From Candidatus Omnitrophota bacterium (lineage in GTDB: Bacteria > Omnitrophota > Gorgyraeia > B26-G9): a DNA stretch of 64,000 nt. The notes under the pieces were generated by a model. That model saw nothing but the letters and a program-made list of their open reading frames with translations. It was not told the DNA's origin and searched no databases. Below are positions 1 to 64,000 of this stretch, in pieces. The DNA is taken from assembly GCA_016213925.1 (NCBI GenBank), contig JACQZH010000007.1, positions 30,951 to 94,950 of the forward strand. The letters run 5' to 3'. A program made the translations under genes and the position numbers. How positions within the stretch are numbered: position 1 is the stretch's first letter; each line of letters opens with the position of its first letter.

Positions 1-263
1 ACAAGTGCCAATGAGAAGCAGATGGATTTGTTTGAGACAAATAAGATCAGTGATTCTTAGTGATTGGGAAAATGCTGAGCAAATCTTCAGCCCCTGTAAT
101 GGCGCCTTTTAAAAAGCCTTCAACATCGTTGCCCAGAAAAACACGGACAATCTGAAGAAAACCTATAGTTATGTGGTGGGGGTTTTGGAGATGAGAAAAA
201 TAATCATGCTCTTCTTAGTCAAGTTGTAACTATAAACACCTGTTTAGTAAATATTGAATTAGT

Positions 264-291
264 TTGACAATACATCCTAAAACTATATAAT
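264..291 (+). promoter_or_regulatory. sigma70-like promoter: TTGACA (264-269), 16-nt spacer, TATAAT (286-291). ATG at 298 lies about 7 nt after the -10, implying a leaderless transcript.
   Basis: Hexamers and spacing read directly from the sequence; no Shine-Dalgarno is possible in the 6 nt before the ATG. Confidence 0.4.
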
Positions 292-297
292 GTTGTT

Positions 298-774
298 ATG
301 AATTCAAAAACAAAAGAATTATTAGCCTATCTTATTGAACATCATACCAAGGCTTCTGTTACAGTTCTAATGAAGTTATCTTACCTGATTGATCTAGTGA
401 GTACCAAGCGGGGTAAAGGGCAGATTTCCGACTTTACCTATAAGAGATATTTTTATGGCCCATTTGATGAACATATTTACCAAGCCCTTGCTTCATTGGT
501 AGAAGAAAATTTAGTACAAGGACAACCCGCATATAGTCCCGATGGGCAAGAGTTTATCACCTATTCTCGCGTTGGAGAAGAGAGTCCTTTACCTCTCCAG
601 CACTTGGATGATCAAGACATTGAAATCATTAATGATGTTTTAACCCAAGTCCAAGGATATGGGGCAAAAGCTCTCACCGATATTGCTTATAAAACTGTCC
701 CCATGAAGAAACTTGGCGCGACTCAAGGTGGATACGAAAATTTAAACGCCCAATTAAATTTGAACAGTGATTGA
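298..774 (+). CDS. Panacea-domain (DUF4065, SocA/GepA-like) protein, putative type II antitoxin.
   Basis: 158-aa ORF. Carries KLSYLIDLV ... YKRYFYGPFDEHIY, matching the Panacea/SocA signature (K-L-x-K-L-x-Y followed by aromatic-YGP-x-x-x-x-Y). Confidence 0.6.
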   Translation: MNSKTKELLAYLIEHHTKASVTVLMKLSYLIDLVSTKRGKGQISDFTYKRYFYGPFDEHIYQALASLVEENLVQGQPAYSPDGQEFITYSRVGEESPLPLQHLDDQDIEIINDVLTQVQGYGAKALTDIAYKTVPMKKLGATQGGYENLNAQLNLNSD

Positions 775-1276
775 CTTTCCTGACGACATATTAATTTCTA
801 TCATACAACCTCAAAACGCTCATTGCGATTTTACTTCTGTAGAACCGACAACTAATAAAAAGAAGAAGAAATATAAATTAGCCGGCAAAGTGATTCTTCA
901 GCCGTTAAATTTCTACCCGTTTTTTATTCTAACCTCGAATAAAAGTACTTGCCAAGAGTATTTAACCGTTTGCATTAAGCGAGAAGAATGGGCGGATAGA
1001 AATTCGACTCATCTTGCTGAAGAAAAGTCATATATCGATATAAAGAAAATAGAGACTTTGACCCAGGAAGAGATAATAGACAAAATGAGGGATCCTGACA
1101 ATGGGTTTCCTTGTATCGCAAAATTGTGCGATAAGAAATTTGAGGAAATAGCGGAGAAACGGAAGAACTTACATAAAGCGACCCGACTTTCATCCAAAAC
1201 ACAAGACATAATCAATGCAGCACTTTCAGAAGCAGATATAGCAAATAATATACTTAAAAATTTGTCCTTAGAATAA
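767..1276 (+). CDS. Hypothetical 169-aa protein overlapping the Panacea gene by 8 nt (ATGATTGA); candidate toxin partner (PanT-like) of unknown fold.
   Basis: ORF overlaps the upstream stop. Lys-rich, with no recognisable motif. Assignment rests on the operon arrangement with the Panacea antitoxin. Confidence 0.4.
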   Translation: MIDFPDDILISIIQPQNAHCDFTSVEPTTNKKKKKYKLAGKVILQPLNFYPFFILTSNKSTCQEYLTVCIKREEWADRNSTHLAEEKSYIDIKKIETLTQEEIIDKMRDPDNGFPCIAKLCDKKFEEIAEKRKNLHKATRLSSKTQDIINAALSEADIANNILKNLSLE

Positions 1277-1341
1277 AAATGTTTATTTTAGCAAGATTTT
1301 AAACGCAAAATTGAACAAAGAGCATAAAACAAGCTTCTGCA

Positions 1342-1536
1342 TTATTTAACTATATCTTCTCTAACATAAACCTCAAAAATCCCACTTCTTAAACGTATCT
1401 TAACTATCTGTGATTTTGGAATCCAGATTTTCCTACAATTCTCCACTAAAACAGCCTTATCTGTTTCCTTAAGTATGCGCACAGGAAACCATGCGTATTC
1501 TGATTTTCCAAACAAACGTCTAATAAGCCACGCCAT
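1342..1536 (-). CDS. Small hypothetical protein (64 aa), possibly a gene remnant.
   Basis: ORF only, adjacent to the HTH fragment on the same strand. Confidence 0.2.
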   Translation of the reverse strand: MAWLIRRLFGKSEYAWFPVRILKETDKAVLVENCRKIWIPKSQIVKIRLRSGIFEVYVREDIVK

Positions 1537-1538
1537 GG

Positions 1539-1808
1539 CTATTCCCCTCCTTTCTTTAAATAACTAAAGGCTTTTTTTACGGTTTTCTTACTAACATTCA
1601 GGCTTCTGGCTATTTGCTGGTAAGTCATGCCCAATAAGTGTAATTGGTTTGCTTTTTGAGCTATCTTTTGGTATAGAGGAATATTTTGGGCGGGTAATAT
1701 TTTGATGTGCGCGATGATTTCGGATGCACATTCGGCAGGCTCAGTGTGCCCGGCGGTCACGGTGCGAATTGGTTGCAACTGCGTCCGCCAAAAACAAAAA
1801 TCCCCCAA
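1539..1808 (-). CDS. HTH-domain protein fragment (resolvase/sigma-70 region-4-like C-terminal helix-turn-helix), likely a remnant.
   Basis: C-terminal LGMTYQQIARSLNVSKKTVKKA is a classic HTH. No catalytic domain is present, and the annotated start is buried in a terminator hairpin. Confidence 0.3.
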   Translation of the reverse strand: MGDFCFWRTQLQPIRTVTAGHTEPAECASEIIAHIKILPAQNIPLYQKIAQKANQLHLLGMTYQQIARSLNVSKKTVKKAFSYLKKGGE

Positions 1809-1831
1809 ATTCCCGGGGGATTTTTGTTTTT
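1790..1831. terminator. Bidirectional intrinsic-terminator-like hairpin (TCCCCC ... GGGGGA stem flanked by A-run and T-run).
   Basis: aaaaacaaaaaTCCCCCaaattcccGGGGGAtttttgttttt read directly from the sequence. Confidence 0.5.
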
Positions 1832-1957
1832 GAGGTGAGGTGGTGTGTTTATGATTCGGAAAGCAATTTACTTTTGAGTATAGTTTTGGTACAATTTATC
1901 GAGGTGAAGAGTGGAATATAACGCAAAGCCAAAAGCTAAAAAAGGTGGAGGCGGAAC

Positions 1958-2740
1958 ATGAATAAGCTAGGATGTATTAAGGATAAATTTGACGGCAGAG
2001 ATTATTTGATGCGGGCTTATTTGCCGGTTATGAAAATACCTAAGAAAATTGATTATACCGCTAAGTTTTCGCCGGTTAGGGATCAGGGCGATGAAGGTAC
2101 ATGTGTAGGCTTTGCCAGCACTGTCGGGATGAAGGAATACCAGGAATTGCTTGATTATGAAAAGTTGGTGGAGCTTTCGCCGCGGTTTGTTTATAGCGAA
2201 TGTAAAAAAATTGACGGTATGCCGCAAGCAGAAGGCACGACTATTCGCGCGGCAATGCAGGTGCTTGAAGATAAAGGTGTTTGCCGGGAAAATTTCTGGC
2301 CGTATCAGCCGCGTCAAAAGGACAAAGCTAAAAAAAACGCTGCTGCTGACGCTAAAAAATTTTGCATTAAAACATATGCACGAATACTTAACTTAAATGA
2401 ACTGCGTTTAAGTTTGGCAACAAAAGGGCCATGTGTTATCGGCGTTGAAGTTTTTGAAGGAATGATGGGCACTAAAACAGGGCTTGTGCCAATGCCTAAA
2501 AAAAATGAAAATACTTTGGGCGGGCACGCGATTTGCCCGGTAGGTTATGATGATACCAAGAAATTGGTTAAATTCAAGAATTCCTGGTCGGATAAATGGG
2601 GGCAAAAAGGTTATGGGTTTTTACCATATGCTTATATTGAAAACTATATGATGGATGCCTGGAGTTCTGTTGATATCGAGGACCCCAACCCGCTTACTTT
2701 GGCAAGTGTATTGAGTTACACTCAAGCGGTTAGCGTGTAG
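1958..2740 (+). CDS. Papain-family (C1) cysteine peptidase.
   Basis: VRDQGDEGTCVGFAS (catalytic Cys region), GGHAICPVGYDD (His) and NSWSDKWGQKGYGF (Asn/Trp region). Strong SD GGTGGAGG lies upstream. Confidence 0.8.
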   Translation: MNKLGCIKDKFDGRDYLMRAYLPVMKIPKKIDYTAKFSPVRDQGDEGTCVGFASTVGMKEYQELLDYEKLVELSPRFVYSECKKIDGMPQAEGTTIRAAMQVLEDKGVCRENFWPYQPRQKDKAKKNAAADAKKFCIKTYARILNLNELRLSLATKGPCVIGVEVFEGMMGTKTGLVPMPKKNENTLGGHAICPVGYDDTKKLVKFKNSWSDKWGQKGYGFLPYAYIENYMMDAWSSVDIEDPNPLTLASVLSYTQAVSV

Positions 2741-3196
2741 CGATTAGCGAATAGAAAAACAGGAGGGAAAAATTAGAAATATTTATATCGGAAATCCTGG
2801 GCTCTTTTTTAGGGTGGATATGTTTGTATCTTATTATTGTTCGCGTATCACCTAGCGCTCCAGTAGAATTGGAGACATTTGATGTGTTTCTACTAATTGG
2901 TGCATTCGTAGGAATGACGGGGTATGCCTACAAGATAGGAGAGAACATCGATAAATTAGTTGAAGCATACTCGAAGAAGATGGAAAACTTGATTTCTCCC
3001 AGCAAAAAGGATAAATAAAATGATCAATAGAATCTTTATTCACGGCATAACTTATCAAATAACAAGATATTGTAACCAGCTGTGCGGGATAAATGATGCG
3101 GCCTCAACTAAAATTTCTTGTCAAAGAAACTAAAACAAGATATTATAAACAATATCGTTCCGGAATATTTAAGAATAAAAATAAAAGGGAAAATTC

Positions 3197-4156
3197 GTGG
3201 AGAACAACGGTAAAATATTGTTAGTTGATGACGATGAGCAGCTTGTCGGGCTGATGCGGCAGAACTTGGAGCTGGAAGGTTATGAGATAATATGCGCTTA
3301 TGACGGGGATGAGGCTTTAGAAAAAGCGGAGCAAGTGCAGCCGGATATTATTTTGCTGGATGTTACCATGCCTAAAAAAACCGGTTTTGAGGTATGCCGG
3401 ATTTTGAAAGAACGGCCGCAAACACGGTTTACCCCTATAGTTCTTGTAACCGCGTTAGGCCGCAGAGAAGAAAAAATCAAGGGAATTGAATCCGGGGCAG
3501 ATGATTTTTTAAGCAAGCCGGTATCGCAGGAAGAATTGCTTGCCAGGATCAAATCATTGATAAAAGTAAAAAAGATGCACGAAGAATTAGAAGAGATAGA
3601 AAATATTCTTTATACCCTGATCAATATTATTGACGCAAAAGACGCTTATACGCGCAGCCACTGTGAACGCGTTACATCGCTTGCGGTTTTGTTGGCGCAG
3701 GAGCTTAAACTTTCAAATGAGCAGATTTCTTTGATCGAAAAAGCGGCTAAATTACATGATATCGGCAAGATAGGGATTCCTGAAAGTATTTTGAACAAAC
3801 CAGGGGCATTGACCGTAGAGGAATTTAATGTGATAAAACAGCATTCCGTTTTTGGGGAAAAAATTTGCGAGCCTTTACGTTCTTTGCGGCCTGTGCTTAA
3901 AATCATCAGGCACCATCATGAACATTTTGACGGCACGGGATATCCTGATGGGCTAAGCGGAGAAAAGATTCCGCTTGAAGCAAGAGTTATTGCCATTGCC
4001 GACGGATACGATGCCATGGCAACAAACCGTCCTTATCGCAACGCGCTGCTTCAGGCGGAAATAGTGGATATTTTACACGAAGGTTCGGGCAGCCAGTGGG
4101 ACCCGGACATTACCAAGGCTTTTCTTAAGATGATCGGGGAAAACATTTTCGAATAA
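3197..4156 (+). CDS. Response regulator with receiver (REC) + HD-GYP (c-di-GMP phosphodiesterase) domains, RpfG-like. GTG start.
   Basis: REC: LLVDDDE, IILLDVTMP, SKP. HD-GYP: HDIGKIGIP, HHHEHFDGTGYP. Confidence 0.85.
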   Translation: MENNGKILLVDDDEQLVGLMRQNLELEGYEIICAYDGDEALEKAEQVQPDIILLDVTMPKKTGFEVCRILKERPQTRFTPIVLVTALGRREEKIKGIESGADDFLSKPVSQEELLARIKSLIKVKKMHEELEEIENILYTLINIIDAKDAYTRSHCERVTSLAVLLAQELKLSNEQISLIEKAAKLHDIGKIGIPESILNKPGALTVEEFNVIKQHSVFGEKICEPLRSLRPVLKIIRHHHEHFDGTGYPDGLSGEKIPLEARVIAIADGYDAMATNRPYRNALLQAEIVDILHEGSGSQWDPDITKAFLKMIGENIFE

Positions 4157-4159
4157 CAA

Positions 4160-5632
4160 TTGATTAAAAGTATGGATAAAAGTTTCCATAAGAGGTTATG
4201 CGAACTTGCCTGTCAGCAATCAATAATTTTTCCGGTGGTGTTTTTCGTAGCGGTAGAGCTTAGCAGTGTTTATTGCCGGCCTGCTTTTTCAGAGACATGG
4301 TCTTCTGCGGCCGATTCGGGCAAATGGCGTCTTATCTGGCATGACGAATTTGATGGAGAAACTGTTGATGTTTCCAAATGGCGCATTGAGGATGCGGCGC
4401 TGATTAAAAATAATGAACTGCAATATTATACCCCGGAAGATGTTTACATAGAAAACGGAATGCTTGTCCTGCGCAGTCAAAAAAGATTTATGCGGGGCAG
4501 AGGATACACGTCTGGTTTAGTGGAAACATCCGGCAAGGTTGCTTTTAAATACGGCCGCGTTGAAGTCAGGGCAAAGCTGCCGAAGGGAAAGGGGCTCTGG
4601 CCCGCGCATTGGATGCTGCCGCAAAGCGGAAAGTGGCCTCCGGAAATAGACATCACAGAATTGATCGGACACTCGCCGAACACGGTGCATATGACTTTGC
4701 ACTGGGGGCAGCGGCCGGAGCATAAGTTGCGCGGTACTTCATTTAGCGGGCCGGATTTTTCTGGGGATTTTCATGTATTTGCCATAGAATGGCAGCCTGA
4801 TTACATCCGCTGGTTCATTGATGGAGAAGAACGTTTTTTTATCGATGAAAATATTCCGCAAGAGCCTTTTTACATAATTTTAAACACTGCCGTAGGCGGC
4901 AATTGGCCCGGCGCTCCGAATAGCGCGACAAAATTTCCGCAATTTCACCAGATAGATTATGTAAGAGTTTACGCAAAAGAGATACCCGGAAAATTTTTCC
5001 TTACGAGCGCGGCAAAAAACGGCAGCATTGAAATTTCCCCCCAACAGCAGCAATATGATTTTAACAGTAAAGTAACTTTAAAAGCAAAGCCGGCAATCGG
5101 ATATATTTTTAGCTGCTTTAGCGGAGATTGTTCCGCGGAATATGACACCGTAGAGATCGTGATGGATAAACACAAAACCATCAGCGCGGATTTTATCGCG
5201 GATCCAGATCCGCCGGAACTTCTTTCCGCGGGAAAGCCGGTTAAGGCATCATCGCAGGAAGCAGAAGATCTTGGTGCGGAAAATGCAGTGGATAGGGATA
5301 AAAACACCCGCTGGTCTTCCGCGTTTTCAGATCCGCAGTGGATACAGGTTGACTTAGGGCAGAAATACTTGATCGATTCTGTGCGTCTGAACTGGGAGGC
5401 TGCGTATGCGCGTGGGTTTGAAATACAGGTTTCTGATGACGGAAAAAAGTGGAATACCGTATATGGTGAACAGCAAGGCAAGGGGAGTACTCAGGAAATA
5501 ACACAGTTAAACGCGGCTGGCAGGTATGTTGCAATATACGGCATAGAACGCGCTACAGAATTCGGGTATTCTTTGTGGGAATTTGAGGTTTTTGGGCGGT
5601 TTATCGAAACAGCTTCTGCGCAGGAGCCTTGA
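4160..5632 (+). CDS. Glycoside hydrolase family 16 (laminarinase/beta-glucanase-like) with C-terminal F5/8 type C (discoidin/CBM32-like) domain.
   Basis: GH16 catalytic motif EIDITE within WPPEIDITELIG; WHDEFDG near the N-terminus. The C-terminus has NTRWSS ... WIQVDLG discoidin-like motifs. A signal/TM region is present. Confidence 0.85.
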   Translation: MIKSMDKSFHKRLCELACQQSIIFPVVFFVAVELSSVYCRPAFSETWSSAADSGKWRLIWHDEFDGETVDVSKWRIEDAALIKNNELQYYTPEDVYIENGMLVLRSQKRFMRGRGYTSGLVETSGKVAFKYGRVEVRAKLPKGKGLWPAHWMLPQSGKWPPEIDITELIGHSPNTVHMTLHWGQRPEHKLRGTSFSGPDFSGDFHVFAIEWQPDYIRWFIDGEERFFIDENIPQEPFYIILNTAVGGNWPGAPNSATKFPQFHQIDYVRVYAKEIPGKFFLTSAAKNGSIEISPQQQQYDFNSKVTLKAKPAIGYIFSCFSGDCSAEYDTVEIVMDKHKTISADFIADPDPPELLSAGKPVKASSQEAEDLGAENAVDRDKNTRWSSAFSDPQWIQVDLGQKYLIDSVRLNWEAAYARGFEIQVSDDGKKWNTVYGEQQGKGSTQEITQLNAAGRYVAIYGIERATEFGYSLWEFEVFGRFIETASAQEP

Positions 5633-5691
5633 CATAAAAAGAATATTTAATTAGAATGCGATATAAAAAAAGCGCGAAAGGGTTAGATTTT

Positions 5692-6114
5692 ATGATAAAG
5701 AAAACAAAGATGCATTCGCCGCGTTTACCAGAAGCAAAAGTAGCATTTTCCCGCGGAATTAAAGTGGAACTGGATAATAGAATCATGTTATTTATTTCAG
5801 GCACTGCCAGCGTAACAGCTGACGGCAGCACAGCCCATGCGGGAGATTTTCACGCCCAGGCAATACATACTTATAAAAACATAAACTCCTTACTCAAGAA
5901 AGAGAACGCTGCGTTTAAAGATATTGTTAAATTCACAATATACCTTAAAAACATGGATGACTATGAGAAGATGAATAATGCCCGCGACGAATTTTTTCAA
6001 AGCATGGGTTTGTCCCGGGAAGAATTTCCGGCAAGCACATGCGTTGAAGCGCGCCTTTGCAGGGAAGATCTTTTAGTTGAAATCGAGGCAATTGCAATAA
6101 GAAAAAAGAAGTAA
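5692..6114 (+). CDS. RidA/YjgF/TdcF family (reactive intermediate deaminase) protein. Start chosen at the internal ATG 5692, which has an SD; the longest ORF starts at 5656.
   Basis: Family-typical length. ISGTASV and the C-terminal CVEARL ... VEIEAIA pattern match RidA. Confidence 0.7.
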   Translation: MIKKTKMHSPRLPEAKVAFSRGIKVELDNRIMLFISGTASVTADGSTAHAGDFHAQAIHTYKNINSLLKKENAAFKDIVKFTIYLKNMDDYEKMNNARDEFFQSMGLSREEFPASTCVEARLCREDLLVEIEAIAIRKKK

Positions 6115-6183
6115 AAAAACTACTCCCATTCCTCCAGAGGGTTATTTCCCGCCAGAAAAGCTGAAATTTGTTCGATGTCGGTT

Positions 6184-6648
6184 TCATTGATAAGTTTCCG
6201 GGCGGCTGAATTTTTTCGCGAGAAAATCCGCGATGTCTTGAGCTTCATCCAGAGCAATCCAGGTAATTGCCTTTGCTTGTTCACGCAAGACAAGATTGTG
6301 CCATTGCGCTGCGGGTAATCTTAGAGAAGTGATTTTATCTAGAGGGTGGCATTCGGCGCATTTCTGCTTAAAAAGCTGTTCCGTATAATAAGCGTGAGTG
6401 TTGTTTATGTGAATTTTTATTTTGTCGGCATCTTTTTGGGAAAATCCATTTTTGTTTTTTCTGCGCATCCAATCTACTGTTTTATTCCAGCCGGTAGTTG
6501 TTTTTTTAATAACAAAAATTCTCTCTAATTTGTGGCATTTACCGCAAGTGTTTTCAAAGAGCGGAAAATTTTTATCCGCGTTTTTTGCTCCTGTGAGCAG
6601 GACAGAGAAGCAGAGAATGCTGATAATAAGAAGGTAAAATGGCTTCAT
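6184..6648 (-). CDS. Diheme c-type cytochrome with signal peptide.
   Basis: Two CxxCH motifs (CGKCH, CAECH) and an N-terminal hydrophobic signal. Confidence 0.6.
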   Translation of the reverse strand: MKPFYLLIISILCFSVLLTGAKNADKNFPLFENTCGKCHKLERIFVIKKTTTGWNKTVDWMRRKNKNGFSQKDADKIKIHINNTHAYYTEQLFKQKCAECHPLDKITSLRLPAAQWHNLVLREQAKAITWIALDEAQDIADFLAKKFSRPETYQ

Positions 6649-6649
6649 T

Positions 6650-9610
6650 TTAATTTAATATAAATCCTTGATTGCCGCGCAAGATAAATCTTTTTACAGC
6701 ATGCCTGGTTTTATCCGCAGTATCTGTTCCGGTTAAAAAAAACGTAAAAATTACGGTGTCTGCCATTTCTTGTGCCTGCGGATTGGTATAAGAAATAATA
6801 TCGTAATTAGGAAACTGAACCGCCGTGTCTTGCGGGGAAAAGGAGTAAGAAAATTTCTCGTTATTGACCTCTAGAATCCCCTCATCCATTATCATCCCCG
6901 GCATAATCACGGTATAATAAACCTTAGCGTGGCGTAAGGGAGTTTTTATTGCGCCCTTTATCCTTAAAATGTCAGTATAATTTATTGAGAATCGCGCGGG
7001 CAAGTTAAGTTCGAGAATGTCATTTGGCGCGGAAGGCTCAACAGCATAAACAAAATATTTTCCGTCTCTAGTGCCGGCAAAATCGCCTTTTTTGTCCTTA
7101 TAACGGCAATTTCCTTCAACAGTATAAACTCCGGGTTCTTGTATTGGTATTTCCGCGCCTTCAGCAGCGGACATTTTTGCCAGGCCTATTTTATTTGTGA
7201 TGCCTTTGAATTCATATTGTTTTCCGCCGGGTGTAGTTATTTTTTTTAAACATTTAACATTAGCGATAGGAGGAAAAATCATTGCTCCGGCGCTTAAAAT
7301 ATCGCCGGTTTCAAAAATCATTCCGGCCAAAGGCGTGCCGGCATCAAAAAGATAATGCTTGCGGCCGTTAATCTCGAAAATCGGTTCAGCTAGAGGCGCG
7401 GATACTCTATTAGCAAAAGAACCTTTTGGGATAACCACGCCCATAGAGGCATAGATTCCATATAAATTAATTCCTTTTTTTAGATCACGATAGACAACAC
7501 CGCCCAAAAATTCATAAATATCCTGCGGCAAATCCCCGTTATAACTGTTGTTGATTTGCTCTCCGGCAAAGTTTCCGCCGCTTTGCCAATACGTGTCTCC
7601 CATAGGATGAGTGTCTTGGCTGACCATAAATCTGGCAGTAAGGCCGGGGCGGATTGCGCTCATATAGGCATAGGAGTGTTTGTCTAAGAATTCAGGATAT
7701 CCTTGCGGCTGGTATCCGTTTGTTGTTGTGGAAAAAGGAGCGATTCCTTTTGTTATTCCCGGGAATAGATTTTCTTTACAGCGCATTGTCAGGATAGGAC
7801 GAATGCCATTGTCTCCGGAGAAAGTATTTGCGATATAGAGAATATCGCCGGAATAATATGGAAAAGGGAACAGGGTACAGCAGGTGTAATTATTAGACAT
7901 AGGATTGTTGACCGTCATGAGTTGCCCTTCATAATTGCTATTATCCCTTGGCCCGATATCAGCGTGTATATGGGTGGAAGGGGACGCGCCATGCACGATG
8001 AGCGGTGAGTTTTTGGGAGCAACAACAGAACCGCTTTTTTGGCTGCCCATCCAAAAATTACCCTGGCTATCCGTATAGAACGCTGTAATTGTGGAAAGAT
8101 ATTCTCCTGGGCAGTCAAAAATCATTTTTTCAAATTTTTCTTTCGGGTAAAAGTACCCGTAACGGTTAGCTGCTCCTTCGATAACAACTTTTTTTATATC
8201 CTGCTTGCTGGAATTTCTATAAAAGGCAATATCTACTTTTACCTTGGCTGGGCAAGGCGGATGGATGATGACCGACGGAGGATATCCATCGCCCACTTCA
8301 AACGGAGTGCCTGGCTTTACGCTGGTGGCAAAAGTTAAGCGGTTCGCAACCCACACTTCGTATGTTCCGCCGCCGGTATATGTATTGCCCCAAACATCAG
8401 AGATCCAGCCGGTTAATTCAATTGAGTATTTGCCTTGCAAGGAAAACTGATAGCCGAACTTATCGGAATTTGAAGAAGCCCCGGTCGTAGATTGGGATTG
8501 AAATTTTTCTGTGCCGAGAATATCTTTTGTCCCGTCAGGTTTTGTGACAACAACCGAAAGCTCGCCGGATTGATAATTTAAAGGAATAGGAGTTTGAAAA
8601 TCCCATTTTGATCCCTGCTCTAGTTTTAGAAGCGGTTTTGCGAACATAGTAGGGAAATCAGGTTCAAGGATATATTTTGTTGTTTCCTGAGGTGTTTTTA
8701 ACGGAGGAAGAATGAATTCAGCAGGGATAATATGCCGGGAATTAAATTGAAAATTATCCGCGTCTTCTTTCGCGACTACTCCTTGAGTGCCATTGCTGAA
8801 ATATTTTGTAAGCAGTGTCCAGATCATCTTTGGCATAACAGGATTGCCGACTTTGATTACCGGAAGGTACGAAGATGTCCTTAGAATTATAGATTGATCC
8901 CAGTCAGAATAAATAGACGATGTTTTAGCGTATAGAGGCAAAAAGTTTACCCGATGAAAATAGCGGTGTTTTTTACAGAGGGCGGTAATTTGAAAGCGGT
9001 AATACCCTTCGGGAAAATCGGTTTTTATAATATCCTGGAACTTAAAATTAGCCTGCAGTTCTTCAGCGTTGATTTTTAAATTTGATTTTGGCGCAAAAGC
9101 ATATTTATAAAATGGCGCAGAATTGCTGTATCCTGAAAACCGGTTTTCAGGGGCTAAAGAATCGATATATTCGACAAATTTTAAATCCTCATATTCTGTC
9201 GCGCTAAAGTCGTAGTTTTCAATGGGCAGTCCCGAGGGGGTTAATACTGTGGAATTATAGTTATTTGTGAATTGATGATAACGGCCTTGTTTATCAAAAA
9301 TTCTTTCCGCGCGTAAAAGGATATAAATGCCGTCAAGCTCCTTGATGACTTCAATGGCCTGCCTGGATTTTACTTGTAAGCGTACCTGTATTTCGATATT
9401 ATCATTAAAATTAAAATCGTTTTTGTTTATCGAGGTTTCAAAGCTTAATTCGCCATCGCCAAGAATTTTTTCCGAAAAATCAAAACAAACGGGATCAGCG
9501 AATAAGAATACAGGAGAGCTAATCAAGGCAAAACAGAGGACAGGAAAAACAAAAACCGTTAGAAAAAAGTTTTTTTTGATAAGCATGGCAATCTTTCTTA
9601 ATTTCCGCAA
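6650..9610 (-). CDS. Large (986 aa) secreted or membrane-anchored protein of unknown function, co-oriented with and abutting the diheme cytochrome c.
   Basis: Long intact ORF, N-terminal TM/signal, no recognisable catalytic motif. A 1-nt gap to the downstream cytochrome gene implies an operon. Confidence 0.55.
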   Translation of the reverse strand: MRKLRKIAMLIKKNFFLTVFVFPVLCFALISSPVFLFADPVCFDFSEKILGDGELSFETSINKNDFNFNDNIEIQVRLQVKSRQAIEVIKELDGIYILLRAERIFDKQGRYHQFTNNYNSTVLTPSGLPIENYDFSATEYEDLKFVEYIDSLAPENRFSGYSNSAPFYKYAFAPKSNLKINAEELQANFKFQDIIKTDFPEGYYRFQITALCKKHRYFHRVNFLPLYAKTSSIYSDWDQSIILRTSSYLPVIKVGNPVMPKMIWTLLTKYFSNGTQGVVAKEDADNFQFNSRHIIPAEFILPPLKTPQETTKYILEPDFPTMFAKPLLKLEQGSKWDFQTPIPLNYQSGELSVVVTKPDGTKDILGTEKFQSQSTTGASSNSDKFGYQFSLQGKYSIELTGWISDVWGNTYTGGGTYEVWVANRLTFATSVKPGTPFEVGDGYPPSVIIHPPCPAKVKVDIAFYRNSSKQDIKKVVIEGAANRYGYFYPKEKFEKMIFDCPGEYLSTITAFYTDSQGNFWMGSQKSGSVVAPKNSPLIVHGASPSTHIHADIGPRDNSNYEGQLMTVNNPMSNNYTCCTLFPFPYYSGDILYIANTFSGDNGIRPILTMRCKENLFPGITKGIAPFSTTTNGYQPQGYPEFLDKHSYAYMSAIRPGLTARFMVSQDTHPMGDTYWQSGGNFAGEQINNSYNGDLPQDIYEFLGGVVYRDLKKGINLYGIYASMGVVIPKGSFANRVSAPLAEPIFEINGRKHYLFDAGTPLAGMIFETGDILSAGAMIFPPIANVKCLKKITTPGGKQYEFKGITNKIGLAKMSAAEGAEIPIQEPGVYTVEGNCRYKDKKGDFAGTRDGKYFVYAVEPSAPNDILELNLPARFSINYTDILRIKGAIKTPLRHAKVYYTVIMPGMIMDEGILEVNNEKFSYSFSPQDTAVQFPNYDIISYTNPQAQEMADTVIFTFFLTGTDTADKTRHAVKRFILRGNQGFILN

Positions 9611-10176
9611 AATACCGGATATATGATATAATAATAAAAACTATTTTTCAACGGAGCATTTTTTTAGGGTTGAAAATAAAGAAATTCAGGCGAGAAAAGA
9701 AACTAGCGCTTATAAATAAAGGATAAAGATATCTCGCTCTAAAAACAGAGCTTGATATCCGCTCGATTTTCTACAAAAATCTCGCGGAGAGTTGGCAGAC
9801 GAAGCCCCGCAGATTTGTTCTGCGCAAGCAGAACGTTGCGGGAAAAACGGTTTATTCTTAATAAGGGTGATAAAAATTACATAACCATTTGTGGCGTAAA
9901 GTAATCGAAGAATTTTACGCTCAGCACCAATTTTTTCGCTGAAAAACAGCGCAACCGGTAAATCCATACTGTGTTTTTGGCGTGCTGGAACTCGCCCGTC
10001 GGCTTGCGCCAGATGGGCTTGAGACATCCATCGCGCCCAAAAGGGTACCCAAAAACACAGCATGTATTTACCTAAATTGGTGAATTCGCTTAAAAATTTT
10101 CGATTACTTTTGCAACTTAAATACGAAAGCGGAAAAACCGTTGGAATAAGGTGGATTGAAATGAAAGATAGTTAGC

Positions 10177-10266
10177 GGAGAGTTGGCAGAGCGGCCGAAT
10201 GCGGCGGTCTCGAAAACCGTTATCCGGGTAACTGGATCAGGGGTTCGAATCCTCTACTCTCCGCCA
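10177..10266 (+). tRNA. tRNA-Ser (anticodon CGA), class II with long variable arm, CCA encoded.
   Basis: Acceptor GGAGAGU/ACUCUCC, anticodon loop CUCGAAA, long variable arm, T-loop UUCGAAU, discriminator G + CCA. Confidence 0.85.
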
Positions 10267-10645
10267 TTTTTACCGACAAGGTAAAAATGAAGGATGCCGA
10301 GAAGGCCGAAGCGAGCCGGCAAGGCGAGCCGGCCGCAGCGGCGACGCCATAAATTTTTTGGCAAAAATGGCGTTTCAATATGCTTAACGCATATTGAAAG
10401 TATCCTTTTGCGGGGAAAACAGCTAAAAGTAAACTTTTTCCTGTTTCCCCGCAATTACGTCTACAGCGGCCGGGCAATCCGAGCTCGCAAGCAAGCTCTT
10501 CTTGTCCCTGCCTACATTACGATTACAAGCGTGCTCAAATAAGTTTCTTAGTGATTAGGTTTGAAGTGAAGTCAAAATTATCTTGAGATTGGAACAGTCT
10601 GGGAGTATTATTAATAATATAAAGACTTGTAAACAGTGAGGAAAC

Positions 10646-11506
10646 ATGAATAAAGAAATAACCGCGACTAAAATAGCAATTTTCAGAAAACGCGAAATCC
10701 GCAGGACTATTCATAAGGATGAATGGTGGTTTTCAGTGATTGATATAGTAGAAGCGCTTACGGGCACTAATAGGGGTAGAAAATATTGGAGCGATCTTAA
10801 GAAAAAGCTTATTGAAGAAGGGTATAGTGAAGTGTCCGAAAAAATCGGACAGTTGAAAATGATAGCTCCAGCTGGGAAATTAAGGCTTACGGATTGCGCT
10901 AATACAGAAACAATGTTTCGCATAGTACAGTCTATCCCATCTCCGAAAGCCGAACCTTTTAAGCGGTGGTTGGCTCGGGTCGGTTACGAGCGAATTCAGG
11001 AAATTGAGCACCCAGAGCTTGCCACAAAAAGGACAAGGGCGTTATATAAGGCTAAAGGGTATAGCGATGAATGGATCGAGAAACGAATGCGTGGAATTGC
11101 TATCCGTGAGGAGTTAACTGAGCAGTGGCAGAAGCGCGGCATTAAAGAGAAAAAGGGATACGAAATATTGACCGCTGACATATCGAAAGCGACATTTGGC
11201 ATGACCCCATTGGCTTACAAGAAACACAAGGGGCTTAAGCGTGAAAATCTGCGGGATCACATGACTGATCTTGAACTTATCTTTTCAATGCTTGGTGAGG
11301 CATCAACGAAAGAGATCGCCATTAATAAAGATGCTCAAGGGTTTGGGGAGAACAAACAGGCGGCGTTTGAAGGCGGCGCTGTGGCTGGCAACGCAAGAAA
11401 AGAGCTTGAGCGCAAAAGCGGCAAAAGAGTTATTAGCAAAGAAAATTATAAAAGATTACCGCAGAATAAGAAGCTGTTAAGAGTGGATAGTAGTTTCGAC
11501 AAGTAG
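10646..11506 (+). CDS. Bro-N domain / DinD-like (DNA-damage-inducible protein D family, phage antirepressor-like) protein.
   Basis: N-terminal IRRTIHKDEWWFSVIDIVEAL ... YWSDL resembles the Bro-N/DinD pattern; the central KHKGLKRENLRDHMTDLEL resembles DinD. Confidence 0.55.
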   Translation: MNKEITATKIAIFRKREIRRTIHKDEWWFSVIDIVEALTGTNRGRKYWSDLKKKLIEEGYSEVSEKIGQLKMIAPAGKLRLTDCANTETMFRIVQSIPSPKAEPFKRWLARVGYERIQEIEHPELATKRTRALYKAKGYSDEWIEKRMRGIAIREELTEQWQKRGIKEKKGYEILTADISKATFGMTPLAYKKHKGLKRENLRDHMTDLELIFSMLGEASTKEIAINKDAQGFGENKQAAFEGGAVAGNARKELERKSGKRVISKENYKRLPQNKKLLRVDSSFDK

Positions 11507-11586
11507 TTGAATTTCTTGGAGAGGCATGGCTCGCCTTCTGTCCGCGGCTACCTGCCATTTTATGCAAAAGGTGGACTATTTAAAGT

Positions 11587-11865
11587 ATGTTTAATGAAAA
11601 AAGAAAAATTGTCTTAATTTCAAGCGTACTGATTCTTTTTTTAAGTGGATTTTTATATTTATACAAAAACTGCTTTGATGTTATCTGTTTCTATTTCGCA
11701 ATCTTTGCCGGTGTAGGAATATTTTTAGGGGCTATTGATTATCTGAAATTTAAATTTGTGAAATTTATTCAAATCGGAATCCTGGTGGTGTTCATAATAT
11801 GGTCGATTCTATTTTTTGTTATGTTAATACTAATGGCCTCCGGAAGAATAGGCCATCCAAGTTGA
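11587..11865 (+). CDS. Small integral membrane protein (about 3 TM), hypothetical.
   Basis: Hydrophobic ORF directly upstream of and co-oriented with a larger membrane protein. Confidence 0.4.
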   Translation: MFNEKRKIVLISSVLILFLSGFLYLYKNCFDVICFYFAIFAGVGIFLGAIDYLKFKFVKFIQIGILVVFIIWSILFFVMLILMASGRIGHPS

Positions 11866-11886
11866 GAGCACAATGATGGATAATAT

Positions 11887-13167
11887 ATGAAATTTTTTAA
11901 AAAATATTTTGACAGTTATTGGATTCCTTTTGCCTTCTATATTATTGTTTTGCTGGCGGGAATGTTATGCGGCATGGTTTTTCGTTCGATGTACTTGGTA
12001 TTAGTAATGCAAGCGGTAAATATGTTCTTTTTTGCGGGAATGATCGCTGCTTCCATCTGGAACTTTAGAAAGAAACGCTGGAAAAAAGGGATTTCTAATT
12101 TAATCTTCCCTCTTTTAAACTTTGGCATGATTTTTATAGTTTTGTCTATGTTTGGGCATAGTGGAGATAAATTTGCCGATAACCTGGTAATCCCGGATAA
12201 TATAGATATAGCTGAGCCGGGAAATTGGAACAACTCACCTGAAAGCAAAGAGCAGGATGCATATCAAAAAGATATCTTGGATGCGCTTAACATTGCCGGA
12301 AGTGATGATGTATTGATTAGGGCTAATCTTCCTTCATTAATTAAACTAAACCAGAATGCTCCGGATATTTTTAAACGTTATCTTGCGGTTAGCCCTGCCT
12401 GGAGGCTATATCAGGAGCGCGGGAAATTATTCGCGACGCGAAGATGGATGATAGGTTCTCAATGGCGTTATACGTTACACGGTTATTATACGCGTTTTGA
12501 ATTATTCGATAAGGATATGCCTGATTTTCAAAATAGATTTTGTATTGGATTTTCAGGGAAACCCTGGCATGAAGCGTCAAGAACAACTTTTCTTAAAGAA
12601 GGACAATCAGCAAAATTGATATTATCAAAAGGCAATCAGATGAATGAAAGCCACTGTGTGATTAATGCCGATAGCTTATTTGTAGAAGTGTTTGAACAAT
12701 CTAAATTCAAAGAACGCCGTTTAACCAAGTCAGCTTTAGCTTATCTTGAAAAAGAATTGAACCCGTTGTTAGAACAGCCAACCTGGGGCAAAATCAAGGA
12801 GCTTATTCCCGCTAATAGCATTAAAAACTCAGAGCCGTCAATTAATCTTTGGGGCTCAGGAGGAATATATGATTCTGAGATCTGGGTTAATCCGGGAGAG
12901 CCGGGGATGATCTATCTTAAGGCATTTGAAGTTACTAAAAATACCCGTTTATCTGCTGAAGAGTTAAAGGAAAGTTCTAACGAATGGATCGGATGGTCTG
13001 AAGATTATAATGAAGTATTCTTTTCAAACACCAATTTTATGATTTATGAAGGAGACTGGAGTAAGCCTTACGCGGCGCGTTTTGAAGTATGGTTTGTTCC
13101 TGATTCCAAAGCCCCAGAAAGAAAGCTTATGGAAAGAGTATTCAAGATTGAAGGATGGCAAAGATAA
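11887..13167 (+). CDS. Membrane-anchored hypothetical protein (N-terminal TM helices + about 330-aa soluble domain).
   Basis: Intact 426-aa ORF with no recognised motifs. Confidence 0.5.
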   Translation: MKFFKKYFDSYWIPFAFYIIVLLAGMLCGMVFRSMYLVLVMQAVNMFFFAGMIAASIWNFRKKRWKKGISNLIFPLLNFGMIFIVLSMFGHSGDKFADNLVIPDNIDIAEPGNWNNSPESKEQDAYQKDILDALNIAGSDDVLIRANLPSLIKLNQNAPDIFKRYLAVSPAWRLYQERGKLFATRRWMIGSQWRYTLHGYYTRFELFDKDMPDFQNRFCIGFSGKPWHEASRTTFLKEGQSAKLILSKGNQMNESHCVINADSLFVEVFEQSKFKERRLTKSALAYLEKELNPLLEQPTWGKIKELIPANSIKNSEPSINLWGSGGIYDSEIWVNPGEPGMIYLKAFEVTKNTRLSAEELKESSNEWIGWSEDYNEVFFSNTNFMIYEGDWSKPYAARFEVWFVPDSKAPERKLMERVFKIEGWQR

Positions 13168-13605
13168 GTTTGTTTTAATTGGGATTATAAAACGCGGTAT
13201 AGTTAATGATTACGGCGGCTAACAGGCAGCCGCAGGCTGTGCCGGGCTAAAAATATCTTGACAAAATTTGTAGATATTGCAGAATAATAGTAAGCATGGA
13301 AGTTGCTGTAATTTGTTGAGATTTGGCATAAGTTAAGATAAACCCGAAATTCGCAATAGAAATTATCTATCGACTAAATCCGGCCGCACGAAAAAGTGTG
13401 GGCAGATTTAGTTATTGCAAAATCCAGGATAATTATGATGATATCAGGGGATGATTTAATCATTCTCTTTTTTTTATACCCCGCGGCCTAAACACAAAAT
13501 ATTTATTGCCTTGAGTCCAAATTATGCTATATAATGCAAAGCGTGCAAAGGAAAGCAGATTTGTCCTAAAACTACTATTCAGACATAGAGACGGAGGCGG
13601 TTTCA

Positions 13606-13794
13606 ATGAATATCATAAAGCAATTAGAACTATACCGACTCGAAAACAGGATTACGCAGGTTGATTTGGCAAATGAATTAAAAGTTGCCTTTTCAACAGT
13701 CAGCCGCTGGCTCAACGGTAAAACCACGCCGAATAAGATTCAACAGTATCATATAGAAAAGTTTTTAACTCGGCATAAAAAGGATAGCAAATGA
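13606..13794 (+). CDS. XRE-family (Cro/C1-type) helix-turn-helix transcriptional regulator, 62 aa.
   Basis: ITQVDLANELKVAFSTVSRWLNG is a canonical HTH_XRE. Its stop overlaps the start of the next gene (ATGA). Confidence 0.7.
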   Translation: MNIIKQLELYRLENRITQVDLANELKVAFSTVSRWLNGKTTPNKIQQYHIEKFLTRHKKDSK

Positions 13795-15169
13795 AATTTA
13801 CAGAAAGCGAAATCGTAGAACTCAAAACATCGACATCAGAACTCAAAGAGGCGATCATTTCTTTGGGAGCCATGTTGAACAAGCATGGCAAGGGCACAGT
13901 TTATTTCGGCATCGGTGATGATGGTGCCGTTTTGGGACAACAGATCGGCAAATCAACCTTAAAAGATGTTTCAAAAGCCATCAGTGATTGGATTGAGCCT
14001 AAGATTTATCCGGATATTCAGGCCAAGAAAATACAAGGCAAGGACTGCATTGTTGTTAAAGCCAGCGGACATGATGTCGTGTATTCGGCCCGCGGCAGTA
14101 CTATCTACGTATGGGAGAGGAAGACAAGAAGCTTTCGGTAGATGAATTGAGGCATTTGGTTGAAAAGAAAAATAACTATGCCTATTCCTGGGGTGCCGAG
14201 CTTTCTGATTTTTCGCTGTCCAAGGTTAGTGCCGCGACCGTTAAGAAGTTCGTTGAGAAAGGACGCAAAGCCGGGAGGATTGAATATTCTTATGATTCGG
14301 CGCGCAATGTCCTTAATAAAATTCACCTGTTTAAAGGCAAAAAATTGCTTAACGCGGGACGGGCGCTCTTTTGTGAAGACAGCGGTGTTGAAGTTCAAGC
14401 GGCTGTCTTTGCCGGAAAAGATAAAATGACGTTCGTCGATATTCAGAGTTTTCGCGGCCCTTTTTTTGATTTGATCGAACGGTGCGAAGTTTACGCCAAA
14501 GAGCACATTAACTGGTGCGCCGATCTTTCCGGGAGCACAAGGATCGAGATTCCGGAGGTTCCTGTCCGTGCTATGAAGGAAGCCATTACAAATTCCCTCT
14601 GCCACAGGGATTTTAACAACCCCAAAAGTAATGAAGTCGCCATCTATCGAGACAGGATCGAAATTTACAACCCCGGGCAGTTTCTTTTTGACCATGATCC
14701 GGATGAGTTCATCGCAGGCCATGGGAAAAGCTATCCTAGAAATCCACTGATTGCGGAAGCTTTTTATCTGGCTAAGGATATTGAGCGGTGAGGCTCAGGG
14801 TTGCGGCGTATCAAGGAAGAATGCGATGCCGCGGGCGTGAAAGTTGCGTTTGAGAAAGTATCTGCCGGGTTTCAGGTAACGTTTTATCGGTTGGAGGGGA
14901 AAATCGTTCCTAAAGAAGCAGAGAAAAGTAGGGAGAAAAGTAGGGAGAAAAGTAGGGAGAAAAGTAGGGAGAAAAGTAGGGAGAAAAGTAGGGAGAAAAT
15001 TCTTAAGCTTGTGATCAGTAATCCGTCGATTACCGCGCAGGAGCTTGCAGACAGCGTAGGCTTGAGCGTTAAGGGGATAGAGAAGGCGATAAGAGTACTT
15101 AAAGAACAGGGTTTATTAAAACGTGTCGGGCCCGATAAGGGCGGGCATTGGGAAGTGGCAAAAGGTTAA
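13791..15169 (+). pseudogene. Schlafen/AlbA_2 + HATPase_c_4 + C-terminal winged-HTH protein ('RecG-like putative DNA-binding' family), disrupted by a frameshift near 14100-14115 and an in-frame TGA at 14789-14791.
   Basis: Three consecutive ORFs (13791-14141, 14111-14791, 14801-15169) together reconstitute the family architecture. The TGA falls in a DIER-TGA-GSGLRRI motif where family members have a conserved Trp (IERWGSG), consistent with a TGG to TGA mutation. Confidence 0.6.
14921..15000 (+). repeat. 12-bp tandem repeat (agtagggagaaa, about 6.6 copies) encoding (SREK)n in the linker before the winged-HTH.
   Basis: Perfect tandem copies read directly from the sequence. Confidence 0.9.
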
Positions 15170-15580
15170 TCATGGGAACGACAACATTTTTTCTTAGACT
15201 TAATGATTGCGCAAAGCCGTTGCACAAAATGAGCAAGAAAGAATTGGCAGAATTAAATAATGTCACCCCTTACGCTGATAAAGCTTATAAAGGGGGCTGG
15301 CTGGTTTCACCGGAATTTACACCGATCGAGTCTCTTCTGCTAAGAGCTGAACTGTTACAACGCAAGAGAGTTTCTCATCTTGAAATATCTTCCAAGCTGT
15401 TGTAAAAGCAGTTTTGAGAAAAAAGATATAATACTTTACAATTAAAACAGTTGTAAATGCGAGCGCATTCCCAAGTTGACAACTACACGTTATTATGTTG
15501 ACAATAGACACGGATTATGTTTACATTATGTTAAGAATAAGTTGACAAAAACAAAAAAGGATATTTAAGAGAGTATTGTT

Positions 15581-16648
15581 ATGGGGCTGACAAAAGAGAC
15601 TGGACAAAAACTAAAAGAGTATATATTAAATAATGTGGATAAGTATCCTAGTCAAATTGTTGCGAAAGCTGCTAAGGAATTTGGAATATCAAGACAAGCG
15701 GTTCATCGGCATATTCGGCAGTTGAAAAATAACAGCGCGCTTGTGTCTGCGGGCAAAGGAAAAAGCGTGCAATATTCCTTGAAAATAATACAGCATACTT
15801 TCCAACTGAAGGTATTTCCTGGGATGAGTGAAGATCAGGTTTGGAAGGAAAAAATATTTCCCAGCCTGCCAAAATTAAATAAAAATATTTTAGATATTTG
15901 TCAATATGGTTTTACGGAAATATTTAATAATGTAATAGACCATTCAGAATCAGAAGAGGCTATAGTTGTTGTGACGGAAGACATAACGTCAATTCTTTTG
16001 TATGTTTCGGATAGCGGAGTGGGGATATTTAATAAAATTCAACAAGCGTTAAAATTAGAAGATCCGCAGCATGCTATTTTAGAATTGGCAAAAGGGAAAT
16101 TTACTACGGATCCGGAGCAACATAGCGGGGAGGGAATATTTTTCACCTCCAGAATTTTTGATAAGTTTGAAATTCTTTCGCAAAATTTATATTTTTATGG
16201 ATATAAGGATGAAGATTGGATTCTTGAATCAGAAAACGGTTTAAGTAAAGGCACCGCGGTATTTATGAAAATTCGCAGGGATTCAAAAACAACAATTAAG
16301 GAAATATTTGATAAATATACTTCAGGGGAAAGCGATTTTGGTTTTTCAAAAACAATTATACCGGTGAGCTTAATGCGGCATGAAGGGCAAGAGCTTGTTT
16401 CTCGTTCGCAGGCAAAACGTTTAATTACAAGATTCGATAGATTTAAAGAAGTAGTGCTGGATTTTCAGGGTGTGACAATGATTGGACAGGCTTTTGCGGA
16501 TGAACTATTCCGGGTTTTTGGAAAACAGCATCCGGAAGTCAGCATTGTCCCGATAAACACAACGGAAGATATTAAAAATATTATCCTGCATGTTAGAGCT
16601 GAATCCGGCGCAACTGATCTGCAAAAAGAGAATAGCGGCGAAAACTAA
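15581..16648 (+). CDS. Fused HTH + GHKL ATPase (RsbW-like anti-sigma kinase fold) + C-terminal STAS-like (DUF4325) protein.
   Basis: N-terminal HTH (GISRQAVHRHIRQL), GHKL N-box (FTEIFNNVIDHS) and G1 (DSGVGIF), then a C-terminal LDFQGV ... AFADELF block typical of DUF4325/STAS-like domains. Confidence 0.6.
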   Translation: MGLTKETGQKLKEYILNNVDKYPSQIVAKAAKEFGISRQAVHRHIRQLKNNSALVSAGKGKSVQYSLKIIQHTFQLKVFPGMSEDQVWKEKIFPSLPKLNKNILDICQYGFTEIFNNVIDHSESEEAIVVVTEDITSILLYVSDSGVGIFNKIQQALKLEDPQHAILELAKGKFTTDPEQHSGEGIFFTSRIFDKFEILSQNLYFYGYKDEDWILESENGLSKGTAVFMKIRRDSKTTIKEIFDKYTSGESDFGFSKTIIPVSLMRHEGQELVSRSQAKRLITRFDRFKEVVLDFQGVTMIGQAFADELFRVFGKQHPEVSIVPINTTEDIKNIILHVRAESGATDLQKENSGEN

Positions 16649-16708
16649 CTTTTCTTTGCCGGCATATAAGATGAACTTTAAATTTAAAATATCGGAACAG
16701 GTTTTTAA

Positions 16709-17014
16709 TTGGAGCGTATTCATAAATTTTCAAGAAGGAGAAGGAGGATAGTCGTGAAACCGTTAAAAAAAAAGAAAGAAAAAGCAAAAAGAAAAATCAC
16801 TTCGGAGCAAGCTTTCGCTTCTTTGATTGGGCTGCTTCTGACGCTGATTATAATTGCGGTACTTTTATACTCGCTGGCGAATAATAATAAAAACACGGGC
16901 TCTCAACAGGCAGAAGACGCGCCTGCTAATCCAAAAGCAACGCTGGACAAGGCAAAAGAGGCAGTGGGAAACATCAATAAACAGCAGCAAAAGCGTATGC
17001 AAGAGTTGGAATAA
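16709..17014 (+). CDS. Small basic membrane protein, hypothetical.
   Basis: Lys/Arg-rich N-terminus followed by one TM helix. Confidence 0.3.
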   Translation: MERIHKFSRRRRRIVVKPLKKKKEKAKRKITSEQAFASLIGLLLTLIIIAVLLYSLANNNKNTGSQQAEDAPANPKATLDKAKEAVGNINKQQQKRMQELE

Positions 17015-17157
17015 GGCAATAAATTTATTGACCAGGGGGCAGAAAAGGAGTAAGCTATCATTGTGCTTCAGGGATGAATAACGCGATGAGGCAAAAAGCA
17101 GATGCTTTAACATGGTATTAAAACAACCGGATTTTTGCGGTTGTTTTTTCTTTTTTC

Positions 17158-19533
17158 GTGGGGAGTTCAATGTCAAAACAAAAAAATAAAGACCAAAGTT
17201 TTTTACTGTGTGAAAAGATAAAGAAACTGACAACACTGCTTACGCAGGAAAAACAAACGGAACAGGCATTAAGAAGCGGGATTAAGGCCTATATTCAAAG
17301 AGAGAAAGTTTTTCGGCAGTTGTTTGATAATATTAAAACAGCTGTTGCTGTTTATAAGGTTGTTGATAACGGCAAGGATTTTGTTTTTGCGGATTTTAAT
17401 CATGCGGCGGAAAAAATTGATAAAATAAAAAAAGAACAGCTTATCGGGAAAAAAGTCAGCAGGGTTTTTCCCGGGGTAAAGGAATTCGGGTTGTTCGATG
17501 TGTTTAAAAGAGTATGGAAAACCGGTAAGCCAGAGCATCACCCTGTGGGTATTTATAAAGATAAAAGAATCCAGGGGTGGAGGGAAAACTATGTGTATAA
17601 AATCCCTTCCGGAGAAATAATCGCTGTATACGAAGACGCTACCGCGCGCAAACAAGCGGAACAGCAGATGAAAGAGCTAGCAAGATTCCCTAAAGAAAAT
17701 CCGAACTTGGTTTTAAGGGTAACCTTTCAAGGCGAGGTTATTTTTAAGAATAAAGCAGTAGACAGTGTTTTAAAGAGTTTAAGGGTCAATCAAAAAGATA
17801 TTAAAGAAATTCTTCCTAAGAATCTAGCCGCGATAATACGCAAAGCGCGAAAAAATAAAAGGCAATCAGTGAATTCAGAGGTTTCGATAAAAGGCAAAAC
17901 ATATTTTTACGCGATATCTGTGGGAGCGCAAGATGCCAATATCTACGGGTTTGATATTACAGAGCGCAAAAAGACAGAAAAAGAATTATATCACAACTCA
18001 AAACAATTACAGGTCCTCAATGAAAATCTGGCAGAGGGCATGGTGTACCAGATCAACAGCGGCAAAGACGGTTTATCGAGAAAATTTTCCTATTTGAGCC
18101 CGGCAGTGAAAAAGCTTCACGGGTTAGAGCCTAGAGAAGTTATTGCAAATCCGCGTATATTATATGAGCAGGTAATAGAACCAGACCGTTCGTTTCTAGC
18201 AAAAAAAGAAAAGCATGCGTTTGAAACGATGAGTAAGCTTGAAGCTGAAGTTAGGATGCGGCTGCCTTCCGGAGATATCCGCTGGCGTCAATTTGTATCA
18301 ACGCCCAGGATTATGGAGGGTGTTGTTTTATGGGATGGGATTGAACTGGACATCACAGAGCGCAAGCAGGCGGAATTAAAATATAAAACTATTTTAGATA
18401 CCGCGATTGATTGTTTTTATATTATTAACGCGCGGCAAGGCAACATCTTGGAGGTTAATGATGCCTACTGTTCTTTGATTGGATATAGCCGTGACGAATT
18501 GCTTAAGATGAGCTTAAAAGATATTGAATATAAAGAAAACCCTAAGAAAATAGCGCGGCATATGCGGTACATAATCAAGAAAGGCGCGGATCATTTTGAA
18601 ACTCGTCACAGGGCCAAAGAAGGAAGGATTATTGATCTTGAAACGAGTGTTAATTATATGAAAGAAAACAAAAAGTTTTTTGTGTTTATGCATGATATTA
18701 CCGAGCGCAAGAAATATGAGAATGACCTTAAAAAAGCTAAGGAAGAGATAGAAAAATGGAATAAAGAGCTGGAAAAAAGAGTGCGAGAAAAAGCGTGTGC
18801 TTTAAAAGAGGCGCAGGAACAGCTTTTTCAGGCGGATAAACTTAGCAGTATCGGGCAGTTGGGCGCGGGTATCGCGCATGAGTTAAACAGCCCGCTTGCC
18901 GGTTTGCTAAGCTTAATCAGGGCTTATAAAAAGAAAAAAAATCCGGATACGGATGAATACGCGGAATTAGCGGAAATGGAATCAGCCTGCGAATACATGG
19001 CAAGAATAGTTAGAGACTTAAATTTATTTTCCCGGCAAACTGTTGGAGAAACGGAAAAAGCGAACTTAAACGAGCTTATTGAGGCTACAATGTCTTTTAG
19101 CATGCATCAGCTTAAAGCTAAAAATATCATAATAATAAAAAACTATAGCCAAGAACTGGCTGTTTTCTTGGCGGACAAGCGCCGTGTTCAGCAGGTAATT
19201 ATTAACCTGTTGGCAAATGCCTGCGATGCTTTATCCGAGCGCGGTATTTTAACAATTACTACCGGAAATATTAATTTAAATGGGCAAGTGTTTGTTGAAT
19301 TGGAGGTTGCGGATAATGGCTGCGGCATAAAAAAAACGGATATAAAGAAAATTTTTGAGCCTTTTTTTACTACAAAACGCCCGGGGAAAGGCGTGGGGCT
19401 TGGATTAGCTGTTGTTTACAGCATTGTTGAGAAGCACAAGGGCAGGATTTTTGTCAAAAGCAAGGAAGGCGCGGGAACAACATTTACGGTGCAGCTTCCG
19501 GCGCTAGTAGAAACAAGGACTGCTGAAAAATAA
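17158..19533 (+). CDS. PAS/PAC-domain sensor histidine kinase.
   Basis: H-box AGIAHELNSPL, N-box NLLANACDAL, G-boxes DNGCGI and GVGLGLAVV. Multiple PAS-like segments upstream. Confidence 0.85.
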   Translation: MGSSMSKQKNKDQSFLLCEKIKKLTTLLTQEKQTEQALRSGIKAYIQREKVFRQLFDNIKTAVAVYKVVDNGKDFVFADFNHAAEKIDKIKKEQLIGKKVSRVFPGVKEFGLFDVFKRVWKTGKPEHHPVGIYKDKRIQGWRENYVYKIPSGEIIAVYEDATARKQAEQQMKELARFPKENPNLVLRVTFQGEVIFKNKAVDSVLKSLRVNQKDIKEILPKNLAAIIRKARKNKRQSVNSEVSIKGKTYFYAISVGAQDANIYGFDITERKKTEKELYHNSKQLQVLNENLAEGMVYQINSGKDGLSRKFSYLSPAVKKLHGLEPREVIANPRILYEQVIEPDRSFLAKKEKHAFETMSKLEAEVRMRLPSGDIRWRQFVSTPRIMEGVVLWDGIELDITERKQAELKYKTILDTAIDCFYIINARQGNILEVNDAYCSLIGYSRDELLKMSLKDIEYKENPKKIARHMRYIIKKGADHFETRHRAKEGRIIDLETSVNYMKENKKFFVFMHDITERKKYENDLKKAKEEIEKWNKELEKRVREKACALKEAQEQLFQADKLSSIGQLGAGIAHELNSPLAGLLSLIRAYKKKKNPDTDEYAELAEMESACEYMARIVRDLNLFSRQTVGETEKANLNELIEATMSFSMHQLKAKNIIIIKNYSQELAVFLADKRRVQQVIINLLANACDALSERGILTITTGNINLNGQVFVELEVADNGCGIKKTDIKKIFEPFFTTKRPGKGVGLGLAVVYSIVEKHKGRIFVKSKEGAGTTFTVQLPALVETRTAEK

Positions 19534-19549
19534 GCTGGGGCGGAAAAAG

Positions 19550-19918
19550 ATGAATAAAATACTTGTTGTAGATGATGAAAAATTGATTTGCATAAGTATA
19601 AAAAGAGAACTGGAGGATCTAGGGTATAAAGTGCAGATTGCTCTGAACGGAGCAGATGCTATTGATTGCGTGGAAAATAACGAGATTGAGATGGCATTTG
19701 TTGATTTGATTCTGCCGGATATAAACGGGATGAATGTGTGTAAAAGGATAAAACAATTAAACAGCAATATAAAAGTTGTGCTTATGTCCGGTTATACGGA
19801 TAAACTTATGGATTTAAAAAAAGAATTCAGCCTTTTGAAAGGAGCAAAGGATATGCTGGAAAAGCCGTTTGGCGGTGACGATATTTTAAAGCAGGTAACC
19901 AGTTTTTTTGTTAGTTGA
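19550..19918 (+). CDS. Single-domain response regulator (CheY-like receiver).
   Basis: VVDDE, VDLILPD and KPF motifs. Sits 17 nt downstream of the kinase. Confidence 0.8.
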   Translation: MNKILVVDDEKLICISIKRELEDLGYKVQIALNGADAIDCVENNEIEMAFVDLILPDINGMNVCKRIKQLNSNIKVVLMSGYTDKLMDLKKEFSLLKGAKDMLEKPFGGDDILKQVTSFFVS

Positions 19919-20038
19919 AAACGCAAGAAATTAAAAAAGCAAAAGCCTGATAATCGCTTGACAGTAAAGCGGTTAGCAGGTAAAATAATATTCAATATTT
20001 AAACAAGGAATTCGCTAACGGATAGATGGAGAGGTTAT

Positions 20039-20395
20039 ATGAGCCCGGAAATAAAAAAAGCGGAAGATGTGCTGGCAGATATTATTGAAAAGATCAGTAT
20101 TTTGAAAATTTATGAAAAGCGCGCTAAGCGGGAAGATTACTGTGAAATCGTAATCTATAATAAAGACAATGACCAATGGAAGTCTTTGCTGGCTGAAATG
20201 CTTGGTGAAGAAATAACCGCCGCTAAAAGAAATATTACAGAGGAAGATTTCCTTGTGACAAAAATTTACGGCGGAATCGGAGGTAATCAGTCTTTATTCA
20301 GAAAAAAATTCGAAAATCAAACGTTAATCGCGATGTTCTGGCCATGGCAGGACAATGAGCACACGACTTTGAAGATGATCGTTGTGAAAAGATAG
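20039..20395 (+). CDS. Hypothetical protein (118 aa).
   Basis: ORF with plausible spacing to neighbours; no motif recognised. Confidence 0.35.
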   Translation: MSPEIKKAEDVLADIIEKISILKIYEKRAKREDYCEIVIYNKDNDQWKSLLAEMLGEEITAAKRNITEEDFLVTKIYGGIGGNQSLFRKKFENQTLIAMFWPWQDNEHTTLKMIVVKR

Positions 20396-20529
20396 GGCAT
20401 TGGGCGCGCGTTGTCCGGCGCTTACCGGAAAGAAATTAACTTCCCGCAAAAGATTAATTCAGGAGTAATTTTAGACTGCTGCCGAAGATTTTTTTTAAAT
20501 TCCAACAGTTGATATAACGAGTAAAAAAA

Positions 20530-21033
20530 ATGAACGAAAAAACCATCGGTAGAATTTTATATTGCCTGCTTGCCGGGGCGATCTTGGCAGGATTTTTCAA
20601 ATGGAATAAGAGTTATGAAGCTGCTTTTGAGCAGGGTAAACAGGATATCTTGCTTGAAAGCAAAAGAGCATATGTTAAGCCGGAAATATATGAATATCTG
20701 ACAAATATCGAAAAAACCGCGCAATATCACGGCTACAATAACGGACGGAATATGTTCCTGGTCCGGCAAAAGATAGAAGAGGCGCAGCAAAAACGCAAAG
20801 GGCAGCAGGTGAAAAATATTTCTGAAAAGGAAGTATCCGGGGCAAGTGATTTAGATATTGAGCGGATTATGAAAATAGTTATTCCTGAAAAGTATTTTAC
20901 TGTGCGTCAAATGAGCGTTTCCAAAGAAAAAGCAGAAGTATTATTACAGGCGTCATCAAATAAAAATATCGATAGATATAACCTGCGTGCGGCAAAGCCA
21001 GCTATTTACAGAAGTGCATTCAGCGATGTTTAA
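20530..21033 (+). CDS. Hypothetical membrane-anchored protein (167 aa).
   Basis: N-terminal TM helix; no motif recognised. Confidence 0.4.
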   Translation: MNEKTIGRILYCLLAGAILAGFFKWNKSYEAAFEQGKQDILLESKRAYVKPEIYEYLTNIEKTAQYHGYNNGRNMFLVRQKIEEAQQKRKGQQVKNISEKEVSGASDLDIERIMKIVIPEKYFTVRQMSVSKEKAEVLLQASSNKNIDRYNLRAAKPAIYRSAFSDV

Positions 21034-21330
21034 GCACAGTCCCGGCAACAAAGAAATTACCGCGGCATTGATATTCAAGTTCTCCAAATTGTTTGATTCT
21101 TCGAAAGAAGCGTTTATAGAAGCGGAAACGCTGCGGAAAACATTAAGCAGCATTCTGTTTGAATAGTTTTTAAAAATTATCTTGTTTTTAATACTAAAGT
21201 AAAGCAAGCAGAATCCTTGTTCTTATCGCACCGGTTATTTGGTTAATAAATCTTACCCAAGGAAATACATAGAGTTATTGAAAAACAACTTTAACTTAGG
21301 TATACTAGTTATAGGTGGGTTTGTTATAAA

Positions 21331-21744
21331 ATGGGAAAAAAAGGGTTTACTATAATTGAATTAATGGTCGCAGTGATGATAACTGTGGTTGTTTTAACAG
21401 GGTTGCTGCATATACATACACAAACATTTAGCTTGTATGAAGTATCCAGGAATAAGACGATTGCCGTAAATGCCGCCCGCCAGCAATTAGAAAGAATCCG
21501 TAGCCTGCCGTATGATGATGCCAGCTCTACCAATGATGTTTTAGGCCAAAATGGAATCACATTCCCTGTTGTGCTCTTATCCGGTCCTTTGGGAGCGAAT
21601 CCAGGGAGTATCAGCATTGTAGACGACCCGGATTATCCCGGCGATACTAATATAAGGGAAATTATTGTTGCTGTCAGCTGGATAGCGCAAGGAAAAGTTC
21701 CTGGCGGCAGTATTCAGCTGGTTACTCGAAGGGCGAGATATTAA
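21331..21744 (+). CDS. Prepilin-type N-terminal cleavage/methylation domain protein (PilV/GspI-like minor pilin).
   Basis: MGKKGFTIIELMVAVMI: class III signal peptide with G-F-T-I-I-E. Confidence 0.7.
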   Translation: MGKKGFTIIELMVAVMITVVVLTGLLHIHTQTFSLYEVSRNKTIAVNAARQQLERIRSLPYDDASSTNDVLGQNGITFPVVLLSGPLGANPGSISIVDDPDYPGDTNIREIIVAVSWIAQGKVPGGSIQLVTRRARY

Positions 21745-21750
21745 AAAACC

Positions 21751-22434
21751 ATGAAAAAAAAAGATGCGCGGATTCAAGGGTTTTCCCTGGTTGAAACCGT
21801 TGTGGTGATGGCAATTAGCACGGTTGTTGTATATGGAGTTTATATTATTTTATTCTCTTGTTCAGACGCGGTTCAGTTATCAGCGGCGCAGGTAGAATTG
21901 CAAAATAACGCGCAAAGGGCGGTCAGTCGAATAATCCCGGAATTAAGAGAAAGCAATTTGGATAATATTACCGGGTTTCCTGCCTGGGCAGCAACAGCAA
22001 CAGGAACAGCGATTGACCTTATTGATGATCAGGCTGTTGTTTTTAGTTCAGCGCGCGATACTTTAGGAGATTTTCAGATGGATGGGACGGAACATACCGC
22101 GGATTGGCAAGGCGTGGTGGCGTTCTGTCCGTTCGCGGATAATGATGTGCGCCAGCTTAGGCAGTATAGGGTTTTTGGAGCATATGATTTTCCGGTAACT
22201 GTTACTAATGTGGACAGCACGCAGATAACGCTTAATGATAATAGCGGAACCGCAATAATAATAGACAGGGATACGGGCGCGCCGGGAATATATAATGTCT
22301 TAGCGAATAATTTTAACCGGCTGACTTTTATCGCGGGTAACCCGGTAACTATAATTGTTATAACGGATAAAACCACGGTAAAAAACCGAAACGTGTCATT
22401 TAGTTTAACGACTAACGCGGTAATAAAAAATTGA
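21751..22434 (+). CDS. Prepilin-type minor pilin (PilW-like).
   Basis: QGFSLVETVVVMAI prepilin motif. Confidence 0.65.
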   Translation: MKKKDARIQGFSLVETVVVMAISTVVVYGVYIILFSCSDAVQLSAAQVELQNNAQRAVSRIIPELRESNLDNITGFPAWAATATGTAIDLIDDQAVVFSSARDTLGDFQMDGTEHTADWQGVVAFCPFADNDVRQLRQYRVFGAYDFPVTVTNVDSTQITLNDNSGTAIIIDRDTGAPGIYNVLANNFNRLTFIAGNPVTIIVITDKTTVKNRNVSFSLTTNAVIKN

Positions 22435-22486
22435 TAAATCTAAATTTTGGGATAAAAACAGCATCAAGGCAAAAAGGGGTTTAATA

Positions 22487-24184
22487 GTGAAAGCGAAAAA
22501 GAATGGGTCGGTATTAATTTCCGCGCTGATTGTTGCCATAGTTGTTTCAATTGCCGCGGCAAGCATGCTGACGCAGGGGATTGCTTCTAACCGGGTTTCC
22601 GAGCGGGCCGTGGATTCGGCGCAAACATATTATTTAACTGAAGCGGCTATTGAAAGGGCAATCTATGAGCTTAAGTATGGACAAGACATCATTGATGATG
22701 ACGGTAATTCCGGCTCAAACGGCATTCCGGATATATATGAGCAATTGCAGGGGATTAATTCTTTTAATACCGCGGAAGGCGGAGCCGGGCCAATAACCGC
22801 GCCGCCTTTAGCAATGAACTTTACCATTAACGGCCAGGCTGTTAATGTTGAGCTTAGCACAATACTTGTGCCGCATTCTAATTTACTTGAAACGTTTAAC
22901 CCTGCTACTGCTTCCGGCGGTTTTGTCCAGTTTACAGGCGGATGTTACGGAAAACCGCTGTTTTTAGATATCAACGGAGACGGCAACCATGAAATACTTT
23001 TAGGAACGGATGACGGCAATGTGCACTATTATAAATATTATTATGATGAAATAAATAAGCAGTATACGATAGAAGAAGTTTTAGACGCGTTCGGCGATCC
23101 GTTTATCAACGGTTTGGAAGGAAAGATTGTAGGCAGTTTAATCGCGCAGGATATTGATAATGACGGTAATATAAATGTGCTGATAAATACAGACAAAGGG
23201 CATGTATATTGTTATGAAGTAGGCGCTGCTCCGCTTGAACTTCGCTGGGATTATGATGTTCCCGGGGCAAACTCCACTTATTGGGAATTGGCAGTAGGGA
23301 ATTTAGACGGGGATGCTGACCTTGAAATAGTTATGCCTTCAGCTAATAAAGGGCTTACTTTTTTGGATACCAACGGCTCTGTAATCAGAAATATTGCCCC
23401 GACGGGGTTTGGGTATACAGCTCCGCCTTTGATAGGCGATTTTGATAAAGACGGAGTAAACGAGGTTATTGCTGACGACGGAGTAGAGCTGAATTGTTAT
23501 GAGCTGTCCGGAACAAAAAAATGGACATACCGCGTAGGTTTAAAAACCAGTGAAGCTACCGGGGCATTATCGATCGACGGCAGCGGTAAGCATATCGAAG
23601 ATCAAACTTCCAATGGTTTTTGGGTTCCGAGTTCTTCGGCAGGAGATGTGGATGGCGACGGGTTCCCGGAGATCGTGGCTACATCTTTGGGCAACGCTAA
23701 TAACCGCAATACGCATACAGTTATTTTAAGAGATAATAACCGGACTATTGTCGATGCAAAAGATATAAATAAAAACGGTAATAGCACAGAGGTAATTGCC
23801 GTGCCGGATGATATACGCGTAAATTTAACCCCGAGCGCGCTTGCAAACGGCTTTACCGGCGCTGACCTTAGGGGGTTGGTTTCACAGCGTCAGCCTGCGA
23901 TCGGCGACTTAGAAGCGGACGGAAAAGTGGAAATTGCGCATGGAGCGCGCATAGACCAGATTTTTTTATTTAATGTGGATTTTGACAATACTGACGGCGC
24001 GTTTTTAGGAACTGCGGCAACAGAAACTGATGTTGGATGGAATAAGGGCACCTGGGAGATGGTTGATTATACCGGCGATGGGGCAGTAGATTTTCCGGCA
24101 GGGCTTGGCGGCGCCGGCGACATCGCGGCTTCTCCGGTTTTTGCCAATGTTGATAAAGATCAGATCTTAATCAGGACGGCATAG
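22487..24184 (+). CDS. PilX-N-like minor pilin fused to FG-GAP/VCBS beta-propeller repeats, putative pilus-tip adhesin. The reading frame appears to continue in ORF 24196-24402 after a frameshift.
   Basis: N-terminal SVLISALIVAIVVSIAAASMLT (PilX_N-like). Repeated D-x-D/N-x-DG ... E(I/V) FG-GAP motifs (DINGDGNHEIL, DIDNDGNINVL, GDFDKDGVNEVI, GDVDGDGFPEIV, GDLEADGKVEIA). Confidence 0.65.
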   Translation: MKAKKNGSVLISALIVAIVVSIAAASMLTQGIASNRVSERAVDSAQTYYLTEAAIERAIYELKYGQDIIDDDGNSGSNGIPDIYEQLQGINSFNTAEGGAGPITAPPLAMNFTINGQAVNVELSTILVPHSNLLETFNPATASGGFVQFTGGCYGKPLFLDINGDGNHEILLGTDDGNVHYYKYYYDEINKQYTIEEVLDAFGDPFINGLEGKIVGSLIAQDIDNDGNINVLINTDKGHVYCYEVGAAPLELRWDYDVPGANSTYWELAVGNLDGDADLEIVMPSANKGLTFLDTNGSVIRNIAPTGFGYTAPPLIGDFDKDGVNEVIADDGVELNCYELSGTKKWTYRVGLKTSEATGALSIDGSGKHIEDQTSNGFWVPSSSAGDVDGDGFPEIVATSLGNANNRNTHTVILRDNNRTIVDAKDINKNGNSTEVIAVPDDIRVNLTPSALANGFTGADLRGLVSQRQPAIGDLEADGKVEIAHGARIDQIFLFNVDFDNTDGAFLGTAATETDVGWNKGTWEMVDYTGDGAVDFPAGLGGAGDIAASPVFANVDKDQILIRTA

Positions 24185-24389
24185 AAGAAATTGCAATGGC
24201 GTCTTCGAAAGGTACCGGAGGCTTCGGCGGAAACCATTATTTGTATGTATTAAGCTTAAGCGGGGTGAAATTTTCCCGGATAATGATCCAAGCTAACGCT
24301 GTCGGGTATTTTGGCGTAAACCAGCAGTCAAGCATGGTTGTGGATTTAGGAGATCCTTCGACTCCGAATTCGATTGTTGAAATGCAGTC

Positions 24390-25031
24390 TTGGCAGGAAT
24401 GACGATGAAAAATTATTTTAATGCGCTGGTTATTGTTAATACGGCAAGCCTGTTCATTTTTGTTATAGTGCTTGCGGTTTTATTTAAAAATTGTCAGACA
24501 ACTATACGGTTAGGCCAAAATGTCCTTAAAAAAGATGAACCCAGAACTATGATTAAACAAAAACAGGACAGTGTTATATCAAAAGAACAGGGGATATTTA
24601 GTAAGGCAATGATGCTTAAAAATAGCGCCCGTTATAAAGAGGCGATAGCTGCATTTAAAGAAGCGGCAGAAGAATATCCGCAAAGTGTTTTAGCGGACAA
24701 TGCCTATTATCAAATCGCGCAAATTCTAATAGCTGATCCGGTTAAAAAGCCCCGAGAAGCAGCAGCGGTATACCATTTTATTGTCGAGGCTTATCCGAAA
24801 AGCGAAATCGCTGATGATGCGCAATATCAGCTGGCTAAAATAGCCGGCTTGTATTTTAAAGAACCTTTACTCGCCTTAGATGAATACAGAAAGCTTATCG
24901 CGCTTTTTCCGCAAAGCAAATATGTTAAAGAAGCTCAAAGCGCTATTGATTTTTTGACCAGCGACCCAAACGGTGACGGTATCCCGCTTGCTGAAAGTAT
25001 GGGAATAGGCATACCTGACGAGGCTTTTTAA
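24390..25031 (+). CDS. Membrane-anchored TPR-repeat protein (BamD/YbgF-like).
   Basis: TPR-like AYYQIAQ / AQYQLAKI repeats and an N-terminal TM helix. Confidence 0.55.
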   Translation: MAGMTMKNYFNALVIVNTASLFIFVIVLAVLFKNCQTTIRLGQNVLKKDEPRTMIKQKQDSVISKEQGIFSKAMMLKNSARYKEAIAAFKEAAEEYPQSVLADNAYYQIAQILIADPVKKPREAAAVYHFIVEAYPKSEIADDAQYQLAKIAGLYFKEPLLALDEYRKLIALFPQSKYVKEAQSAIDFLTSDPNGDGIPLAESMGIGIPDEAF

Positions 25032-25216
25032 ATGGATAAAGATAATACGTAATAGCAGATATCTTTATGGATAGGCATACATATAGGAGGCATATTGAGG
25101 GTGTTTATTAAGTAAGAAAGAGTAACCAGCAACCAGAGTACAGAAACCAGGAATTAGAAACTAAAAACTGGAGACACTAAAAGTAAATAACTAGTTCAAA
25201 GGAAAAGGAGCGATAA

Positions 25217-25420
25217 ATGAATAAAAAAGTAAAATGCCCGGAGTGCAAAAGCGAGATCGAAGTTGATTCCAGCGTTTCAGTGGGAGATATCGAACAGTGT
25301 TTAAACTGCGACATAGAATTAAAAGTAGTGAGCGTGATTCCGTTAAAGCTTGAAATAATGACTTGCAATTTTTCTGATGATGACGAAATGGATGAGGATG
25401 ACGAGGAAAATATGGATTAA
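25217..25420 (+). CDS. LysW-like zinc-ribbon amino-group-carrier-type protein with acidic C-terminal tail (67 aa).
   Basis: KCPECKSEIEVDSSVSVGDIEQCLNCDIELKVVSVIPLKLE matches the LysW pattern CPECG-x-ELELENPELGELV-x-C-x-DCGAELEVVGLDPLRLE. Followed by DDDEMDEDDEENMD. Confidence 0.55.
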   Translation: MNKKVKCPECKSEIEVDSSVSVGDIEQCLNCDIELKVVSVIPLKLEIMTCNFSDDDEMDEDDEENMD

Positions 25421-25482
25421 TTTTTCTTTGAACAATTAAGTGCAGCGGCCAGGATAAGCGTTAAAGAATAAAGCTGTTTTCT

Positions 25483-25524
25483 AAGAACTCTTTAAATTTT
25501 CAGTTGAAGAGTTCTTGTTTTTTT
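25483..25524 (+). terminator. Rho-independent terminator downstream of the LysW-like gene.
   Basis: aagaactctt ... aagagttctt 10-bp stem followed by a T7 run. Confidence 0.6.
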
Positions 25525-25672
25525 GGTATTTTTTTGGGTTGACGCTTAGGGCAGAATGGGGTAGTATAGGTGTCTATAAGATCAAAAAAGCAGCAACCAG
25601 AAACCAGTAACCAGAGATTAAAGCAAGTTTTTACGTATAGGCGGTAAAATTCAGGAAAGGGAAAGCAGCTAA

Positions 25673-27187
25673 ATGAAAGTTTTTTTAGCAGGATTTAATA
25701 TTGATACAGATGTTTTACGGCAGATGCAAGAAAAATCAGGGCGGCGCCAGGACATAACTCCGGAGGTTATTTGCGCTGCGTACGCGCGTATCAGCCGGGA
25801 TCCGCGTCCGGTTAATGAAATACGCCAGGATGCAAGAAACGAAGTTGAACGTTCCCGCAAATCAAATTCAACGATAATATTTAAAATGGGCCACCACTCT
25901 GTTGCCGAGCACGCGGTATTTAATCTGGATATTTTAGAGGTTTCCCGTTTCGCGATGGAAGAGCTTGAAAAGTTCAGGCTGTGTTCTTATACGGAAAAAT
26001 CGCAGCGCTATATTACGCTGGATAATGATTTTGTTGTTCCAGAGGAGATTAAAAACACTTGTTTTGAAGAGATGTTTATTTCCATGATTGAACAGCAGAA
26101 CAAAGCTTATTTTAAATTATTTGAACGGCTTAAAGAATATATTTTCGAAAAACACGCTCAATTGGCAAAGGACCCCAAAAATCATAATCTGCTGGAAGGA
26201 TGGGCAAAAGAAGATGCCCGTTATGTTACGGCACTGGCAACACATTCGCAAGTTGGGCAGACAATTAACGCGCGTAACCTGGAGCTTTTGCTGCGCAGAT
26301 TTGCTTCGCATCCTTTATCCGAAATAAAACAACTGGGAATTTCTATATATAATCAGATAGCAAGCATTGCTCCTTCTATTGTTATCTTCAATGAGGCGAA
26401 CGAACGTGACCTGAAAACGTATCCGGGTTTAAAAAAAGCGGCAAAAGAGCTGCTTGCAAAGGTGCCGCTTAAGCTTGCGCCGGGCACGCAGCAGAATGTA
26501 CAGCTGGTAGAATTTACGAAAAACGGAGATCTGGCAGTTGCGGCCGCGCTACTGCATGCGGCAACCGAGCTTACCTATGAAGATTGCCGCGTTGTTGCGG
26601 AAAAATTATCGCAAGAAGAGCAGAAAATGCTTTTTAAAAACGTATGGGAAAATATGCAGTTTTATGATTCCATGCTGCGCGAATTTGAATATACGAATCT
26701 CACTTTTAATATTGTTTTATCCGCGGCTTGTTTTGGACAGCTTAAACGCCACCGCATGTCAACAATATCAGCTCAAGAATATGATCCGAACCTGGGTGTT
26801 ACTGTGCCTGAATCGGTTAAAGAAACCGGCATGGAAAAATATTTTCAGGAAATTATTGATAAAACAAATGCTGTCTATAATAATATCAGCCGCGAAATTC
26901 CGATAGCCGCGCCATATATTTTAACTAACGCGCATCGTAAGAGAGTATTATTGCGCCTTAATGCGCGGGAACTTTACCACATATCCAGGTTAAGGGAAGA
27001 TACGCATTCTCAATGGGATATTCGTAATATTGCCGCGGGCATGAGCCAGAAAGCTAAACAGGTAATGCCGCTTACATTCGCTTGCATTGGAGGCAAAGAT
27101 AAGTATAGCGAGATTTACAAAAATCTTTATGGCCGGCTGCCAAAGGTAACTCAAGCTGTACTACCGCAGCCGCGGTCAATTACATAA
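25673..27187 (+). CDS. thyX: Flavin-dependent thymidylate synthase ThyX, tandem-duplicated (two ThyX domains in one 504-aa chain).
   Basis: Domain 1 has the SQRY end of the ThyX motif (RLCSYTEKSQRY). Domain 2 has the RHR beginning (RHRMSTISAQEY). Confidence 0.7.
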   Translation: MKVFLAGFNIDTDVLRQMQEKSGRRQDITPEVICAAYARISRDPRPVNEIRQDARNEVERSRKSNSTIIFKMGHHSVAEHAVFNLDILEVSRFAMEELEKFRLCSYTEKSQRYITLDNDFVVPEEIKNTCFEEMFISMIEQQNKAYFKLFERLKEYIFEKHAQLAKDPKNHNLLEGWAKEDARYVTALATHSQVGQTINARNLELLLRRFASHPLSEIKQLGISIYNQIASIAPSIVIFNEANERDLKTYPGLKKAAKELLAKVPLKLAPGTQQNVQLVEFTKNGDLAVAAALLHAATELTYEDCRVVAEKLSQEEQKMLFKNVWENMQFYDSMLREFEYTNLTFNIVLSAACFGQLKRHRMSTISAQEYDPNLGVTVPESVKETGMEKYFQEIIDKTNAVYNNISREIPIAAPYILTNAHRKRVLLRLNARELYHISRLREDTHSQWDIRNIAAGMSQKAKQVMPLTFACIGGKDKYSEIYKNLYGRLPKVTQAVLPQPRSIT

Positions 27188-27236
27188 CCTCAAAGTTTGA
27201 AATACGCCTGATTTTTAGGATAAAGCAATTAGCAGG

Positions 27237-27635
27237 TTATTCAGGAAGAGTCTTTTTACTTAGCCTTCCGTTTATATCCTCAACAATTTTATCAGCAAGC
27301 GATAAGCTGGGAAATCCTTTTTTCCTTGCAGTGACGTCTATGGATGCCGGCCTATCCTTCATCTGGCGGATATTAATGGTTATTTTCGCGCCGTCAACTT
27401 CTGCTTCAATTATGCCGCTTAACTGGTTTTCCGTTGCTATTTGGGCGTTCATTTCTTCCATTGTTGCCAATGCGGCATTCCACGCAGCCGAGTATTCCAC
27501 AAAACGTTCAAGGCGTATAGTGTCTACTCCCATCCCTACGCTTCCGGCTGTGGTTGCTCCAATCAATAAAGCGGAACAGCCGCATAAACAGCATAATGTC
27601 AGCATCCCTAAAATTGCGGTTAATATTTTTTTCAT
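27237..27635 (-). CDS. Lipoprotein, hypothetical.
   Basis: Signal peptide with lipobox (LCGCSA). Confidence 0.5.
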   Translation of the reverse strand: MKKILTAILGMLTLCCLCGCSALLIGATTAGSVGMGVDTIRLERFVEYSAAWNAALATMEEMNAQIATENQLSGIIEAEVDGAKITINIRQMKDRPASIDVTARKKGFPSLSLADKIVEDINGRLSKKTLPE

Positions 27636-28071
27636 GCTTTAATCCCTTCAACTTAAAAGTTATTAGAATTTAATAGGGCATCCCGAATGAAGCAGCTATA
27701 TTTAAAGATTCTTTGGGATCCATCTATTGCGGAATAATCAATAATCCGTAATATAAATCATATTATACCACAGATAGTAAAATTAAAAATAATTTTTTCA
27801 TCTTAGGACTTGCTAATAAATAGGGAGCATGGTATACTTATTTTCCTTTTTTATAAACCCGGGTTTTGCAATCGGCCATACCTGCTTTTGTTAAATGTTT
27901 TATGCAGGGCAAAGATTAGATTGTTTTCTAATGCCAATAAGCCGCTAGGCAATTTTGCGTGAGGGATAAAAAGCCGAAAGAAGAAATATGCTTTAATTTT
28001 TTGAAATTTGATGTATTATTTAGTCGTAAGAATAATAGTGGGAAAATGGATAATTAAAAGAGAGGTTTGAA

Positions 28072-30168
28072 ATGGCGAGAATTATTGACTTAAACAAAGT
28101 GCGCAATATCGGCATAATGGCGCATATCGACGCAGGAAAAACTACGGTTACGGAACGTATCCTGTTTTATACAGGGCGTTCACATAAGATTGGAGAGGTC
28201 CATGACGGCAAAGCCCAGATGGACTGGATGAAACAAGAGCAGGAAAGAGGGATTACAATTACTTCCGCGGCAACTACTTGTTATTGGAAAAATCATCGCG
28301 TAAACATTATTGATACTCCGGGGCACGTTGATTTTACAGTGGAAGTTGAACGGTCATTGCGGGTGCTTGACGGTGCGGTTGCTGTTTTCTGCGCTGTTGG
28401 CGGCGTAGAACCGCAAAGCGAAACAGTATGGAGGCAGTCGGATAAGTATAGTGTTCCGAAGCTGGCGTTTATTAATAAAATGGACCGTATCGGTTCGGAT
28501 TTTTTCAGCGTGGTTAAAAATATAGAAGAGGAGCTGGGAGCAAATGTTATTCCGCTGCAGATACCGGTCGGCGCCGAAGATAATTTCCGGGGAATTGTTG
28601 ATCTGATGGAGATGCAGGCTTATATATATGATGATAATTCCCAGGGAAAGAATTTTCATATAGAAGAAGTACCAGAAGAGTTAAAAGAACTTGCGAAAAA
28701 ATACCATCATATTATGGTCGAGAAAGCAATCGAACTTGACGATTCTCTAATGGAAAAATATCTTGAATCAGAAGAGTCTATCAGCAAGGAAGAGCTTATG
28801 GCAGCAATCCGCAAGGGTACAATCGCCAATAAGATTGTGCCGGCATTGTGCGGGTCCGCGTTTAAAAATAAAGGGGTGCAGCAATTACTTGATGCGGTTA
28901 ATCATTATTTGCCTTCGCCGGTGGATATCGCGGCAGTAGAAGGCCATGATCCGGATAGCCCGGAGAAAAAGTTTGTCCGTAAACCACTTGACGATGAGCC
29001 TTTTTCCGCGCTGGCATTCAAGGTGCAGTCTGATCCGCACATGGGCAAACTGATATATTTCAGGGTTTATTCCGGGTCGCTTAAAGCCGGTTCGTACGTA
29101 TACAACGCGACTAAAGGCCGCAGGGAGCGCATAGGCAGAATTTTGCAGATGCACGCGAACGAACGCGAAGTAAAAGAAGATGTTTTTGCCGGAGATATTG
29201 CGGCGGCTGTCGGTTTAGACCATACTGTTACCGGAGATACTCTCTGCGATGAAGATAATCTGATTGTTCTTGAGGCAATGGAGTTTCCGGCGCCGGTAAT
29301 GGCTTTGAGCATAAAACCGCAAAGCCGCGCTGACCAGGATAAGCTGGGCAAGGGGCTGATGCGTTTGGCAGAAGAGGACCCTACTTTTACCGTAAGCTCC
29401 GATAAAGAAACCGAAGAAACGATACTTTCCGGTATGGGAGAACTTCATCTGGAGATTATTGTGGATCGTTTAAAGCACGAGTTTAATGTTGAGGCAATAG
29501 TCGGCCAGCCGAAAGTGGCGTACCGCGAAACAATTGTTAAAAGCGCGGAAGAAAATTACAAACATGTGAAACAAACCGGCGGCAAAGGCCAATATGCGCA
29601 TGTAAAAATAGAGATTTTCCCAACCGAACCAGGGCATGGTTTCGAGTTCAATAATGAGATTGTCGGCGGATCTATTCCCAAGGAATATATTCCCGCGGTA
29701 GAAAAAGGAATTATCAGCGTTATGCAAAGAGGTATCTTTGCCGGATTTCCCATTGTTGACGTGCGTGTTGATTTAATCGACGGTTCTTACCATGAAGTTG
29801 ATTCATCGGAAATGGCTTTTAAAATTGCTGCTGGAGATTGTTTTAAACGCGCGTTTATGAAAGCGGCTCCGATATTGCTTGAACCGTATATGTCGATTGA
29901 AGCGACAACTCCCGAGGAGCATGTCGGAAGCGTTGTCGGAGATATCTGTTCGCGACGGGGAAAAGTGCTGGGCATGGAAGCTAAAAATAATTTACAGATT
30001 ATTTCAGCTGAAGCGCCGCTTTCCGAGATGTTCGGGTACGCGAGCGCCTTGCGTTCTTTAACAAGCGGCAGGGCGACTTATTCGATGCATTTTGAAAAAT
30101 ATGTCGAAGTGCCGTTTGCTATATCAGAAAAGATTGTCGAGGAAAAGAAAAAAGCGTCACAAAAATGA
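28072..30168 (+). CDS. fusA: Translation elongation factor G.
   Basis: [17 protein letters not shown] and NKMD G-motifs; full five-domain length of 698 aa. Confidence 0.95.
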
Positions 30169-30199
30169 TCCAAGGCAAAAGCTTAAAAAATACAGCTGC

Positions 30200-30228
30200 T
30201 TGACATTAATGCCGCTAGGCAGTATGAT
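30200..30228 (+). promoter_or_regulatory. sigma70-like promoter TTGACA-17-TATGAT upstream of the receiver gene.
   Basis: Hexamers read directly; positioned about 60 nt before ATG 30288. Confidence 0.4.
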
Positions 30229-30287
30229 TAAAAATGGTCAGCGCAAATGTTTTTTTGCGTTTTATCCGATCAGGGGGACGGAAGCGT

Positions 30288-30674
30288 ATGCCGGTTTTAA
30301 GAAGGGTTTTAATCATAGATGATGAAGAGCAGTTCTGCGTTATTCTTAAGAATAATTTAGAGCAGACAGGGCAATTCAGCGTGGATATCGCTTTTAACGC
30401 GCAACAGGGGCAGCTTTTAGCTAAGCAAAAACACCCGGATATTATTTTGCTTGATGTGCTTATGCCTGAAACACACGGCCCAAAACTAGCTGAAAATTTA
30501 AAAGAAGATCCGCAAACCGCAGACATTCCAATTATATTTCTTACGGCAGTGATCGCTAAAGAAGAATTAGGCGTAGATGTGATAAGAAAAATGGGGCGTT
30601 TTCACTGCATTGCTAAGCCTGTTGAAACCGAAGAACTTATCCAGTGTATCAATAAAATTAAGCCGGGCTGTTAA
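30288..30674 (+). CDS. Single-domain response regulator receiver. Start set at ATG 30288, which has an SD AGGGGGA; the longest ORF starts at 30234.
   Basis: LIIDDEE, LLDVLMP, FLTA and AKP receiver motifs. Confidence 0.75.
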   Translation: MPVLRRVLIIDDEEQFCVILKNNLEQTGQFSVDIAFNAQQGQLLAKQKHPDIILLDVLMPETHGPKLAENLKEDPQTADIPIIFLTAVIAKEELGVDVIRKMGRFHCIAKPVETEELIQCINKIKPGC

Positions 30675-30860
30675 TAGTCAAAATTAATTTACTGCCAGAT
30701 ATTTCTTAGGAATCCGTAAAATATAACCTAATTTGACATTGCGTAATAAAAAGATGTGATTTATAATATAAGACGGAACGTTACCGAGTTTCAAAAGGAA
30801 ATATTACTCAACAAGATTAATTCGGCCAGATAAGTTATGGCCTCACTAAGGAGCGCGTAT

Positions 30861-33422
30861 ATGAGCCAAGAGTTTACCGGTAATGAAGCCCGGCAGAATG
30901 ACGGCGATTCCGGGCAGAATAAAGCGGATCAAACGCAGTGGATAAGCATAAAACGCCCGATGACAAAAGACGGGGTAATAAGCTCGTTTAAGGATAACCG
31001 CCAGTATTTTCTGGCGAAGGACCAATATTCCGCGACAAAATACGATAATTTTATGGCTATGGCCATGTCTATTCGCGATCGGCTCGTAGAACGGTGGATT
31101 CTTACCCAGCAGCGTTACCACCGGGAAAATTTAAAAAGAGTTTATTATCTTTCCATGGAGTTTTTAATCGGCCGCCTCTTGGCAAATAATATCTTAAACC
31201 TGGGGATTTGGGATGAATCGCTTCAGGCGCTTGAAGAAATTGGTTTTGATGCGGATACGCTATTAAACCAAGAACCGGACGCGGGATTGGGAAACGGCGG
31301 ATTAGGAAGGCTGGCTGCCTGTTTTCTTGATTCAATGGCAACGCTTGGAATTCCGGCGTACGGCTACGGTATAAGGTATGATTACGGGATTTTTCATCAA
31401 AAGATTATCGACGGATACCAGGTAGAATTGCCGGATGAGTGGCTTAAGCGCGGTAACCCCTGGGAATTTGCCAGGCCTGAATATACGGTCAAGGTACGTT
31501 TTTACGGGAAGACCCGCTCATTTCATGACCGCAACGGCAGATTAAGGGTTGTCTGGGCTGATACAAAAGATGTTCTTGCCGTCCCCTATGATTTTCCGGT
31601 GCCCGGATATAAAAATGATGTTGTAAATACCTTGCGCTTATGGTCAGCGCGCAGCGCAGAAGAGTTCGATTTTGAATATTTCAATGACGGGGATTATGAG
31701 CGCGCGGTGTATGACCAGGTTTTTTCAGAGAATATTTCAAAGGTGTTATATCCGAATGATATTATTATCCAGGGTAAAGAATTACGATTAAAACAGGAAT
31801 ATTTTTTTACGGCAGCCGCGATTTCGGATATTATCCGCAGGTTCAAGGCGGATAACTCTGATTTGCGCGTTTTTCCTGAAAAAGCGGTTATTCAGCTTAA
31901 TGATACTCATCCGTCTCTGGCCATTGTTGAGCTGATGCGTATTTTAATCGATGAAGAAGATATGGAATGGGACAGCGCCTGGAATATTGTATCCAGGTCA
32001 TTTGCTTATACAAACCATACAATTATGCCGGAAGCGCTGGAATCCTGGCCGGTTCCGTTGTTTGAGAAAATTTTGCCCAGGCATCTGCAATTGATTTATG
32101 AAATAAACCACCGGTTTTTAAGAGAGGTTGCCAACCGCTATCCCTGGGACCAGTTTAGGCTGGGGAGGATGTCTATAATAGAAGAAGGAGATCCTAAATA
32201 TATAAGAATGGCCTATCTTAGTATTGTCGCCAGTTATTCCATTAACGGGGTTTCTGCGCTGCATTCAAAGTTGATAAAAGAAACGCTTTTTAAGGATTTT
32301 CATGATTTATGGCCGGAAAAGTTCAATAATAAAACTAACGGAGTTACCCAGCGGCGCTGGTTAAGAAAAGCCAATACCGGCTTAGCGGGTTTGATAAGCA
32401 AAACAATTTCCGATAAATGGATAACGAACCTTAATGAACTGGAAAACCTGATGCAGCATATCGAAGACCCTTCCTTTAGAGAACAATGGCGGCAGGTTAA
32501 AGCGGAGAACAAAAAAAAGCTTTCCAATTATATCTTCCAAACACTGCATATACAGGTTAATCCAGAAGCGTTGTTTGATGTGCAGGTTAAAAGAATCCAT
32601 GAATATAAACGCCAGCTTTTGTTCGGGCTTTATATCATTTCCCAGTATTTGAAATTAAAAGATAACCCCAATGCCGGGATTCTGCCGCGGACATTTATTT
32701 TCGGCGGAAAATCAGCGCCGGGATATTTTATGGCAAAGCTGGCGATTAAATTTATCAGCCGGATTGCCGATATCATAAATAATGACAAGGGAGTAAAAGA
32801 TATTTTGCGGGTAGCTTTCCTGGAAAATTACAGTGTTTCTTTAGCGGAAAACATATTCCCTGGCAGCGATCTTTCCGAGCAGATATCAACAGCCGGAACC
32901 GAGGCGTCCGGGACGGGATGCATGAAGTTTATGCTTAACGGAGCGTTGACGATCGGTACCTTAGACGGGGCTAACATTGAAATAAAAGAAGCGGTTGGAA
33001 ATGAGAATCTTTTTATTTTCGGGTTAAGAGAATCGGAAGTGCAGGCGCTTAAACATGGAGGATATGACCCGAAACAATACATTAGCCGTTCACCGATGTT
33101 AAAAGAAGTGTTTTCTTTGATTCAGAGCCACTTCTTTTCACCGCTTGACCCGGATCTTTTTGACCCGATAATAGACAACTTGCTTCTAAAGGATCCGTTT
33201 ATGATTTGTGCGGATTTTGATTCTTACTGTCAGGCGCAGGATAGGGTTTCTTCGGAATACCGCAACTTGGATGTCTGGACAAAGAAATCGATTGTTAATA
33301 CCGCTAAGTCAGGAAAATTTTCCAGCGACCGCACAATTGCCGAATACGCCAAACAGATATGGGGCGTGCCGGTTAATCAAAAGCTTTGCGGGGAATTTTT
33401 GGGGTCGGGTCAAAACTATTGA
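30861..33422 (+). CDS. glgP: Glycogen/alpha-glucan phosphorylase. Start at 30861 preferred because of the SD AAGGAG.
   Basis: EASGTGCMKFMLNGALTIGTLDGANIE (PLP-Lys region); about 850 aa and family-typical throughout. Confidence 0.9.
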   Translation: MSQEFTGNEARQNDGDSGQNKADQTQWISIKRPMTKDGVISSFKDNRQYFLAKDQYSATKYDNFMAMAMSIRDRLVERWILTQQRYHRENLKRVYYLSMEFLIGRLLANNILNLGIWDESLQALEEIGFDADTLLNQEPDAGLGNGGLGRLAACFLDSMATLGIPAYGYGIRYDYGIFHQKIIDGYQVELPDEWLKRGNPWEFARPEYTVKVRFYGKTRSFHDRNGRLRVVWADTKDVLAVPYDFPVPGYKNDVVNTLRLWSARSAEEFDFEYFNDGDYERAVYDQVFSENISKVLYPNDIIIQGKELRLKQEYFFTAAAISDIIRRFKADNSDLRVFPEKAVIQLNDTHPSLAIVELMRILIDEEDMEWDSAWNIVSRSFAYTNHTIMPEALESWPVPLFEKILPRHLQLIYEINHRFLREVANRYPWDQFRLGRMSIIEEGDPKYIRMAYLSIVASYSINGVSALHSKLIKETLFKDFHDLWPEKFNNKTNGVTQRRWLRKANTGLAGLISKTISDKWITNLNELENLMQHIEDPSFREQWRQVKAENKKKLSNYIFQTLHIQVNPEALFDVQVKRIHEYKRQLLFGLYIISQYLKLKDNPNAGILPRTFIFGGKSAPGYFMAKLAIKFISRIADIINNDKGVKDILRVAFLENYSVSLAENIFPGSDLSEQISTAGTEASGTGCMKFMLNGALTIGTLDGANIEIKEAVGNENLFIFGLRESEVQALKHGGYDPKQYISRSPMLKEVFSLIQSHFFSPLDPDLFDPIIDNLLLKDPFMICADFDSYCQAQDRVSSEYRNLDVWTKKSIVNTAKSGKFSSDRTIAEYAKQIWGVPVNQKLCGEFLGSGQNY

Positions 33423-33517
33423 CAAAATTGCCATTTTTTATCCGCTTCTCTCTGCCCTGCTTTAATACCTACGCATTGAGGGACATTAACTTGATATTTT
33501 CTACTGCAATTTTTCAG
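33408..33517. repeat. 110-bp dispersed repeat R1, copy 1 (overlaps the glgP stop); about 96% identical to 35680-35789.
   Basis: Direct comparison of ggtcaaaactattgacaaaattgccatttttta ... caatttttcag between the two loci. Confidence 0.85.
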
Positions 33518-33538
33518 ATAATATGATAATATTACACT

Positions 33539-33787
33539 ATGAAATACACTATTGAGTTTAAACCTCGTGCTGTTAAAGATTGCCGGCGTATTGATAAAAA
33601 ATTAGCAAGAATTATTTTTTTTAAAATTGAATCATTATCAAATAACTTACAGGGTGACGTGAAAAAGTTGGCAGATTTTACGCCTGAATACCGCCTGCGT
33701 GTCGGTGACTATCGGGTTTTATTTGAAATTGAAGAAGATAAAATTATTATTTATAGAATAAGGCACAGAAAAGAAGCCTACATTTAA
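33539..33787 (+). CDS. RelE/ParE-family type II toxin.
   Basis: 82 aa; C-terminal YRVLFEIEEDKIIIYRIRHRKEAY is a typical RelE/ParE fold signature. Confidence 0.7.
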   Translation: MKYTIEFKPRAVKDCRRIDKKLARIIFFKIESLSNNLQGDVKKLADFTPEYRLRVGDYRVLFEIEEDKIIIYRIRHRKEAYI

Positions 33788-33799
33788 GGAGGTTTTATA

Positions 33800-33997
33800 A
33801 TGACTATTCATGCTCAAATCTTAAAAAGAAACGGTAAAAATGAATTTGCTGTCCTGTCCTATGAAGAATTCCTAAAAATACAAGAAATACTGGATAACTA
33901 TGCGGATTTAAAAGCGTTACGTTTGGCAAAAGCTAAAGAAAAAAATGCTAAAACCGTTTCTTTAAAAGAAGCAAAAAAAATTATCCGCTTTAATTAA
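33800..33997 (+). CDS. Putative antitoxin (65 aa, non-HTH, Phd/RelB-like) downstream of the toxin.
   Basis: Small ORF 12 nt after the toxin with a helical Lys-rich C-terminus. The toxin-first gene order is read directly. Confidence 0.45.
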   Translation: MTIHAQILKRNGKNEFAVLSYEEFLKIQEILDNYADLKALRLAKAKEKNAKTVSLKEAKKIIRFN

Positions 33998-34070
33998 CCC
34001 TCTATCAACTCGCTTCAGCTAACTGGTGGGCATGCCCAGGAGCTCACCCCAGTAGCTGAGTTCACGCGTT

Positions 34071-34323
34071 GAGTTATGGGACATATTAGTTAATTAGATA
34101 TTGCCCATGGAATAAGTGTATTGCAACGAAAGGGAACGATGCCTGTTCCCTCCTTAGGGCGCTCCGACATCCTGTCTTCGCCCATTCACCTGAATTAAAG
34201 AACATCAGCTGAAAATTCCAAATGGGGAAATTCCATGCAGAAGCAAAAAATGATTGCCGCGGTAAAAGATAAGGATTAAAATAGAAACACGTATAAAAAT
34301 CACAAAAACAAAAGAAAAAGTCT
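34071..34323. repeat. About 250-bp dispersed repeat R2, copy A, with internal hairpin (gggaac ... gttccc).
   Basis: About 95% identical to 35885-35966 plus 36188-36357. Confidence 0.85.
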
Positions 34324-34434
34324 GTGGTTTGACTTTTTCTACAGGCTCGTTAGACAAAAATGAAAGGAGGATTTTAAAATAAATATTTAAAATAAATGTT
34401 AAATAAAATTTAATTTTAAAGAGGAGGTTATTCT

Positions 34435-35565
34435 ATGAAATGGGGAGGAATTGTTTTATTCATAATAGTCTTGGGCATAATAAATGTTTCTTTAGCTCAT
34501 GCCGTTGATTCTTCTGATATTATTGCTATGTGGCGTATGGATGAGGGCAATGGAAGCGTATTATATAATAGTTCAAATGCAGGATCGGCGTATGACGGGG
34601 ATATATACGGGGCAACTTGGACGGACGGGATCTCAGGCAAAGCGTTACAATTCGATGGTACTAGTGCATATGTGAAAATTCGCAGTAATGTTCCGACTCC
34701 AGTATCAGGATATACAATAGAAGCATGGGCATATCTTGATAGAACCCCTGATAACCTTTCAGGAATAATCCTTGAAAAGTGGTTGTCCGGACAAGGCCCT
34801 GCCTGGATATTAAGTGTACTTAATCAGCTTAACGGCATTTCCTTAAATCCAAATTTTGATTGGGGAGTATCCGGATCCGGACTGGGAACCCCGGCAAATT
34901 TTTCGGTAACATTAAATGAATGGCATTATATAGCAGGAACTGTCGCTTATAATCCTGCGACGAATATTGCCACAAGCAGAATCTATGTTGATGGCACGTT
35001 GAAAAATACAGTTATTGCCTCACATTCAGGCACCCCATCGGATTGCAATACTGATGTCGCTATCGGCGTGGGTGATTTTGCTAATTTAGAAAAAAGGCAT
35101 TATTTCCCGGGTAAAATAGATGAAATAACTATTTATAATCGAGCTTTATCCGATGAGGAGATTCAGCAAAACTATTATTCAATACTGGCATATGAAATCG
35201 GCTTAGATATTGATCCTAATTCATTAAATTTAAAAAGTAATGGAGAATATATTACTGGATATTTATGTTTAGACAAAAACATATCTTATTCTCAGGTAAA
35301 TATTAATACCATAAGAATAACCATGCTCAGCATTGAGAATGGAGAAAAAATAACAACTAATATTCCTGCTGTGCCTGGTCTTGAGGGATATTCTGATTAT
35401 GACGGTGATGAAATTATAGATATCATGGTAAAATTTGACCGGGATTCTTTAATTTCTTTACTCTTGTCAAAAGTAACCGAAAAAACAAAATTAGAAATTA
35501 CAGTTGAAGTAGAAACAATTTCCGGCAAGAAACTTATAGGTAAAGATACTATTATTGCAAAATAA
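34435..35565 (+). CDS. Secreted LamG-like (concanavalin A-like lectin/glucanase superfamily) domain protein.
   Basis: Signal peptide. ALQFDGTSAYVKI ... YTIEAWAYL and GKIDEITIYNRALS resemble the LamG_3 pattern. Confidence 0.55.
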   Translation: MKWGGIVLFIIVLGIINVSLAHAVDSSDIIAMWRMDEGNGSVLYNSSNAGSAYDGDIYGATWTDGISGKALQFDGTSAYVKIRSNVPTPVSGYTIEAWAYLDRTPDNLSGIILEKWLSGQGPAWILSVLNQLNGISLNPNFDWGVSGSGLGTPANFSVTLNEWHYIAGTVAYNPATNIATSRIYVDGTLKNTVIASHSGTPSDCNTDVAIGVGDFANLEKRHYFPGKIDEITIYNRALSDEEIQQNYYSILAYEIGLDIDPNSLNLKSNGEYITGYLCLDKNISYSQVNINTIRITMLSIENGEKITTNIPAVPGLEGYSDYDGDEIIDIMVKFDRDSLISLLLSKVTEKTKLEITVEVETISGKKLIGKDTIIAK

Positions 35566-35580
35566 GCATCAGAGAACTAG

Positions 35581-35625
35581 GGGGCAGCGGGTCACAAAAT
35601 TAACGCTCCCCCCCTGCCTTATTAT
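35581..35625 (+). terminator. Possible intrinsic terminator after the LamG gene (imperfect GC stem).
   Basis: ggggcagcg ... cgctccccc followed by ttattatt. Confidence 0.3.
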
Positions 35626-35679
35626 TCGGAAAGCGCGCTGTGGGACTTAGATAAAAGTATAAAAGATTGACCGAGGTCA

Positions 35680-35789
35680 GGTCCAAACTATTGACAAAAT
35701 TGCCATTTTTTATCCGCTTCTCTCTGCCCTGCTTCAATACCTACTCATTGAGGGACATTAACTTGATATTTTCTGCTGCAATTTTTCAG
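35680..35789. repeat. R1 copy 2.
   Basis: See 33408-33517. Confidence 0.85.
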
Positions 35790-35884
35790 GACGCTGAGGG
35801 ACGCGCAGGACGCTGAGGACGTAGATAAAAGTATAAAAGAGTAACCTGGTTCAAGTCTCGACTTGACTACATGTTAATTTGTAC

Positions 35885-36357
35885 GAGTTATGGGACATAC
35901 TAGTTAATTAGATATTGCCCATGGAATAAGTGTATTGCAACGAAAGGGAACGATGCCTGTTCCCTTAGACCCTTAGCCCATATTTCTTTTGTCCGCATAA
36001 AAGAAATATGGAAAAGAAAAAGCGCCCCAGTGGAATTTTTTTGCGATGTTCTTCTTTTTCTGGTTTAGCAGGCAAGATAATTCAGGTGAATGGATTCAGG
36101 CACGCATAAAAACTGCGTGCCTTCACGCCAATAAGGCAGTCCTGTCCGCCTGTGAAGCGGCGGGACCTCGATGTACTCTGTAGCGGGCCTTAGGGCGCTC
36201 CGACATCCTGTCTTCGCCCATTCACCAGAATTAAAGAACATCCGCTGAAAATTCCAAATGGGGAAATTCCATGCAGAAGCAAAAAAATTATTGCCGCGGT
36301 AAAAGATAAGGATTAAAATAGAAACACGTATAAAAATCACAAAAACAAAAGCAAAAG
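35885..36357. repeat. R2 copy B, interrupted by an insertion of about 220 bp (35967-36187). The insertion carries its own 13-bp-arm palindrome ccatatttctttt ... aaaagaaatatgg.
   Basis: Alignment with copy A. A further partial copy of the R2 5' end lies at 36388-36425. Confidence 0.8.
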
Positions 36358-36989
36358 TTAAACAAGGACGAGACCATAATTTAAGGAGCTGGGGATATAC
36401 TAGTTAGATAATTAGATATTGGAAGCCACCCGGGTAGACCTCGAAAGCAGAAAATAGCATCATCCGCTTCCTTCTAATCCAATATTTTTATCGACAAATA
36501 AAACAAAAAATAAATTTAACCAGGCTAAATACAGAGAAAACCAAGAAAATCTCTGTGTCCTCTGTGGTGGAAAATAGCGGCGAAAAATAAAGGGTTGCGG
36601 AGATTTAGTGTTGAGCCTGTAGGAAAAGCCCCAAAAACCGCTTATTTCGGGTATCAGGCGCATACAAATTTAAAAAATATGGTATAATGAAAATATGAAA
36701 ATGTTAAGGGGCAAGGCTAAGCTAATTAAAATGCCTAAAAGTGACGACCCTTTTATCGCTGAACCGCCACAACTATGTATTAGTTTTATATGGGAACTTA
36801 CGGCGGAATTGTGGTCATTGAAAGGAGCAGCATATGTTGAACGAAGATTACAAAGAAATGTTACAAATCTTATTAAACAATGAGGTAAAATTTTTTAAAA
36901 AAATTATCAGAAATAAAAAAGCTAAAGGAAGATAAAAAGATAAACGGGATGTTAAATATTAAAAGAGGAATAGGAATGTTAATCTTAAA

Positions 36990-37607
36990 ATGAGCGGACT
37001 TTTTTCCCGTGTGTATAGAAAAAACAATAACCAAAACGTTTATGTTGCCGGCATCCTGGGCAGCCCGCGTATCCAGGGTAATTGCGATATACTGCTGGAT
37101 AAAGCGCTGGAAGGCGCTTCGGCAACAGGAGCGAGGATAGAAAAAATCATTTTAAATAATTTTAATTTTTCCGGCTGCCTTTCCTGTGAAGATGTCCGCG
37201 ATGACGGCAATTGTAAAGTTAAAGACGATTTTCAGCAAATATACCGAAAGCTGTTTACGGCGGATATAATTATTATCGCCAGCCCGATTTACTTCGGGAG
37301 CCTGACTGCCCAGACAAAAACAATGATTGACCGTTTTCAGTGTTTTTGGCGCGCGGTAAATATCACCAAAACAATTGCTCTGGATAAGGAAAAACGCGGA
37401 GGGTTTATTTGCGTGCAGGCGGATAACCGGGAGGATTTTTTTAAGAACGCGCAGTTTGTCGTAAAGCAGTTTTTTGCCGCGATCGGGGTCAGGTATTGCG
37501 AGGAACTTTTTTGCCAGCAAGTTGAAGAAAAAGCGAGTATAAAAAACCGCCCGGAATGTTTAAAGGATGCGTTTGCTCTTGGAGAACTCTTAGTTAACAG
37601 GGAATAA
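36990..37607 (+). CDS. NADPH-dependent FMN reductase / flavodoxin-like fold protein with a Cys cluster (iron-sulfur flavoprotein-like).
   Basis: VYVAGILGSPRIQGN ... IIIASPIYFGSL is typical of the FMN_red family. A CLSCEDVRDDGNC cysteine cluster is present. Confidence 0.6.
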   Translation: MSGLFSRVYRKNNNQNVYVAGILGSPRIQGNCDILLDKALEGASATGARIEKIILNNFNFSGCLSCEDVRDDGNCKVKDDFQQIYRKLFTADIIIIASPIYFGSLTAQTKTMIDRFQCFWRAVNITKTIALDKEKRGGFICVQADNREDFFKNAQFVVKQFFAAIGVRYCEELFCQQVEEKASIKNRPECLKDAFALGELLVNRE

Positions 37608-37998
37608 AAGATGCGTATGACGTAAGATATAAGACGCAAGACATAAGACAAAGAACAGGCATACCCCAGAAACCGAAACCCCCTTATTTTTACTATTATC
37701 CCAAAAATTGCAATGGAAAATAAAAATCATGGTAACTTATTTCGAAAAAACCAGTTGCAAAATAAGGTCTCGCATAAAAAGGTATGTGCAATTTCCGGGA
37801 TACCTCGATGGCAAGTCTAAATCCTACTCGGATTTAGACTATCGACCCTATCGGGCGGATTTTCCCCATTGCAAAATCCGGGATTATTACGAAAAACAAT
37901 AAAATTACGTTTAGCAGATAAATAATTGTAAAAACACTGGGATTCATTTATAATAAAAACACTATTATTTCGATGTTTTTACCATTTTAAGGGATAGA

Positions 37999-40740
37999 GT
38001 GATTATGCAGACTGTTTCCGGCGATTTTAACCCGTTAGAGAAAATTAGCGAGGCTGTTAGTTTAGGGATGGAAAAATCATCCGACGGGGATGAAGGAAAA
38101 AATTCTTTAGCTGGGTTAACTCCGATGATGAATCAGTATTTGCGCATAAAGCAGGAGCATCAGGACGCTATCCTCTTTTTCCGCCTAGGAGATTTCTATG
38201 AAATGTTTTTTGACGACGCGAAAACAGCGTCCGCAATCTTAAGCCTTACGCTTACGTCCCGTGAAGCGGGGAAGAATAACCGTGTCCCGATGTGCGGGAT
38301 TCCCTTTCATGCCGGTGAAAACTATATCAGCCGCCTTTTGGCAGCAGGCCATAAAGTCGCTATTTGCGAGCAGACAGAAGACCCTAAGCAGGCTAAAGGG
38401 ATAGTTAAGCGGGAGATTGTCCGTATCATAACTGCCGGTACAATGATCAGTCAGAATCTGCTTTCAAAAACGCACAATAATTATTTAATCAGCGTTTACC
38501 GCAAGTCTAATCAGGAATACGGGTTATCCGCGGTAGACCTTTCAACAGGAGAGTTCATGGTAACTGAACTTAAGAGCATGGAAACATTTTTAAGCGAACT
38601 TACCAGGCTTGCTCCGGCAGAAGTGCTGTTTTCGCAATCTGTCATGGCTGATGCGGTTTTTATCGATAAAATCAAACAGCGTTTTAATGCGGCGCTTAGC
38701 GCAATTGAGGATTGGACATTTGATTTTACTTATGGATATGAAAAATTAACTGCGCATTTTAAAGTAAAAAACTTAAACGGATTTGGCTGTGACAATATGC
38801 CTTTGGCAGTTAGCTCTGCTGGCGCGCTGCTAAGGTATCTGGAACAAACCCAGAAAACCCAGATAAGCCACATTACTAAATTGCAGCCGTATTCGCTGAA
38901 TAAATTTATGGTTCTTGACAGCATTGCCCAGCGGACATTAGAACTTGTGCGTTCAGTGCGTAATGATAAGAAATCGACTCTTTTGAACGAACTTGACTTT
39001 ACGCATACTCCGATGGGAGCGAGGCTTATTATTCAGTGGATCCAGCAGCCGCTTTTGGATATCGCGCAGATAAATCAGCGCTTGGATGCTGTGGCGGAAC
39101 TTTTTGATAATCAATCTCTGCGCAATACGTTAAAAGATACGTTTAAGCTGATCGTTGATATTGAAAGATTACTTAGCCGGATAAGCTTAAATGCTGCGAA
39201 TGCCAGGGATGTTTTTACTTTAAATGAGTCTTTGAAAATAATCCCGCGATTGAAAGCGCTTTTAACAGGCAAAAAAAGCCGGTTGTTGGTTGAGATTAAG
39301 GAAAACTTGGTTGATCAAGGCCGGTTATGCGAGTTTTTGGATAAGTCTGTCCGTGACGACGCGCCTTTATCCGTGCGCGAGGGAAGGATGATCCGCGAGG
39401 GAGTTAATGCCGAGCTTGATGAATTGATTAAGCTTACTAAAGGAGGCAGGGACTGGATTGCCAGGCAGCAGCAGAAAGAAATTGAACGCACCGGAATCAA
39501 TTCGCTTAAAATTAAATACAATAGCGTATTTGGTTATTATATTGAAGTGACAAAAACCAACCTGCATTTGGTTCCGGCTGATTATATCCGCAAGCAAACG
39601 CTGGTTAACGCGGAACGGTTTATTACTCCGGAACTGAAAGAGCAGGAGGAAAAAATCCTTTCCGCGCAGGAAAGAATGATTGAGCTTGAATATAAAGTGT
39701 TTATGGATATTTGCCGTAAAATTATGGACAGCCTTGAGCCTATACAGGCAAGCGCGGGAAGCATCGCGCTGCTAGATGTCTTAAACAGCTTTGCTGAAGC
39801 GGCGGCGCGCAATAGATATGCGAGGCCGCAGCTTTACAATGATTCGACAATTAATATTAAGGAAGGCCGACATCCTGTATTGGAAAATCTGCTTAGCGCG
39901 CGGAAGTTTATTCCTAATGATACAGTGCTTGATTCAAGCGGTAACCAGATATTGATTATAACCGGGCCGAATATGGCCGGTAAATCCACTTATATCCGCC
40001 AGGTTGCCTTAACCATTCTTATGGCGCAGATGGGCAGTTTTGTTCCAGCTAAGGAGGCGCATATAGGGATAGTGGACAGGATTTTTACCCGCGTAGGCGC
40101 TGCTGATGATATCAGTGCTGGTATGAGCACGTTTATGATGGAGATGAGTGAAACGGCAAATATATTGAATAACGCGACGTCAAAAAGCATGATAATCCTG
40201 GATGAAATAGGCCGCGGTACAAGTACCTTTGACGGCTTGAGCATTGCCTGGGCAACGGCTGAATTTTTGCATAATAACAAATCGGCAAAACCAAAAACTT
40301 TATTTGCCACACATTATCATGAATTAGCGGAAATGGAAATGCTATTTAACGGAATAAAAAATTATAACATTGCTGTGCGCGAGTGGAACGACGAAGTGGT
40401 GTTTCTTTATAAGCTTATGCCGGGCCAGGCGGACCATTCTTACGGTATCCATGTGGCCCGTTTAGCCGGAATGCCGAAAGAGGTTATTTCGCGCGCGCGT
40501 GAAATTTTAAGCAATCTTGAGATAAACAGCATAACGAATGACGGGATCCCCAGCCTTGTGAAATCAAGCAAAGATAAGAATAAAACAAAAGAGACACAGA
40601 AAGAATTATTCGGCCGGAAGGAAAATCCGCTTTTAAATGAAATAAAAACTTTGGATATCAGCAGGCTTAGCCCGCTTAACGCGTTAAACCTGATCAACGG
40701 CTGGCAGGAGGACTTAAAGGAGCAGGATGGGAAAGATTAA
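37999..40740 (+). CDS. mutS: DNA mismatch repair protein MutS.
   Basis: TPMMNQYLRIK, Walker A GPNMAGKST, and a C-terminal HTH region. Confidence 0.95.
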   Translation: MIMQTVSGDFNPLEKISEAVSLGMEKSSDGDEGKNSLAGLTPMMNQYLRIKQEHQDAILFFRLGDFYEMFFDDAKTASAILSLTLTSREAGKNNRVPMCGIPFHAGENYISRLLAAGHKVAICEQTEDPKQAKGIVKREIVRIITAGTMISQNLLSKTHNNYLISVYRKSNQEYGLSAVDLSTGEFMVTELKSMETFLSELTRLAPAEVLFSQSVMADAVFIDKIKQRFNAALSAIEDWTFDFTYGYEKLTAHFKVKNLNGFGCDNMPLAVSSAGALLRYLEQTQKTQISHITKLQPYSLNKFMVLDSIAQRTLELVRSVRNDKKSTLLNELDFTHTPMGARLIIQWIQQPLLDIAQINQRLDAVAELFDNQSLRNTLKDTFKLIVDIERLLSRISLNAANARDVFTLNESLKIIPRLKALLTGKKSRLLVEIKENLVDQGRLCEFLDKSVRDDAPLSVREGRMIREGVNAELDELIKLTKGGRDWIARQQQKEIERTGINSLKIKYNSVFGYYIEVTKTNLHLVPADYIRKQTLVNAERFITPELKEQEEKILSAQERMIELEYKVFMDICRKIMDSLEPIQASAGSIALLDVLNSFAEAAARNRYARPQLYNDSTINIKEGRHPVLENLLSARKFIPNDTVLDSSGNQILIITGPNMAGKSTYIRQVALTILMAQMGSFVPAKEAHIGIVDRIFTRVGAADDISAGMSTFMMEMSETANILNNATSKSMIILDEIGRGTSTFDGLSIAWATAEFLHNNKSAKPKTLFATHYHELAEMEMLFNGIKNYNIAVREWNDEVVFLYKLMPGQADHSYGIHVARLAGMPKEVISRAREILSNLEINSITNDGIPSLVKSSKDKNKTKETQKELFGRKENPLLNEIKTLDISRLSPLNALNLINGWQEDLKEQDGKD

Positions 40741-42478
40741 GATATTGGCGCAAAATTTAGCTGATAAGATTGCCGCCGGCGAAGTAGTGGAACGGCCGGC
40801 TTCTGTAGTCAAAGAACTGCTTGAGAACGCGCTGGATGCCGGCAGTACGGGCATTGAAATAATCGTGGAAAATGCTGGCTGTACTTTAATTAAAATTATC
40901 GATGACGGCCAGGGCATGGATGCGGAAGATTTGCAAAAAGCGGTACTGCGGCACGCGACAAGCAAAATAAGCGAGGAAAAAGACCTGTTTGGGATTAAAA
41001 CTCTGGGGTTTCGCGGCGAAGCTTTGGCAAGCATTGCCGCGGTAAGTTTTCTTACGATTAATTCCTGCGCTGTTAATGAAAATACCGGATGGCAGATTAG
41101 CATTGAGGGCGGCGCGGTTAAAAAATTTTCCCAAACCGCGCGGACTCAAGGCACAACGGTTGAAGTCAGGAACTTATTTTTTAATACTCCGGCCAGGCTG
41201 AAATTTTTAAAAAGCGACGCTACGGAGATGATTAATATTGTCCGTCAAGTAAGCGAATTAGCTTTAGCCTATCCGGGAGTGTCGTTTAAGCTAGTGCATA
41301 ACAGGGAAGAACTGATAAATTGCGATAGGACGGGTAATTTATTGGAACGGATCAGGGTTTTACTTCCGGAAAAAGTTACCGAGCAGCTTATTCCGGCCGA
41401 ATTTTCCGCGGCCGCTTTAAAAATCAGAGGATTTATTTCTAAAGCCGGAAGCGGTTCGCAAAACCGTAAAAACCAGTATATCTTTGTGAATAACCGCCCG
41501 GTAACCGATAAGACCGTGACGCATGCGCTGATCCAGGGGTATCATGGATTTATTATGGAGAAGCAGTTTCCCTGCGTATTTATTTTTATCAATATTCCGC
41601 TGGATATGGTGGATGTTAATGTGCATCCGAACAAGCGGGAAGTGCGTTTTCGGCAGGCAGCTGCGCTGCACGATATTATTGTAAAGGTTGTGCGGGATGT
41701 TTTGACGGATAAGAATATCCTGCCGCGTTTAGGAAAAGAAAGCGACAACGGACCGGAACAGTTAACTCAAGACGGCATATATAAAAACAATAAACCGTTT
41801 GGCGGGGGATATACGTTTATGTCAGCGCCGCAAAACTCCGGTTATGCGGCAGAAAAAACCGCGCAGCCTTTATTTTGGGGAAAAGATGATTTTTCCGCCA
41901 AAGCGCAAAGCCCGGCATTTCAACAGGCAAATAATACTTATATTATTATTCCGGATGAAAAAGGAGTTTTATTTATAGATCAGCATGCGGCGCATGAACG
42001 GATTATTTTTGATGAGATAAAAAAACAATTTGACCGAAAAAAAGTTGAAAAACAAAAATTACTACTTCCGGTTACGCTGCATCTGGACAGGGAACAAAGC
42101 CTGGTTTTGGAAGAATACAAGGACTTTTTCCAAGCGGCGGGTTTTGAGGTTGAAAATTTCGGCGAGAATACTTATATCGTCAATACTTATCCAAGCGTGC
42201 TGGATAAAGCTGATATTTCCGAACAGCTTGAAAAAATTATTTCCCAGATAGCGGAACTGGAGATCAACCCTAAGGATCAAGCGCAATTTTCCTGGTTTCT
42301 TGCTTCGGTTGCTTGTCATTGCGCTGTACGCGCAAATGAGAAATTATCCCAAGAAAAGGCTGCCGCGCTGATTTCGCGGCTGTGGCAGACAGACGCGCCT
42401 TATACCTGCCCGCACGGCCGTCCTACAATGATAAATATTACCTGGCCTGAACTGGAAAAAAGGTTTAAAAGAAAATGA
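40727..42478 (+). CDS. mutL: DNA mismatch repair protein MutL.
   Basis: GHKL N-terminus (ELLENALDAG, GFRGEAL). Overlaps the mutS stop. Confidence 0.95.
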   Translation: MGKIKILAQNLADKIAAGEVVERPASVVKELLENALDAGSTGIEIIVENAGCTLIKIIDDGQGMDAEDLQKAVLRHATSKISEEKDLFGIKTLGFRGEALASIAAVSFLTINSCAVNENTGWQISIEGGAVKKFSQTARTQGTTVEVRNLFFNTPARLKFLKSDATEMINIVRQVSELALAYPGVSFKLVHNREELINCDRTGNLLERIRVLLPEKVTEQLIPAEFSAAALKIRGFISKAGSGSQNRKNQYIFVNNRPVTDKTVTHALIQGYHGFIMEKQFPCVFIFINIPLDMVDVNVHPNKREVRFRQAAALHDIIVKVVRDVLTDKNILPRLGKESDNGPEQLTQDGIYKNNKPFGGGYTFMSAPQNSGYAAEKTAQPLFWGKDDFSAKAQSPAFQQANNTYIIIPDEKGVLFIDQHAAHERIIFDEIKKQFDRKKVEKQKLLLPVTLHLDREQSLVLEEYKDFFQAAGFEVENFGENTYIVNTYPSVLDKADISEQLEKIISQIAELEINPKDQAQFSWFLASVACHCAVRANEKLSQEKAAALISRLWQTDAPYTCPHGRPTMINITWPELEKRFKRK

Positions 42479-42494
42479 AAGAAGAAGGCCGGTT

Positions 42495-43940
42495 ATGAAA
42501 ATAAAAAAAGAGCTGGCAGTTAACGCGCTGTTTTTAGTAATGGTTATTTTCGGCGGATTTTTTATAACAAAAAAAACAGCATTTTTTTTTGCGCGGCAGG
42601 CCCTAAAAAAACAAAATCAGGGGGATTTTTCCGCGGCAGAGCCGTTATATCTAAGGTCACTCAAACTTTTTCCAATCGCAGAGGCGTATTTTAATTTAGG
42701 GTGTATTTATAAAGACCGCGGAGACTTTGATCAGGCAGTAGCGCAATATAAGCAAGCGTTAAAAATGGCTCCGGGTAATGAAGGGGCTTATGAGGAGTTA
42801 ATTTCAATTTATGAGGAAAACGGCGACGCGCAAACAGCCCAAGCGTACCGGCAAATGCAGGAGCGCAACTGCAAAATAACTTTTGACAACGGGACAAACA
42901 GCGGCGAGGCAGACAAGCAGGAACAGGCAATTATTTTATATAACGAAGCTGTAAAGTTTTTGGAAGCCGGAATAGTTGAGCAAGCGCTGGATAATCTTAA
43001 TAAGGCAATTGCATTACAAAGCTTATTTTGGCAGGCATATTCTTTATCGGCAGATTGTTATATCCGGCAAAATAGGCTCAAAGAAGCGCTTAACAGTTAC
43101 AATAATATTTTACGTTTATCGCCGCAGGACGCGGATATGGCGCGTATTTATAGTAATATGGGTTTTATTTGCATGTGTTTTGAACAGTATGGACGGGCAA
43201 TTCAGTATTTTCAGGCCGCGTATGATTTAGAGCCGGATAATATTGATATTGCTTATAGCCTGGCATCAGTCTTAAGAGATAATCAGCAGGCCGGGCTGGC
43301 TTTAGAGTTTTTTAAACGAATAGAGGTAAAAGCGCCGGATTATCCGGGTCTGCATAATGATTTGGGAGAGATTTATCTATTATCAGGAGAAACTGAATCG
43401 GCGCAGTATGAGTTTCATAAAGAGATAGAACAAGTTAATAAAGATATTTCTGAGAAGAAAGAAAATCCGCTTAACCGGCTGCGGATGGCAAAAGCTTATA
43501 GCGGATTGGGAGAGGATGAAAAAGCGCTGGAGTATATTAATGCCGTGATTCAAGAAAGGCCGAATTATCAGCAGGCGTATTATGTGCGCGCCCAGATAAA
43601 GCGTAAATTGGGATTGCAGAAAGAGGCAGAGGATGATTTGGAAAACGCAAAAACTATTCCTGCTACGCAGCGAATAATACCAGCCGGGGGAAAAATTATA
43701 CGCAGGGCAGATATTAAAAAAATTGTTTCTGAAAATATAAAACAAGTAAGGCAAACAGCCAAGCCTTTGTTTTTGGATAAAGAAGATATAATTATTTATT
43801 TGAAAAATGGGTATACGGTACGCGGTAAGCTTAAAAAAGAAACGGATACGGTTATTACCATAGATATTCCAACAGGAGGTTCTTACGGAACGGTTTCTTT
43901 TAGCAAGAAAAAGATAGAAAAAATTCAAAAAATAAACTAA
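42495..43940 (+). CDS. Membrane-anchored TPR-repeat protein with a distinct C-terminal domain of about 50 aa, also found in the esterase at 48706.
   Basis: Multiple TPR motifs (AYFNLGCIY, AYEELISIYE and others). The C-terminus reads IIYLKNGYTVRGKLKKETD. Confidence 0.7.
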   Translation: MKIKKELAVNALFLVMVIFGGFFITKKTAFFFARQALKKQNQGDFSAAEPLYLRSLKLFPIAEAYFNLGCIYKDRGDFDQAVAQYKQALKMAPGNEGAYEELISIYEENGDAQTAQAYRQMQERNCKITFDNGTNSGEADKQEQAIILYNEAVKFLEAGIVEQALDNLNKAIALQSLFWQAYSLSADCYIRQNRLKEALNSYNNILRLSPQDADMARIYSNMGFICMCFEQYGRAIQYFQAAYDLEPDNIDIAYSLASVLRDNQQAGLALEFFKRIEVKAPDYPGLHNDLGEIYLLSGETESAQYEFHKEIEQVNKDISEKKENPLNRLRMAKAYSGLGEDEKALEYINAVIQERPNYQQAYYVRAQIKRKLGLQKEAEDDLENAKTIPATQRIIPAGGKIIRRADIKKIVSENIKQVRQTAKPLFLDKEDIIIYLKNGYTVRGKLKKETDTVITIDIPTGGSYGTVSFSKKKIEKIQKIN

Positions 43941-44063
43941 GTTTTTCTTTGACTATTGGATACTTGCTGCGGTAAGATTAAAATATTGAGGGAGACCGGA
44001 TTATTAGTTATTTTTGTTTGAATATGCAGTTTTAAAAAGGCCGGATTTATAACGAAAGGAGAG

Positions 44064-44486
44064 TTGATGGAAAACAAGAGAATAGCGTGTGTGGTTTTAT
44101 TTGCTTTGATCGTGTTTTGTCCTGTGCGGGTAGTTGCCGGGGTTATCGGACAAAACGATGATGAAGTACGTTTAGTATGCGACCCGCTTTTAGATAATAT
44201 TTTCACCGGCCTCGACGAGGATAACTATTTCCAGTATTCCCGCGATTTTGATATGTCGCTTAAACAAACACTTTCTACAGGGCGCTTTGAAGAAGTAAGA
44301 ACACAGATTATGAATTGGGCGGGAAATTGTTTATACAGGGAGTATCTAGGTTTTATCAATAGAAAAGCGATAACGATTGTTTTTTGGAAAGGGGTATTTG
44401 ATAAGACTAACGATGATATTTTGATTAAAATGGTTGTTAGCGAAAAAGACGGCAGGTATTTAATTACAGGGCTGTGGTTTCAGTGA
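44064..44486 (+). CDS. Small secreted protein, conserved family (paralog of 48185-48598).
   Basis: Signal peptide. The C-terminal block WKGVFDKTNDDILIKMVVSEKDGRYLITGLWFQ is shared with the paralog. Confidence 0.5.
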   Translation: MMENKRIACVVLFALIVFCPVRVVAGVIGQNDDEVRLVCDPLLDNIFTGLDEDNYFQYSRDFDMSLKQTLSTGRFEEVRTQIMNWAGNCLYREYLGFINRKAITIVFWKGVFDKTNDDILIKMVVSEKDGRYLITGLWFQ

Positions 44487-44643
44487 TAGATGAGTAACCG
44501 GTTGCCAGTAACCAGGCCTCTCAAAAATTTACTTTGGAGTAAATTTTTGAGTTGGAGTCCCCGAAGGGGAAACCAGAGAACAGAAGAAATAGTATTTGAG
44601 AGATATGTTGATTTCCGCAGCGTAGGATAAAACGTAATTTCGC

Positions 44644-45189
44644 ATGAAGAAACAGATTTATGGCATAATAATAGAGTGCAGGGAAGGCAACATTGTTCAA
44701 CAGCCGGATATTAGTGTCATTGTCAATGCCGCTAATGCGCAGCTTGTCCCGGGAGGAGGGGTTGACGGGGCAATTCACAGAGCCGCAGGCTCGGAGCTTG
44801 CTTATGAGAGCAGTAAATTTGCCCCGATTAAACCGGGTGAAGCGGTTATTACTTCAGCGTATAAGTTACCAAATAAATATGTAATTCATTGTTTAGGCCC
44901 TGTATATGGCAAGGATTATCCGGCTGATATTCTGCTTGGGAATTGCTACCGCAATGCATTAGAGTTTGCCGAAACGTATTGCGTAGAGTCGATTGCGTTC
45001 CCTGCGATTTCGACAGGAGCGTTTGCTTATCCAATGGAAGATGCGGCCCGCGTAGCCCTTGGCGCGGTTATTGAAGCGGCAGGGAAATTTCAAAAAGTAA
45101 AATTAGTGCGTTTTGTGCTTTATAAGAGAGAACATCTTAAGGTGCATGAAAAAGTCTTTAGTGAATTGACGAAAAAAATTAAGGCGTGA
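44644..45189 (+). CDS. Macro domain protein (O-acetyl-ADP-ribose deacetylase, YmdB-like).
   Basis: IVNAANAQLVPGGGVDGAIHRAAG macro-domain signature. Confidence 0.85.
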   Translation: MKKQIYGIIIECREGNIVQQPDISVIVNAANAQLVPGGGVDGAIHRAAGSELAYESSKFAPIKPGEAVITSAYKLPNKYVIHCLGPVYGKDYPADILLGNCYRNALEFAETYCVESIAFPAISTGAFAYPMEDAARVALGAVIEAAGKFQKVKLVRFVLYKREHLKVHEKVFSELTKKIKA

Positions 45190-45229
45190 TTTTTAGCTGA
45201 TGGGGCTTAATAAATATTAAGGGAGTAGC

Positions 45230-45763
45230 ATGAAAGTAAATAAAGCGGTTTTTGCCGGGATGTTGTTTGTGATGATATTATCTAATGTTGCGGGCCTAAA
45301 CGCGCAGGAAGACGCGGTTTTATATAATCATGCCAGGCAGGCGGTTTTAAGCGGGGAAATAGATTTTGCGTTCAATTATTTTTATTCGCTGCTGCAGTAT
45401 TCAGCATCGTCAAGATATTATCAAGATGCGGTTTTTGCCTGCGGAGAATATTATTTTTTAAATAATGATTACTATGTCTCCTCAAAGATGTTTACGGATT
45501 TTATTAAGGCTTGCCCGCAATCAGAAGCATTTCCTTTTGCGATTGTTTATTTGAAGAAAATGGCCGCTTCTTTAGAAGAAGCAAACGCGGCATATGATTT
45601 TAAAAAAAACATCATCAAATTTAAACAGTTAAGCCTGCTTTTTAGCGAGTTTAAGGAATATGAATATGTTTCTCCGTTAGGGTTAAAGTACAAAGCGTTA
45701 TATTATATCGACAGAGCGGAATTTTATATAAATGGGGAGCTGTTTGAAAAAGTATATTTCTAA
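45230..45763 (+). CDS. Secreted hypothetical protein.
   Basis: Signal peptide; Tyr/Phe-rich; no motif recognised. Confidence 0.45.
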   Translation: MKVNKAVFAGMLFVMILSNVAGLNAQEDAVLYNHARQAVLSGEIDFAFNYFYSLLQYSASSRYYQDAVFACGEYYFLNNDYYVSSKMFTDFIKACPQSEAFPFAIVYLKKMAASLEEANAAYDFKKNIIKFKQLSLLFSEFKEYEYVSPLGLKYKALYYIDRAEFYINGELFEKVYF

Positions 45764-47837
45764 GCATTTTTTTGTCCGAACGGCAATTGTTATTCTGCTT
45801 GCGCTGGTTATATCAGGTTATTTTTTCGTCAAGGTTTTCTTTTCGGAAAACAAAGCGAAGATAGAATATCTTTCAAGCAGTTATTTAAATAAAAAAATTT
45901 CAATAGGCAGTATTCAATATGTTTTGCCCGCATTCATTGTTATAAAAGACATCAGGATCGGCGAATTCGCAGAACAGGCTGAAGCCATCCCGCTTTCTAT
46001 AAAAAAAATCACCTTGGTTTTTTCATTAGAGAAGTTGTTTGCGGAAAAAGAATTGGTGATCAGCCGTATCGGCCTCTCCGAGCCAGAATTTGATTTGGTT
46101 AGATATCCGCTTTTTTTAAAGGAAAGCATTGCGGGATTTATTAAGTTAATAAATTTTCTTACCCAGGGCAACCCCTTAAAAATAGAATTGGAAAATGCCG
46201 CTTTTATTGCCGGCCACCGAGGGAATAAGCGCACGACGATAATAGCAAATTCAAAAATAGGCATAGGGCCGGACGACCGTTTTTCCAGCCGCGGAATAAT
46301 TAGCGTGCAGCAGGCAGGATGGAACTTTCCCGTCAAAGGGCATAAAATATTTGCGGCTTTTCAGCCTGGCACGTTTAGGTATTCTGTTTATGCTGCGGTT
46401 ATCCCCGAAGGAGTGGTTATTGAGGACATAGCGGTTGAGAAGGATAATCTACAGGCCAAATTTCAGGGCCGGCTTGAGAACAATGTGCTGCGGGTTACAG
46501 GGAATGTTTATTCAGATGATACGCCGGTAAAAACTCAAGAATGGTTAGCTCAAAAAAATAAACTTATAAGGCAGCTTTACGCATTATTTAAATATGGGAA
46601 ATTACCGCAAAAAATCGGACAAAGAGATGCCGGGGTTAACTGCACGGATATTGATTGCGTCCTCGAATTTGCGTCGCGGGCTGTAAATTTAAAAAAAGCT
46701 ACTTTTAATCTTAACGGAATCCCCGTGCTGGTAAATGGAGATTTTAATTTTCAGCAGGGCATGCAGCTTAAGGCCGTAGTTACGACTTTTCCGGAGCAGC
46801 CTTTTTTTGGCGCCGGTACTGATCCGCGCAAACTAGGGTTGGATATTTTTTTAAATGGCAAAGAGGGCAAAAGCACCGGGGACATCACGCTTGATTTTTT
46901 CAAAATGATGGGTAAAAATCTTTCGAAGCAGAAACTGCGGGCTGATTTTAATAACGCGGCTTTTGGCATTTCTCCGGATATGCGGATAAAATTGCTCTTT
47001 GATGAGGCGGTGGTTTTTTATGAATTCGATAAAAATGAGCATGTTTTTAAGCTGCGAAACTGGGAATTGTTATGTAATTTTCTTGACGAAAAACTTAAAT
47101 TCGTAAAATTCAACGCGGGAATTTTTGACGGGCTATTAAAAGGATATATTGTTGTAGATGCTTCAGAGCCCGGGTGGAAAACTAAACAGAATTTAACGGT
47201 AAAAGATGTTAACGCGAGCGAGCTGGATGCGCTGCTTTTATCTTTATTCGGCATGTACCGCACTTTACCGGGAAAATTTCAAGAAAAAATAAGCGGTAAG
47301 TTTACCTGCGATGTTAATTATACAGGGTTTCGCAGCTCAATATTAAACGGGAACCTGGAAATCAGTCAAGGTGTTTTGGAGAATATGCAGTTTTTTTTAT
47401 GGATATCCGGTTTTTTTAATATTCCTTCATTAGCCAGCGTAAGCTTTGATTCTCTTTCTGCAGATTTTCTTGTAACAGACAGGATTGCCCGGCTGGATAA
47501 CGTATGTTTGAGCGGAAAGGATATTTCGCTGAAAGGCCAGCTGGATGTTAGGGATAATGAGCTGATCAGCGGTAGGCTTGCTTTACGGCTTTCGCGCCAG
47601 ATACTTAAAGAATCATCAAAATTTCAGCTGCTTTTGGGGTTGATAAGCCATGATATAAAAGAATTTGATTTTAATTTTCAATTTTCCGGATTATATCAAT
47701 CAATAAATTTTCAATGGCTGGAATCCGAATTTAAGCACAAAGTACAAAAAATGCTTCCCGGGTTTATAGAACAGGGCTTGGAGCGAAAAGTTGAAAGTGC
47801 AATAAAAGAAATTTCCGGGCCGCTTGTTGAAAAATAA
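45732..47837 (+). CDS. Membrane-anchored AsmA-like protein (701 aa).
   Basis: N-terminal signal anchor followed by a long beta-rich region in AsmA/TamB style; low-specificity call. Confidence 0.45.
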   Translation: MGSCLKKYISKHFFVRTAIVILLALVISGYFFVKVFFSENKAKIEYLSSSYLNKKISIGSIQYVLPAFIVIKDIRIGEFAEQAEAIPLSIKKITLVFSLEKLFAEKELVISRIGLSEPEFDLVRYPLFLKESIAGFIKLINFLTQGNPLKIELENAAFIAGHRGNKRTTIIANSKIGIGPDDRFSSRGIISVQQAGWNFPVKGHKIFAAFQPGTFRYSVYAAVIPEGVVIEDIAVEKDNLQAKFQGRLENNVLRVTGNVYSDDTPVKTQEWLAQKNKLIRQLYALFKYGKLPQKIGQRDAGVNCTDIDCVLEFASRAVNLKKATFNLNGIPVLVNGDFNFQQGMQLKAVVTTFPEQPFFGAGTDPRKLGLDIFLNGKEGKSTGDITLDFFKMMGKNLSKQKLRADFNNAAFGISPDMRIKLLFDEAVVFYEFDKNEHVFKLRNWELLCNFLDEKLKFVKFNAGIFDGLLKGYIVVDASEPGWKTKQNLTVKDVNASELDALLLSLFGMYRTLPGKFQEKISGKFTCDVNYTGFRSSILNGNLEISQGVLENMQFFLWISGFFNIPSLASVSFDSLSADFLVTDRIARLDNVCLSGKDISLKGQLDVRDNELISGRLALRLSRQILKESSKFQLLLGLISHDIKEFDFNFQFSGLYQSINFQWLESEFKHKVQKMLPGFIEQGLERKVESAIKEISGPLVEK

Positions 47838-47893
47838 AAATAGCCTGGAATATTTCTTTTTATTTGAAAAAAAAGGTAAATGCGGTGTAAATT

Positions 47894-47939
47894 ATCCCAA
47901 AATTTGCCTGTCTGCCGCCAGGCAGGCAAAATTTGGGAT
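47894..47939. repeat. Palindromic REP-like hairpin element (cccaaaatttgcctg ... caggcaaaatttggg), intact copy.
   Basis: About 15-bp perfect stem read directly; related copies at 49715-49908. Confidence 0.8.
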
Positions 47940-47961
47940 TATGCATGTAAATAGATGAAGA

Positions 47962-48171
47962 ATCCCTTGCTTAAACACCGGTTTACTCGGCAAGCTGCGG
48001 GATTAATTCGCGCAGTAATTTATGTCGCTTATGCTCCATAAAATATGTGCTTGATGTAGGTACTCCGCTTCGTAGCAACGGGCAAATTATCTGTGATAAT
48101 TCGCTCCGTACTCAGCGGAGTTAATTCGTCCCGGCGCTTCGCTTTGCGAAGCAAACGGTCGGGACTCATTA
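47962..48171. repeat. Composite intergenic repeat: module A (47962-48014) and module B (48115-48171) abutting the RBS of 48185. Both modules recur at 51427-51553.
   Basis: Module B is 57 bp and identical at both loci; it contains nested hairpins (gtcccg gc gcttcgc tttgc gcgaagc ... cgggac). Confidence 0.85.
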
Positions 48172-48184
48172 AAAGGAGGAGAGA

Positions 48185-48598
48185 ATGAGGTATTGGAAAG
48201 TATTTATTGTCGGAGTGCTTTTATTAATCAGCCCGGGATTGGTTTTTGCCGGCCAGCGGATTAAGAGAGGAAGAAGCTCGGAAATAAAAGCAGAAAAGAT
48301 ACTCGATAATATTTTATTCGGCTTTAAGTTAGACGATTATAACATTTATGCCCGCGATTTTGATCCGGCTTTAAAAATAAGCGGCGCGCGTACTAAGTTT
48401 TATCATGTAAACAGATATATCAATAGAGTTTTGGGAAGTTATGTTACCCGTGAATACATGGGAAGTTTGCGTAAGGGAGATATTATAATCGTATTGTGGA
48501 AAGGAATATTTGATAAGTCAGAGGAAGATGTTTTGATCAAACTTGTGATGCAGAAGAAAAACAGCCGTTATTATGTCACAGGGCTCTTGCTGCAGTGA
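48185..48598 (+). CDS. Small secreted protein, paralog of 44064-44486.
   Basis: Shared C-terminal block WKGIFDKSEEDVLIKLVMQKKNSRYYVTGLLLQ. Confidence 0.5.
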   Translation: MRYWKVFIVGVLLLISPGLVFAGQRIKRGRSSEIKAEKILDNILFGFKLDDYNIYARDFDPALKISGARTKFYHVNRYINRVLGSYVTREYMGSLRKGDIIIVLWKGIFDKSEEDVLIKLVMQKKNSRYYVTGLLLQ

Positions 48599-48705
48599 GA
48601 ACAGGCAACATGTAAACGCAGAATTTTTTGATATAAAATTACCTAATCAGTTGGCTCTTTTTTGGAAGGATATTTTTAAGGGAGGCTTTCTTTTAATATT
48701 AATCC

Positions 48706-49671
48706 ATGCGAAATAATAAAAAAAATTTAGCAATAACGGCTTTGTCAGTATTGCTAATTTTTTTAGCAGCAAATAAAGGGTTAGGACAAATCAAAGAAGG
48801 CTGCGATAGTATTAGTACGGAGAATTACGCCAATAAAACGCTTGAATACTATTACTATATACCTGAAGCTGTGGCGGGAAATAAAAATGCTTCATATCCC
48901 TTGCTAATAATGGTTCCGGGGCTCTCCGGAAAAGGCGAGTGGTTGGTTAATAATGAAGTTAAAGAATTCGCAGAACGGGAAAAGTTTGTTGTTATCGCGC
49001 CGTCGTTTGTTTTTGATGAGAGAAACTGGGATACGCTAGAAAGCTACCACTATCCGTCAGTTTGGTCCGGCAAGGCGCTTCTTGAGATAATAAGGCAGTT
49101 TGAAGATAAAAATAATCTTTTTTTGTCGAAGTTTTGTCTTTTTGGGCACTCTGCCGGAGCGCAGTTTGTATTGCGGTTTGCGTTATGGAAACCGCAATTA
49201 TGCGAGGCTTGCGCGGCTCATGCAAGCGGAGGAAGCATAAAGCCGATAGAATATGTAAGCGTTAAATTTTTTGTTACGATAGGCAAACAGGATACTTCTT
49301 TAAGAAAAAAAGTCGCCGAAGAATTTTTTGATACTGCAAAGAAAAATATCATCAAAGTTACATATAAGGAATATGATACCGGCCATGACATGATAAAGGA
49401 GCAATTTAGCGATAGTTTGGACTTTTTCACGCAGGGTAAAATGCCTTTTAACGAAAATAGCGGAGTTTTTGAAAGTATTAATCAAAAGGCGGTTTGTGAA
49501 GGTTTTATTGGAGATACTGTGGTTTATTTAAAAAACGGATGCAAGACAGAAGGCAGGTTTAAGAGCGAAACGGATAAAAAAATTATTTTGGAAATCGCTC
49601 TCGGCAGCACAACCGGGCAAATAGCAATTTCTAAAAACCGGGTTAAATCCATAAAAAGATTAGATAAGTGA
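48706..49671 (+). CDS. Secreted alpha/beta-hydrolase (esterase/lipase) carrying the same C-terminal module of about 50 aa as the TPR protein at 42495.
   Basis: Nucleophile elbow GHSAGAQ, signal peptide, and C-terminal VVYLKNGCKTEGRFKSETD. Confidence 0.7.
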   Translation: MRNNKKNLAITALSVLLIFLAANKGLGQIKEGCDSISTENYANKTLEYYYYIPEAVAGNKNASYPLLIMVPGLSGKGEWLVNNEVKEFAEREKFVVIAPSFVFDERNWDTLESYHYPSVWSGKALLEIIRQFEDKNNLFLSKFCLFGHSAGAQFVLRFALWKPQLCEACAAHASGGSIKPIEYVSVKFFVTIGKQDTSLRKKVAEEFFDTAKKNIIKVTYKEYDTGHDMIKEQFSDSLDFFTQGKMPFNENSGVFESINQKAVCEGFIGDTVVYLKNGCKTEGRFKSETDKKIILEIALGSTTGQIAISKNRVKSIKRLDK

Positions 49672-49714
49672 TACGCTGGCATCTAAAACAATTTTGGAAG
49701 ATGGTTAGTTATTT

Positions 49715-49908
49715 ATCCCAAAATTTGCCTGTCTGCCGCCAGGCAGGCAGTAGGAATCATTTTGCGACGAAAGCTATCTGCACGAAAAAGTGCGAGCAAA
49801 TTTCGGGATTACCTCGACAAACACGAGAAAGTCTCGTCGAGATTTTCTCGGTCGACCCTACGGGCAAATTTTGCTATTGCCTGTCTGCCAGCCAGGCAAA
49901 ATTTGGGT
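49715..49908. repeat. Second locus of the palindromic element: a left half (49715-49749) and a right half (49879-49907) separated by an insert of about 125 bp that has its own hairpins.
   Basis: Direct comparison with 47894-47939. Confidence 0.7.
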
Positions 49909-49925
49909 TTATGCGGTGATTTGAT

Positions 49926-51179
49926 ATGGAGAAACTCAAAAGATTTTTTTTGATTATATCATGGGCCATGTACGACGCGGCAAACCAGTTTTTCGCGTTA
50001 AATATTGTTTCTTTATATTTTGTGCGTTGGATAACTCTGGTAAAAGGAGCTCCGGAGTTTGTCTATGGAATTACCTTCGGGCTTTCCAGTATTTGCGTAG
50101 CTGTGCTTTCTCCTTTACTGGGAACAACGGCGGATGTGCGCGGAAAACATAGATTTTTTCTAATAATGTTTACGTTATTAAGCGTAATATTTACCATGTT
50201 TTTATCGGTTGTGAATAATGTGTTGCTTGCGTTAATTTTTTTCGCGATTGCCAATATCGGCTGCCAGGAAGCGGGAATATTTTATAATGCCTTGATGCCG
50301 GATATTTCTTCTAAATATAAAATCGGCATTATTTCCGGAGTGGGGAAAATGTTCGGGTATTTTGGGGCAATACTGGCTTTATTTTTTACAAGTCCATTGA
50401 TAGAGACTCAGGGATATCAGCGGGTATTTTTAATTACCGGAATATTGTTTTTGCTGTTTGCGTTGCCGTGCCTTATTTTTATTAAGGACAGGCCGCATAA
50501 CTTAAGTAACGAACAGATAATAACTGACAAGATCTTTGACCGCAGGAAGATTAAAGTTGTTTTTGAGCGCCTGCGCATTACGCTTTTTACTAATCATGAC
50601 CAAAGCGGACTGCGAGAATTTTTAAAAGCCGGGTTTTTTGGTTTATGCGTTGTGCAGGCTGTGATGCTGTTTATGGCAGTGTATGTAACTAAAGTGCTTG
50701 GGTTACAGGAGGCGCAAGTGCTGAAGCTAATAATATTAGGCACATTTTTTGCGATTTTCGGAAGCATTGGCTCAGGTATTATCAGCGACTATATCGGGCA
50801 TAAGAAAACAATGCTGCTGGTTTTTGCTTTGTGGATTGTTTGTCTTGTCGCGGGAGCTTTGGTTATTGCGCCTTTTCAATATGTTATCAGCGCATTGGCC
50901 GGAATCAGCCTGGGGGCTACCTGGGTTGTTTCGCGCGCTTTGGTTATCAGCATGGTCCCGCGTGAACAAGCTGGGGAGGCTTTTGGATTGTTTAGCCTTA
51001 TAGGATATCTTTCCGGCATAGTTGGCCCGGCAGTTTGGGGGATTTTGATTATTCTGATGCGGCCTTTTGGTGTTATGGGAACCCGCATGGTCCTTCTATG
51101 TTTTATTCCTTTTATGATAATCGGTTGTTTATTTTTAATGCGCATTCCCGAGATTAACAGCAAATTGCCGGAGGTATAA
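49926..51179 (+). CDS. Major facilitator superfamily transporter.
   Basis: 12 predicted hydrophobic helices; TADVRGKHRFF MFS loop motif. Confidence 0.8.
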   Translation: MEKLKRFFLIISWAMYDAANQFFALNIVSLYFVRWITLVKGAPEFVYGITFGLSSICVAVLSPLLGTTADVRGKHRFFLIMFTLLSVIFTMFLSVVNNVLLALIFFAIANIGCQEAGIFYNALMPDISSKYKIGIISGVGKMFGYFGAILALFFTSPLIETQGYQRVFLITGILFLLFALPCLIFIKDRPHNLSNEQIITDKIFDRRKIKVVFERLRITLFTNHDQSGLREFLKAGFFGLCVVQAVMLFMAVYVTKVLGLQEAQVLKLIILGTFFAIFGSIGSGIISDYIGHKKTMLLVFALWIVCLVAGALVIAPFQYVISALAGISLGATWVVSRALVISMVPREQAGEAFGLFSLIGYLSGIVGPAVWGILIILMRPFGVMGTRMVLLCFIPFMIIGCLFLMRIPEINSKLPEV

Positions 51180-51181
51180 AA

Positions 51182-51219
51182 AGAGGCTAGAAGATAACTT
51201 CTAGCCTCTTTGCCTTTTG
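51182..51219 (+). terminator. Rho-independent terminator after the MFS gene.
   Basis: agaggctagaag-ataa-cttctagcctct followed by a T-rich tail. Confidence 0.55.
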
Positions 51220-51426
51220 CCCGTGGGGTGGGAGAAATACGAGCAAAAGGCGGTGAAAACAGAATAAAAACAACTCTGCTTTCACATATTCCCTTATATA
51301 GTTTAGATGCTCAAGCAAGGTAAAAGTTGCAATATTTTAAAACAAAATCGCTAAAAAAGCTAGAAGAATTTTTTTAATGCGGTATAATGTATTTTAAAGT
51401 TTTGCCGTATGAAGGCTGTTTTAAAA

Positions 51427-51553
51427 GCGGAGTTAATTCGTCCCGGCGCTTCGCTTTGCGAAGCAAACGGTCGGGACTCATTATCCCTTGCTTAAACGCC
51501 GGTAAAATACCTGTCGGTATTTCACTCGGCAAGTTGCGGGATTAATTCGCGCA
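51427..51553. repeat. Module B (51427-51483) directly followed by module A' (51483-51553), upstream of def. The module order is swapped relative to the 47962-48171 locus.
   Basis: Sequence identity read directly. Confidence 0.85.
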
Positions 51554-51600
51554 AATCACTTAGTTCGCGTTGCTCTCTAAGTGATGCGCTCATTAAAAGG

Positions 51601-52119
51601 ATGGAAATGGCGGTTAGGAAAATTCTTTCGATTCTGGAAGCTAATGAGCTTTTAAGCACAAAGTCAGCGGCAATAAGGCTGGATGATCCGCAGTTGGATG
51701 AGATAATTACGGATTTAAAGGATACCTTACTGGTTACGCCTAACGGGGTGGGGCTGGCCGCGGTACAAATTGGATATTTTAAAAGGGTATTTGTGTTAAA
51801 CGGGGATTATGTGGAAAAAGATTTGGATAAAAGTTCAATTTTTAAAGGCAGCAAGAATAAAATAATTACGTTTATTAATCCAAAAGTTATTTCCGGCAAG
51901 GGAACTGTGCGCGAGGAAGAGGGGTGTTTAAGCGTTCCGGGCTCATATGTAAGTGTTGAACGGCAAAAACTGGTAAAAGTAAAAGCTTTTAATGAAGCCA
52001 AAGAGCAGTTTTATGAGCGTTTTAGCGGATTAGCGGCAAGGGCAATACAGCAGGAAATCGATCATCTTAACGGTATTTTGATTATTGATTATATACGGAA
52101 GAAAGAGGCAGCCAAATGA
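51601..52119 (+). CDS. def: Peptide deformylase family protein with a non-canonical metal-binding motif (QEIDH in place of HEIDH).
   Basis: GLAAVQIG, EGCLSVPG and AIQQEIDHLNG motifs. Confidence 0.8.
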   Translation: MEMAVRKILSILEANELLSTKSAAIRLDDPQLDEIITDLKDTLLVTPNGVGLAAVQIGYFKRVFVLNGDYVEKDLDKSSIFKGSKNKIITFINPKVISGKGTVREEEGCLSVPGSYVSVERQKLVKVKAFNEAKEQFYERFSGLAARAIQQEIDHLNGILIIDYIRKKEAAK

Positions 52120-52922
52120 ATTTAATGAAAAAAAGATATGATTTTGAAGAGTTGTTTAATTTATATAAGAACAGAATTTACCGTTTAGGGTTGAGCGTTA
52201 GCCGTAACGAAAAAGACGCTGAAGATATCCTGCAGAACACATTTTTAAAAATTATACAGCATATTGAGGCATTTAAAAATAAAGCGCATTTATCCACCTG
52301 GATTTACAAAATAGCTTATAACGAAGCGTTGATGCTTTTACGCAAAAAACGCAGGCATTTGAGTCTTGAGGATTCCATTGATTATCAGGCTAAAGCAATC
52401 CCTTCGGGCCTGCTTGTTAATTGGGCGGCTTTTCCGGATCAGCGGTTATTAGAGGAGGAAATGAAAGCAAGGATTGACCGGGCAATTAAACACATGCCGA
52501 TAAAATACAGAATGCCGTTATTGCTGCAGCGAGTTGAAGGCCAGTCCTTAAAAAGCACCGCGGAAATTTTAGGGCTGAAGGAAAATTCCTTAAAGACAAG
52601 ATTGCACCGGGCGAACATGTTTGTTAAAGCGGAGATGGCGCAGTATTTTGAAGGAAAAAAACAATCCGAGGAAGAGCATCACGATGAGCGTTGCCGCGTT
52701 ATAACGGATTTCATTTATGATTATGCGGAAGGAACGCTTAAAAAAGGGAAGAAAATTGCTTTTGAAAAACACATAAATGACTGCGAACCATGCAAAATAT
52801 TTTTAAATGCTTATCAGCGGGCGATTTGCTTTACCAAGGCATTGTATTGCAGAGATTTACCGGAAGAACTACAGGCAAAAATTGAATCATTTATCATGGA
52901 AAAGAAAAAAATATCAATATAG
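52116..52922 (+). CDS. ECF-type sigma-70 factor with a fused C-terminal zf-HC2-like (anti-sigma-type) Cys/His domain.
   Basis: Sigma region 2 (ILQNTFLKI, WIYKIAYN) and region 4 (LKSTAEILGLKENSLKTRLHRA). The C-terminal H-x3-C-x2-C cluster reads HINDCEPCK ... C. Confidence 0.7.
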   Translation: MNLMKKRYDFEELFNLYKNRIYRLGLSVSRNEKDAEDILQNTFLKIIQHIEAFKNKAHLSTWIYKIAYNEALMLLRKKRRHLSLEDSIDYQAKAIPSGLLVNWAAFPDQRLLEEEMKARIDRAIKHMPIKYRMPLLLQRVEGQSLKSTAEILGLKENSLKTRLHRANMFVKAEMAQYFEGKKQSEEEHHDERCRVITDFIYDYAEGTLKKGKKIAFEKHINDCEPCKIFLNAYQRAICFTKALYCRDLPEELQAKIESFIMEKKKISI

Positions 52923-53061
52923 AGTTGTTTTTTAAGCAGGCATTGCTAGGATAATTAAAAACTTGAACAAAGTAACGTATTGGTATATATTAAAGTTAAT
53001 AATTATTTTTACTTCAGCTGTTTAAAAATTAGTTTGGTTTTACGCCAAAGGAGTGAAACAT

Positions 53062-53742
53062 ATGGACCAACGCAGAAAATTTGTACGGCTTGAAACAACA
53101 GGTAAAGTAATATATTCTCTGAAACCAGGCACAACAGAACGAAAAGAAGCAATCCTGCAGGATATAAGTATTTCCGGCGCAAGGGTAATAAGCGATGAAA
53201 TAATCACAACAGACAGAGAGTTCAGCATTATCCTGCAGATTCCCGGAATTAACCACGGGCTTAGCGGAAAGGCAACAGTCAAGTGGCAAAGAAGAATTAC
53301 GGAGCAAATGTTTGATACCGGCATTGAGTTTGTCCATATGCAGGAGGCAGACAGGAAGGCGCTGGTGAGTTTTGTCAGAGAAAGCGCCGGACGAATTGAT
53401 GATCAGAGAAAATACGTGCGTTGTCCGCTGGAAGCGGAGATTAAATACAAATTGTTAAGTCAAGGGAAAGATGTGACAAAAAATTGTAACTCTATTGATA
53501 TAAGTGTTTCAGGCTTGAAATTGTTTATGAAGGAAAAATTGGAAAAAGGCACTCAAATGCGTATTGAATTTAATCTTCCGGGAGAGAAGAATTTAATTGT
53601 CGCGGATTGCGTTGTGGTTGCCTGGTCAAAATCAGCTCCGGAAGAGATGTTTGTTACAGGCGCGGAATTTATTGATATCTCCGAAGAAAACGTTGAGAAA
53701 ATCAGCAAGTATGTAAAAGCTAAACTTGCGATAATTGAGTAA
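53062..53742 (+). CDS. Tandem PilZ-domain protein (two c-di-GMP-binding PilZ domains). Start at ATG 53062, which has an SD AAAGGAG.
   Basis: QRRKFVRLE ... DISISGARV and DQRKYVRCP ... DISVSGLKL (RxxxR + D-x-S-x-GG patterns). Confidence 0.7.
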   Translation: MDQRRKFVRLETTGKVIYSLKPGTTERKEAILQDISISGARVISDEIITTDREFSIILQIPGINHGLSGKATVKWQRRITEQMFDTGIEFVHMQEADRKALVSFVRESAGRIDDQRKYVRCPLEAEIKYKLLSQGKDVTKNCNSIDISVSGLKLFMKEKLEKGTQMRIEFNLPGEKNLIVADCVVVAWSKSAPEEMFVTGAEFIDISEENVEKISKYVKAKLAIIE

Positions 53743-53808
53743 AAAAGTTGTTCTAATTACCTGCTGTAAAGCTGCTGACTTAACAGTAGATTTGCCTAAG
53801 GAAATGCC

Positions 53809-54084
53809 ATGATAACTAAAATTGCTTTAATCGCGGCTGTTATTTTGCCGTTATGGAATATTCCGTTGATATTACGTATAATAAAAAGAAAGTCCGCGGA
53901 AGACATCAGCCTTTATTGGGCGTTTGGCGTATGGATATGTTTGATGCTGATGTTTCCGCAGGCATTAACGTCAAAGGATATTGTTTGGAAAACATTCAGC
54001 ATTGCGAATCTTATTTTATTCAGCGCGGTGGTGGCTACAACAGTGGTTTTTCGTAAGCCGCAAAAAACAAATGATAAAGCATAA
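53809..54084 (+). CDS. Small membrane protein, hypothetical.
   Basis: About 3 TM helices. Confidence 0.35.
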   Translation: MITKIALIAAVILPLWNIPLILRIIKRKSAEDISLYWAFGVWICLMLMFPQALTSKDIVWKTFSIANLILFSAVVATTVVFRKPQKTNDKA

Positions 54085-54096
54085 TAGGTCTATGCG

Positions 54097-54609
54097 ATGG
54101 AATTAACGGTTATTATAAATAAAAGAGCAAGCATCAGGAAGTTTAAAAACGAAAGCATCAGCAAAGAAGTGCTGAAGAGCCTAGTTGACGCGGGCAGGCG
54201 GGCTCCTTCGGCGCGCGCTGTTGAACCTTGGGAATTTATTGTTGTTTGCCGGCGCCAAACCCTGGAAAAAATAGCGCAGCTTGCCAGCGCAAACGCGGGG
54301 TTTCTCGCGGAATCTGCGGCAGCAATCGTTATATTCAGCCGCCAAACCAAATATTATTTGGAAGACGGATGCGCTGCTTGTGAAAATATTTTGCTTGCGG
54401 CGGTGAATGCCGGATTAGGCGCCTGCTGGATAGCCGGAGATAAAAAAGATTACGCTTCTGATGTAGTTAAGCTGCTTGGAGCGCCTTTAGCGATTAAGCT
54501 GGTGGCTATTATCGCGTTGGGAGTTCCTGCGGAAGAATTCCGGCAGTCCAAAAAACGCGGTTTGGATGATGTTTTACACTGGGAAAGCTATCAGCAGAAA
54601 GGGGCATAA
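54097..54609 (+). CDS. Nitroreductase-family protein.
   Basis: KRASIRKF, PSARAVEPWEF and ACENILLAAV motifs. Confidence 0.8.
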   Translation: MELTVIINKRASIRKFKNESISKEVLKSLVDAGRRAPSARAVEPWEFIVVCRRQTLEKIAQLASANAGFLAESAAAIVIFSRQTKYYLEDGCAACENILLAAVNAGLGACWIAGDKKDYASDVVKLLGAPLAIKLVAIIALGVPAEEFRQSKKRGLDDVLHWESYQQKGA

Positions 54610-54611
54610 AA

Positions 54612-54977
54612 ATGGAACAAGCTTTAGATAAGTTCAGTAAGGCTGCGGGCATTTTTTTGCTGGTTTTGAATGTAGTTATATTAGTTGTGTTAATTTTTAT
54701 TTTTTCCCGTCAGCCAAAGGAAAACCGCTACGACTTTAAGATACAGGAACGCAGTAACGAAATATATGTTTTTGATAAACAGGCGGGAAAACTTTATATA
54801 ACCGCTCCCCAGGTAATCGGAGAGTATTCTGATGAGGTTTGGACAGAGCTTGACCCTACGCAGGAAGGCAGGACTCTTTCATTCAAAGAGTTTTTACGCA
54901 GCAAGGCAAAGATGGATTTAAGGAATAAATTTATACAGGATAAAAAACAATTAGAAAACCTTGAACCACAGGGCTAG
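54612..54977 (+). CDS. Hypothetical membrane-anchored protein.
   Basis: Single N-terminal TM helix. Confidence 0.4.
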   Translation: MEQALDKFSKAAGIFLLVLNVVILVVLIFIFSRQPKENRYDFKIQERSNEIYVFDKQAGKLYITAPQVIGEYSDEVWTELDPTQEGRTLSFKEFLRSKAKMDLRNKFIQDKKQLENLEPQG

Positions 54978-55185
54978 AAAGAAAGGAAAACTCTGGACAT
55001 GGGAATGACAAGCGCGGTAAAAATACTTGTAGTGATTTGGACTCTTGTGGGCGTGGGGCTTTGTTTTTATCTGATAGGTTTTCCTGTTTTTATGAAAAAA
55101 AATATCGCGGTTATAGTTAGCCTGCTTGAGCGCATACTGGAAAATTTGGAAAAAAATAAATAAAATAGAAAAAAGAGATAGGACA

Positions 55186-55875
55186 ATGGAAGAAAAGAGA
55201 AAATTTACCCGTATTCAAGCTCTAAAAGAAGTGCGTTATAAGCACAAGGAGAGTAAAGACCTTATGGCTACTGTTCCGGTAAGAGATCTTAGCCTTATCG
55301 GGATCAGCATATACGCGCAGCGTAAATTTGATAGGGGGGAAAAACTGGAACTGGACATAACATTCCCCGGAGAGTCATTGCCGACGAGAGTAAGCGGAGA
55401 AGTCAGGTGGCAGTTAACCGATGAAGATAATAACTTTATAACCGGAGTGAGGTTTTTTGGCGTTGATGATGACGCGCAAAAACGGCTGACTAATTTTATA
55501 GACAAACATATATCCAGCAATGTTGAGCACAGGACTGCTGTGCGGTGCAAGCTGGAAGTTGAGGTTCAGTACGCTTTGCTTGAGAGCCCGGGAAAAACAT
55601 ATACAGCAAAAGCTGTGGACATAAGTAAGGGCGGAATGCGTATCAGGGTAAAGGAAAGAATTGAAAAAGGGCAATATTTAAAATTAAACCTTAGGCTCCC
55701 GAGTTATACTGATATAATGCAGATTGAAGGCAAAATTGTCTGGCTGCGCCCAGGCGATAGCGTTTACAAACAGGAAGCGGGAATAATTTTTTCGCAAATT
55801 TCCGATTTGGATAAAAAACTGATTTTGAGGTTTGTTGAAAGACAGTGCGAAAAAGAATTAAAAAGGAGCAATTAG
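55186..55875 (+). CDS. Tandem PilZ-domain protein (paralog of 53062). Start set at the internal ATG 55186.
   Basis: EKRKFTRIQ ... DLSLIGISI and EHRTAVRCK ... DISKGGMRI. Confidence 0.7.
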   Translation: MEEKRKFTRIQALKEVRYKHKESKDLMATVPVRDLSLIGISIYAQRKFDRGEKLELDITFPGESLPTRVSGEVRWQLTDEDNNFITGVRFFGVDDDAQKRLTNFIDKHISSNVEHRTAVRCKLEVEVQYALLESPGKTYTAKAVDISKGGMRIRVKERIEKGQYLKLNLRLPSYTDIMQIEGKIVWLRPGDSVYKQEAGIIFSQISDLDKKLILRFVERQCEKELKRSN

Positions 55876-55879
55876 GCAG

Positions 55880-56377
55880 ATGCGTAAGGTGTTTCTGGGG
55901 GTATTATTAGTTTTCTTGACGGGAGGGCTTGGTGTGGCAGAAGATATTACTAAAAAAGATATGATTGTTGTTTTAGAGACAACTCAGGGAAATATTGAAC
56001 TTAAGCTTATGCCTGAGATTGCTCCAAAAACTTGCGAAAATTTTATTAAGTTAGTAGAGAAAGGGTATTATAACGGTATAATCTTTGGTTTTAGCGGCCA
56101 GTCATTTTGGGGCAAGCCTTTTGCAGATGAATTTTCGCCAAAAGCAAGCTTTAACCGCAAGGGAATTTTGGCAATGGCCAATGCCGGGCCGAATACCAAT
56201 GGAAGCCAATTTTTTATTACGACAACAGAAACTCCCTGGCTTAATTCTAAACATACTATTTTCGGGGAAGTGAGCAATGGCTATGAAATTGTTAAGGCTA
56301 TTGAGAATACGCAAACAGACGCTGCGGATAAACCGGTCATAGAACAAAAAATCATCAAAGCGCATCTTAAAGAATAA
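55880..56377 (+). CDS. Cyclophilin-type peptidyl-prolyl isomerase homolog with signal peptide, lacking the segment that normally carries the catalytic Arg (about 18 aa missing in frame).
   Basis: ILAMANAGPNTNGSQFFITT is canonical. However, YNGIIF is followed directly by GFSGQSFWGKPFADEF, so the FHRVIPGFMIQGGD block is absent. Confidence 0.8.
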   Translation: MRKVFLGVLLVFLTGGLGVAEDITKKDMIVVLETTQGNIELKLMPEIAPKTCENFIKLVEKGYYNGIIFGFSGQSFWGKPFADEFSPKASFNRKGILAMANAGPNTNGSQFFITTTETPWLNSKHTIFGEVSNGYEIVKAIENTQTDAADKPVIEQKIIKAHLKE

Positions 56378-56382
56378 GTTTT

Positions 56383-58809
56383 TTAGATGCTTTGTCCAAT
56401 CAGGGTTTGCTGAGTATTCAAATGCTGTTTAGTTATAGTAATATTAGCTGGAACGGCTTTTTGCAAAACAGCTGCGGGATTAGGCTGTTCAGCGGCAAAA
56501 GGTAAATAAATCGTAAAACATGACCCTTTCCCTTCTCCCTCGCTTGTTACTTCCATATATCCGTTCATTTTTTCAAGCAAAGGAAGCACTGAAGCTAAGC
56601 CGATTGCAGAGCCTTCGATCTGGGGGTTAGTTTCGGATTGGCCTAAACGGTCAAAGCGTTGCCCGACGCGGTAGAGATTTTCTTTGGCAATGCCAATACC
56701 GGTATCGGAAATACTGACGCTGATTACTTGATTATTATTCCGTGTTGAGGCCTCAAGCGCGGCTTTAACAGTGATTGTTCCTCCTTGAGGAGAATATTTA
56801 ACCGCGTTGCTTAACAGATTAAAAATAATGCGCCTAAACGCGTCTTCGTTAACAAAACCGGTTAGAGATTGTTTGATGTCAATATCCAAACTGAAATTTT
56901 TGGCAGACGCATATTCGATATGAGGCCGGTTCTGTTCGACGCATTCACTAAGCAACTGTGAAATATTTCCGGATTTTACGTTAAGCTGTGAAGTTGAGGC
57001 GTCCGGGGTATTTAATTTGCTGAAAAACGCATCATTAAGCTTTGATATCTTTGGCGATTCGTTTACTATGATCGTAATGTATTGTTTGATAGTTTCCGGC
57101 AGGGAGCTTGAAATAGATTCATCGCTTATAAGCGCTTCAAAAGCATTCACCGCATCTTGAAATTCAATAAAGGCTTTTTTGTATTCCGCGGCAAAATCAT
57201 AGAATATGCTTGAAGTTTGCCTGATCAGAAATTCTAATTTTTCTTCGCTGATTATCCTTAAAAGGTTTTCAAGTTGAGCGGTTGAAGTGAGGTATTCTTT
57301 TGCCGCGTGATATAAAGCTTCTTCCAAGAGCCCGATATTACGGTTTGTTTTAAAAAACGGCTTAGTTTGCGCGTGCAGCGCTTCAAGGATACGAAATGAG
57401 GATGCCTTAAGCAGATTTTTTTGCAATATCTGCCATACGGATAAAATTTCTTCTTCCGAAGCTGATTCGTTTTGCAGGTGCTCCGGAAGCAGTGCGATTG
57501 TTTCCTGCGCAGCAGCGGATTCTTTTAATTCAGGAGAATCTTTTGCCGGAGATTCTTCAGAAAGCTCCTTAAGTTTTTGTTCGAAATCATGGATCAACTG
57601 TTTAAGATTTAATAAAAAAGAACGCTCCTGTTTGGCAGCGTGAAATAGCCCGAACATCGGCAGTAAGATACTGATTTTTTTTTCAAAGCTTTTAATGGAG
57701 TTTTCTAAAATAACAGCTTTTTCCTTGATTAAAACGCAGGCAGTTTTGACTTTTTCAAGTTCAGGATTTTCCGCGAGGTTTTCGGTGGTAATTTTTCTAT
57801 TTGTCCTGTCGGCAAACCCGGCAGTAACAATTAACGGGTTTTTTGTATCATGCAGGAACGCTTCTGCTTCAAATAATGTGCTGATAGCGTGCAGTTGTCT
57901 TAATTTATCGTCTAAGCCCATAGTTGAATAAGCAAGCTCCTTTTTTGCGCGTAAAAGCTGAAGCGCAAGGCCGGTTTGATCGGAAATTGCCTGCAAGAGA
58001 ATAAGTTTTTCTTTCTTTGCCTGTTCGTTTTCAAACAAGGCTTCTCCTGTTTTCCAATTGTTAATAAGTATTTGCGCTATGGGGGAGTCGTTTTTATCCA
58101 GAACCGCAAAATGAAGAGATTCGTTTACGCGGTTAAGCCAGTCCGGGCGTATTTTCCCGACAAGCCAGATCCCCAATTTTGCGGGATAAACGCAGAAGGG
58201 AATAGAAAAATCGATAAAAGAAAAAATCGCTTTGCGGAAAAATGAGGATGACTCAAACCGGTATAAAAATATGTCCTTAAAAAGCCAGGGAGTGTATACA
58301 TCGGTGCTTTCGCTTCTTTTTTTAATGTGAAGATAAGGCGATTCTCTGCGGGCATTTTTTAAGTTATTAATTTTTTCGTCATTATCCGGCAAAGGGCTCC
58401 AGCTTACCTGCCAGCGCCTTCCTCCTTTCATGCCGTGGCGCAGAACTGTGCGTAAAGAAAATCCATTCCCCATGGGTTCGTGTTTTTTTACGATATAAAA
58501 GGCAACTCCCTTAAAACCTAATATCCGTGTGATATAATCTTTAACCAGGTCGGCAACCTGTTCTTCATTCTCAGCCTGAAGCAGCCAACCGCTTAATTGG
58601 GAAAGATGTTCATACTGGTTTTTTGACGATGGAATCCTACTGCTGTAAATAGAGGCAAAGGTATCTTTATACGTATTTGTCTTCAGGTTTAATTCCGGGG
58701 AAAGGCAGTATTTTTGCCAAGAGGCGTTTGCTCCGGCAAAACAATCCGCTGCGATTGACTGAACAATAAAGGCGCTGACAACAAATAAAGTTAAAATTTT
58801 TATTTTCAT
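56383..58809 (-). CDS. Sensor histidine kinase with a large N-terminal extracytoplasmic/sensor region.
   Basis: H-box LHDTKNPL, N-box FNLLSNAVKYS, G1 ISDTGIGI, and a signal peptide. Confidence 0.8.
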   Translation of the reverse strand: MKIKILTLFVVSAFIVQSIAADCFAGANASWQKYCLSPELNLKTNTYKDTFASIYSSRIPSSKNQYEHLSQLSGWLLQAENEEQVADLVKDYITRILGFKGVAFYIVKKHEPMGNGFSLRTVLRHGMKGGRRWQVSWSPLPDNDEKINNLKNARRESPYLHIKKRSESTDVYTPWLFKDIFLYRFESSSFFRKAIFSFIDFSIPFCVYPAKLGIWLVGKIRPDWLNRVNESLHFAVLDKNDSPIAQILINNWKTGEALFENEQAKKEKLILLQAISDQTGLALQLLRAKKELAYSTMGLDDKLRQLHAISTLFEAEAFLHDTKNPLIVTAGFADRTNRKITTENLAENPELEKVKTACVLIKEKAVILENSIKSFEKKISILLPMFGLFHAAKQERSFLLNLKQLIHDFEQKLKELSEESPAKDSPELKESAAAQETIALLPEHLQNESASEEEILSVWQILQKNLLKASSFRILEALHAQTKPFFKTNRNIGLLEEALYHAAKEYLTSTAQLENLLRIISEEKLEFLIRQTSSIFYDFAAEYKKAFIEFQDAVNAFEALISDESISSSLPETIKQYITIIVNESPKISKLNDAFFSKLNTPDASTSQLNVKSGNISQLLSECVEQNRPHIEYASAKNFSLDIDIKQSLTGFVNEDAFRRIIFNLLSNAVKYSPQGGTITVKAALEASTRNNNQVISVSISDTGIGIAKENLYRVGQRFDRLGQSETNPQIEGSAIGLASVLPLLEKMNGYMEVTSEGEGKGSCFTIYLPFAAEQPNPAAVLQKAVPANITITKQHLNTQQTLIGQSI

Positions 58810-59087
58810 GTATTTACCTTAAAAAAACAATGGGTATAATAATATATTTATTATACTAAAAAATATGTAAAGTGTGTAAGTTTACCATATCTTTTGGTAT
58901 TTTGCAAACCAGAAGAGGTGTGTTATAATCAAGAAGGCTGTCCTTTGGCGTAAGGCAGCGGCAAAATCATATAAATAAATAGGATACAACGCGGGTTACT
59001 TGATAGCCGCAAGGCCGGTGACTTTCCGTTATAATCAAGGCAGATAGGCAGTCCGCGGGGTTCCGCTTTAAAAGGGGTGAAGATATT

Positions 59088-59480
59088 TTGACAGACGAAC
59101 GCAGGAAAAATCGTAGAGTAATTCAAGGCCATGAGATAAGCTTTCTGATTATTGACAAAACAAACCCGGGAAAACTTTCCGCTAAAGATGTGTTGGTTTT
59201 TCGCCAGGCGCTGCTTTTGGATGTTTCTTCGACAGGCTTGAGCATAGAGACAGAAGAATTAAACGAACAATGGATCCCTTTTTTTGAGTCAGGGGAGTTT
59301 CTTGTCGGGGTTTGTATTCAGCTTGTAAGCGGCGCGGAACCGGTTTGCGCGCTTACCAAAACAATGTGGATAAAAGATTCTGCTTCAAAAAGAAGGACGC
59401 AAATACTGGGTTTGAAGCTTATTAACATCAGCAGCGTAGATATGATAAAAATCAGGAATATTATAATCAGACATGGCTAA
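59088..59480 (+). CDS. Single PilZ-domain protein.
   Basis: RRKNRRV ... DVSSTGLSI. Confidence 0.55.
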   Translation: MTDERRKNRRVIQGHEISFLIIDKTNPGKLSAKDVLVFRQALLLDVSSTGLSIETEELNEQWIPFFESGEFLVGVCIQLVSGAEPVCALTKTMWIKDSASKRRTQILGLKLINISSVDMIKIRNIIIRHG

Positions 59481-59506
59481 ATCGAAGAAAAAAAGGCAAG
59501 CAGGGT

Positions 59507-60163
59507 ATGGATAGTACCAATGGTACAAAAGAGCTGTTTATTTTTGATTTAGACGGCACGCTGGTTGACGCGTATAAAGCGATAGAGCAGAGCTTGAATT
59601 TTACGAGGAAAAAACTTGGTTATAGTAAAGTTAGTTATGCGGCGGTAAAAAAAAATATCGGCAACGGAGACAGGAATTTTATCGCGGTTTTTTTTCCTCC
59701 GCAGGATGTGGAAAATGCCCTAGCGCTCTACCGCAGGCATCATAAAGGAGCGCTTAAAAAATATTCCTATTTAAAACCGTATGCTAAAGTGCTGCTTTTA
59801 CGCTTAAAACAAGGAAAAAAAATCACAGCGATTGCTTCTAACCGGCCCGCGGCTTATACAAAAGTCATTATCAAGGCAGTAGGCATCGATAAATATCTGG
59901 ATTATGTCCTTTGCGCTGACCAGATTAACAGCCTTAAGCCCAAACCAAAAATTTTATACGAGATTTTAAAAAAATTTAAAATAAAAAAACATCAGGCAGT
60001 TTATGTTGGAGACATGGATGTTGATATGCAAACCGCGGAGCGCGCGAAAATAGAGGCCTTATTTATTGCCGGAGGCTCAAGCTCGATAAAAGATGTTAAA
60101 AAATATAAAAATAAAAAAGTTATCTATTCGTTAAAAGATGTTTTAAAATATTGCCGGAATTAA
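59507..60163 (+). CDS. HAD-superfamily hydrolase (phosphoglycolate phosphatase-like).
   Basis: FIFDLDGTLVD motif I, and GD-x-x-D motif near the C-terminus (VGDMDVDM). Confidence 0.8.
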   Translation: MDSTNGTKELFIFDLDGTLVDAYKAIEQSLNFTRKKLGYSKVSYAAVKKNIGNGDRNFIAVFFPPQDVENALALYRRHHKGALKKYSYLKPYAKVLLLRLKQGKKITAIASNRPAAYTKVIIKAVGIDKYLDYVLCADQINSLKPKPKILYEILKKFKIKKHQAVYVGDMDVDMQTAERAKIEALFIAGGSSSIKDVKKYKNKKVIYSLKDVLKYCRN

Positions 60164-60179
60164 CCAAAAGAACCGCGAT

Positions 60180-60932
60180 ATGCGTATTGTAAAAATCGTC
60201 CATAAAACTAAGCCAAGCTGGGGCATTGTCAAAGCGGACAGGGTTATACTGCTCAAAGGCGATCCTTTTGAGCGGATATCATGCGCCGGAGAATCAATTG
60301 CTTTGGCGCAGGCAAGGTTTTTGGCGCCTGCCGCTGCCAGTAAGATTGTTCTGGCCGGATTGAATTATAAAGGCCATGCCGGAGAGCTGGGCATGAAAAT
60401 TCCTAAAGAGCCGGTAATCTTTTTAAAGCCGGTGACTTCTTTGATTGCGCACAAAGATAATATTATTTACCCAAAAGGGGTAATCAGGCTGGATTATGAA
60501 GCGGAACTTGCCGCGGTTATAAGAAAAAAAGCGAAAAACATCGCCGAAAAAAAGGTAAAGGAGTATATTTTAGGGTATACTTGCTTAAATGATGTTACTG
60601 CGCGTGATTTACAGAAAAAAGACGCTCAATGGACAAGAGCAAAATCCTTTGACACCTTTTGTCCGTGCGGCCCATGGCTTGAAACAGAAATAGATCCAGC
60701 TTCTTTGGCGGTAAAATCATATCTTAATGGTAAATTAAAGCAGGATTCAAATACTTCTAATTTTATCTTTTCTTTGGAATGTCTGGTTGCTTTTATTTCC
60801 CGGATTATGACGCTTCTCCCCGGTGATATTATCTCTACCGGTACTCCTCCGGGAGTCGGGAAGATGAAGCCTGGTGATTGCATAGAAGTATGCATTGAAG
60901 GCATTGGCACATTAAGCAACCGGGTTGCGTAG
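60180..60932 (+). CDS. Fumarylacetoacetate hydrolase (FAH) family protein.
   Basis: DYEAELAAVI, TCLNDVTARDLQ and PPGVG motifs. Confidence 0.85.
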   Translation: MRIVKIVHKTKPSWGIVKADRVILLKGDPFERISCAGESIALAQARFLAPAAASKIVLAGLNYKGHAGELGMKIPKEPVIFLKPVTSLIAHKDNIIYPKGVIRLDYEAELAAVIRKKAKNIAEKKVKEYILGYTCLNDVTARDLQKKDAQWTRAKSFDTFCPCGPWLETEIDPASLAVKSYLNGKLKQDSNTSNFIFSLECLVAFISRIMTLLPGDIISTGTPPGVGKMKPGDCIEVCIEGIGTLSNRVA

Positions 60933-61045
60933 GGGGATAAAGGGAATAGAAAAAATCAATGAACTATGAGTCAATAACTATGAACTAAGCGGCCTGCGCG
61001 CAACACTTCAATTGACAGCAAAAAATCTTAGCAGTATACTATTGA

Positions 61046-61084
61046 ATACCTCCATGGATGGGTTATCTGTGGAGGTATTTTTTA
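61046..61084 (+). terminator. Rho-independent terminator (atacctcca ... tggaggtat + T6).
   Basis: Read directly. A TTGACA-17-TATACT promoter-like pair (61011-61039) sits immediately upstream. Confidence 0.55.
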
Positions 61085-61102
61085 ACCAAAAAATAGGAGG
61101 TT

Positions 61103-61936
61103 GTGATGATCAAGAAAATTTTAATTGGGATATTTGTTTTTATAGCGGCGCTTGTGTTTATTTTGGCTGTGGGTAAAAATATTATCATAAAAAAAACCGT
61201 GACATCAGGGGTCAAGGTTGTCACTGGATTAGATATGAAGATTGACAAGATTAATGTCGGGGTAATGAATTCTTTGCTGAATATTGAAGGGCTGAAGCTG
61301 TTTAACCCTGAAGGTTTTGAAGATAAGCTGATGGTTGATTTGCCGGAAATTTTCGTTGACTATGATCTGGAGGCTTTTTTTAAGGAAAAGGCTGTGCATC
61401 TTCAGGAGGTCCGCCTTAATCTGAATGAATTTACGGTTATAAAAAACAAAGAAGGTGTTTTAAACCTTGATTCGCTTAAACCTGTACAAAGCGCAAAAAA
61501 AGAGCAGGAAGAGCCTAATCTGGCGGAAGAAGAACCTAAGCAAAAACAAGATATGCCGAAAATTAAGATCGATAAGCTAAAACTTAAGATAGGCAAGGTA
61601 ATAACAAAAGATTACAGCGCTAAAGGAGAGCCGGTAATTAATGAATTTAATATTAATATTGACGAAACTTTTGAAAACATTACCGATCCGAATGAAATAG
61701 TTAAGATTATCTTAAAAAAAGTATTACCGAAACTTTCCGCCCAGTTTTTAAAGAATGCTGTTTCCGGCGGCGTTGAAAGTATGCTTAAAGAATCAAAAGA
61801 GTTAGTAGGAGATGCCGCGGAAGATGTTTTGGGGCTGGGAAAGGATGCCGGAGGAAAAACACTGGGTATGACAAAAGAAGCGGCGAAGAATTTGAATAAA
61901 AGCCTGAAAAATCTTTTACCTATAGGCAAACGATAA
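61103..61936 (+). CDS. Membrane-anchored Lys-rich protein with an AsmA-like N-terminal region.
   Basis: Signal anchor and AsmA-like N-terminal pattern; low specificity. Confidence 0.4.
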   Translation: MMIKKILIGIFVFIAALVFILAVGKNIIIKKTVTSGVKVVTGLDMKIDKINVGVMNSLLNIEGLKLFNPEGFEDKLMVDLPEIFVDYDLEAFFKEKAVHLQEVRLNLNEFTVIKNKEGVLNLDSLKPVQSAKKEQEEPNLAEEEPKQKQDMPKIKIDKLKLKIGKVITKDYSAKGEPVINEFNINIDETFENITDPNEIVKIILKKVLPKLSAQFLKNAVSGGVESMLKESKELVGDAAEDVLGLGKDAGGKTLGMTKEAAKNLNKSLKNLLPIGKR

Positions 61937-61995
61937 ACGCGGCGGGGATAATCCCAAATTTTGGGATAATTGAAAAAAGCAAATTTTAACAAAGG

Positions 61996-63330
61996 ATGAT
62001 TCTTATGTTTTCTAAATTGGTTAATTTTATAACTACGGATATTTGGCGTATAAGAGTAAGAACGTTGCCCAGAAGAAAATCATTTGTGCTTAAGCCGCTG
62101 ATGATTCTTATCCTTGCCTTCAAAAATTTTACCGATGATAAATGCCAGCTGCGCGCCGCATCGCTGACGTTTTATTCCTTGCTTTCCATTGTTCCGGTTG
62201 TGGCCATGGCGTTTGGCATTGCCAAAGGTTTTGGTTTTGAAAAAATGCTTGAGCAGACATTGATCCAGAGGCTTCCCGGGCAGGAAGAGGTTATAACGCA
62301 GATCATTGGGTTCGCGCATTCCTTGCTTGAGAATACAAAAGGAGGTTTAATTGCCGGCATTGGCGTTGCGGTGTTGTTTTGGACAGTGATTAAGGTTTTG
62401 GGAAACATCGAGAAATCGTTCAATGATATCTGGGGCATAAAAAAATCAAGGGACATGGGAAGAAGGTTCAGCGATTACCTTTCAATCATGCTGATTTGCC
62501 CTTTGTTGTTTATCATTTCAAGCAGCGCGACGGTTTTGATTGCGTCGCAAGTACAGCTGATAATGGGAAAAATCGCTTTGCTGGGAGTATTCAGCCCGAT
62601 GATTTTGCTGTCGTTGAAAGTGCTTCCGTTTGTCGTGATTTGGATACTGTTTAGTTTTATTTATGTCTTTATGCCGAATACAAAAGTGTATTTGAAGTCC
62701 GGAATTATCGGCGGGGTCATTGCCGGGACAGTTTATCAATTTGTGCAGGCAGCTTATATCACTTTTCAGGTTGGCGTGGCAAAACATAACGCGATTTACG
62801 GCAGTTTTGCCGCTTTGCCGTTATTCCTTGCCTGGCTGCAGACAAGCTGGCTGATCGTGCTCTTCGGCGCGGAAATCTCTTTTGCGCGCCAGAATTTAGA
62901 GACCTATGAGTTTGAACCGGACTGCCTTAGAGTAAGCAATCGTTTTAAGACATTGTTGAGCATTGAGATAGTTAACGTGATTTTTAAGAATTTTTGTAAA
63001 GGAGAAAAACCCTGGACAGCAAGTAAAATTTCCCATGAGCTTGAGGTTCCGATCCGGCTTGCGCGGCAGGTGATTTTTGAATTGGTTGAGGTAGGGATAT
63101 TATCGGAAATAAAAGAAGCAAACGCGGAAGGCATAGCTTACCAGCCTGCGCGTTCCACGAAAGATGTTACCATAAAAGATGTTATTACGCAGTTAGAGCA
63201 AAAAGGCACGGACAATATTCCAATACGCAAATCTAAATCCTGGCAAAACATTGTTGAGGCTGTGCAGGTATTTGATAAGACAGCGGCAAAGTCCGCGGCA
63301 AACATCCGCATAGAAGATATCAGCGGATAA
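61996..63330 (+). CDS. YihY/BrkB-family (virulence factor BrkB / tRNA-processing RNase BN-like) integral membrane protein with a C-terminal soluble extension.
   Basis: CQLRAASLTFYSLLSIVP family N-terminal signature; 6 TM helices. Confidence 0.75.
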   Translation: MILMFSKLVNFITTDIWRIRVRTLPRRKSFVLKPLMILILAFKNFTDDKCQLRAASLTFYSLLSIVPVVAMAFGIAKGFGFEKMLEQTLIQRLPGQEEVITQIIGFAHSLLENTKGGLIAGIGVAVLFWTVIKVLGNIEKSFNDIWGIKKSRDMGRRFSDYLSIMLICPLLFIISSSATVLIASQVQLIMGKIALLGVFSPMILLSLKVLPFVVIWILFSFIYVFMPNTKVYLKSGIIGGVIAGTVYQFVQAAYITFQVGVAKHNAIYGSFAALPLFLAWLQTSWLIVLFGAEISFARQNLETYEFEPDCLRVSNRFKTLLSIEIVNVIFKNFCKGEKPWTASKISHELEVPIRLARQVIFELVEVGILSEIKEANAEGIAYQPARSTKDVTIKDVITQLEQKGTDNIPIRKSKSWQNIVEAVQVFDKTAAKSAANIRIEDISG

Positions 63331-63345
63331 AATTTATAATACTCA

Positions 63346-63864
63346 ATGAATGCCTGCAAAAAAAGATTAAACGATAAGTTAACCCGCCTTAAAAGATGCC
63401 TTGCTGATATGGGCAGCGCGCTTATTGCTTTTTCAGGAGGTGTAGACAGCGCTTTTTTGCTTAAAGTTGCTAAAGATGTTTTGCGGGAGAATGTTTTAGC
63501 GGTAACCGCAACTTCTTCGACTTATCCTTTGCATGAATTTAGCCAGGCGAAAAAACTGGCAAAGAAGTTAAATACCGAACATTTGATCGTTATTTCAGAG
63601 GAGCTTGAAAGCCGCCAGTTTCGTAAAAATGACAAAGACCGCTGTTATTGGTGTAAGAAAGAGTTATTTTCTAAATTACTAAAAATCGCGAAGAAACACC
63701 GGATGGCATATGTGCTTGATGGCGCGACATTTGAGGACACCAAAGATTACCGCCCCGGTATGCGAGCTGCAAGCGAGCTGGGAGTGAGAAGCCCGTTAAA
63801 AGAGCTAAAATTCAATAAAACAGAAATCCGCCTGCAGAGTTCCGTATGGGGCGAAGATAACTAG
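63346..63864 (+). pseudogene. PP-loop ATPase of the LarE/TIGR00268 family, apparently disrupted near 63815-63865. The C-terminal homology continues in the +1 frame to the window end.
   Basis: SGGVDS PP-loop. After the TAG at 63862, the +1 frame reads KSACRVPYGAKITSAELERIDKAE ... LRLRHHGAIARIEV, which matches the family C-terminus. A linker of about 15 aa expected between the two parts is missing. Confidence 0.5.
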
Positions 63865-64000
63865 CGCAGAACTGGAGAGGATTGATAAGGCTGAAAGCAT
63901 ATTACGTTCTTTTGGTTTAAAGCAGCTGCGCTTAAGGCACCATGGCGCAATAGCCAGGATAGAGGTTAATCCGGAGGATATTAGTAAATTAACAGAACCA

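Follow-up and report, generated by a model that had tools for sequence, protein, structure and literature searches.

A widespread family of large exported all-beta proteins encoded beside c-type haem proteins, with a di-haem cytochrome c partner in an Omnitrophota genome

Two adjoining genes on the minus strand make up this locus. The larger, at 6650..9586 including the stop codon, encodes a predicted exported all-beta protein of 978 aa, hereafter BIG, which shows 100% identity to GenBank HY810_01035. It is followed by the gene of a di-haem cytochrome c of 154 aa, read from an ATG and likewise predicted to be exported (6184..6648; GenBank HY810_01030). The initial annotation had described an exported 986-aa protein and a diheme cytochrome c on the same strand, separated by a 1-nt gap, and both open reading frames were confirmed on the minus strand, the BIG stop codon and the cytochrome start reading ...TAA a ATG.... 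The length of 986 aa corresponds to an upstream TTG at 9610 (mechanical ORF 6650..9610). The ATG at 9586 may be the likelier start, as weakly indicated by a promoter-like site, TTGAAA-17-TATCAT, located 5' of the gene at 9623..9651 on the minus strand, a consensus match only, which leaves only about 6 nt before the TTG. An AAGGA element about 16 nt ahead of the cytochrome ATG places the ribosome-binding site within the 3' end of BIG, and the arrangement of the two genes appears best explained as one translationally coupled operon. Both products appear to carry export signals, read from their sequences: residues 1-30 of BIG (MLIKKNFFLTVFVFPVLCFALISSPVFLFA; 9497..9586, minus strand) resemble a signal peptide, with residues 9-21 forming a low-confidence helix in the AlphaFold model, and the cytochrome starts with a hydrophobic, signal-like segment. 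A hydrophobic N-terminus also occurs in 64 of 72 BIG-family members.

Convergent with the pair lies a RidA/YjgF-family gene (5656..6114, plus strand), a persistent neighbour in relatives whose place in the BIG–cytochrome module is uncertain. The window, that is, the whole stretch of 64 kb analysed here, holds mostly housekeeping genes, and neither cytochrome-maturation or respiratory genes nor a DtxR-type regulator were found within it. A second ORF with a CxxCH motif (57311-57640, plus strand) turned out to be spurious, since it sits inside a histidine-kinase gene of the minus strand.

The cytochrome consists of two PF09098-type haem units, and its score against that family (28.6 bits) lies above the Pfam gathering threshold of 25.2. 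Alignment of the units revealed a common C..CH...W..(T)V..M pattern. The first haem-binding motif, CGKCH (residues 35-39; 6532..6546, minus strand), belongs to a unit with the pattern W..TV.WM, so that a Met is available as sixth ligand, while in the unit of the second motif, CAECH (residues 97-101; 6346..6360, minus strand), the Met position is replaced (W..LV.REQAKAITWI). The di-haem peroxidase/MauG family PF03150 gave no match to the window cytochrome and was found only in Chloroflexota relatives. A word-based homologue search with the window cytochrome returned two matches only.

The AlphaFold model of BIG is all-beta (pLDDT 90.1, pTM 0.90), and the protein is best explained as about seven beta-sandwich domains packed into a compact array, three of them homologous repeats, together with a loop-rich core containing conserved Asp, Glu, Tyr, Trp and Arg. 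All of these elements are encoded on the minus strand. Repeat D3 (residues 336-425; 8312..8581) bears the signature D-x-W-G-N-x-Y-x-GGGTYEVWVA, with GGGTY at 8360-8374, and repeat D4 (residues 426-535; 7982..8311) contains the motifs PGTPF, ANRxGYF, PGEY and YTDxxGxxW. Repeat D6 (residues 772-862; 7001..7273) is homologous to both, with hhalign probabilities of 91% (E 1e-6) against D3 and 98% (E 2e-13) against D4. Between D4 and D6 lies the loop-rich core D5 (residues 536-771; 7274..7981), which displays a set of conserved non-repeat polar and aromatic residues (D581, Y639, Y641, R646, W667, Q677, D685, D689, Y712 and R727). Outside D5, E274, D275, R284, E308 and D397 also belong to the conserved positions. 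A separate model of residues 530-775 revealed no hidden catalytic fold.

Structure prediction and Foldseek comparison of BIG matched no known non-redox family, and the fold searches returned only Ig/MG-like beta-sandwiches and generic sandwich arrays; global superposition on an MG-domain ring was not obtained. Residues conserved at 75% or more across 75 family sequences comprised D, E, Y, W, R, N, Q, S and T, with no His, Cys, Met or Lys reaching that level, and thus no known cofactor site is visible. The lack of His, Cys or Met conserved at this level led us to reject BIG as a multicopper oxidase, LPMO or amine oxidase, and a PQQ or other beta-propeller dehydrogenase was discarded because the fold searches contained no propeller relatives, the sole propeller-type match being a sub-threshold one to Reg_prop (15.3 bits versus 20.4).

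The designation of BIG as an orphan proved right in one sense and wrong in another. A profile search of the 50% library detected 1627 cluster representatives (565 at E<=1e-30), and the 90% library contained 75 clusters, so the protein does not lack homologues; it does lack any annotation, its sequence giving no match in Pfam or NCBIfam. The relatives belong to uncultured Chloroflexota, Omnitrophota, Acidobacteriota and Thermodesulfobacteriota. No domain was common to 17 family members scanned against Pfam, the family profile matched nothing among PDB sequences, and our literature searches found no description of the family. Searching DNA for a degenerate encoding of GGGTY..A..PGTPF gave 107 matches, every one of them a true member of the family. 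BIG is a member of a widespread family without characterised member, library model or structural relative, found so far only in uncultured lineages.

Linkage to haem proteins was assessed in 52 BIG-family genes whose downstream sequence extended for 2 kb or more. Directly 3' of BIG, a haem-c gene lay on the same strand in 41 cases and convergent in two, and was fused to BIG in one; a tandem paralogue followed in five cases, and three had none. A BIG–haem neighbourhood was thus present in about 85% of the informative loci (44/52), plus four fusions, whereas at least two CxxCH motifs occurred in only 2 of 491 background ORFs (at least 150 aa long and more than 700 nt away). The haem-c gene adjoins BIG in Omnitrophota relatives and also in distant relatives at 25-31% identity. 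The four natural fusions show three different architectures: P0017 and P0018 join BIG to three C-terminal haem units, P0201 carries three PF09098 haem units N-terminal to BIG, and P0194 combines BIG with a beta-propeller and a CCP_MauG domain. Homologues of the two genes are therefore co-localised elsewhere, across phyla and even within single polypeptides, and on neither this count nor that of a match to a known non-redox family was the pairing put forward in the initial annotation contradicted. As the family is almost always encoded beside, or fused with, haem proteins, BIG and the cytochrome very likely work together.

Across the family, four types of partner occur: small PF09098-type cytochromes (2-4 haems); a protein of 600 aa joining a YVTN propeller to a di-haem CCP_MauG domain; a five-haem protein of 535 aa; and a protein of 1135 aa that unites the second and third types. 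The commonest belongs to the CCP_MauG superfamily (peroxidase/MauG type) and is encoded beside BIG in most of the family. It retains the Trp between the haems as well as the Asn of the Ca site, and the position filled by Met in bacterial cytochrome c peroxidases and by Tyr in MauG is an invariant His. For the propeller of the Chloroflexota partner, a CuZ-like site was considered and rejected, as only one His is conserved there. Small ORFs after BIG in loci L002 and L005 were also rejected as QHNDH-gamma-like peptides, being Cys-free two-helix membrane proteins.

The interpretation that we tentatively favour, with a confidence somewhat short of even, is that BIG constitutes the constant, non-haem docking and substrate-binding platform of a periplasmic electron-transfer module whose haem partner is interchangeable and performs the electron transfer. 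BIG and the cytochrome would form a periplasmic two-protein module, in which BIG, bearing no recognisable redox cofactor, would most likely act in docking and substrate binding, and the c-type haems of the partner would carry the electrons. In this Omnitrophota genome the partner is the small di-haem cytochrome c, its two units being of the type seen in the alpha subunit of quinohaemoprotein amine dehydrogenase (QHNDH-alpha), and it would shuttle electrons between a BIG-bound species and the remaining periplasmic chain of electron transfer. A physical BIG–cytochrome complex is inferred, as are the direction in which electrons would pass and the kind of species that BIG would bind. As a low-confidence guess, this species might be a redox-active cation, for example Fe or Mn, or else a small organic molecule with redox activity, considering the hard-ligand residue set of BIG and the DtxR/FeoA-type regulator located directly downstream, on the same strand, in 24 Chloroflexota loci. 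The link to this regulator may also reflect lineage synteny within Anaerolineae.

Three observations sit uneasily with a platform. The window shows neither cytochrome-maturation nor respiratory genes, a constant core with interchangeable redox partners would also be expected of a true catalytic subunit, and the commonest partner is of the peroxidase/MauG type rather than a simple carrier, so that BIG could be the target of its partner. It could accordingly be imagined, unlikely as we consider it, that BIG itself is a new redox enzyme with a cofactor invisible to motif searches, the haem protein being its electron acceptor or donor. The cofactor might be a protein-derived quinone formed from the invariant Tyr and Trp residues (Y409, Y496, W512, Y639, Y641 and W667), or a bound organic cofactor or metal held by Asp, Glu, Tyr and Arg, and the MauG-like partner, where present, would also mature it. 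The swapping of redox partners around a constant core recalls dehydrogenases and their cytochromes, and the conserved Trp, Asn and His of the CCP_MauG partner, the quinohaemoprotein type of the window haem units, the compactness of the BIG fold (pTM 0.90) and the near-invariance of its non-repeat polar and aromatic residues despite only 25% overall identity are all in line with catalysis. On the other hand, no known catalytic fold emerged from the searches, CTQ- or LTQ-type cofactors are unlikely given that no Cys or Lys is conserved, and neither a MauG-like nor any other maturation gene occurs near the Omnitrophota loci, the window included. Moreover, Gly, Pro, Asp, Tyr or Trp occupy many of the invariant positions, as is typical where sandwich repeats are conserved for structural reasons. 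The proposal of an extracytoplasmic redox enzyme or electron-transfer complex made in the initial annotation has thus to be divided: a functional electron-transfer pair is strongly supported by the conserved neighbourhood and the fusions across phyla, whereas the idea of BIG as itself a redox enzyme is not supported, given the absence of conserved His, Cys, Met and Lys, folds that are only Ig/MG-like and a conservation that is partly a hallmark of the internal repeats.

We regard as improbable a structural role for BIG, as a scaffold of the envelope or surface comparable to an S-layer or a macroglobulin-like sheath, which would have no specific small-molecule site and would anchor haem proteins or protect them, be it for peroxide defence or for the exchange of electrons in the periplasm or outside the cell. 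The structural resemblances of BIG, limited to MG-domain arrays, Ig/fn3 chains and S-layer proteins, would fit such a role, as would the surface-protein-type extra domains of some relatives (CarboxypepD_reg, FG-GAP, InlB B-repeat and DUF5719), the frequent tandem paralogues, and the fact that some partners are membrane-anchored or multi-haem. However, rapid divergence is usual among scaffold and surface-layer proteins, and across phyla the BIG family maintains both a fixed core of about 950 aa and polar residues that are nearly invariant; in addition, the model is globular instead of an extended chain, and the window protein has no visible anchoring motif. An incidental adjacency, with BIG serving as an adhesin or as a protease trap of the alpha-2-macroglobulin kind and sharing no function with the cytochrome, is highly improbable, since the best Foldseek matches of BIG, complement C3/C4/C5 and bacterial alpha-2-macroglobulins, reach TM-scores of only about 0.1, similar to those of titin and cytokine receptors and hence indicative of a generic sandwich array, the all-beta protein has no CxEQ thioester motif, helical thioester domain or bait region, and four independent fusions together with the 44/52 linkage rule out chance.

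The family probably has a part in redox chemistry, periplasmic or extracellular, in Chloroflexota and Omnitrophota of groundwater, wastewater and marine habitats. A more ambitious view, which we put forward as doubtful, is that BIG represents a new class of extracytoplasmic redox protein. It would be either an enzyme whose cofactor derives from its own invariant Tyr/Trp residues or is a carboxylate/tyrosinate-bound metal, or a dedicated subunit that presents substrate and makes a new kind of oxidoreductase out of ordinary c-type haem proteins (cytochromes, MauG/CCP-like and multi-haem proteins). Were this true, such a class would be used by many uncultured Chloroflexota, Omnitrophota and Acidobacteriota. 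A catalytic BIG would offer a new enzyme fold and cofactor solution, while a BIG platform would illustrate the recruitment of unrelated haem modules to a single binding scaffold. The tight haem linkage provides a testable handle on microbial dark matter.

Several known systems invite comparison. The gene order is reminiscent of SorAB sulfite dehydrogenase, in which the gene of an exported non-haem subunit precedes that of a small cytochrome c, and the window cytochrome gave a weak SorB-like match (NF052246, 33.7 bits versus a cut-off of 93); nevertheless, BIG has no molybdopterin fold or other known cofactor fold, and no molybdoenzyme (SorA) is encoded nearby. The propeller plus CCP-like di-haem architecture of the commonest partner resembles the beta-gamma part of hydrazine synthase, with weak matches to NF052340 and NF052342 in NCBIfam (62-70 bits versus cut-offs of 560-1250), but BIG, unlike the hydrazine synthase alpha subunit, contains no haem motifs, and the comparison does not apply to the window's own cytochrome. 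MauG with pre-methylamine dehydrogenase, MbnH/MbnP and BthA are di-haem CCP/MauG enzymes with a dedicated neighbour protein, much as most BIG genes adjoin a CCP_MauG gene, and BthA is always found beside a partner of unknown function (PMC6405878). In this case the differences are that the window partner is not a CCP_MauG protein, that in Chloroflexota the partner also contains a YVTN propeller and carries an invariant His at the Met (CCP) or Tyr (MauG) position, and that BIG is unrelated to the known targets.

QhpA, the alpha subunit of quinohaemoprotein amine dehydrogenase, is a periplasmic protein combining a di-haem c domain with beta-barrel domains. The window cytochrome differs from it in its 154 aa, against about 500 aa for a full-length alpha subunit, and in a TIGR03908 score of 34.1 bits versus a cut-off of 274, while BIG is about twice the size of the beta part of QhpA and has no detectable sequence relation to it; genes for a QHNDH gamma subunit (CTQ), a beta propeller or a QhpD-type radical-SAM maturase were absent among the window neighbours. 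Even so, the haem units of the window cytochrome are of the QhpA domain type, PF09098, and fusions P0201 and P0018 recreate the layout of haem units plus beta array. Pairs of an exported protein and its own c-type cytochrome are a known theme, and what the BIG family adds to it is a large non-haem component without a characterised member.

On the minus strand of the window, a 154-aa cytochrome c ORF (6184..6648) directly follows the ORF of a large protein, here called BIG (6650..9610, 986 aa counted from TTG), and both products carry a hydrophobic, signal-like N-terminal segment. The pair described in the initial annotation was borne out, including the 1-nt gap (junction TAA-a-ATG) and the two CxxCH motifs of the small protein (CGKCH and CAECH). 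This junction, together with an AAGGA site ~16 nt upstream of the cytochrome start codon, fits translational coupling of the two genes. GenBank lists BIG as a hypothetical protein of 978 aa from a Candidatus Omnitrophica MAG with an ATG start at 9586, which a promoter-like site at 9651-9623 weakly favours over TTG; the locus tag of the cytochrome neighbours that of BIG. No other cytochrome or maturation genes were found in the 64-kb window, whose content is mostly housekeeping genes.

BIG has no match in Pfam or NCBIfam, and no description of its family was found in the searchable literature. The label of orphan first given to it nevertheless fails, since a word-indexed search returned 75 clusters, every one labelled hypothetical, with 50-60% identity to BIG for Omnitrophota members and 25-31% for those of Chloroflexota, Myxococcota and related groups, and in a 50%-identity library a profile search identified 1627 representatives (E<=1e-3), 565 of them at E<=1e-30. 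A degenerate DNA pattern encoding the signature GGGTY..A..PGTPF, run on GTDB species genomes, matched 107 stretches, all 107 of them true members by hmmsearch, mostly from Anaerolineae and Aggregatilineales, but also from Thermoanaerobaculia/Acidobacteriota, Omnitrophota and Thermodesulfobacteriota; the record titles are all MAG-labelled except one (L055, 'Anaerolineae bacterium CFX8'), which does not refer to a cultured species either. A hydrophobic N-terminus in 64/72 members indicates that the family is exported. Tandem paralogues are frequent (loci L015, L021, L025, L036, L054, L060, L106 and L116), which suggests hetero-oligomers or sub-functionalisation.

Co-localisation of both homologues elsewhere had been named beforehand as a test of the proposed redox complex, and it was found to an extent exceeding that test. 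Loci were taken as fixed 8-kb blocks, many of them therefore uninformative for neighbourhood, and the count was limited to the 52 BIG-family genes followed by at least 2 kb of sequence. The next gene encodes a same-strand haem-c protein in 41/52, against a background of 2/491 ORFs with at least two CxxCH motifs, counted in the same loci among ORFs that reach 150 aa and lie >700 nt from a family gene; in the remainder it is a convergent haem-c gene (2/52), a fused one (1/52), a tandem paralogue (5/52) or no haem-c gene (3/52). Four natural fusions in three architectures were also found, namely BIG with three haem units at the C-terminus (P0017, P0018), three PF09098 units at the N-terminus of BIG (P0201), and BIG with a propeller and CCP_MauG (P0194). 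A 2-3-haem cytochrome of the window type follows BIG in 6/6 Omnitrophota genomes, the window included. Distant relatives have as partner a membrane-anchored tri-haem cytochrome, a 600-aa YVTN beta-propeller with a CCP_MauG di-haem domain (the commonest in Chloroflexota), a 535-aa five-haem protein, or a 1135-aa fusion of the latter two types. BIG and its haem partner are a conserved, exported, genetically coupled pair with a constant member, BIG, and an exchangeable one, the haem protein. In a Thermodesulfobacteriota MAG (L053, 1263-4562, minus strand), the BIG homologue has an N-terminal extension containing CLANCH, possibly a CX3CH haem motif, in which case this might be a further type of fusion.

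The window cytochrome clears the Pfam threshold for PF09098, the domain that binds haem in the alpha subunit (QhpA) of quinohaemoprotein amine dehydrogenase, and is a further member of this known domain type; it scores far under the cut-offs of the full QhpA and SorB models. Alignment of 43 haem units from partners and fusions gave the common pattern C..CH...W..(T)V..M. Unit 1 of the window protein retains the Met, the presumed axial ligand, which is missing from unit 2, a conserved variant (W..LV.RE[QR]AKA[IV][TS]WI.LDEA.DI). The proteins most closely related to it (217-231 aa) contain three haem units, against two in the window protein itself; with only ~70 nt between the cytochrome stop and the convergent RidA gene, the third was lost here or gained elsewhere.

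This RidA/YjgF-family gene (5656-6114, plus strand), which encodes no signal peptide, is the immediate downstream neighbour of the pair, in convergent orientation, in 6/6 Omnitrophota genomes (window, L001, L029, L105, L116, L117), even where other neighbours vary. In L053 a same-strand RidA, 47% identical, precedes a four-haem cytochrome and BIG, with overlapping ORFs. A gene for a GH16 protein that carries a discoidin (F5/8 type C) domain (4160-5632, plus strand) shares synteny with RidA and the pair in 4/6 of these genomes, all but L116 and L117. In Chloroflexota the order is a divergent CheR-like methyltransferase containing TPR repeats, BIG, the propeller-CCP_MauG protein and a same-strand DtxR/FeoA-type metalloregulator, conserved in L003, L016, L022 and 21 further loci. 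Several non-Chloroflexota loci (L005, L007, L116) have surroundings rich in genes for radical-SAM and B12-binding radical-SAM proteins and in small 31-33-aa ORFs, perhaps by coincidence in genomes where radical-SAM genes abound.

Upstream of the pair, a 16-nt sequence, GCGGAGAGTTGGCAGA, is repeated exactly and in direct orientation (9784-9799 and 10175-10190), and its second copy forms the 5' end of tRNA-Ser(cga). Nested inverted repeats between the copies form a ~229-nt hairpin (9890-10118; -97 kcal/mol, z = -10.3, no shuffle folding equally well) with no Rfam match and no arms elsewhere in the window; this is possibly what is left of an element inserted next to the tRNA gene, or else a structured RNA. 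An ORF with a BRO-N domain lies shortly after that gene (10646-11506, plus strand), and at 298-1276 (plus strand) a SocA/Panacea antitoxin-like ORF overlaps the 169-aa ORF after it, which has no family match; both hint at flanking mobile or defence-related DNA. Farther away, a 701-aa ORF (45732-47837, plus strand) has no Pfam match at E<=1e-5.

The AlphaFold model of BIG, built from a 75-sequence alignment, is confident and all-beta (pLDDT 90.1, pTM 0.90). Profile-profile comparison showed its domains D3, D4 and D6 to be homologous repeats, so motifs such as ANRxGYF, PGEY and DxxGNx[YW] mark the fold and are not catalytic. The polar residues conserved in the 75 sequences comprise Asp, Glu, Tyr, Trp, Arg, Asn and Gln, with E274, D275, R284, E308, D581, Y639, Y641, R646, W667, D685, D689 and Y712 located outside the repeats; conserved His, Cys, Met or Lys positions are lacking, as is a thioester motif. 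Hence no site of a known kind for haem, copper, iron-sulfur, flavin, pterin or PQQ can be made out in BIG, which is without a recognisable cofactor site. Membership tests placed BIG in none of the quinohaemoprotein amine dehydrogenases, the alpha-2-macroglobulin family, the propeller dehydrogenases, the copper enzymes or SorAB.

As the best, though still tentative, explanation we propose that BIG serves a periplasmic electron-transfer module as its non-haem platform for docking and substrate binding; a species would bind to it, and the haems of the partner would carry the electrons. The hard-ligand residue set and the DtxR/FeoA-type regulator directly after the pair in 24 Chloroflexota loci lead us to guess, with low confidence, that this species is a redox-active cation. 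That the core is constant and its partner variable, and that MauG-type genes occur next to it, speaks for the alternative of BIG as a genuine enzyme whose cofactor is protein-derived or cryptic in some other way; we consider this unlikely, and a role of BIG as structural scaffold for haem proteins seems improbable. Given the natural fusions, an incidental adjacency can hardly be entertained. It is doubtful that BIG represents something categorically new, and the BIG-cytochrome pair follows the same logic as known pairs of an exported protein with its dedicated cytochrome c.

What the first reader, a model, noticed from the sequence alone, without database searches (positions are those of the whole stretch)
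10646..16648. Putative small genomic island next to tRNA-Ser with phage/defence-flavoured genes
Immediately downstream of tRNA-Ser lie a Bro-N/DinD-like antirepressor-type gene and a co-oriented pair of membrane proteins of unknown function (11587-13167). These are followed by an XRE regulator translationally coupled (ATGA overlap) to a Schlafen/AlbA_2-HATPase_c_4-wHTH gene, and then a fused HTH-GHKL-STAS protein. Gene families of this kind are enriched in defence islands and prophage remnants. None is a housekeeping gene, and the block ends where the two-component system at 17158 starts. The membrane-protein pair has no recognisable domains and could be an abortive-infection-type effector.
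Basis: partly seen in the sequence, partly recalled or inferred. Interest (0 to 1): 0.6.

Follow-up and report, generated by a model that had tools for sequence, protein, structure and literature searches.

The report
Decayed accessory-gene patch beside tRNA-Ser
The stretch after tRNA-Ser in this Omnitrophota genome is a roughly 5-kb mosaic of unrelated accessory genes with no integrase and no validated defence system, its Schlafen-like gene is dead, and the last gene of the reported block is probably a resident regulator rather than island cargo.

Summary

1. The "Schlafen/AlbA_2-HATPase_c_4-wHTH gene" is a pseudogene. It has a 1-nt deletion at 14093/14094 and a TGG->TGA stop at 14789-14791. 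Both show up against relatives that are 90-93% identical.
2. The HTH-GHKL-STAS gene (15581-16648) is probably not island cargo. In the relative L006 its closest known homologue (58% identity) directly follows the same tRNA-Ser(CGA).

The lineage-specific segment is therefore about 10267-15470. None of its genes follows this tRNA in the four relatives that keep the tRNA beside the same flanking gene. Its oligonucleotide and codon usage deviate mildly; its GC content does not.

It has no integrase and no att repeat. The only defence-database hit is PADLOC PDC-S13 for the Bro-N gene, which is an untested candidate. The "membrane pair" is not a conserved pair. The 426-aa protein belongs to a large uncatalogued family (1184 clusters, no Pfam model) of membrane-anchored beta-sandwich proteins found in unrelated contexts, some of them housekeeping, so an abortive-infection role has no support.

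Verdict: an ordinary, partly decayed variable region.

The most unusual thing seen is a side result. The HTH-GHKL-STAS family carries arrays of GTTGACAA boxes spaced exactly 22 nt apart upstream of the gene.

The parts
10177..10266 (+). tRNA-Ser (anticodon CGA). It marks the left edge of the variable segment.
   Evidence: ARAGORN and Rfam tRNA, 51.8 bits. The same tRNA lies near the 986-aa gene in L006, L008, L098 and L096.
10267..15470 (+). Lineage-specific accessory segment, about 5.2 kb. It is a mosaic of separately acquired genes with no integrase and no att repeat.
   Evidence: None of its genes follows the tRNA in four relatives. Tetranucleotide deviation is the window maximum, z +2.69, and codon-usage z is -1.0 to -2.6 for 6 of 7 ORFs. 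The tRNA 3' end is not repeated in the window. The right limit is set by the conserved box array of the next gene.
10646..11506 (+). Intact Bro-N-domain protein (286 aa), a member of the PADLOC candidate family PDC-S13 and of phrog_15286.
   Evidence: Pfam Bro-N E 1.2e-11. PDC-S13 E 3e-117 over profile positions 4-274 of 286. phrog_15286 E 3e-91. No NCBIfam hit. Best match is 70% identity to a plasmid gene of Ca. Paracaedimonas acanthamoebae, and the family is a stand-alone gene on plasmids.
11587..11865 (+). Small hydrophobic ORF (92 aa, GC 0.30). No homologue was seen next to relatives of the following gene, and whether it codes at all is unproven.
   Evidence: ORF list. No family hit. No tblastn match in L001-L005, and the called genes directly upstream of the homologue differ at every locus examined. 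Composition.
11887..13167 (+). Intact 426-aa protein of a large uncatalogued family. It has three N-terminal transmembrane helices followed by a helical region and two beta-sandwich domains.
   Evidence: 901 homologues at about 50% identity across phyla, none with a Pfam domain. 1184 50%-identity cluster representatives. No Pfam hit even at E<=1. AF2 model with pLDDT 90. Only generic FnIII/Ig and helix-bundle fold matches. Neighbourhoods are unrelated to each other. Codon usage is host-like, z +0.20.
13606..13794 (+). XRE-type HTH regulator (62 aa). Its stop overlaps the start of the AlbA_2 pseudogene (ATGA).
   Evidence: HTH_3 E 1.9e-07. Sequence.
13791..15169 (+). Pseudogene of an AlbA_2(Schlafen)-HATPase_c_4-wHTH protein. 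It has a 1-nt deletion at 14093/14094, an in-frame TGA at 14789-14791, and an expanded 12-nt tandem repeat (EKSR)n at 14909-15004.
   Evidence: Three ORFs tile phrog_12156 and intact homologues. P0215 (93% identity) reads through both lesions. DNA alignments to L102 show both changes. Tandem repeat.
15172..15405 (+). Small ORF (77 aa) that starts 3 nt after the pseudogene's stop. Unknown, with no family hits.
   Evidence: Not homologous to the ORF that follows the L102 copy.
15475..15547 (+). Array of four direct GTT(G/T)ACA boxes starting at 15475, 15497, 15519 and 15541, exactly 22 nt apart. They lie 106, 84, 62 and 40 nt before the ATG of the next gene. Presumed operator of the HTH-GHKL-STAS protein.
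   Evidence: The same phased array sits upstream of the L006 homologue (5 boxes) and across the family: >=2 boxes in 51 of 69 loci against 0.35% of background windows, and spacing of 21-23 nt in 85 of 106 adjacent pairs against 0 of 14 in background.
15581..16648 (+). Intact wHTH-GHKL ATPase-STAS-like (DUF4325) protein (355 aa). Probably resident at this locus rather than island cargo.
   Evidence: Pfam. 58% identical to the gene directly after tRNA-Ser in L006, in the range of the other shared genes of the locus, 44-68%. Codon z +1.35. GHKL N, G1 and G2 motifs conserved in 74 family members.

Best explanation
The reported 6-kb block is two things.

(1) Positions ~10267-15470 are a variable patch immediately 3' of tRNA-Ser(CGA). 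It holds several unrelated stand-alone accessory genes with different histories:
- an intact Bro-N/PDC-S13-family gene;
- a doubtful small hydrophobic ORF;
- an intact member of a very large uncharacterised family of membrane-anchored proteins with a beta-sandwich ectodomain;
- a recently acquired XRE + AlbA_2/HATPase_c_4/wHTH operon that has since been inactivated by a frameshift and a nonsense codon.

No mobility machinery survives. The patch is best read as the decayed residue of one or more insertions at a recombination-prone tRNA locus, not a working island or defence locus.

(2) Positions 15475-16648 are a resident, self-contained regulator cassette. It is a wHTH-GHKL ATPase-STAS-like protein preceded by four GTTGACA-type boxes phased at 22 nt, which the protein's own wHTH most likely binds to autoregulate.

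Shown: gene content, the two lesions, absence of these genes after the tRNA in relatives, the adjacency of the last gene to the tRNA in L006, the composition figures, and the family-wide box arrays.

Inferred: the direction of the event (insertion here rather than loss elsewhere), box binding by the wHTH, and the periplasmic location of the 426-aa protein's C-terminal part (from the positive-inside rule).
For: Absence from relatives:
- L006 has the order 986-aa gene ... tRNA-Ser(CGA) - HTH-GHKL-STAS (58% identity) - HK - RR, with nothing in between.
- L008, L098 and L096 also lack the Bro-N, 426-aa, XRE and AlbA_2 genes.

Composition:
- Window 10401-15600 has the maximum tetranucleotide distance (z +2.69).
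- Six of seven ORFs have codon z of -1.0 to -2.6, against +1.35 for the HTH-GHKL-STAS gene.

Mosaic histories:
- AlbA_2 relatives reach 90-93% amino-acid and 86.6% nucleotide identity in other lineages.
- Bro-N is 70% identical to an alphaproteobacterial plasmid gene.
- The closest relative of the 426-aa gene is 62% identical.
- The flanking 986-aa gene has nothing above 60%.

Pseudogene.

No integrase or att.

Defence: the only hit is PDC-S13, which is untested.

The 426-aa family is stand-alone and sometimes in housekeeping contexts.

The box array is conserved with the regulator family.
Against: - The nearest relatives share only 56-60% amino-acid identity in the flanking 986-aa gene, and each has different content after the tRNA. 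Insertion cannot be distinguished rigorously from ancestral presence plus loss.
- The HTH-GHKL-STAS family is itself patchy, with variable neighbours, so it could have landed at the same tRNA twice.
- The composition signal is modest, GC is unshifted, and the tandem repeat adds to the tetranucleotide distance.
- The sequence comes from a MAG. The two lesions could in principle be assembly or consensus errors, though one is a substitution and the other lies in only a GGG run.
- PDC-S13 might turn out to be a real single-gene defence.
Confidence: 0.65

Rival explanations
1. One reading: the whole of 10646-16648 is a functional mini defence island. Bro-N/PDC-S13 and the membrane pair would act as abortive-infection-type effectors, with XRE-Schlafen and HTH-GHKL-STAS as sensor or regulator modules.
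For: - The Bro-N protein matches PADLOC PDC-S13 at full length, E 3e-117.
- Intact AlbA_2-HATPase_c_4 homologues sit inside type I R-M operons on 2 of 3 plasmids inspected.
- A few neighbours of HTH-GHKL-STAS relatives are methylases, Hma components, PDC-S11 or toxin-antitoxin genes.
- DUF4325 genes are reported coupled to PIN.4 VapC genes (PMC5499597).
- The block is absent after this tRNA in relatives.
Against: - PDC systems are explicitly untested candidates.
- The AlbA_2 gene carries two inactivating lesions.
- The 426-aa family has no PADLOC or PHROG hit, no relatives in IMG/VR, no conserved partner, and lies after mreBCD-PBP2-RNase G in two loci.
- The 92-aa ORF is not conserved with it.
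- HTH-GHKL-STAS directly follows the same tRNA in L006 and has host-like codon usage, and its neighbours show no enriched family.
Confidence: 0.12
2. The block is ancestral to this Omnitrophota lineage and was lost or replaced in the sampled relatives. It would then be ordinary lineage-specific chromosome content rather than an insertion.
For: - Relatives are distant, at most 60% identity in the flanking gene.
- All four have different content after the tRNA, so the locus is generally fluid.
- GC is not shifted.
- The 426-aa gene has host-like codon usage.
Against: - The AlbA_2 gene is 90-93% identical to copies in a Ca. Wildermuthbacteria MAG and another Omnitrophota MAG, whereas the flanking gene tested has nothing above 60%. 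This is incompatible with long residence for at least that part.
- Bro-N is 70% identical to an alphaproteobacterial plasmid gene.
- The segment has the most deviant oligonucleotide usage in the window.
Confidence: 0.13
3. The arrangement is a MAG assembly or binning artefact, with foreign sequence joined at the conserved tRNA. Under this reading the 'pseudogene' lesions are consensus errors from mixed strains.
For: - The source is a metagenome-assembled genome.
- tRNA genes and mobile genes are common chimera points.
- In L007 only the first 36 nt of the tRNA are matched (94% identity) and ARAGORN finds no tRNA; this lies about 180 nt from the contig end.
Against: - Both flanks of the block are collinear with L006: the tRNA on the left, and the HTH-GHKL-STAS gene with its box array, HK and RR on the right. 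A chimera would therefore need two precise joins.
- The contig is 95 kb.
- One lesion is a clean substitution in a conserved Trp codon.
Confidence: 0.05

Closest known systems
tRNA-linked genomic islets or integrative-element remnants
   Same: It lies immediately 3' of a tRNA gene, its genes do not follow the tRNA in relatives, its cargo is a mosaic with mobile-element affinities (Bro-N, XRE, AlbA_2), and its composition deviates mildly.
   Different: It has no integrase, no duplicated tRNA 3' end and no excisionase. Its components have clearly different ages, and one is already a pseudogene.
PADLOC PDC-S13 (single-gene 'phage defence candidate' from guilt-by-embedding; bioRxiv 10.1101/2024.01.29.577857)
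   Same: The Bro-N protein matches the PDC-S13 profile end to end (E 3e-117).
   Different: Here the gene is not embedded in an R-M, BREX or DISARM system. The family has no experimental support, since the paper calls the 145 PDCs untested.
Bacterial Schlafen/AlbA_2-HATPase_c_4-wHTH proteins, annotated 'ATP-binding protein' or 'RNA-binding domain-containing protein' and often inside type I R-M loci
   Same: Same three-domain order. The copy is 93% identical to intact relatives.
   Different: The window copy is frameshifted and carries a premature stop. It is preceded by a translationally coupled XRE gene rather than hsd genes.
Partner-switching modules (RsbW/SpoIIAB GHKL kinase with RsbV/SpoIIAA STAS)
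   Same: The HTH-GHKL-STAS protein joins an RsbW-type HATPase_c_2 domain with conserved N, G1 and G2 motifs to a STAS-like DUF4325 domain.
   Different: All parts are fused in one chain with an N-terminal wHTH, and no sigma factor is involved. The STAS-like motif is IGQAFADE, with no conserved Ser/Thr where, from my recollection of the SpoIIAA motif, the phospho-serine would sit. The gene also carries 22-nt phased GTTGACAA boxes.
Iteron arrays bound by winged-helix proteins, such as plasmid Rep iterons of about 22 bp
   Same: There are 2-6 direct repeats with strict 21-22 nt phasing next to a gene for a wHTH protein.
   Different: The arrays are chromosomal and sit in the promoter region of the gene itself. 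There is no replication function and no Rep homology, and binding has not been shown.

Membership tests
tRNA-integrated genomic island | Lies directly beside the 3' end of a tRNA gene | tested here: met
   The tRNA-Ser ends at 10266 and the first island gene starts at 10646.
tRNA-integrated genomic island | Encodes an integrase or recombinase | tested here: not met
   Pfam finds no integrase, recombinase or transposase domain in the ORFs scanned across window 1-28 kb.
tRNA-integrated genomic island | Flanked by a direct repeat of the tRNA 3' end (attL/attR) | tested here: not met
   The 25-nt tRNA 3' end occurs once in the window at <=3 mismatches. The repeat scan of 9600-20000 found none. Only a 16-nt copy of the tRNA 5' end lies upstream at 9784.
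tRNA-integrated genomic island | Absent from the same locus in related genomes | tested here: met
   L006, L008, L098 and L096 keep tRNA-Ser(CGA) near the 986-aa gene but lack the Bro-N, 426-aa, XRE and AlbA_2 genes. These relatives are distant, at 56-60% amino-acid identity in that gene.
tRNA-integrated genomic island | Composition differs from the host genome | tested here: inconclusive
   GC is unshifted. Tetranucleotide distance is the window maximum (z +2.69) and 6 of 7 ORFs have codon z of -1.0 to -2.6, but the largest gene is host-like.
Known anti-phage defence system (PADLOC-DB v2) | A complete set of system genes matches validated system models | tested here: not met
   The only strong hit is PDC-S13. 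The remaining hits are weak matches to HTH or HATPase_c_4 segments of unrelated systems.
PADLOC PDC-S13 candidate | Full-length match to the PDC-S13 profile | tested here: met
   E 3e-117, residues 7-276 against profile positions 4-274 of 286.
PADLOC PDC-S13 candidate | Demonstrated anti-phage activity | not testable with these tools
   The source paper describes the 145 PDC systems as untested. No paper in the library mentions PDC-S13.
AlbA_2-HATPase_c_4-wHTH protein | The three domains in order within one open reading frame | tested here: not met
   The domains are present in order, but the frame is broken by a 1-nt deletion at 14093/14094 and a TGA at 14789-14791.
DinD (DNA-damage-inducible protein D) | Match to a curated DinD family model | tested here: not met
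   The Bro-N protein matches no NCBIfam family at E<=0.01. I assume, but did not verify, that the library holds a DinD model.
   No PADLOC or PHROG hit and no relatives in IMG/VR. The six distinct neighbourhoods examined, from six homologues, share nothing, and two lie after mreBCD-PBP2-RNase G. The 92-aa partner is not conserved.
Partner-switching GHKL kinase / STAS module | GHKL ATP-binding motifs (N, G1 and G2 boxes) conserved | tested here: met
   E113-N116-N117-D120-H121, D144xGxG148 and GEGIFF 183-188 are conserved in 74 family members.
Partner-switching GHKL kinase / STAS module | Conserved phosphorylatable Ser/Thr in the STAS domain, and a sigma-factor target | tested here: inconclusive
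   The conserved STAS-like motif is IGQAFADE with no conserved Ser/Thr. The alignment to the SpoIIAA motif is from memory, not computed. No sigma-factor gene is adjacent.

The most novel reading that the evidence does not exclude
The interesting object may be the gene at the right edge rather than the island. The wHTH-GHKL ATPase-STAS-like (DUF4325) family would be an undescribed, self-contained one-gene cassette that travels with its own array of 2-6 GTTGACAA boxes phased at exactly 22 nt. That would make it an ATP-dependent autoregulatory switch, or possibly a single-gene conflict or addiction module. It is scattered through many phyla without any conserved partner gene.

A second, weaker candidate is the 426-aa family: 1184 clusters, no Pfam model, and an invariant C-terminus ...KIEGWQR. 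It could be a new widespread envelope protein family.
Probability: 0.25. Interest if true: 0.5.

Novelty: new member of a known kind. Interest (0 to 1): 0.27.

Why it matters
For the finding as posed, the stakes are low. It is one more fluid tRNA-adjacent patch in a poorly sampled phylum, with no working defence system to mine.

It is a useful caution in three ways:
- Gene families that merely look defence-related do not amount to a defence island.
- A PADLOC PDC hit is a candidate, not a system.
- Split ORFs should be checked before a multi-domain 'gene' is called.

Two by-products could matter to specialists. First, there is a clear cis-element (GTTGACAA boxes phased at 22 nt) attached to an uncharacterised regulator family, which makes that family experimentally tractable. 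Second, there is a very large membrane-anchored protein family that domain databases do not yet cover.

Tried and rejected
- **Exact look-up of the window's 426-aa protein in the contig index.** Not on record.
- **att site.** Searches for the tRNA 3' end at <=3 mismatches and for direct repeats over 9600-20000 found nothing.
- **Rfam on 9500-17300 at E<=1.** Only the tRNA reached its family's gathering score; three other matches up to E 1 scored far below theirs.
- **Phage origin of the 426-aa family.** No relatives in IMG/VR.
- **A conserved partner for the 426-aa gene or for HTH-GHKL-STAS.** None was found.
- **Closer relatives of the source genome.** The best flanking-gene identity is 60%, so no fine-scale presence/absence test was possible.
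- **Homology of the intergenic DNA flanking the block to L006.** Too diverged to map exact junctions.
- **Literature.** No paper holds 'PDC-S13', and only three papers mention DUF4325 in passing.
- **Promoter and terminator scan.** Counts were not clearly above the shuffled expectation, so it was not used.

Full report
**Source and layout**

The window comes from a metagenome-assembled Candidatus Omnitrophica genome. The 426-aa protein is 100% identical to NCBI entry HY810_01055 on a 95-kb contig.

tRNA-Ser(CGA) lies at 10177-10266. The ORFs after it, all on the + strand, are:

| Coordinates | Size | Identity |
|---|---|---|
| 10646-11506 | 286 aa | Bro-N domain protein |
| 11587-11865 | 92 aa | small hydrophobic ORF |
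| 11887-13167 | 426 aa | membrane-anchored protein, no family hit |
| 13606-13794 | 62 aa | XRE regulator |
| 13791-14141, 14111-14791, 14801-15169 | three ORFs | AlbA_2, HATPase_c_4 and wHTH pieces |
| 15172-15405 | 77 aa | small ORF, unknown |
| 15581-16648 | 355 aa | HTH-GHKL-STAS protein |
| from 17158 | 791 aa | PAS histidine kinase |
| 19550-19918 | 122 aa | response regulator |

**The Schlafen-like gene is a pseudogene**

- The three ORFs carry AlbA_2, HATPase_c_4 and wHTH respectively. They match consecutive parts of one PHROG profile, at positions 16-124, 132-360 and 368-482 of 485.
- A repaired concatenation aligns as a single piece over 98% of its length to intact one-ORF genes on plasmids. 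The three pieces tile intact 447-454 aa homologues.
- Very close relatives exist. P0215 is 93% identical and reads ...YSARGRYYLRMGEEDKK... and ...DIERWGSGLRR... through both junctions.
- DNA alignment to L102 (86.6% nucleotide identity over 1074 nt) shows that the window lacks one G of a GGG run at 14093/14094. It also has TGA where the relative has TGG, at 14789-14791.
- The linker carries an expanded 12-nt tandem repeat at 14909-15004, encoding (EKSR)n.
- The L102 copy is independently decayed. An IS3-type transposase truncates its 5' end, and it has its own in-frame TGA.

**Presence or absence in relatives**

The flanking 986-aa gene (6650-9610) has no relative closer than 60% identity, so the lineage is poorly sampled. 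Four relatives keep tRNA-Ser(CGA) near that gene.

- **L006.** The tRNA is followed, after a 360-nt spacer, by a homologue of the HTH-GHKL-STAS gene at 58% identity. The other shared genes of the locus are 44-68% identical. A histidine kinase and a response regulator follow.
- **L008 and L098.** The tRNA is followed by a response regulator and a DUF3568 gene.
- **L096.** The tRNA is followed by unrelated metabolic genes.

None carries Bro-N, the 426-aa gene, XRE or AlbA_2 there. Relative to L006, the lineage-specific segment is therefore ~10267-15470. The HTH-GHKL-STAS gene is most simply explained as inherited at this locus.

**Composition**

GC content is not shifted. The other measures come:

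- The 5.2-kb window 10401-15600 has the largest tetranucleotide distance of 46 sliding windows (z +2.69).
- Six of the seven ORFs in the segment have synonymous-codon z-scores of -1.0 to -2.6.
- The 426-aa gene (+0.20) and the HTH-GHKL-STAS gene (+1.35) are host-like.

The signal is modest but agrees with the synteny result.

**Mobility and defence**

- No integrase, recombinase or transposase domain appears in the ORFs scanned across window 1-28 kb. The tRNA 3' end is not repeated.
- PADLOC gives one strong hit. The Bro-N protein matches PDC-S13 at E 3e-117 over its full length.
- PDC systems are 145 candidates proposed by guilt-by-embedding, and the authors explicitly call them untested (bioRxiv 10.1101/2024.01.29.577857).
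- The Bro-N family is a stand-alone gene on plasmids. The best match is 70% identity to a Ca. Paracaedimonas acanthamoebae plasmid. It also appears on a few small gut 'Bacteriophage sp.' contigs.
- NCBIfam gives no support for 'DinD-like'.
- Intact AlbA_2-HATPase_c_4 homologues do sit inside type I R-M operons on two of three plasmids inspected. The defence affinity is real for that family, but this copy is dead.

**The membrane 'pair'**

- The 426-aa protein belongs to a large family. There are 901 hits at roughly 50% identity across Omnitrophota, Phycisphaerae, Chloroflexi, Verrucomicrobia, Kiritimatiellia and Desulfobacterota.
- A profile search finds 1184 50%-identity cluster representatives.
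- None has a Pfam domain, even at E<=1.
- The AF2 model is confident, with pLDDT 90. It has three N-terminal transmembrane helices, a helical segment and two beta-sandwiches.
- Fold searches return only generic FnIII/Ig and helix-bundle matches. By the positive-inside rule the C-terminal part should face the periplasm; this is an inference.
- The neighbourhoods are unrelated to each other:
  - an ICE-like region with ArdC and a resolvase;
  - small unknown genes;
  - directly after mreBCD-PBP2-RNase G in two loci;
  - beside ParE and an IS1595 element;
  - among metabolic genes.
- There are no relatives in IMG/VR.
- The 92-aa ORF has no counterpart next to any homologue.

Nothing supports an abortive-infection effector or a two-gene module.

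**The HTH-GHKL-STAS cassette**

- The metagenome scan found 234 relatives at 40-54% identity.
- No neighbour family recurs; the largest cluster is in 5 of 76 loci. Neighbours are a mix of housekeeping, toxin-antitoxin, IS and methylase genes.
- The family alignment conserves the HTH (ISRQAV), the GHKL N, G1 and G2 motifs, and a STAS-like IGQAFADE motif.
- Upstream of the window gene are four GTT(G/T)ACA boxes at 15475, 15497, 15519 and 15541, exactly 22 nt apart. L006 has five with the same spacing.
- Across 69 family loci, 51 have at least 2 boxes and 31 have at least 3, allowing one mismatch to GTTGACAA. The background rates are 0.35% and 0.06% of 3116 windows.
- Of 106 adjacent spacings, 85 are 21-23 nt (56 are exactly 22) and 9 are 43-45. 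In the background, 0 of 14 are 21-23 nt.

This cis-element travels with the gene. It most likely serves as the operator for the protein's own wHTH, but that is inferred and not shown. I found no description of it. DUF4325 appears in only three papers in the library, and only in passing.

**Verdict**

The 'island' idea is partly right for 10267-15470. The 'defence' idea is weak, and the reported block mixes an accreted, partly dead accessory patch with a probably resident regulator. It is an ordinary feature of a fluid tRNA locus. The phased-box regulator family and the uncatalogued 426-aa family are the only items that deserve follow-up.

Noticed in passing
window 9611-10176 (16-nt repeat at 9784-9799; inverted repeats 9898-9920/10088-10110 and 9957-9980/10049-10072): An exact 16-nt copy of the tRNA-Ser 5' end (GCGGAGAGTTGGCAGA) lies 391 nt upstream of the tRNA, with nested inverted repeats between the two copies. 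Relatives L006, L007, L008 and L098 carry an OprB-CbiM-CbiQ-CbiO operon in this position, and the window lacks it. This may be a deletion or rearrangement scar.
   Followed up: partly
window 10022-10099 and L007 8533-8609: A 79-nt stretch of the structured region upstream of the tRNA is 81% identical to an intergenic stretch in a distant relative. This suggests a small repeated or mobile element (MITE-like) or an uncatalogued RNA. Rfam found nothing here.
   Followed up: partly
L007 181-216: Only the first 36 nt of the tRNA-Ser are matched (94% identity) and ARAGORN finds no tRNA there. The match lies about 180 nt from the contig end. This may be a disrupted tRNA or an assembly break at a variable site.
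   Followed up: no
window 14909-15004: A 12-nt tandem repeat (GAGAAAAGTAGG, about 6-7 copies) encodes (EKSR)n in the linker before the wHTH of the AlbA_2 pseudogene. Close relatives have shorter, different low-complexity linkers (P0218, P0285).
   Followed up: partly
L102 8531-12489 (also L103-L105): In another Omnitrophota lineage the same AlbA_2 gene (about 87% nucleotide identity) is flanked by IS3-type transposase genes. It is truncated at its 5' end and has its own in-frame stop. The same mobile gene has therefore decayed independently in a second lineage.
   Followed up: partly
window 298-1276: A SocA/Panacea-domain antitoxin-like ORF (298-774, E 1.6e-10) overlaps a 169-aa ORF (767-1276) that has no Pfam hit. 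This could be a Panacea-type toxin-antitoxin pair.
   Followed up: no
window 25673-27187: A 504-aa ThyX-like protein matches the Thy1 domain in two stretches, which looks like a tandem or fused ThyX.
   Followed up: no
window 6650-9610 (minus strand): A 986-aa protein with no Pfam or NCBIfam hit is conserved (56-60% identity) in a clade of Omnitrophota next to a small c-type cytochrome-like gene. The same genome holds a second, 38%-identical paralogue (HY810_05635).
   Followed up: no
L011 and L013, gene at 6001: In two loci the 426-aa family gene sits immediately downstream of mreB-mreC-mreD-PBP2-RNase G. This hints at an envelope or cell-shape-related role for at least part of the family.
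   Followed up: no

Follow-up and report, generated by a model that had tools for sequence, protein, structure and literature searches.

A broken copy of a common Schlafen-type gene in an Omnitrophota bacterium, probably inactivated recently, and the repeat linker of its family

The window, as we call the whole 64,000-nucleotide stretch of DNA analysed here, contains a Schlafen-type (tRNA-nuclease-like) gene of a kind common in bacteria. The copy is an ordinary one, is broken and overlaps an intact XRE-family regulator gene. We consider it probable that this Schlafen gene is a recently inactivated pseudogene of an XRE-Schlafen two-gene module, with an ancestral function of the kind proposed below and with a repeat array that grew in frame, as is normal for the family.

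Results

One gene in three pieces

The Schlafen gene is spread over three open reading frames, 13791-14141 (frame 0), 14111-14791 and 14801-15169 (both frame 2), which the GenBank annotation treats as separate proteins. On the repaired protein, Pfam matched SLFN_AlbA_2 (PF04326) at residues 5-115 (1.2e-15), HATPase_c_4 at residues 282-365 (8.3e-18) and HTH_24 at residues 399-444 (4.8e-9). Because all three domains were matched on the one repaired protein, the pieces form one gene, in line with an earlier sequence-only reading. That reading had described a single AlbA_2/HATPase_c_4/wHTH gene interrupted by a frameshift and by a TGA, and had named a profile alignment showing pieces of different families as a result that would speak against it. 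The motif Ex4(E/D)xK that defines prokaryotic Schlafens (pSlfns; PMC13056530) appears in the window as E5-SEIV-E10-L-K12; alignment A1 shows no variation at E5, E7, E10 or K12, and the catalytic motif residues are invariant in 62 homologues. The fold of one homologue, P0001, matches 3LMM, SLFN5/11/12/13/14 and the SAMD9 tRNase, and also histidine-kinase catalytic domains and the PefI wHTH. By its domains, and with a frame that is interrupted, the window gene is a pseudogene of the class pSlfn-HisKinase-HTH, which is the commonest HTH-bearing Schlafen architecture of bacteria and archaea; HisKinase-HTH fusions make up 19.2% of 5,930 pSlfns, about 1,100 genes (PMC13056530, Nat Microbiol 2026).

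Table 1. Features of the XRE-Schlafen locus (window coordinates).
Feature	Position	Strand	Evidence
Promoter-like site TTGCCT-18-TATAAT, 5' of the XRE gene	13506..13535	+	Consensus scan; predicted function
XRE-family HTH gene, intact, 62 aa	13606..13794	+	Pfam HTH_3 1.9e-7; GenBank MBI4845059.1
Pseudogene pSlfn (AlbA_2) - HisKinase-like (HATPase_c_4) - repeat linker - wHTH; 459 aa when repaired	13791..15169	+	
Predicted Schlafen nuclease motif E5-x4-E10-x-K12 (ESEIVELK), unbroken	13803..13826	+	Sequence
Frameshift site GGC AG^TAC, Arg103 codon 1 base short	14094..14101	+	DNA alignments
Missense R243C (CGC->TGC), window-specific	14516..14518	+	Arg in 106/110 homologues
Missense P299L (CCT->CTT), window-specific	14684..14686	+	Pro in 109/110 homologues
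In-frame TGA at invariant Trp334 (TGG), in DIERWGSG, within HATPase_c_4	14789..14791	+	
Perfect tandem array, unit GAGAAAAGTAGG, 6.6 copies, coding for (EKSR/SREK)n	14921..14999	+	TRF
C-terminal wHTH module, residues 399-444 of the repaired protein	14984..15121	+	Pfam HTH_24 4.8e-9
77-aa ORF 3' of the pseudogene	15172..15405	+	tblastn, weak

The 979 homologues that we collected measure 443-460 aa at full length and are up to 83% identical. Two relatives are especially informative: L090, an intact orthologue (89% identical) that carries the same wHTH module as the window, and L091, whose DNA is 92% identical to the window copy and intact at the frameshift site. Upstream, DNA similarity to a further relative, L010, starts at 13495 (blastn), and the XRE protein shares 59 of its 62 residues with that of L010. 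The codon differences between the two (12 synonymous, 3 non-synonymous) indicate a gene under constraint. The XRE stop overlaps the Schlafen start by 4 nt (ATGA), an overlap kept in the window, L001-4, L009 and L010 and modified in L091. The coupling that the sequence-only reading had seen is real, but it is limited to this closest subclade; L090 and the roughly 70 remaining family loci lack the pairing. Measured against what is expected of a type II toxin-antitoxin system, namely a small overlapping upstream HTH gene in a conserved pairing, the pairing is kept in the closest subclade only.

Downstream, the first 48 residues of the 77-aa ORF are 54% identical to a 126-131-aa gene that follows the intact homologue in L001-4, after which the two diverge (tblastn); by this comparison the ORF, which ends early, looks like a shortened relative of that gene. 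A Bro-N protein 2.3 kb upstream of the locus (10646-11506) matches the PADLOC candidate PDC-S13 (3e-117), and the relatives L001 and L090 have restriction-modification genes next to them. In the segment of the window that we examined, no established defence system turned up. The 3' end of tRNA-Ser has no direct repeat that we could find, so the boundaries of an island could not be defined.

Two lesions unique to the window copy

The first lesion lies at 14097/98, where relatives read GGN CGR TAY (Gly-Arg-Tyr) and the window has lost one base. The sequence-only reading had recognised the frameshift and placed it at 14100-14115; alignment with relatives moves it slightly upstream. Arg103 is kept in 110 of 110 homologues. 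Past the deletion, the upstream frame meets a stop at 14139-14141, after 116 aa. The site contains neither a homopolymer nor a slippery heptamer. The second lesion, in the context ...KDIER*GSGLRRIKEECD, replaces a tryptophan that had been singled out earlier as conserved and that is indeed present in all 110 homologues, as TGG in each of the 74 aligned tblastn family hits; D330, E332, S336 and G337 around it are likewise invariant. Relatives are intact at both sites, and both lesions are unique to the window copy. A scan of metagenomes found no other contig or independent assembly with the TGA allele.

Recent decay is more likely than assembly error

The sequence-only reading had left a choice between recent inactivation and assembly error, and our tests favour inactivation: real recent decay is the more likely of the two. 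Pairwise dN/dS of 0.045-0.095 points to purifying selection through most of the gene's history. Singleton changes (synonymous to non-synonymous) are 16:13 in the window copy versus 76:15 pooled from four relatives (Fisher p=0.004) and 26:4 in the nearest relative, L001 (p=0.01), an excess of amino-acid changes that is modest and drawn from small counts, by which constraint on the terminal branch of the window copy looks relaxed. The gene is a mosaic, nearest to L001 in codons 1-100 and to L090 at its C-terminus, which blurs the definition of that branch. R243C and P299L alter residues that at least 96% of homologues share; counted over all columns with conservation of at least 95%, missense hits number 2 in the window copy versus 0-1 in close relatives, a weak difference.

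We estimate it as unlikely that the organism has an intact gene and that errors, or variants of a minority strain, fixed in the MAG consensus account for the deletion and the TGA. The window is a single such consensus from one assembly, a MAG with locus tags HY810_* and proteins MBI4845059-64; that the TGA allele occurs on no other contig, that every relative is intact at both sites and that GenBank simply lists the pieces as separate proteins would all fit such errors. Against them, two independent lesions of differing kind fall within one 1.4-kb gene, and no other gene in the 64 kb appears split. By our arithmetic, the chance that two random errors would both land in the Schlafen gene is about 0.025, given roughly 54 kb of ORF sequence. 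The deletion lies outside any homopolymer, and the lineage-specific changes at conserved residues, together with the non-synonymous excess, come on top of the two lesions. Natural decay is also common in the Schlafen family: at roughly one in ten species-level loci the gene is broken by an IS element, a frameshift or a stop (L005-8, L019, L023, L029, L054, L055, L061, L063 and L087).

Elsewhere in the window, the other long ORFs are uninterrupted (986, 913, 861, 808, 791, 701 and 698 aa). A possible frameshift between 45230-45763 and 45732-47837 proved unsupported, the only match of the 701-aa protein being itself.

Recoding is effectively refuted

Decoding of UGA by tRNA-Trp is the commonest natural read-through, and the TGA falls exactly at a Trp codon. 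The gene might on this ground be expressed by recoding, with UGA read as Trp (by read-through or under code 4) and a ribosomal frameshift at 14097. Code 25, another UGA reassignment, gives Gly. The absence of TGA from the Trp334 codon in the 74 relatives and the lack of a slippery sequence at the frameshift effectively refute this, and we give it hardly any weight. The shift site GGCAGTAC offers neither an X XXY YYZ heptamer nor a homopolymer, the frame is unshifted in every relative, and read-through and frameshifting would both be required in one translation. Low-level UGA read-through, proposed earlier as a way to restore the Trp, would leave the gene broken all the same, since the frameshift precedes the TGA by 690 nt and has no slippery site.

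TGA is the terminator of many real genes in the window (for example 28072-30168, 30837-33422 and 40727-42478), which shows that the standard code is in use. Of the 45 ORFs of at least 150 aa, 12 end in TGA, and reading through these terminal TGAs adds a few codons only. The only other same-frame TGA junction, at 49917, is not a split gene: the candidate pair 49668-49919 and 49926-51179 resolves into an MFS transporter starting at 49926 and a spurious ORF upstream. Global UGA reassignment, judged unlikely from the start, is excluded by these terminators and by the lack of any other TGA-split gene. As to selenocysteine at the TGA, a Trp-to-Sec change is implausible, and an Rfam scan passed only tRNA-Ser above threshold.

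A repeat linker shared by the family and an exchangeable wHTH

TRF scores the array in the linker before the wHTH at 158 (period 12, 6.6 copies, 100% matches) and finds no second strong tandem repeat anywhere in the window. The array agrees with the perfect 12-bp, SREK-encoding copies described from the letters alone. The linker is disordered in the model of homologue P0001 (pLDDT <50). The intact orthologue L090 has an identical unit in 3.6 copies versus 6.6 in the window, so the comparison of copy number suggested earlier does reveal variation by whole units. The array is, however, not a symptom of decay, because nearly every family member has one at the matching place: among 75 unique full-length family genes, which span 28-89% protein identity and many phyla, 73 carry a short tandem array there. 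Period 12 accounts for 63 of these 73 arrays, 32 of the 63 are perfect in DNA, and the window array is the second-longest of the 63. Codon choice is skewed in the arrays compared with the rest of the genes (AAA 81% vs 58%, GAG 63% vs 39%, CAG 94% vs 56%). Since the 12-nt unit is in frame, the array cannot switch the gene off; we accordingly rejected a phase-variable contingency gene, the unit lying inside the coding region and its copy number altering linker length only.

The wHTH module behind the linker appears, from these comparisons, to be shuffled independently of the core. The window wHTH DNA is 92.5% identical to that of L090 versus 41-62% to that of the relatives with the most similar core, and core identity and wHTH identity are nearly uncorrelated (r=0.29), which supports a swappable module. 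In several relatives a 3' fragment stands beside the full gene and comprises the end of the preceding domain plus the repeat linker and wHTH; in L042 this orphan fragment and the full gene have identical sequence downstream. When used alone as a query, the wHTH module retrieved short fragments only, and public assemblies contain many gene calls for short linker-wHTH products that stand alone. We tentatively suggest, as a possibility that we hold to be clearly short of even, that the 12-bp array is maintained across the family as a slippage and recombination hotspot that would tune linker length and permit wHTH swaps between lineages, leaving orphan 3' fragments behind. In the literature that we searched, the repeat linker is not described, which does not prove that no description exists.

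Discussion

Proposed function and fate

Prokaryotic Schlafens have recently been shown to be antiviral tRNases; tRNA cleavage and phage defence are known only from relatives whose fused domains are of other kinds (PMC13056530). By analogy, the intact ancestor of the window locus would have comprised an XRE-type HTH regulator translationally coupled to a Schlafen protein whose Schlafen/AlbA_2 domain (E5x4E10xK12) may have cut RNA, most likely tRNA, in a metal-dependent manner and, once triggered, arrested growth. Regulation or sensing would have fallen to the GHKL/HisKinase-like domain and the wHTH, held on a flexible tetrapeptide-repeat linker, and the XRE protein would have kept transcription low. 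The 1-nt deletion in codon 103 would then have stopped the frame after 116 aa, and TGG->TGA would have removed Trp334 of DIERWGSG. Several amino-acid changes at conserved positions would have accompanied them, with the XRE gene remaining intact. The growth of the linker array to 6.6 units would reflect in-frame slippage, normal for the family and not the cause of inactivation.

Fragments of the gene might still act, either the 116-aa N-terminal product as a free Schlafen domain or the 122-aa linker-wHTH re-initiated at TTG 14801, which lies 10 nt past the TGA behind a GGTGAGG-like sequence. The nuclease motif (residues 5-12) is unbroken, the stand-alone linker-wHTH products of public assemblies offer a parallel, and the isolated AlbA_2 domain of Avs9 is toxic in E. 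coli (PMC12680541). We nevertheless regard activity of the fragments as very improbable: the frameshift deletes what are, in the model, the last two AlbA_2 strands (E105-108 and E111-114) and puts 14 unrelated residues in their place, and the short wHTH products found elsewhere still bear the tail end of a preceding domain and so look like gene remnants.

As an inactivated gene, the window locus is of little import in itself; it adds one more case of how quickly Schlafen-type genes, defence-like and probably costly, turn over. At the level of the family, the repeat linker and the exchanged wHTH could matter more. A conserved repeat linker next to a freely exchanged wHTH suggests that the wHTH may be a fast-evolving part that determines specificity, and linker length and wHTH swaps offer a concrete experimental handle on the HisKinase-HTH part of one of the commonest architectures.

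Comparison with known systems

Rhs/CDI polymorphic toxin loci have displaced orphan C-terminal modules, to which the 3' fragments of the Schlafen relatives can be likened. The resemblance is one of pattern only; the part swapped in Rhs/CDI loci is a toxin accompanied by an immunity gene, whereas in the Schlafen family it is a DNA-binding wHTH with no immunity gene. DIP2311 of Corynebacterium diphtheriae (PDB 3LMM; 583 residues, no known function) is the best match by both sequence (phmmer 2e-4) and fold (Foldseek 2.5e-22), covering the AlbA_2 and HATPase_c_4 parts at an identity of only 15-16%. With the AlbA_2 tRNases RorSlfn5, human SLFN11/13 and SAMD9, the family has the N-terminal fold and the acidic catalytic motif in common; their other fused domains differ (Ig-like, helicase, STAND), and the likeness is confined to the nuclease domain.

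In architecture, the gene can be likened to TrlG of the Photorhabdus temperature-restriction locus, an AlbA_2 + HATPase_c_4 protein annotated 'RecG-like' whose operon also encodes a small transcription factor; it arrests growth when induced and is readily lost via SNPs, stop codons or IS30 insertion (bioRxiv 10.1101/2020.06.02.129163). The TRL operon adds a third gene, trlF (PHP phosphatase), and its organism and its trigger, temperature, are unrelated to the window locus.

The closest comparison is with pSlfn-HisKinase-HTH proteins themselves (PMC13056530). That study does not mention a tandem-repeat linker, XRE coupling or pseudogenes; in E. coli, defence was conferred by two pSlfns, one a DUF262 fusion and the other an Ig-like fusion, and not by the HisKinase fusions tested. 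The window gene shares the domain order of the class, from a Slfn/AlbA_2 domain with Ex4(E/D)xK through the HisKinase-like domain to the C-terminal HTH. Proteins of the class are found near defence-type genes; for the window copy, the candidate PDC-S13 lies 2.3 kb upstream. What sets the window copy apart is its interruption by a frameshift and a nonsense codon.

One gene in three pieces

The sequence-only reading had taken the three ORFs of the Schlafen locus for fragments of a single AlbA_2/HATPase_c_4/wHTH gene, and our profile searches agree. When the protein was searched against Pfam with its frame repaired and the TGA taken as Trp, the frame change fell inside the AlbA_2 match and the TGA inside that to HATPase_c_4, so that the three pieces make up one gene. 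The second and third pieces are parted solely by the TGA at 14789-14791 (context KDIER*GSGLRRIKEECD). In GenBank (locus tags HY810_*) the pieces are deposited as separate proteins: MBI4845060.1 is a 116-aa piece and MBI4845061.1 a 226-aa piece, next to MBI4845059.1, the XRE protein.

Features of the Schlafen locus and of related loci (L numbers)
Feature	Position	Strand	Remarks
tRNA-Ser gene	10177-10266		
Bro-N protein	10646-11506		PADLOC candidate defence family PDC-S13, 3e-117; directly after tRNA-Ser
426-aa membrane protein			neighbour of Schlafen locus
Promoter-like site	13506-13535		upstream of XRE gene
XRE-type HTH ORF, 62 aa	13606-13794	+	upstream of Schlafen gene
ORF piece 1	13791-14141	+	frame 0
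ORF piece 2	14111-14791	+	frame 2
ORF piece 3	14801-15169	+	frame 2
SLFN_AlbA_2	residues 5-115, repaired protein		Pfam 1.2e-15
HATPase_c_4	residues 282-365, repaired protein		Pfam 8.3e-18
wHTH (HTH_24)	residues 399-444, repaired protein		Pfam 4.8e-9
Tandem array	14921-14999		unit GAGAAAAGTAGG; 6.6 copies, 100% matches, Tandem Repeats Finder
77-aa ORF	15172-15405		first 48 residues 54% identical to 126-131-aa protein of L001-4
HTH-HATPase_c_2-DUF4325 protein, 355 aa	15581-16648		just downstream of broken Schlafen gene
Decayed homologue, example	L005 4531-6918		
Orphan 3' fragment	L042 2441-2746		
Orphan 3' fragment	L045 5553-5756		
Orphan 3' fragment	L051 2974-3078		
Orphan 3' fragment	L053 1109-1402		
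Orphan 3' fragment	L059 5458-6132		
Orphan 3' fragment	L078 2935-3429		
Orphan 3' fragment	L086 2502-2822	minus	

Both predicted lesions were located on residues present in 110/110 full-length homologues, Arg103 and Trp334. At the frameshift site, the relatives L001, L005, L009, L010, L091 and L092 read GGN CGR TAY in DNA (...VYSARGRYYLRMGEEDKK... in protein), whereas the window reads GGC AG^TAC; one base is thus missing at 14097/98, in the Arg103 codon, which possibly also underwent a CGG-to-CAG change. The TGA replaces Trp334 within the invariant D330-x-E332-x-W334-x-S336-G337 of the HisKinase-like domain. The tblastn alignments over 88 related loci place TGG opposite Trp334 in 74 hits and TGA in none, and a contig search found no other contig carrying the TGA allele. 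A degenerate DNA pattern of the window's wHTH module retrieved L090 and L089 from JGI metagenomes; L090 encodes an intact orthologue (446 aa, 89% protein identity; 92.5% DNA identity in the wHTH module) whose Trp334 codon is TGG and whose sequence over the frameshift site is GRYYLRMG. That site is also intact in L091, a 664-nt ENA contig that covers XRE and the N-terminal part at 92.4% DNA identity.

UGA reassignment, designed read-through and programmed frameshifting are ruled out because TGA ends real genes here, no aligned relative has TGA at Trp334 and the shift site is not slippery. The window has 45 ORFs of 150 aa or more, whose stop codons are TAA (25), TGA (12) and TAG (8), in keeping with earlier doubts about global reassignment. 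TGA terminates many real long ORFs, which read-through would lengthen by a few codons; within the window, it joins pieces of one gene at the Schlafen locus only. The frame-change site (GGCAGTAC) holds no homopolymer and no slippery heptamer and is unshifted in every relative. The idea that low-level UGA read-through restores the Trp fails at the level of the protein: with a frameshift 690 nt upstream, chance read-through would not rescue it.

Two further candidate split genes were rejected. At the same-frame TGA junction at 49917, an MFS transporter with a full-length profile match begins at 49926, and the 83-aa ORF upstream of it has no match. For a frameshift joining the 177-aa ORF at 45230-45763 to the ORF at 45732-47837, the 32-nt overlap gave no support. 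The latter ORF encodes a 701-aa protein without a Pfam match and is apparently an orphan, since a search of 5.8 billion proteins matched it only to its own record, MBI4845093.1.

Inactivation versus assembly error

The sequence-only reading left open recent inactivation or an assembly error. Judged by indirect tests on comparative sequence data, the gene has probably been inactivated, truly and recently. Pairwise dN/dS against the five computable relatives is 0.045-0.095, indicating purifying selection through most of the gene's history. In a set of five close sequences, the window's private changes are 16 synonymous and 13 non-synonymous, against 76 and 15 in the other four pooled (Fisher p=0.004) and 26 and 4 in the nearest relative, L001 (p=0.01), all of these being small counts. 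Of these private changes, R243C hits a position that is Arg in 106/110 homologues and P299L one that is Pro in 109/110; L225F and P368L are further examples. A simpler count, restricted to alignment columns with 95% or more conservation among homologues, shows a weak difference, with 2 changes in the window versus 0-1 in close relatives. The gene is also a mosaic, which blurs its terminal branch: codons 1-100 match L001 at 95% DNA identity, the C-terminus being related to L090 alone.

That both lesions are assembly or consensus errors is unlikely, given this non-synonymous excess and the changes at near-invariant residues. Moreover, the deletion lies outside any homopolymer, and two lesions of different kinds sit inside one 1.4-kb gene, whereas some 54 kb of other ORF sequence contains no split gene. 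By our own arithmetic, two random errors would both land in the Schlafen gene with a chance of about 0.025.

Decay is common in the family, affecting roughly 1 in 10 loci, some of which may be MAG errors. The L005-8 homologue (81% identity) of a groundwater Omnitrophica lineage is an independent case, present in several assemblies: IS3-type (IS3-family) transposase genes stand directly upstream, its first 23 residues are unaligned, and it has two in-frame stops, TGA and TAG. Elsewhere the gene is split by a 1.7-kb insertion (L023), changes frame (L054, L055, L061, L063) or has internal stops (L019, L029, L087). Several genomes carry two to four tandem paralogues (L050, L015, L058, L071, L073, L074), with four family copies in 5 kb in L050.

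The ordinary explanation of the window locus is that a member of a widespread, known family was inactivated recently and its regulator gene stayed intact. The locus itself is of low interest; only the repeat linker and the shuffling of the wHTH might repay more work.

The repeat linker and exchange of the wHTH module

The array in the linker is the sole strong one that Tandem Repeats Finder detected in the whole window. Copy number, which the sequence-only reading had proposed comparing elsewhere, is 3.6 in L090 versus 6.6 in the window for an identical unit, so whole units have been gained or lost. The proposed (SREK)n slippage substrate therefore does vary; its link to decay does not hold, because the array is family-wide and in-frame, and a unit of four codons leaves slippage unable to switch the gene off. 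A short tandem array occurs in 73 of 75 unique full-length genes (28-89% identity, from many bacterial and archaeal phyla), at relative position 0.78-0.84, before the wHTH; it is a hallmark of the Schlafen-HisKinase-wHTH family. The period is 12 in 63 arrays, 32 of them DNA-perfect; copy number has a median of 3.5 and peaks at 9.1. The arrays encode tetrapeptide repeats such as TTQK, TVEK, TREK, SEKS and EGVS, with codons skewed toward (G/C)AG AAA compared with the parts of these genes outside the arrays (AAA 81% vs 58%, GAG 63% vs 39%, CAG 94% vs 56%, the units of one array not being independent observations).

Identities to the window in the core and in the wHTH module are nearly uncorrelated (r=0.29). 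When L009, L010 and L011 were contrasted with L064-L070, against window 13791-15169, relatives with cores 91-92% identical had wHTH modules 38-45% identical, whereas relatives with cores 27% identical had modules more than 60% identical. This uncoupling indicates that the wHTH module has moved between lineages separately from the core, the exchange junction being the linker. In the literature searched, we found no description of the repeat linker or of wHTH exchange. Seven loci carry an extra 3' fragment (tail of the preceding domain, repeat linker and wHTH) 1-2 kb or less from a full-length family gene, and public assemblies list many comparable short products. In L042, the sequence downstream of the fragment is that of the full gene, which suggests that the fragment is an older 3' end that was displaced. 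The repeat may itself promote exchange, or a junction at the domain boundary may simply be what selection tolerates.

The XRE gene and its neighbourhood

Coupling to an XRE regulator, as first proposed, holds for part of the family. The XRE stop overlaps the Schlafen start by 4 nt (ATGA) in the window, L001-4, L009 and L010 only; the pairing is absent in L090 and the remaining family loci. In L091 (52-264 and 237-662) the overlap is altered to ATGG, the XRE stop is lost and the protein gains 8 residues (70 aa vs 62). The 70-aa form also occurs in several ENA contigs. The XRE proteins of the window and L010 are identical at 59/62 positions, and 12 synonymous versus 3 non-synonymous differences indicate that the window's XRE gene is still constrained. 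Similarity to L010 starts at 13495.

Downstream, the 77-aa ORF looks like a shortened form of the 126-131-aa gene found after the intact L001-4 homologue; as it diverges past residue 48 and stops early, it may be decaying too. The 355-aa protein combines an N-terminal HTH, HATPase_c_2 (anti-sigma-kinase-like) and STAS-like DUF4325; against PADLOC it gave nothing convincing, with weak matches to the HTH region only. Restriction-modification genes adjoin relatives' loci. We found no direct repeat of the tRNA-Ser end with which to draw an island boundary.

Relation to known Schlafen systems

A protein search returned 979 homologues, the full-length members being 443-460 aa long and at most 83% identical. 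The AlphaFold model (mean pLDDT 87) of P0001, the closest full-length match, has three folded parts and a disordered linker (residues 373-396). Its best Foldseek match in the PDB is DIP2311 (3LMM, 2.5e-22); the N-terminal part matches the N-domains of Schlafen 5/11/12/13/14 and the tRNase domain of SAMD9, the middle part histidine-kinase catalytic domains, and the C-terminus a PefI-like wHTH. The family matches the 'HisKinase-HTH' architecture, which accounts for 19.2% of 5,930 prokaryotic Schlafens, whose catalytic motif is Ex4(E/D)xK (PMC13056530). The window retains E5-x4-E10-x-K12, residues invariant across the family. In bacteria, AlbA_2 domains show a statistical association with defence islands, and that of Avs9 is toxic (PMC12680541). 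Photorhabdus TrlG shares the architecture of the window gene and has a small transcription factor as its operon partner; its induction leads to growth arrest, and it is lost spontaneously through SNPs, stop codons and IS30 insertion (bioRxiv 10.1101/2020.06.02.129163).

Follow-up and report, generated by a model that had tools for sequence, protein, structure and literature searches.

A gene that encodes, in a single polypeptide, modules that normally work as separate proteins raises the question of what such a fusion can do. In the SpoIIAB-SpoIIAA and RsbW-RsbV pairs the kinase and its antagonist are separate, whereas the protein studied here fuses the two and adds a DNA-binding domain. The gene lies in a 64,000-nucleotide stretch of a Candidatus Omnitrophota genome (the window; table 1). 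At 100% identity, its product matches an NCBI "DUF4325 domain-containing protein" from a Candidatus Omnitrophica MAG, and an exact-sequence look-up of the protein returned no record. A previous interpretation made from the nucleotides by themselves (the sequence-only reading) described an HTH, an RsbW-like GHKL kinase with intact N-box and G1 box and a STAS-like DUF4325 domain, fused in an architecture of undescribed function. The domain assignment is borne out by profile, structure and conservation, and the description of the function agrees with the literature searched, in which DUF4325 is scarcely mentioned.

The Pfam searches upheld the proposed domains to different degrees. DUF4325 (PF14213) matched residues 277-331 well above its cut-off (E=1.3e-15, 57.3 bits vs. 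23), HATPase_c_2 (PF13581) matched residues 102-198 slightly below it (E=7.8e-6, 26.4 bits vs. 27.4) and was passed by several close homologues (e.g., 37.7 bits), and HTH_11 together with other HTH models matched residues 27-60 weakly (E=5e-4 to 1e-2). PADLOC matched the HTH region alone, to CARF/CasR models, and an NCBIfam search of the protein gave nothing meaningful. The key residues of the N-box (E113, N117, H121), the G1 box (D144, G146, G148) and the G2 box (H181, G183, G185) are invariant in 135/135 non-redundant relatives, including the two boxes that had been called intact. In the structure model (pTM 0.68, moderate) the closest structures are anti-sigma factors with SpoIIAB nearest, and a superposition matches the C-terminal domain to RsbV, RsbS and SpoIIAA. 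The lid (FTTxP) and the G2 box (xSGxG) presumably also resemble those of SpoIIAB. Fold and motifs support membership in the GHKL superfamily, and conservation and fold show the central domain to be a SpoIIAB/RsbW-type module with a fully intact ATP site. The predicted confidence is high at the wHTH-GHKL junction (pLDDT ~95) and lower in the GHKL-STAS linker (~61-66), which is compatible with a mobile STAS domain.

Table 1. Positions of the wHTH-GHKL-STAS gene, its domains and motifs, and associated upstream features in the window.
Feature	Position	Strand	Description
tRNA-Ser	10177-10266		upstream of the gene
Operator-like array	15476..15549	+	five direct-repeat boxes, read from sequence; repeat families D1, D4
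Box 1	15476-15483	+	TTGACAAC
Box 2	15498-15505	+	TTGACAAT
Box 3	15520-15527	+	TTTACATT
Box 4	15531-15538	+	TTAAGAAT, degenerate
Box 5	15542-15549	+	TTGACAAA
Candidate sigma-70-like promoter	15498..15527	+	over two adjacent boxes; -35 TTGACA, 18-nt spacer, -10 TACATT
Second candidate promoter	15476-15505	+	TTGACA, 18 nt, GACAAT
wHTH-GHKL-STAS(DUF4325) CDS	15581..16648	+	ATG-to-stop ORF, 355 aa
Winged helix-turn-helix domain	15581..15814	+	residues 1-78
Recognition helix within wHTH			~residues 36-50, ISRQAVHRHIRQL
SpoIIAB/RsbW-like GHKL ATP-binding (Ser-kinase-type) domain	15830..16330	+	residues 84-250
N-box	15917-15943	+	E113-H121
G1 box	16010-16024	+	D144-G148
G2 box	16121-16135	+	H181-G185
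GHKL lid motif			KGKFTTDP
STAS-fold DUF4325 domain	16340..16615	+	residues 254-345
S274-R275-S276	16400-16408	+	invariant, in STAS domain
Q303	16487-16489	+	canonical phospho-serine position

The proposal of RsbW/RsbV-type partner switching stands in part: the GHKL kinase fold and the STAS-fold antagonist are present but the acceptor serine is not. In the characterized relatives SpoIIAA, RsbV, CapS and VapS the acceptor is a serine of alpha-2 (for CapS and VapS, PMC13373217). VapS, itself a member of Pfam DUF4325 (PF14213, E=1.3e-17), was the sole match, and a weak one, when the STAS domain sequence was searched against the PDB. Its acceptor S48 (SEQRES index 66) aligns with Q303 in a profile alignment, and CapS S54 (DSSF vs. 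GQAF) and SpoIIAA S58 match the same position by eye. Position 303 is a Gln in 131 of 133 family members and a Pro or His in the other two, never Ser or Thr, and the phosphorylatable Ser/Thr at the N-terminus of alpha-2 that defines an RsbW/RsbV module is absent in all 133. The C-terminal domain is a STAS fold from the Pfam family of the phospho-regulated VapS in which the acceptor Ser is replaced by Gln. Since this near-invariant Gln takes the place of the alpha-2 N-terminal Ser, a canonical phospho-switch should not be able to operate, and as judged from the aligned sequences a classical phospho-partner switch at the Q303 site is excluded. The S274-R275-S276 motif of the same domain is invariant in at least 134 of 135 members.

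The sequence-only reading placed the fused version on an island-like segment. The window protein is no peculiarity of that segment but a member of a large, widespread and uncharacterized bacterial/prophage family with at least 7999 full-length homologues and 797 representative clusters (50% identity) at E<=1e-30. The architecture is constant (~345 aa), the gene is always a solo gene, and the family is present in many phyla and on 48 viral contigs (IMG/VR); one homologue (L047) is from the cultured Granulicella mallensis X5P3. The island-like character of the segment itself is weakly supported overall: a tRNA-Ser gene, a Bro-N gene and a broken AlbA_2/HATPase_c_4/HTH gene lie upstream, but the window around the gene shows neither an integrase nor a G+C anomaly. 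The gene downstream is a small membrane-protein ORF. All-against-all clustering of 615 neighbor ORFs from 80 genomes identified no conserved partner gene beyond closely related genomes, and Pfam and PADLOC scans of 241 neighbors in 80 genomes found no family in more than 4 of the 241. A linked sigma factor or PP2C phosphatase gene was found neither in the window flanks nor among the recurrent neighbors of the 80 genomes, and no PIN (VapC) match occurred among the window neighbors or the recurrent neighbor families. Chromosomal neighbors are mostly housekeeping genes, with a few defence-type genes. The contexts of P0093 are from one organism only.

The most informative feature of the locus, a conserved and phased array of boxes upstream of the gene, was overlooked in the sequence-only reading. 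The five direct-repeat boxes in the window (consensus a.GTTGACAATa) start 22, 22, 11 and 11 nt apart. Two candidate promoters were found as consensus-scan matches; their overlap with the boxes is read from the sequence and their activity is inferred. Homologues in many phyla have the same boxes upstream of them, spaced 21-22 nt. Within 130 nt upstream, 47 of 63 homologous loci contain at least two boxes and 35 of 63 at least three, the density is 17.8 boxes per kb compared with 0.87 per kb elsewhere, adjacent boxes are 21 or 22 nt apart in 64 of 92 cases, and the median distance from the beginning of the last box to the start codon is 20 nt. Positions outside the search pattern are conserved as well (G at -1 in 68%, T at +7 in 79%). 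A metagenome scan with a three-box pattern returned 120 stretches, 31 of them directly upstream of a homologue. The sole other three-box cluster within the window (58028-58058) was rejected as a regulon member: it is degenerate, and a histidine-kinase gene on the opposite strand contains it. Likewise, the "other" arrays seen across the 17-kb loci turned out to be either degenerate matches within genes or the upstream array on its reverse strand. The phased, operator-like array ahead of the gene suggests that its transcription is autoregulated. The operator can be recognized alongside the gene across at least 12 phyla and into prophages, and the best explanation is that operator and gene form a cassette that travels as a whole from one genome or prophage to another.

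The boxes co-vary with the recognition helix of the protein. At least two boxes are present in 55 of the 66 loci with an [S/T]RQ recognition helix compared with 2 of the 39 loci with other helices (Fisher p=4e-16, in a test that treats the loci as phylogenetically independent). Several members with other helices carry different phased repeats instead, among them AATTCGTT (five copies, 22 nt; EAQSV subfamily, L055), TAATTAAC (three copies, 22 nt) and TATAGTTA (two copies, 21 nt). This co-variation offers a ready-made candidate for a specificity code.

Direct-repeat boxes with ~11- or 22-nt phasing are also used by OmpR/PhoB-type winged-helix regulators and plasmid iteron-binding Rep proteins, whose boxes overlap the -35 region and which bind them head-to-tail along a single face of the DNA. 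These families are unrelated to the window protein and are regulated by receiver-domain phosphorylation or by the Rep dimer/monomer equilibrium. The reading we tentatively favor, at somewhat less than an even chance, is that the protein is a self-contained, autorepressed, ATP-dependent one-protein switch. The N-terminal wHTH would bind the direct-repeat boxes, as their co-conservation and co-variation suggest, at intervals of one or two helical turns across the -35, -10 and leader regions of its own gene. Given this phasing, several protomers would therefore align head-to-tail along a single DNA face, repressing their own promoter. The STAS domain may serve the GHKL domain as a pseudo-substrate or as a partner that it cannot phosphorylate. 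The ATP/ADP state, or a ligand sensed where the GHKL and STAS domains meet, would select between two states: one in which the STAS domain is docked by its Q303 face on the kinase cleft, and one in which this face is free for inter-protomer contacts that make DNA binding cooperative. The result would be a partner switch that works without phosphorylation at the classical site. Its immediate output would be its own expression together with that of anything co-transcribed, and the kinase may have an additional substrate, either cellular or on a phage. As self-regulation alone brings no evident benefit, the model is short of an output.

Comparison with characterized systems is best read as placing the family as related to, yet distinct from, CapK/CapS, VapKSC and Rv1364c. 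VapK, VapS and VapC form a toxin-antitoxin-kinase system (Chambers et al., EMBO J 2026, PMC13373217). VapS is a DUF4325 STAS protein from the same Pfam family as the C-terminal domain of the window protein and is partnered with a GHKL kinase, which in the window protein sits in cis. VapK carries a GHKL domain of the anti-sigma-factor type, as does the window protein (hhalign similarity marginal, E=1e-3), and the regulated interaction surface of VapKSC is the STAS face around the alpha-2 N-terminus. However, VapK (STAS-GHKL), VapS and the PIN toxin VapC are three proteins from one operon, whereas the family fuses kinase and DUF4325 behind a wHTH, has Q303 in place of VapS S48 and, in the window, lacks a linked PIN gene. 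CapK/CapS also combine HTH, STAS and GHKL modules, and CapS is an autoregulating DNA-binding repressor in which STAS-face-dependent oligomerization governs DNA binding (PMC13373217), a precedent for the switch favored above. The similarity detected by hhalign is to CapK (E=9.7e-5, 37% identity) over only 52 columns from the N-box to G1 (NVxDHSES...DSGxGI), with none to CapS. CapK is an HTH-STAS-GHKL protein with capS (STAS-wHTH) directly downstream, in contrast to the single wHTH-GHKL-STAS protein; the CapS repressor is a separate protein with a phospho-Ser54 where the window protein has Gln, its sites are palindromic rather than direct repeats, and capKS precedes an immune operon in 348 of 443 cases whereas the family has no conserved neighbor. 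SpoIIAB-SpoIIAA and RsbW-RsbV have an alpha-2 N-terminal Ser and a linked sigma factor and/or PP2C phosphatase gene, all missing here. Rv1364c from Mycobacterium tuberculosis, a fused sensor-PP2C-GHKL-antagonist protein, is a precedent for a kinase followed by a STAS antagonist in one polypeptide, but it contains PAS and PP2C domains and binds SigF whereas the window protein has a wHTH instead. GHKL-kinase/STAS pairs outside sigma control have been recognized only recently, in CapKS and VapKSC (2026; PMC13373217), where they sense damage and regulate immune operons and toxin-antitoxin systems, and the family would represent a third and much simpler layout, with DNA-binding domain, kinase and STAS partner in one protein and the phospho-acceptor lost. 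As a compact and tractable system of one protein and one 80-bp DNA fragment, it makes approachable the questions of how STAS-GHKL docking transduces a signal without phosphorylation and what role hundreds of annotated "DUF4325 domain-containing proteins" play.

Two alternatives concern the boxes and the phospho-acceptor. Because the boxes resemble the -35 and -10 hexamers of sigma-70, part of the signal could be promoter and not operator. In the extreme case the boxes would be no more than strong tandem promoters of sigma-70 type (TTGACA / TACAAT) that were inherited together with the gene and that the protein does not bind, with the HTH acting elsewhere or off DNA. The box core is identical to the -35 consensus, TACAAT is similar to that of the -10 and a 21-22-nt spacing yields promoter spacers of 17-18 nt, but three to six copies that reach into the leader, conservation of flanking positions beyond the hexamers, retention of the boxes in GC-rich cyanobacteria and Proteobacteria and in Patescibacteria, and the sharp tie to the recognition helix, with other phased repeats accompanying other helices, make this explanation very unlikely. 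A true single-polypeptide phospho-partner switch similar to Rv1364c would require the GHKL domain to phosphorylate, in cis or in trans, S274 or S276 at the N-terminus of alpha-1 in the STAS domain fused to it, releasing or altering DNA binding. Within the STAS fold, the N-terminus of alpha-1 would share a face with the classical site. The invariant serines beside that site could be phospho-acceptors and the module a phospho-switch after all. The intact kinase site, SpoIIAB as the closest structure and the autophosphorylation by Rv1364c of its own fused antagonist domain (PMC7693655) agree with this, whereas the acceptor in SpoIIAA, RsbV, CapS and VapS is the alpha-2 serine that the family replaces with Gln and no PP2C phosphatase gene is linked in the window or the scanned neighbors. 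The SRS motif may equally be structural or nucleic-acid-binding because the invariant R275 and R280 flank it. Overall, such a phospho-switch is unlikely.

Other alternatives look for the output beyond the gene itself. A subset of the family is found at prophage accessory-gene sites, and viral copies are located near terminase, integrase and repressor genes. In at least six viral loci (L100, L104, L105, L110, L113, and L117) the order is phrog_36 regulator, homologue, terS, terL and portal, and the regulator contains Sigma70_r4 in L113 and L117. A sigma-70-region-4-type gene precedes the homologue in a subset of the phage loci only. The protein might be an anti-sigma factor whose SpoIIAB-like domain sequesters a sigma factor or sigma-like activator, with the fused STAS domain as a built-in antagonist and, in prophages, the late activator encoded directly upstream as the target. 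Its structural neighbors and this gene order fit such a role; however, the site before terS is a general accessory-gene insertion hotspot and the adjacency may therefore be positional, most chromosomal copies (the window included) have no sigma gene nearby, and the wHTH and the operator array are left unexplained, which makes the explanation decidedly improbable. A kinase of CapK/VapK type that senses stress or phage, and that might serve as a one-gene determinant of defence or superinfection exclusion, would use the cis STAS and GHKL domains as a ligand site (e.g., for ssDNA) and phosphorylate an unlinked host or phage protein while HTH and boxes merely hold expression low. The non-substrate STAS and GHKL domains of CapK/VapK form an ssDNA-binding groove (PMC13373217), and the N-box-to-G1 resemblance to CapK (E=1e-4), the accessory positions on viral contigs and the few defence-type neighbors are in line with it. 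Against it stand the different domain order (wHTH-GHKL-STAS vs. HTH-STAS-GHKL), the lack of a CapS/VapS-like or PIN gene among the neighbors and of an effector domain, the housekeeping character of most chromosomal neighbors, and a tblastn search of curated phage and plasmid collections that gave no match; we consider it improbable. With PADLOC matches confined to the HTH region, mostly housekeeping chromosomal neighbors and a family subset at prophage accessory sites, a defence role is neither shown nor excluded.

An extension of the favored one-protein switch would make the gene a mobile, phosphorylation-independent sensor-effector cassette. At rest, protomers would be polymerized head-to-tail on the boxes, each GHKL domain touching the STAS domain of the next protomer. 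Stress or infection, signalled by a change in ATP/ADP or by a nucleic-acid ligand like that of CapK, would break the polymer, de-repress the gene and free an active anti-sigma-type kinase to inactivate the late, sigma-like activators that (super)infecting phages encode, or some other target in the cell. This extension is speculative and has a small chance of being correct. If true, it would establish a new class of immunity or of lysis-timing control carried on prophages and chromosomes, as well as the first STAS module with a Gln replacing the phospho-serine. Among the longer family members, the one informative extra domain is an RHS-repeat N-terminal extension in a single protein, which may be a gene-calling read-through.

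The sequence-only reading proposed that an HTH, a GHKL ATPase and a STAS-like DUF4325 domain are combined in the product of a single ORF, and this part of the reading was borne out by Pfam (weakly for the HTH) and independently by structure prediction. The 355 amino acid target is identical to an NCBI MAG protein of Candidatus Omnitrophica bacterium that is annotated only as "DUF4325 domain-containing protein". The AlphaFold model (51 homologues as input, pLDDT 81.9, pTM 0.68) shows three helices and a beta-wing at the N-terminus, a central GHKL core of alpha/beta type whose lid (residues 175-183) is disordered, and, at the C-terminus, a small alpha/beta domain. The wHTH-GHKL junction is modelled with high confidence and the GHKL-STAS linker with low confidence, which is compatible with a mobile STAS domain.

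Features of the target gene and its surroundings in the window
Feature	Position	Strand	Remark
tRNA-Ser(CGA)	10177-10266
Bro-N gene	10646-11506
426-aa protein	11887-13167		N-terminal membrane region, no family match
XRE-type HTH gene, 62 aa	13606-13794
AlbA_2/Schlafen ORF	13791-14141	+
HATPase_c_4 ORF	14111-14791	+
wHTH ORF	14801-15169	+
Box 1, TTGACAAC	15476-15483		upstream of target start codon
Box 2, TTGACAAT	15498-15505		upstream of target start codon
Box 3, TTTACATT	15520-15527		upstream of target start codon
Box 4, TTAAGAAT	15531-15538		upstream of target start codon; degenerate
Box 5, TTGACAAA	15542-15549		upstream of target start codon
Target ORF, 355 aa	15581-16648	+	ORF call, ATG to stop
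HTH matches in target	residues 27-60		Pfam, several, weak
HATPase_c_2 in target	residues 102-198		Pfam E=7.8e-6, one bit below gathering score
DUF4325 in target	residues 277-331		Pfam E=1.3e-15
Small Lys-rich ORF, one transmembrane segment	ends 17014 (region 16709-17147)		directly downstream of target
Intrinsic-terminator-like hairpin	17120-17147		3' of small Lys-rich ORF
Multi-PAS histidine kinase, 791 aa	from 17158	+	AtoS/CckA-like catalytic core
Single-domain response regulator	19550-19918	+	after histidine kinase

A word-indexed search returned at least 7999 matches to the target, nearly all of them full-length (about 340-360 aa, 45-58% identity) and most either unnamed or named "anti-sigma regulatory factor" (JGI). 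phmmer, run exhaustively against 1.84 billion cluster representatives, yielded 797 clusters with E<=1e-30 and 1776 with E<=1e-10, nearly all of them equal in length and covered end to end. The 80 homologue-bearing genome loci span the Omnitrophota, Chloroflexota, Nitrospirota, Cyanobacteria, Acidobacteriota, Proteobacteria, Spirochaetes, Chlamydiota, Planctomycetota, and Patescibacteria. Among 135 non-redundant members the ATP-site residues E113, N117, H121, D144, G146, and G148, which confirm the claimed intact N-box and G1 box, are invariant, as are T175, H181, G183, and G185 of the same site and S274, R275, S276, R280, G302, and F305 of the STAS domain. The family, of which the target is an ordinary member, is under strong selection to keep all three domains together with a working nucleotide site. 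A literature search found no description of a wHTH-GHKL-DUF4325 family, which is an uncharacterised, widespread, mobile variant of GHKL/STAS signalling modules. In one relative (P0125, 684 aa) the complete unit is preceded by 328 additional N-terminal residues that match an RHS repeat (E=1.2e-5); either gene calling read through a stop here, or the extension hints at the unit serving as cargo of a polymorphic-toxin locus. The wHTH of the family weakly matches the DIP2311-like_C model.

The intact SpoIIAB-like ATP site is joined to a VapS-family STAS fold whose acceptor position is occupied by Gln. When PDB sequences were searched with a profile built from the C-terminal domain, VapS was a weak match (9Z7O, E=0.36); Pfam in turn assigns VapS to DUF4325 (E=1.3e-17), and VapS has been described as an antitoxin (Chambers et al., EMBO J 2026, PMC13373217). 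In the alignment, position 66 of the 9Z7O SEQRES, which is VapS Ser48 because the SEQRES index equals the residue number plus 18, pairs with profile position 52, corresponding to Q303 of the target. By eye, CapS Ser54 lies in the same register (GIVATDSSFPRE vs GVTMIGQAFADE), as does SpoIIAA Ser58. Position 303 is Gln in 131/133 members and Ser/Thr in none; the hallmark of an RsbV/SpoIIAA-type partner switch is therefore absent across the family. A classical phospho-switch at this position is excluded, and the interpretation given in the sequence-only reading is supported in part.

This loss of the phospho-acceptor is one of two unexpected traits of the family; the other, missed by the sequence-only reading, is an array of phased direct repeats, overlapping the putative promoter, that travels with the gene across phyla as an operator-like element. 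The five boxes of the target are spaced 22, 22, 11, and 11 nt start to start, and a like array precedes homologues of unrelated phyla, including those of GC-rich cyanobacteria and Proteobacteria and of Patescibacteria. Within 130 nt upstream of the homologue, 47/63 loci contain at least two boxes and 35/63 at least three, a density of 17.8 boxes per kb compared with 0.87 over the other 1.7 Mb. Neighbouring boxes are spaced 21 or 22 nt apart in 64/92 cases and mostly 11-12 or 43-44 nt in the rest, the median distance from the beginning of the last box to the start codon is 20 nt, and conservation of the consensus (a.GTTGACAATa) extends to positions outside the search pattern. In a reverse test, the exact three-box pattern, for which we estimate <1 match under uniform composition, was found in at least 120 stretches of the metagenome collection; among the 120 matches listed, a family member follows directly in 31, a contig end truncates 18, and the remainder consists mostly of long tandem satellites. 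On eleven metagenome contigs (L136, L146, L168, L177, L186, L198, L200, L205, L226, L244, and L246) a TTGACAAT-containing array is followed by an identical 67-aa coiled-coil ORF (LETDVRHTRMLIEKQ...) with no family member nearby; L136 carries a 21-nt tandem array (1259-1515, 12.2 copies, unit TTTGAGTCTATTGACAATCGG), and L168 and L226 a single three-box match each. These arrays could be centromere-like or iteron-like sites of a related DNA-binding protein.

The boxes co-vary with the recognition helix. Leaving out loci found via the box pattern itself, at least two TTGACAA-type boxes were present in 55/66 loci with an [S/T]-R-Q helix (ISRQAV in the window) and in 2/39 loci with any other helix (Fisher p=4e-16, uncorrected for phylogeny). 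Several members with other helices bear different repeats within 130 nt upstream, mostly at 21-22-nt (or 11-nt) phasing: AATTCGTT (five copies, 22 nt, helix EAQSV, L055), TTCGTTAT (four copies, irregular and mostly not 22 nt: 9, 13, 22; helix EAQSV, L048), TAATTAAC (three copies, 22 nt, helix KTSSA), TTACACAA (four copies, 11 and 21 nt, helix TRPYA), and TATAGTTA (two copies, 21 nt, helix SLNTV of a phage subfamily). The loci with such alternative boxes, AAATTTAC among them, are L055, L048, L090/L091, L080, and L081. Such co-variation would be expected of a wHTH that reads the boxes, and it suggests a helix-to-box specificity code. Autoregulation of the gene by its product is the functional reading that these comparisons best support: protomers would occupy the boxes head-to-tail along a single face of the DNA and repress transcription of their own gene, the STAS domain could use its Q303 face to contact either the GHKL cleft or a neighbouring protomer, and nucleotide state or a ligand would toggle between these partners and so alter the cooperativity of DNA binding.

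Several other explanations were weighed against autoregulation. In a consensus scan, pairs of neighbouring boxes match sigma-70-like promoters whose spacers are 17-18 nt long, and the array therefore spans the -35, the -10, and the leader; that the boxes are nothing but plain promoters is nevertheless very improbable, given that they change with the helix. For a phospho-switch, the sole candidate to replace the acceptor is the invariant S274-R275-S276 motif at the start of helix alpha-1; such a switch is considered unlikely. A role as CapK-like sensor kinase or defence gene is equally doubtful. CapK (HTH-STAS-GHKL) acts with a separate repressor, CapS (STAS-wHTH), both encoded in front of an immune operon, and VapK (STAS-GHKL) with VapS and VapC (PMC13373217). 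In hhalign the family alignment matched CapK (E=1e-4) and VapK (E=1e-3) over the N-box-to-G1 segment only (NVxDHSES...DxGxGI) and did not match CapS. The family differs from both systems in domain order and lacks their partner genes and acceptor Ser, which places the target outside CapKS and VapKSC; it is best described as a new architecture of the same parts. A precedent for such fusion is Rv1364c, a single polypeptide made up of a sensor, a PP2C, a GHKL, and an antagonist domain (PMC7693655).

The genomic context bears on the defence reading and on the quite improbable one of an anti-sigma factor directed at phage late activators. When ORFs were called at 80 loci and the five genes on each side were clustered, no neighbour cluster was common to homologues beyond near-identical genomes, and when the neighbours (124 downstream, 117 upstream) were scanned with Pfam and PADLOC, no family recurred in more than four loci. 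The homologue is therefore a solo gene. Most neighbours are housekeeping genes (e.g., tRNA synthetases, MoeA, oxidoreductases), and a few encode methylases, DpdF-like helicases or AbiEii-like ATPases. No family member is present in the curated collections of phages and plasmids, but 48 IMG/VR contigs carry one, with genes for both the small and the large terminase subunit, for integrases, and for repressors among the three on each side. In at least six gut-type phage loci (L100, L104, L105, L110, L113, and L117; homologue at about 8001-9030 in full-length loci) the order is phrog_36 regulator, homologue, terS, terL, portal, and the phrog_36 "transcriptional regulator" of L113 and L117 bears a Sigma70_r4/DUF1492-like domain. 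An anti-sigma-like kinase beside a sigma-like late activator may reflect functional pairing or a mere insertion hotspot.

The island-like setting claimed for the target is at best a decayed remnant. The tRNA-Ser, Bro-N, and XRE genes and a broken AlbA_2/HATPase_c_4/wHTH gene lie upstream, and 10177-13794 may represent the decayed remains of an integrated element that lacks an integrase; neither an integrase nor a compositional shift was found in the window. The three ORFs at 13791-15169 (+) look like one disrupted DIP2311-like family gene, either a pseudogene or a MAG assembly error: a frameshift separates the first two and an in-frame stop the last two, and within the wHTH ORF a 12-nt unit is perfectly repeated 6.6 times in tandem (14921-14999), which encodes (EKSR)n. 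Downstream, the small Lys-rich ORF, with a likely true start at GTG 16755 preceded by GAAGGAGG, may be co-transcribed with the target and is not conserved beside homologues. The genes at 17158-19918 (+) are an ordinary two-component pair, unlinked to homologues in other genomes. A 986-aa ORF (6650-9610, -), without a Pfam match at E<=1e-3, adjoins a c-type-cytochrome-like ORF (6184-6648).
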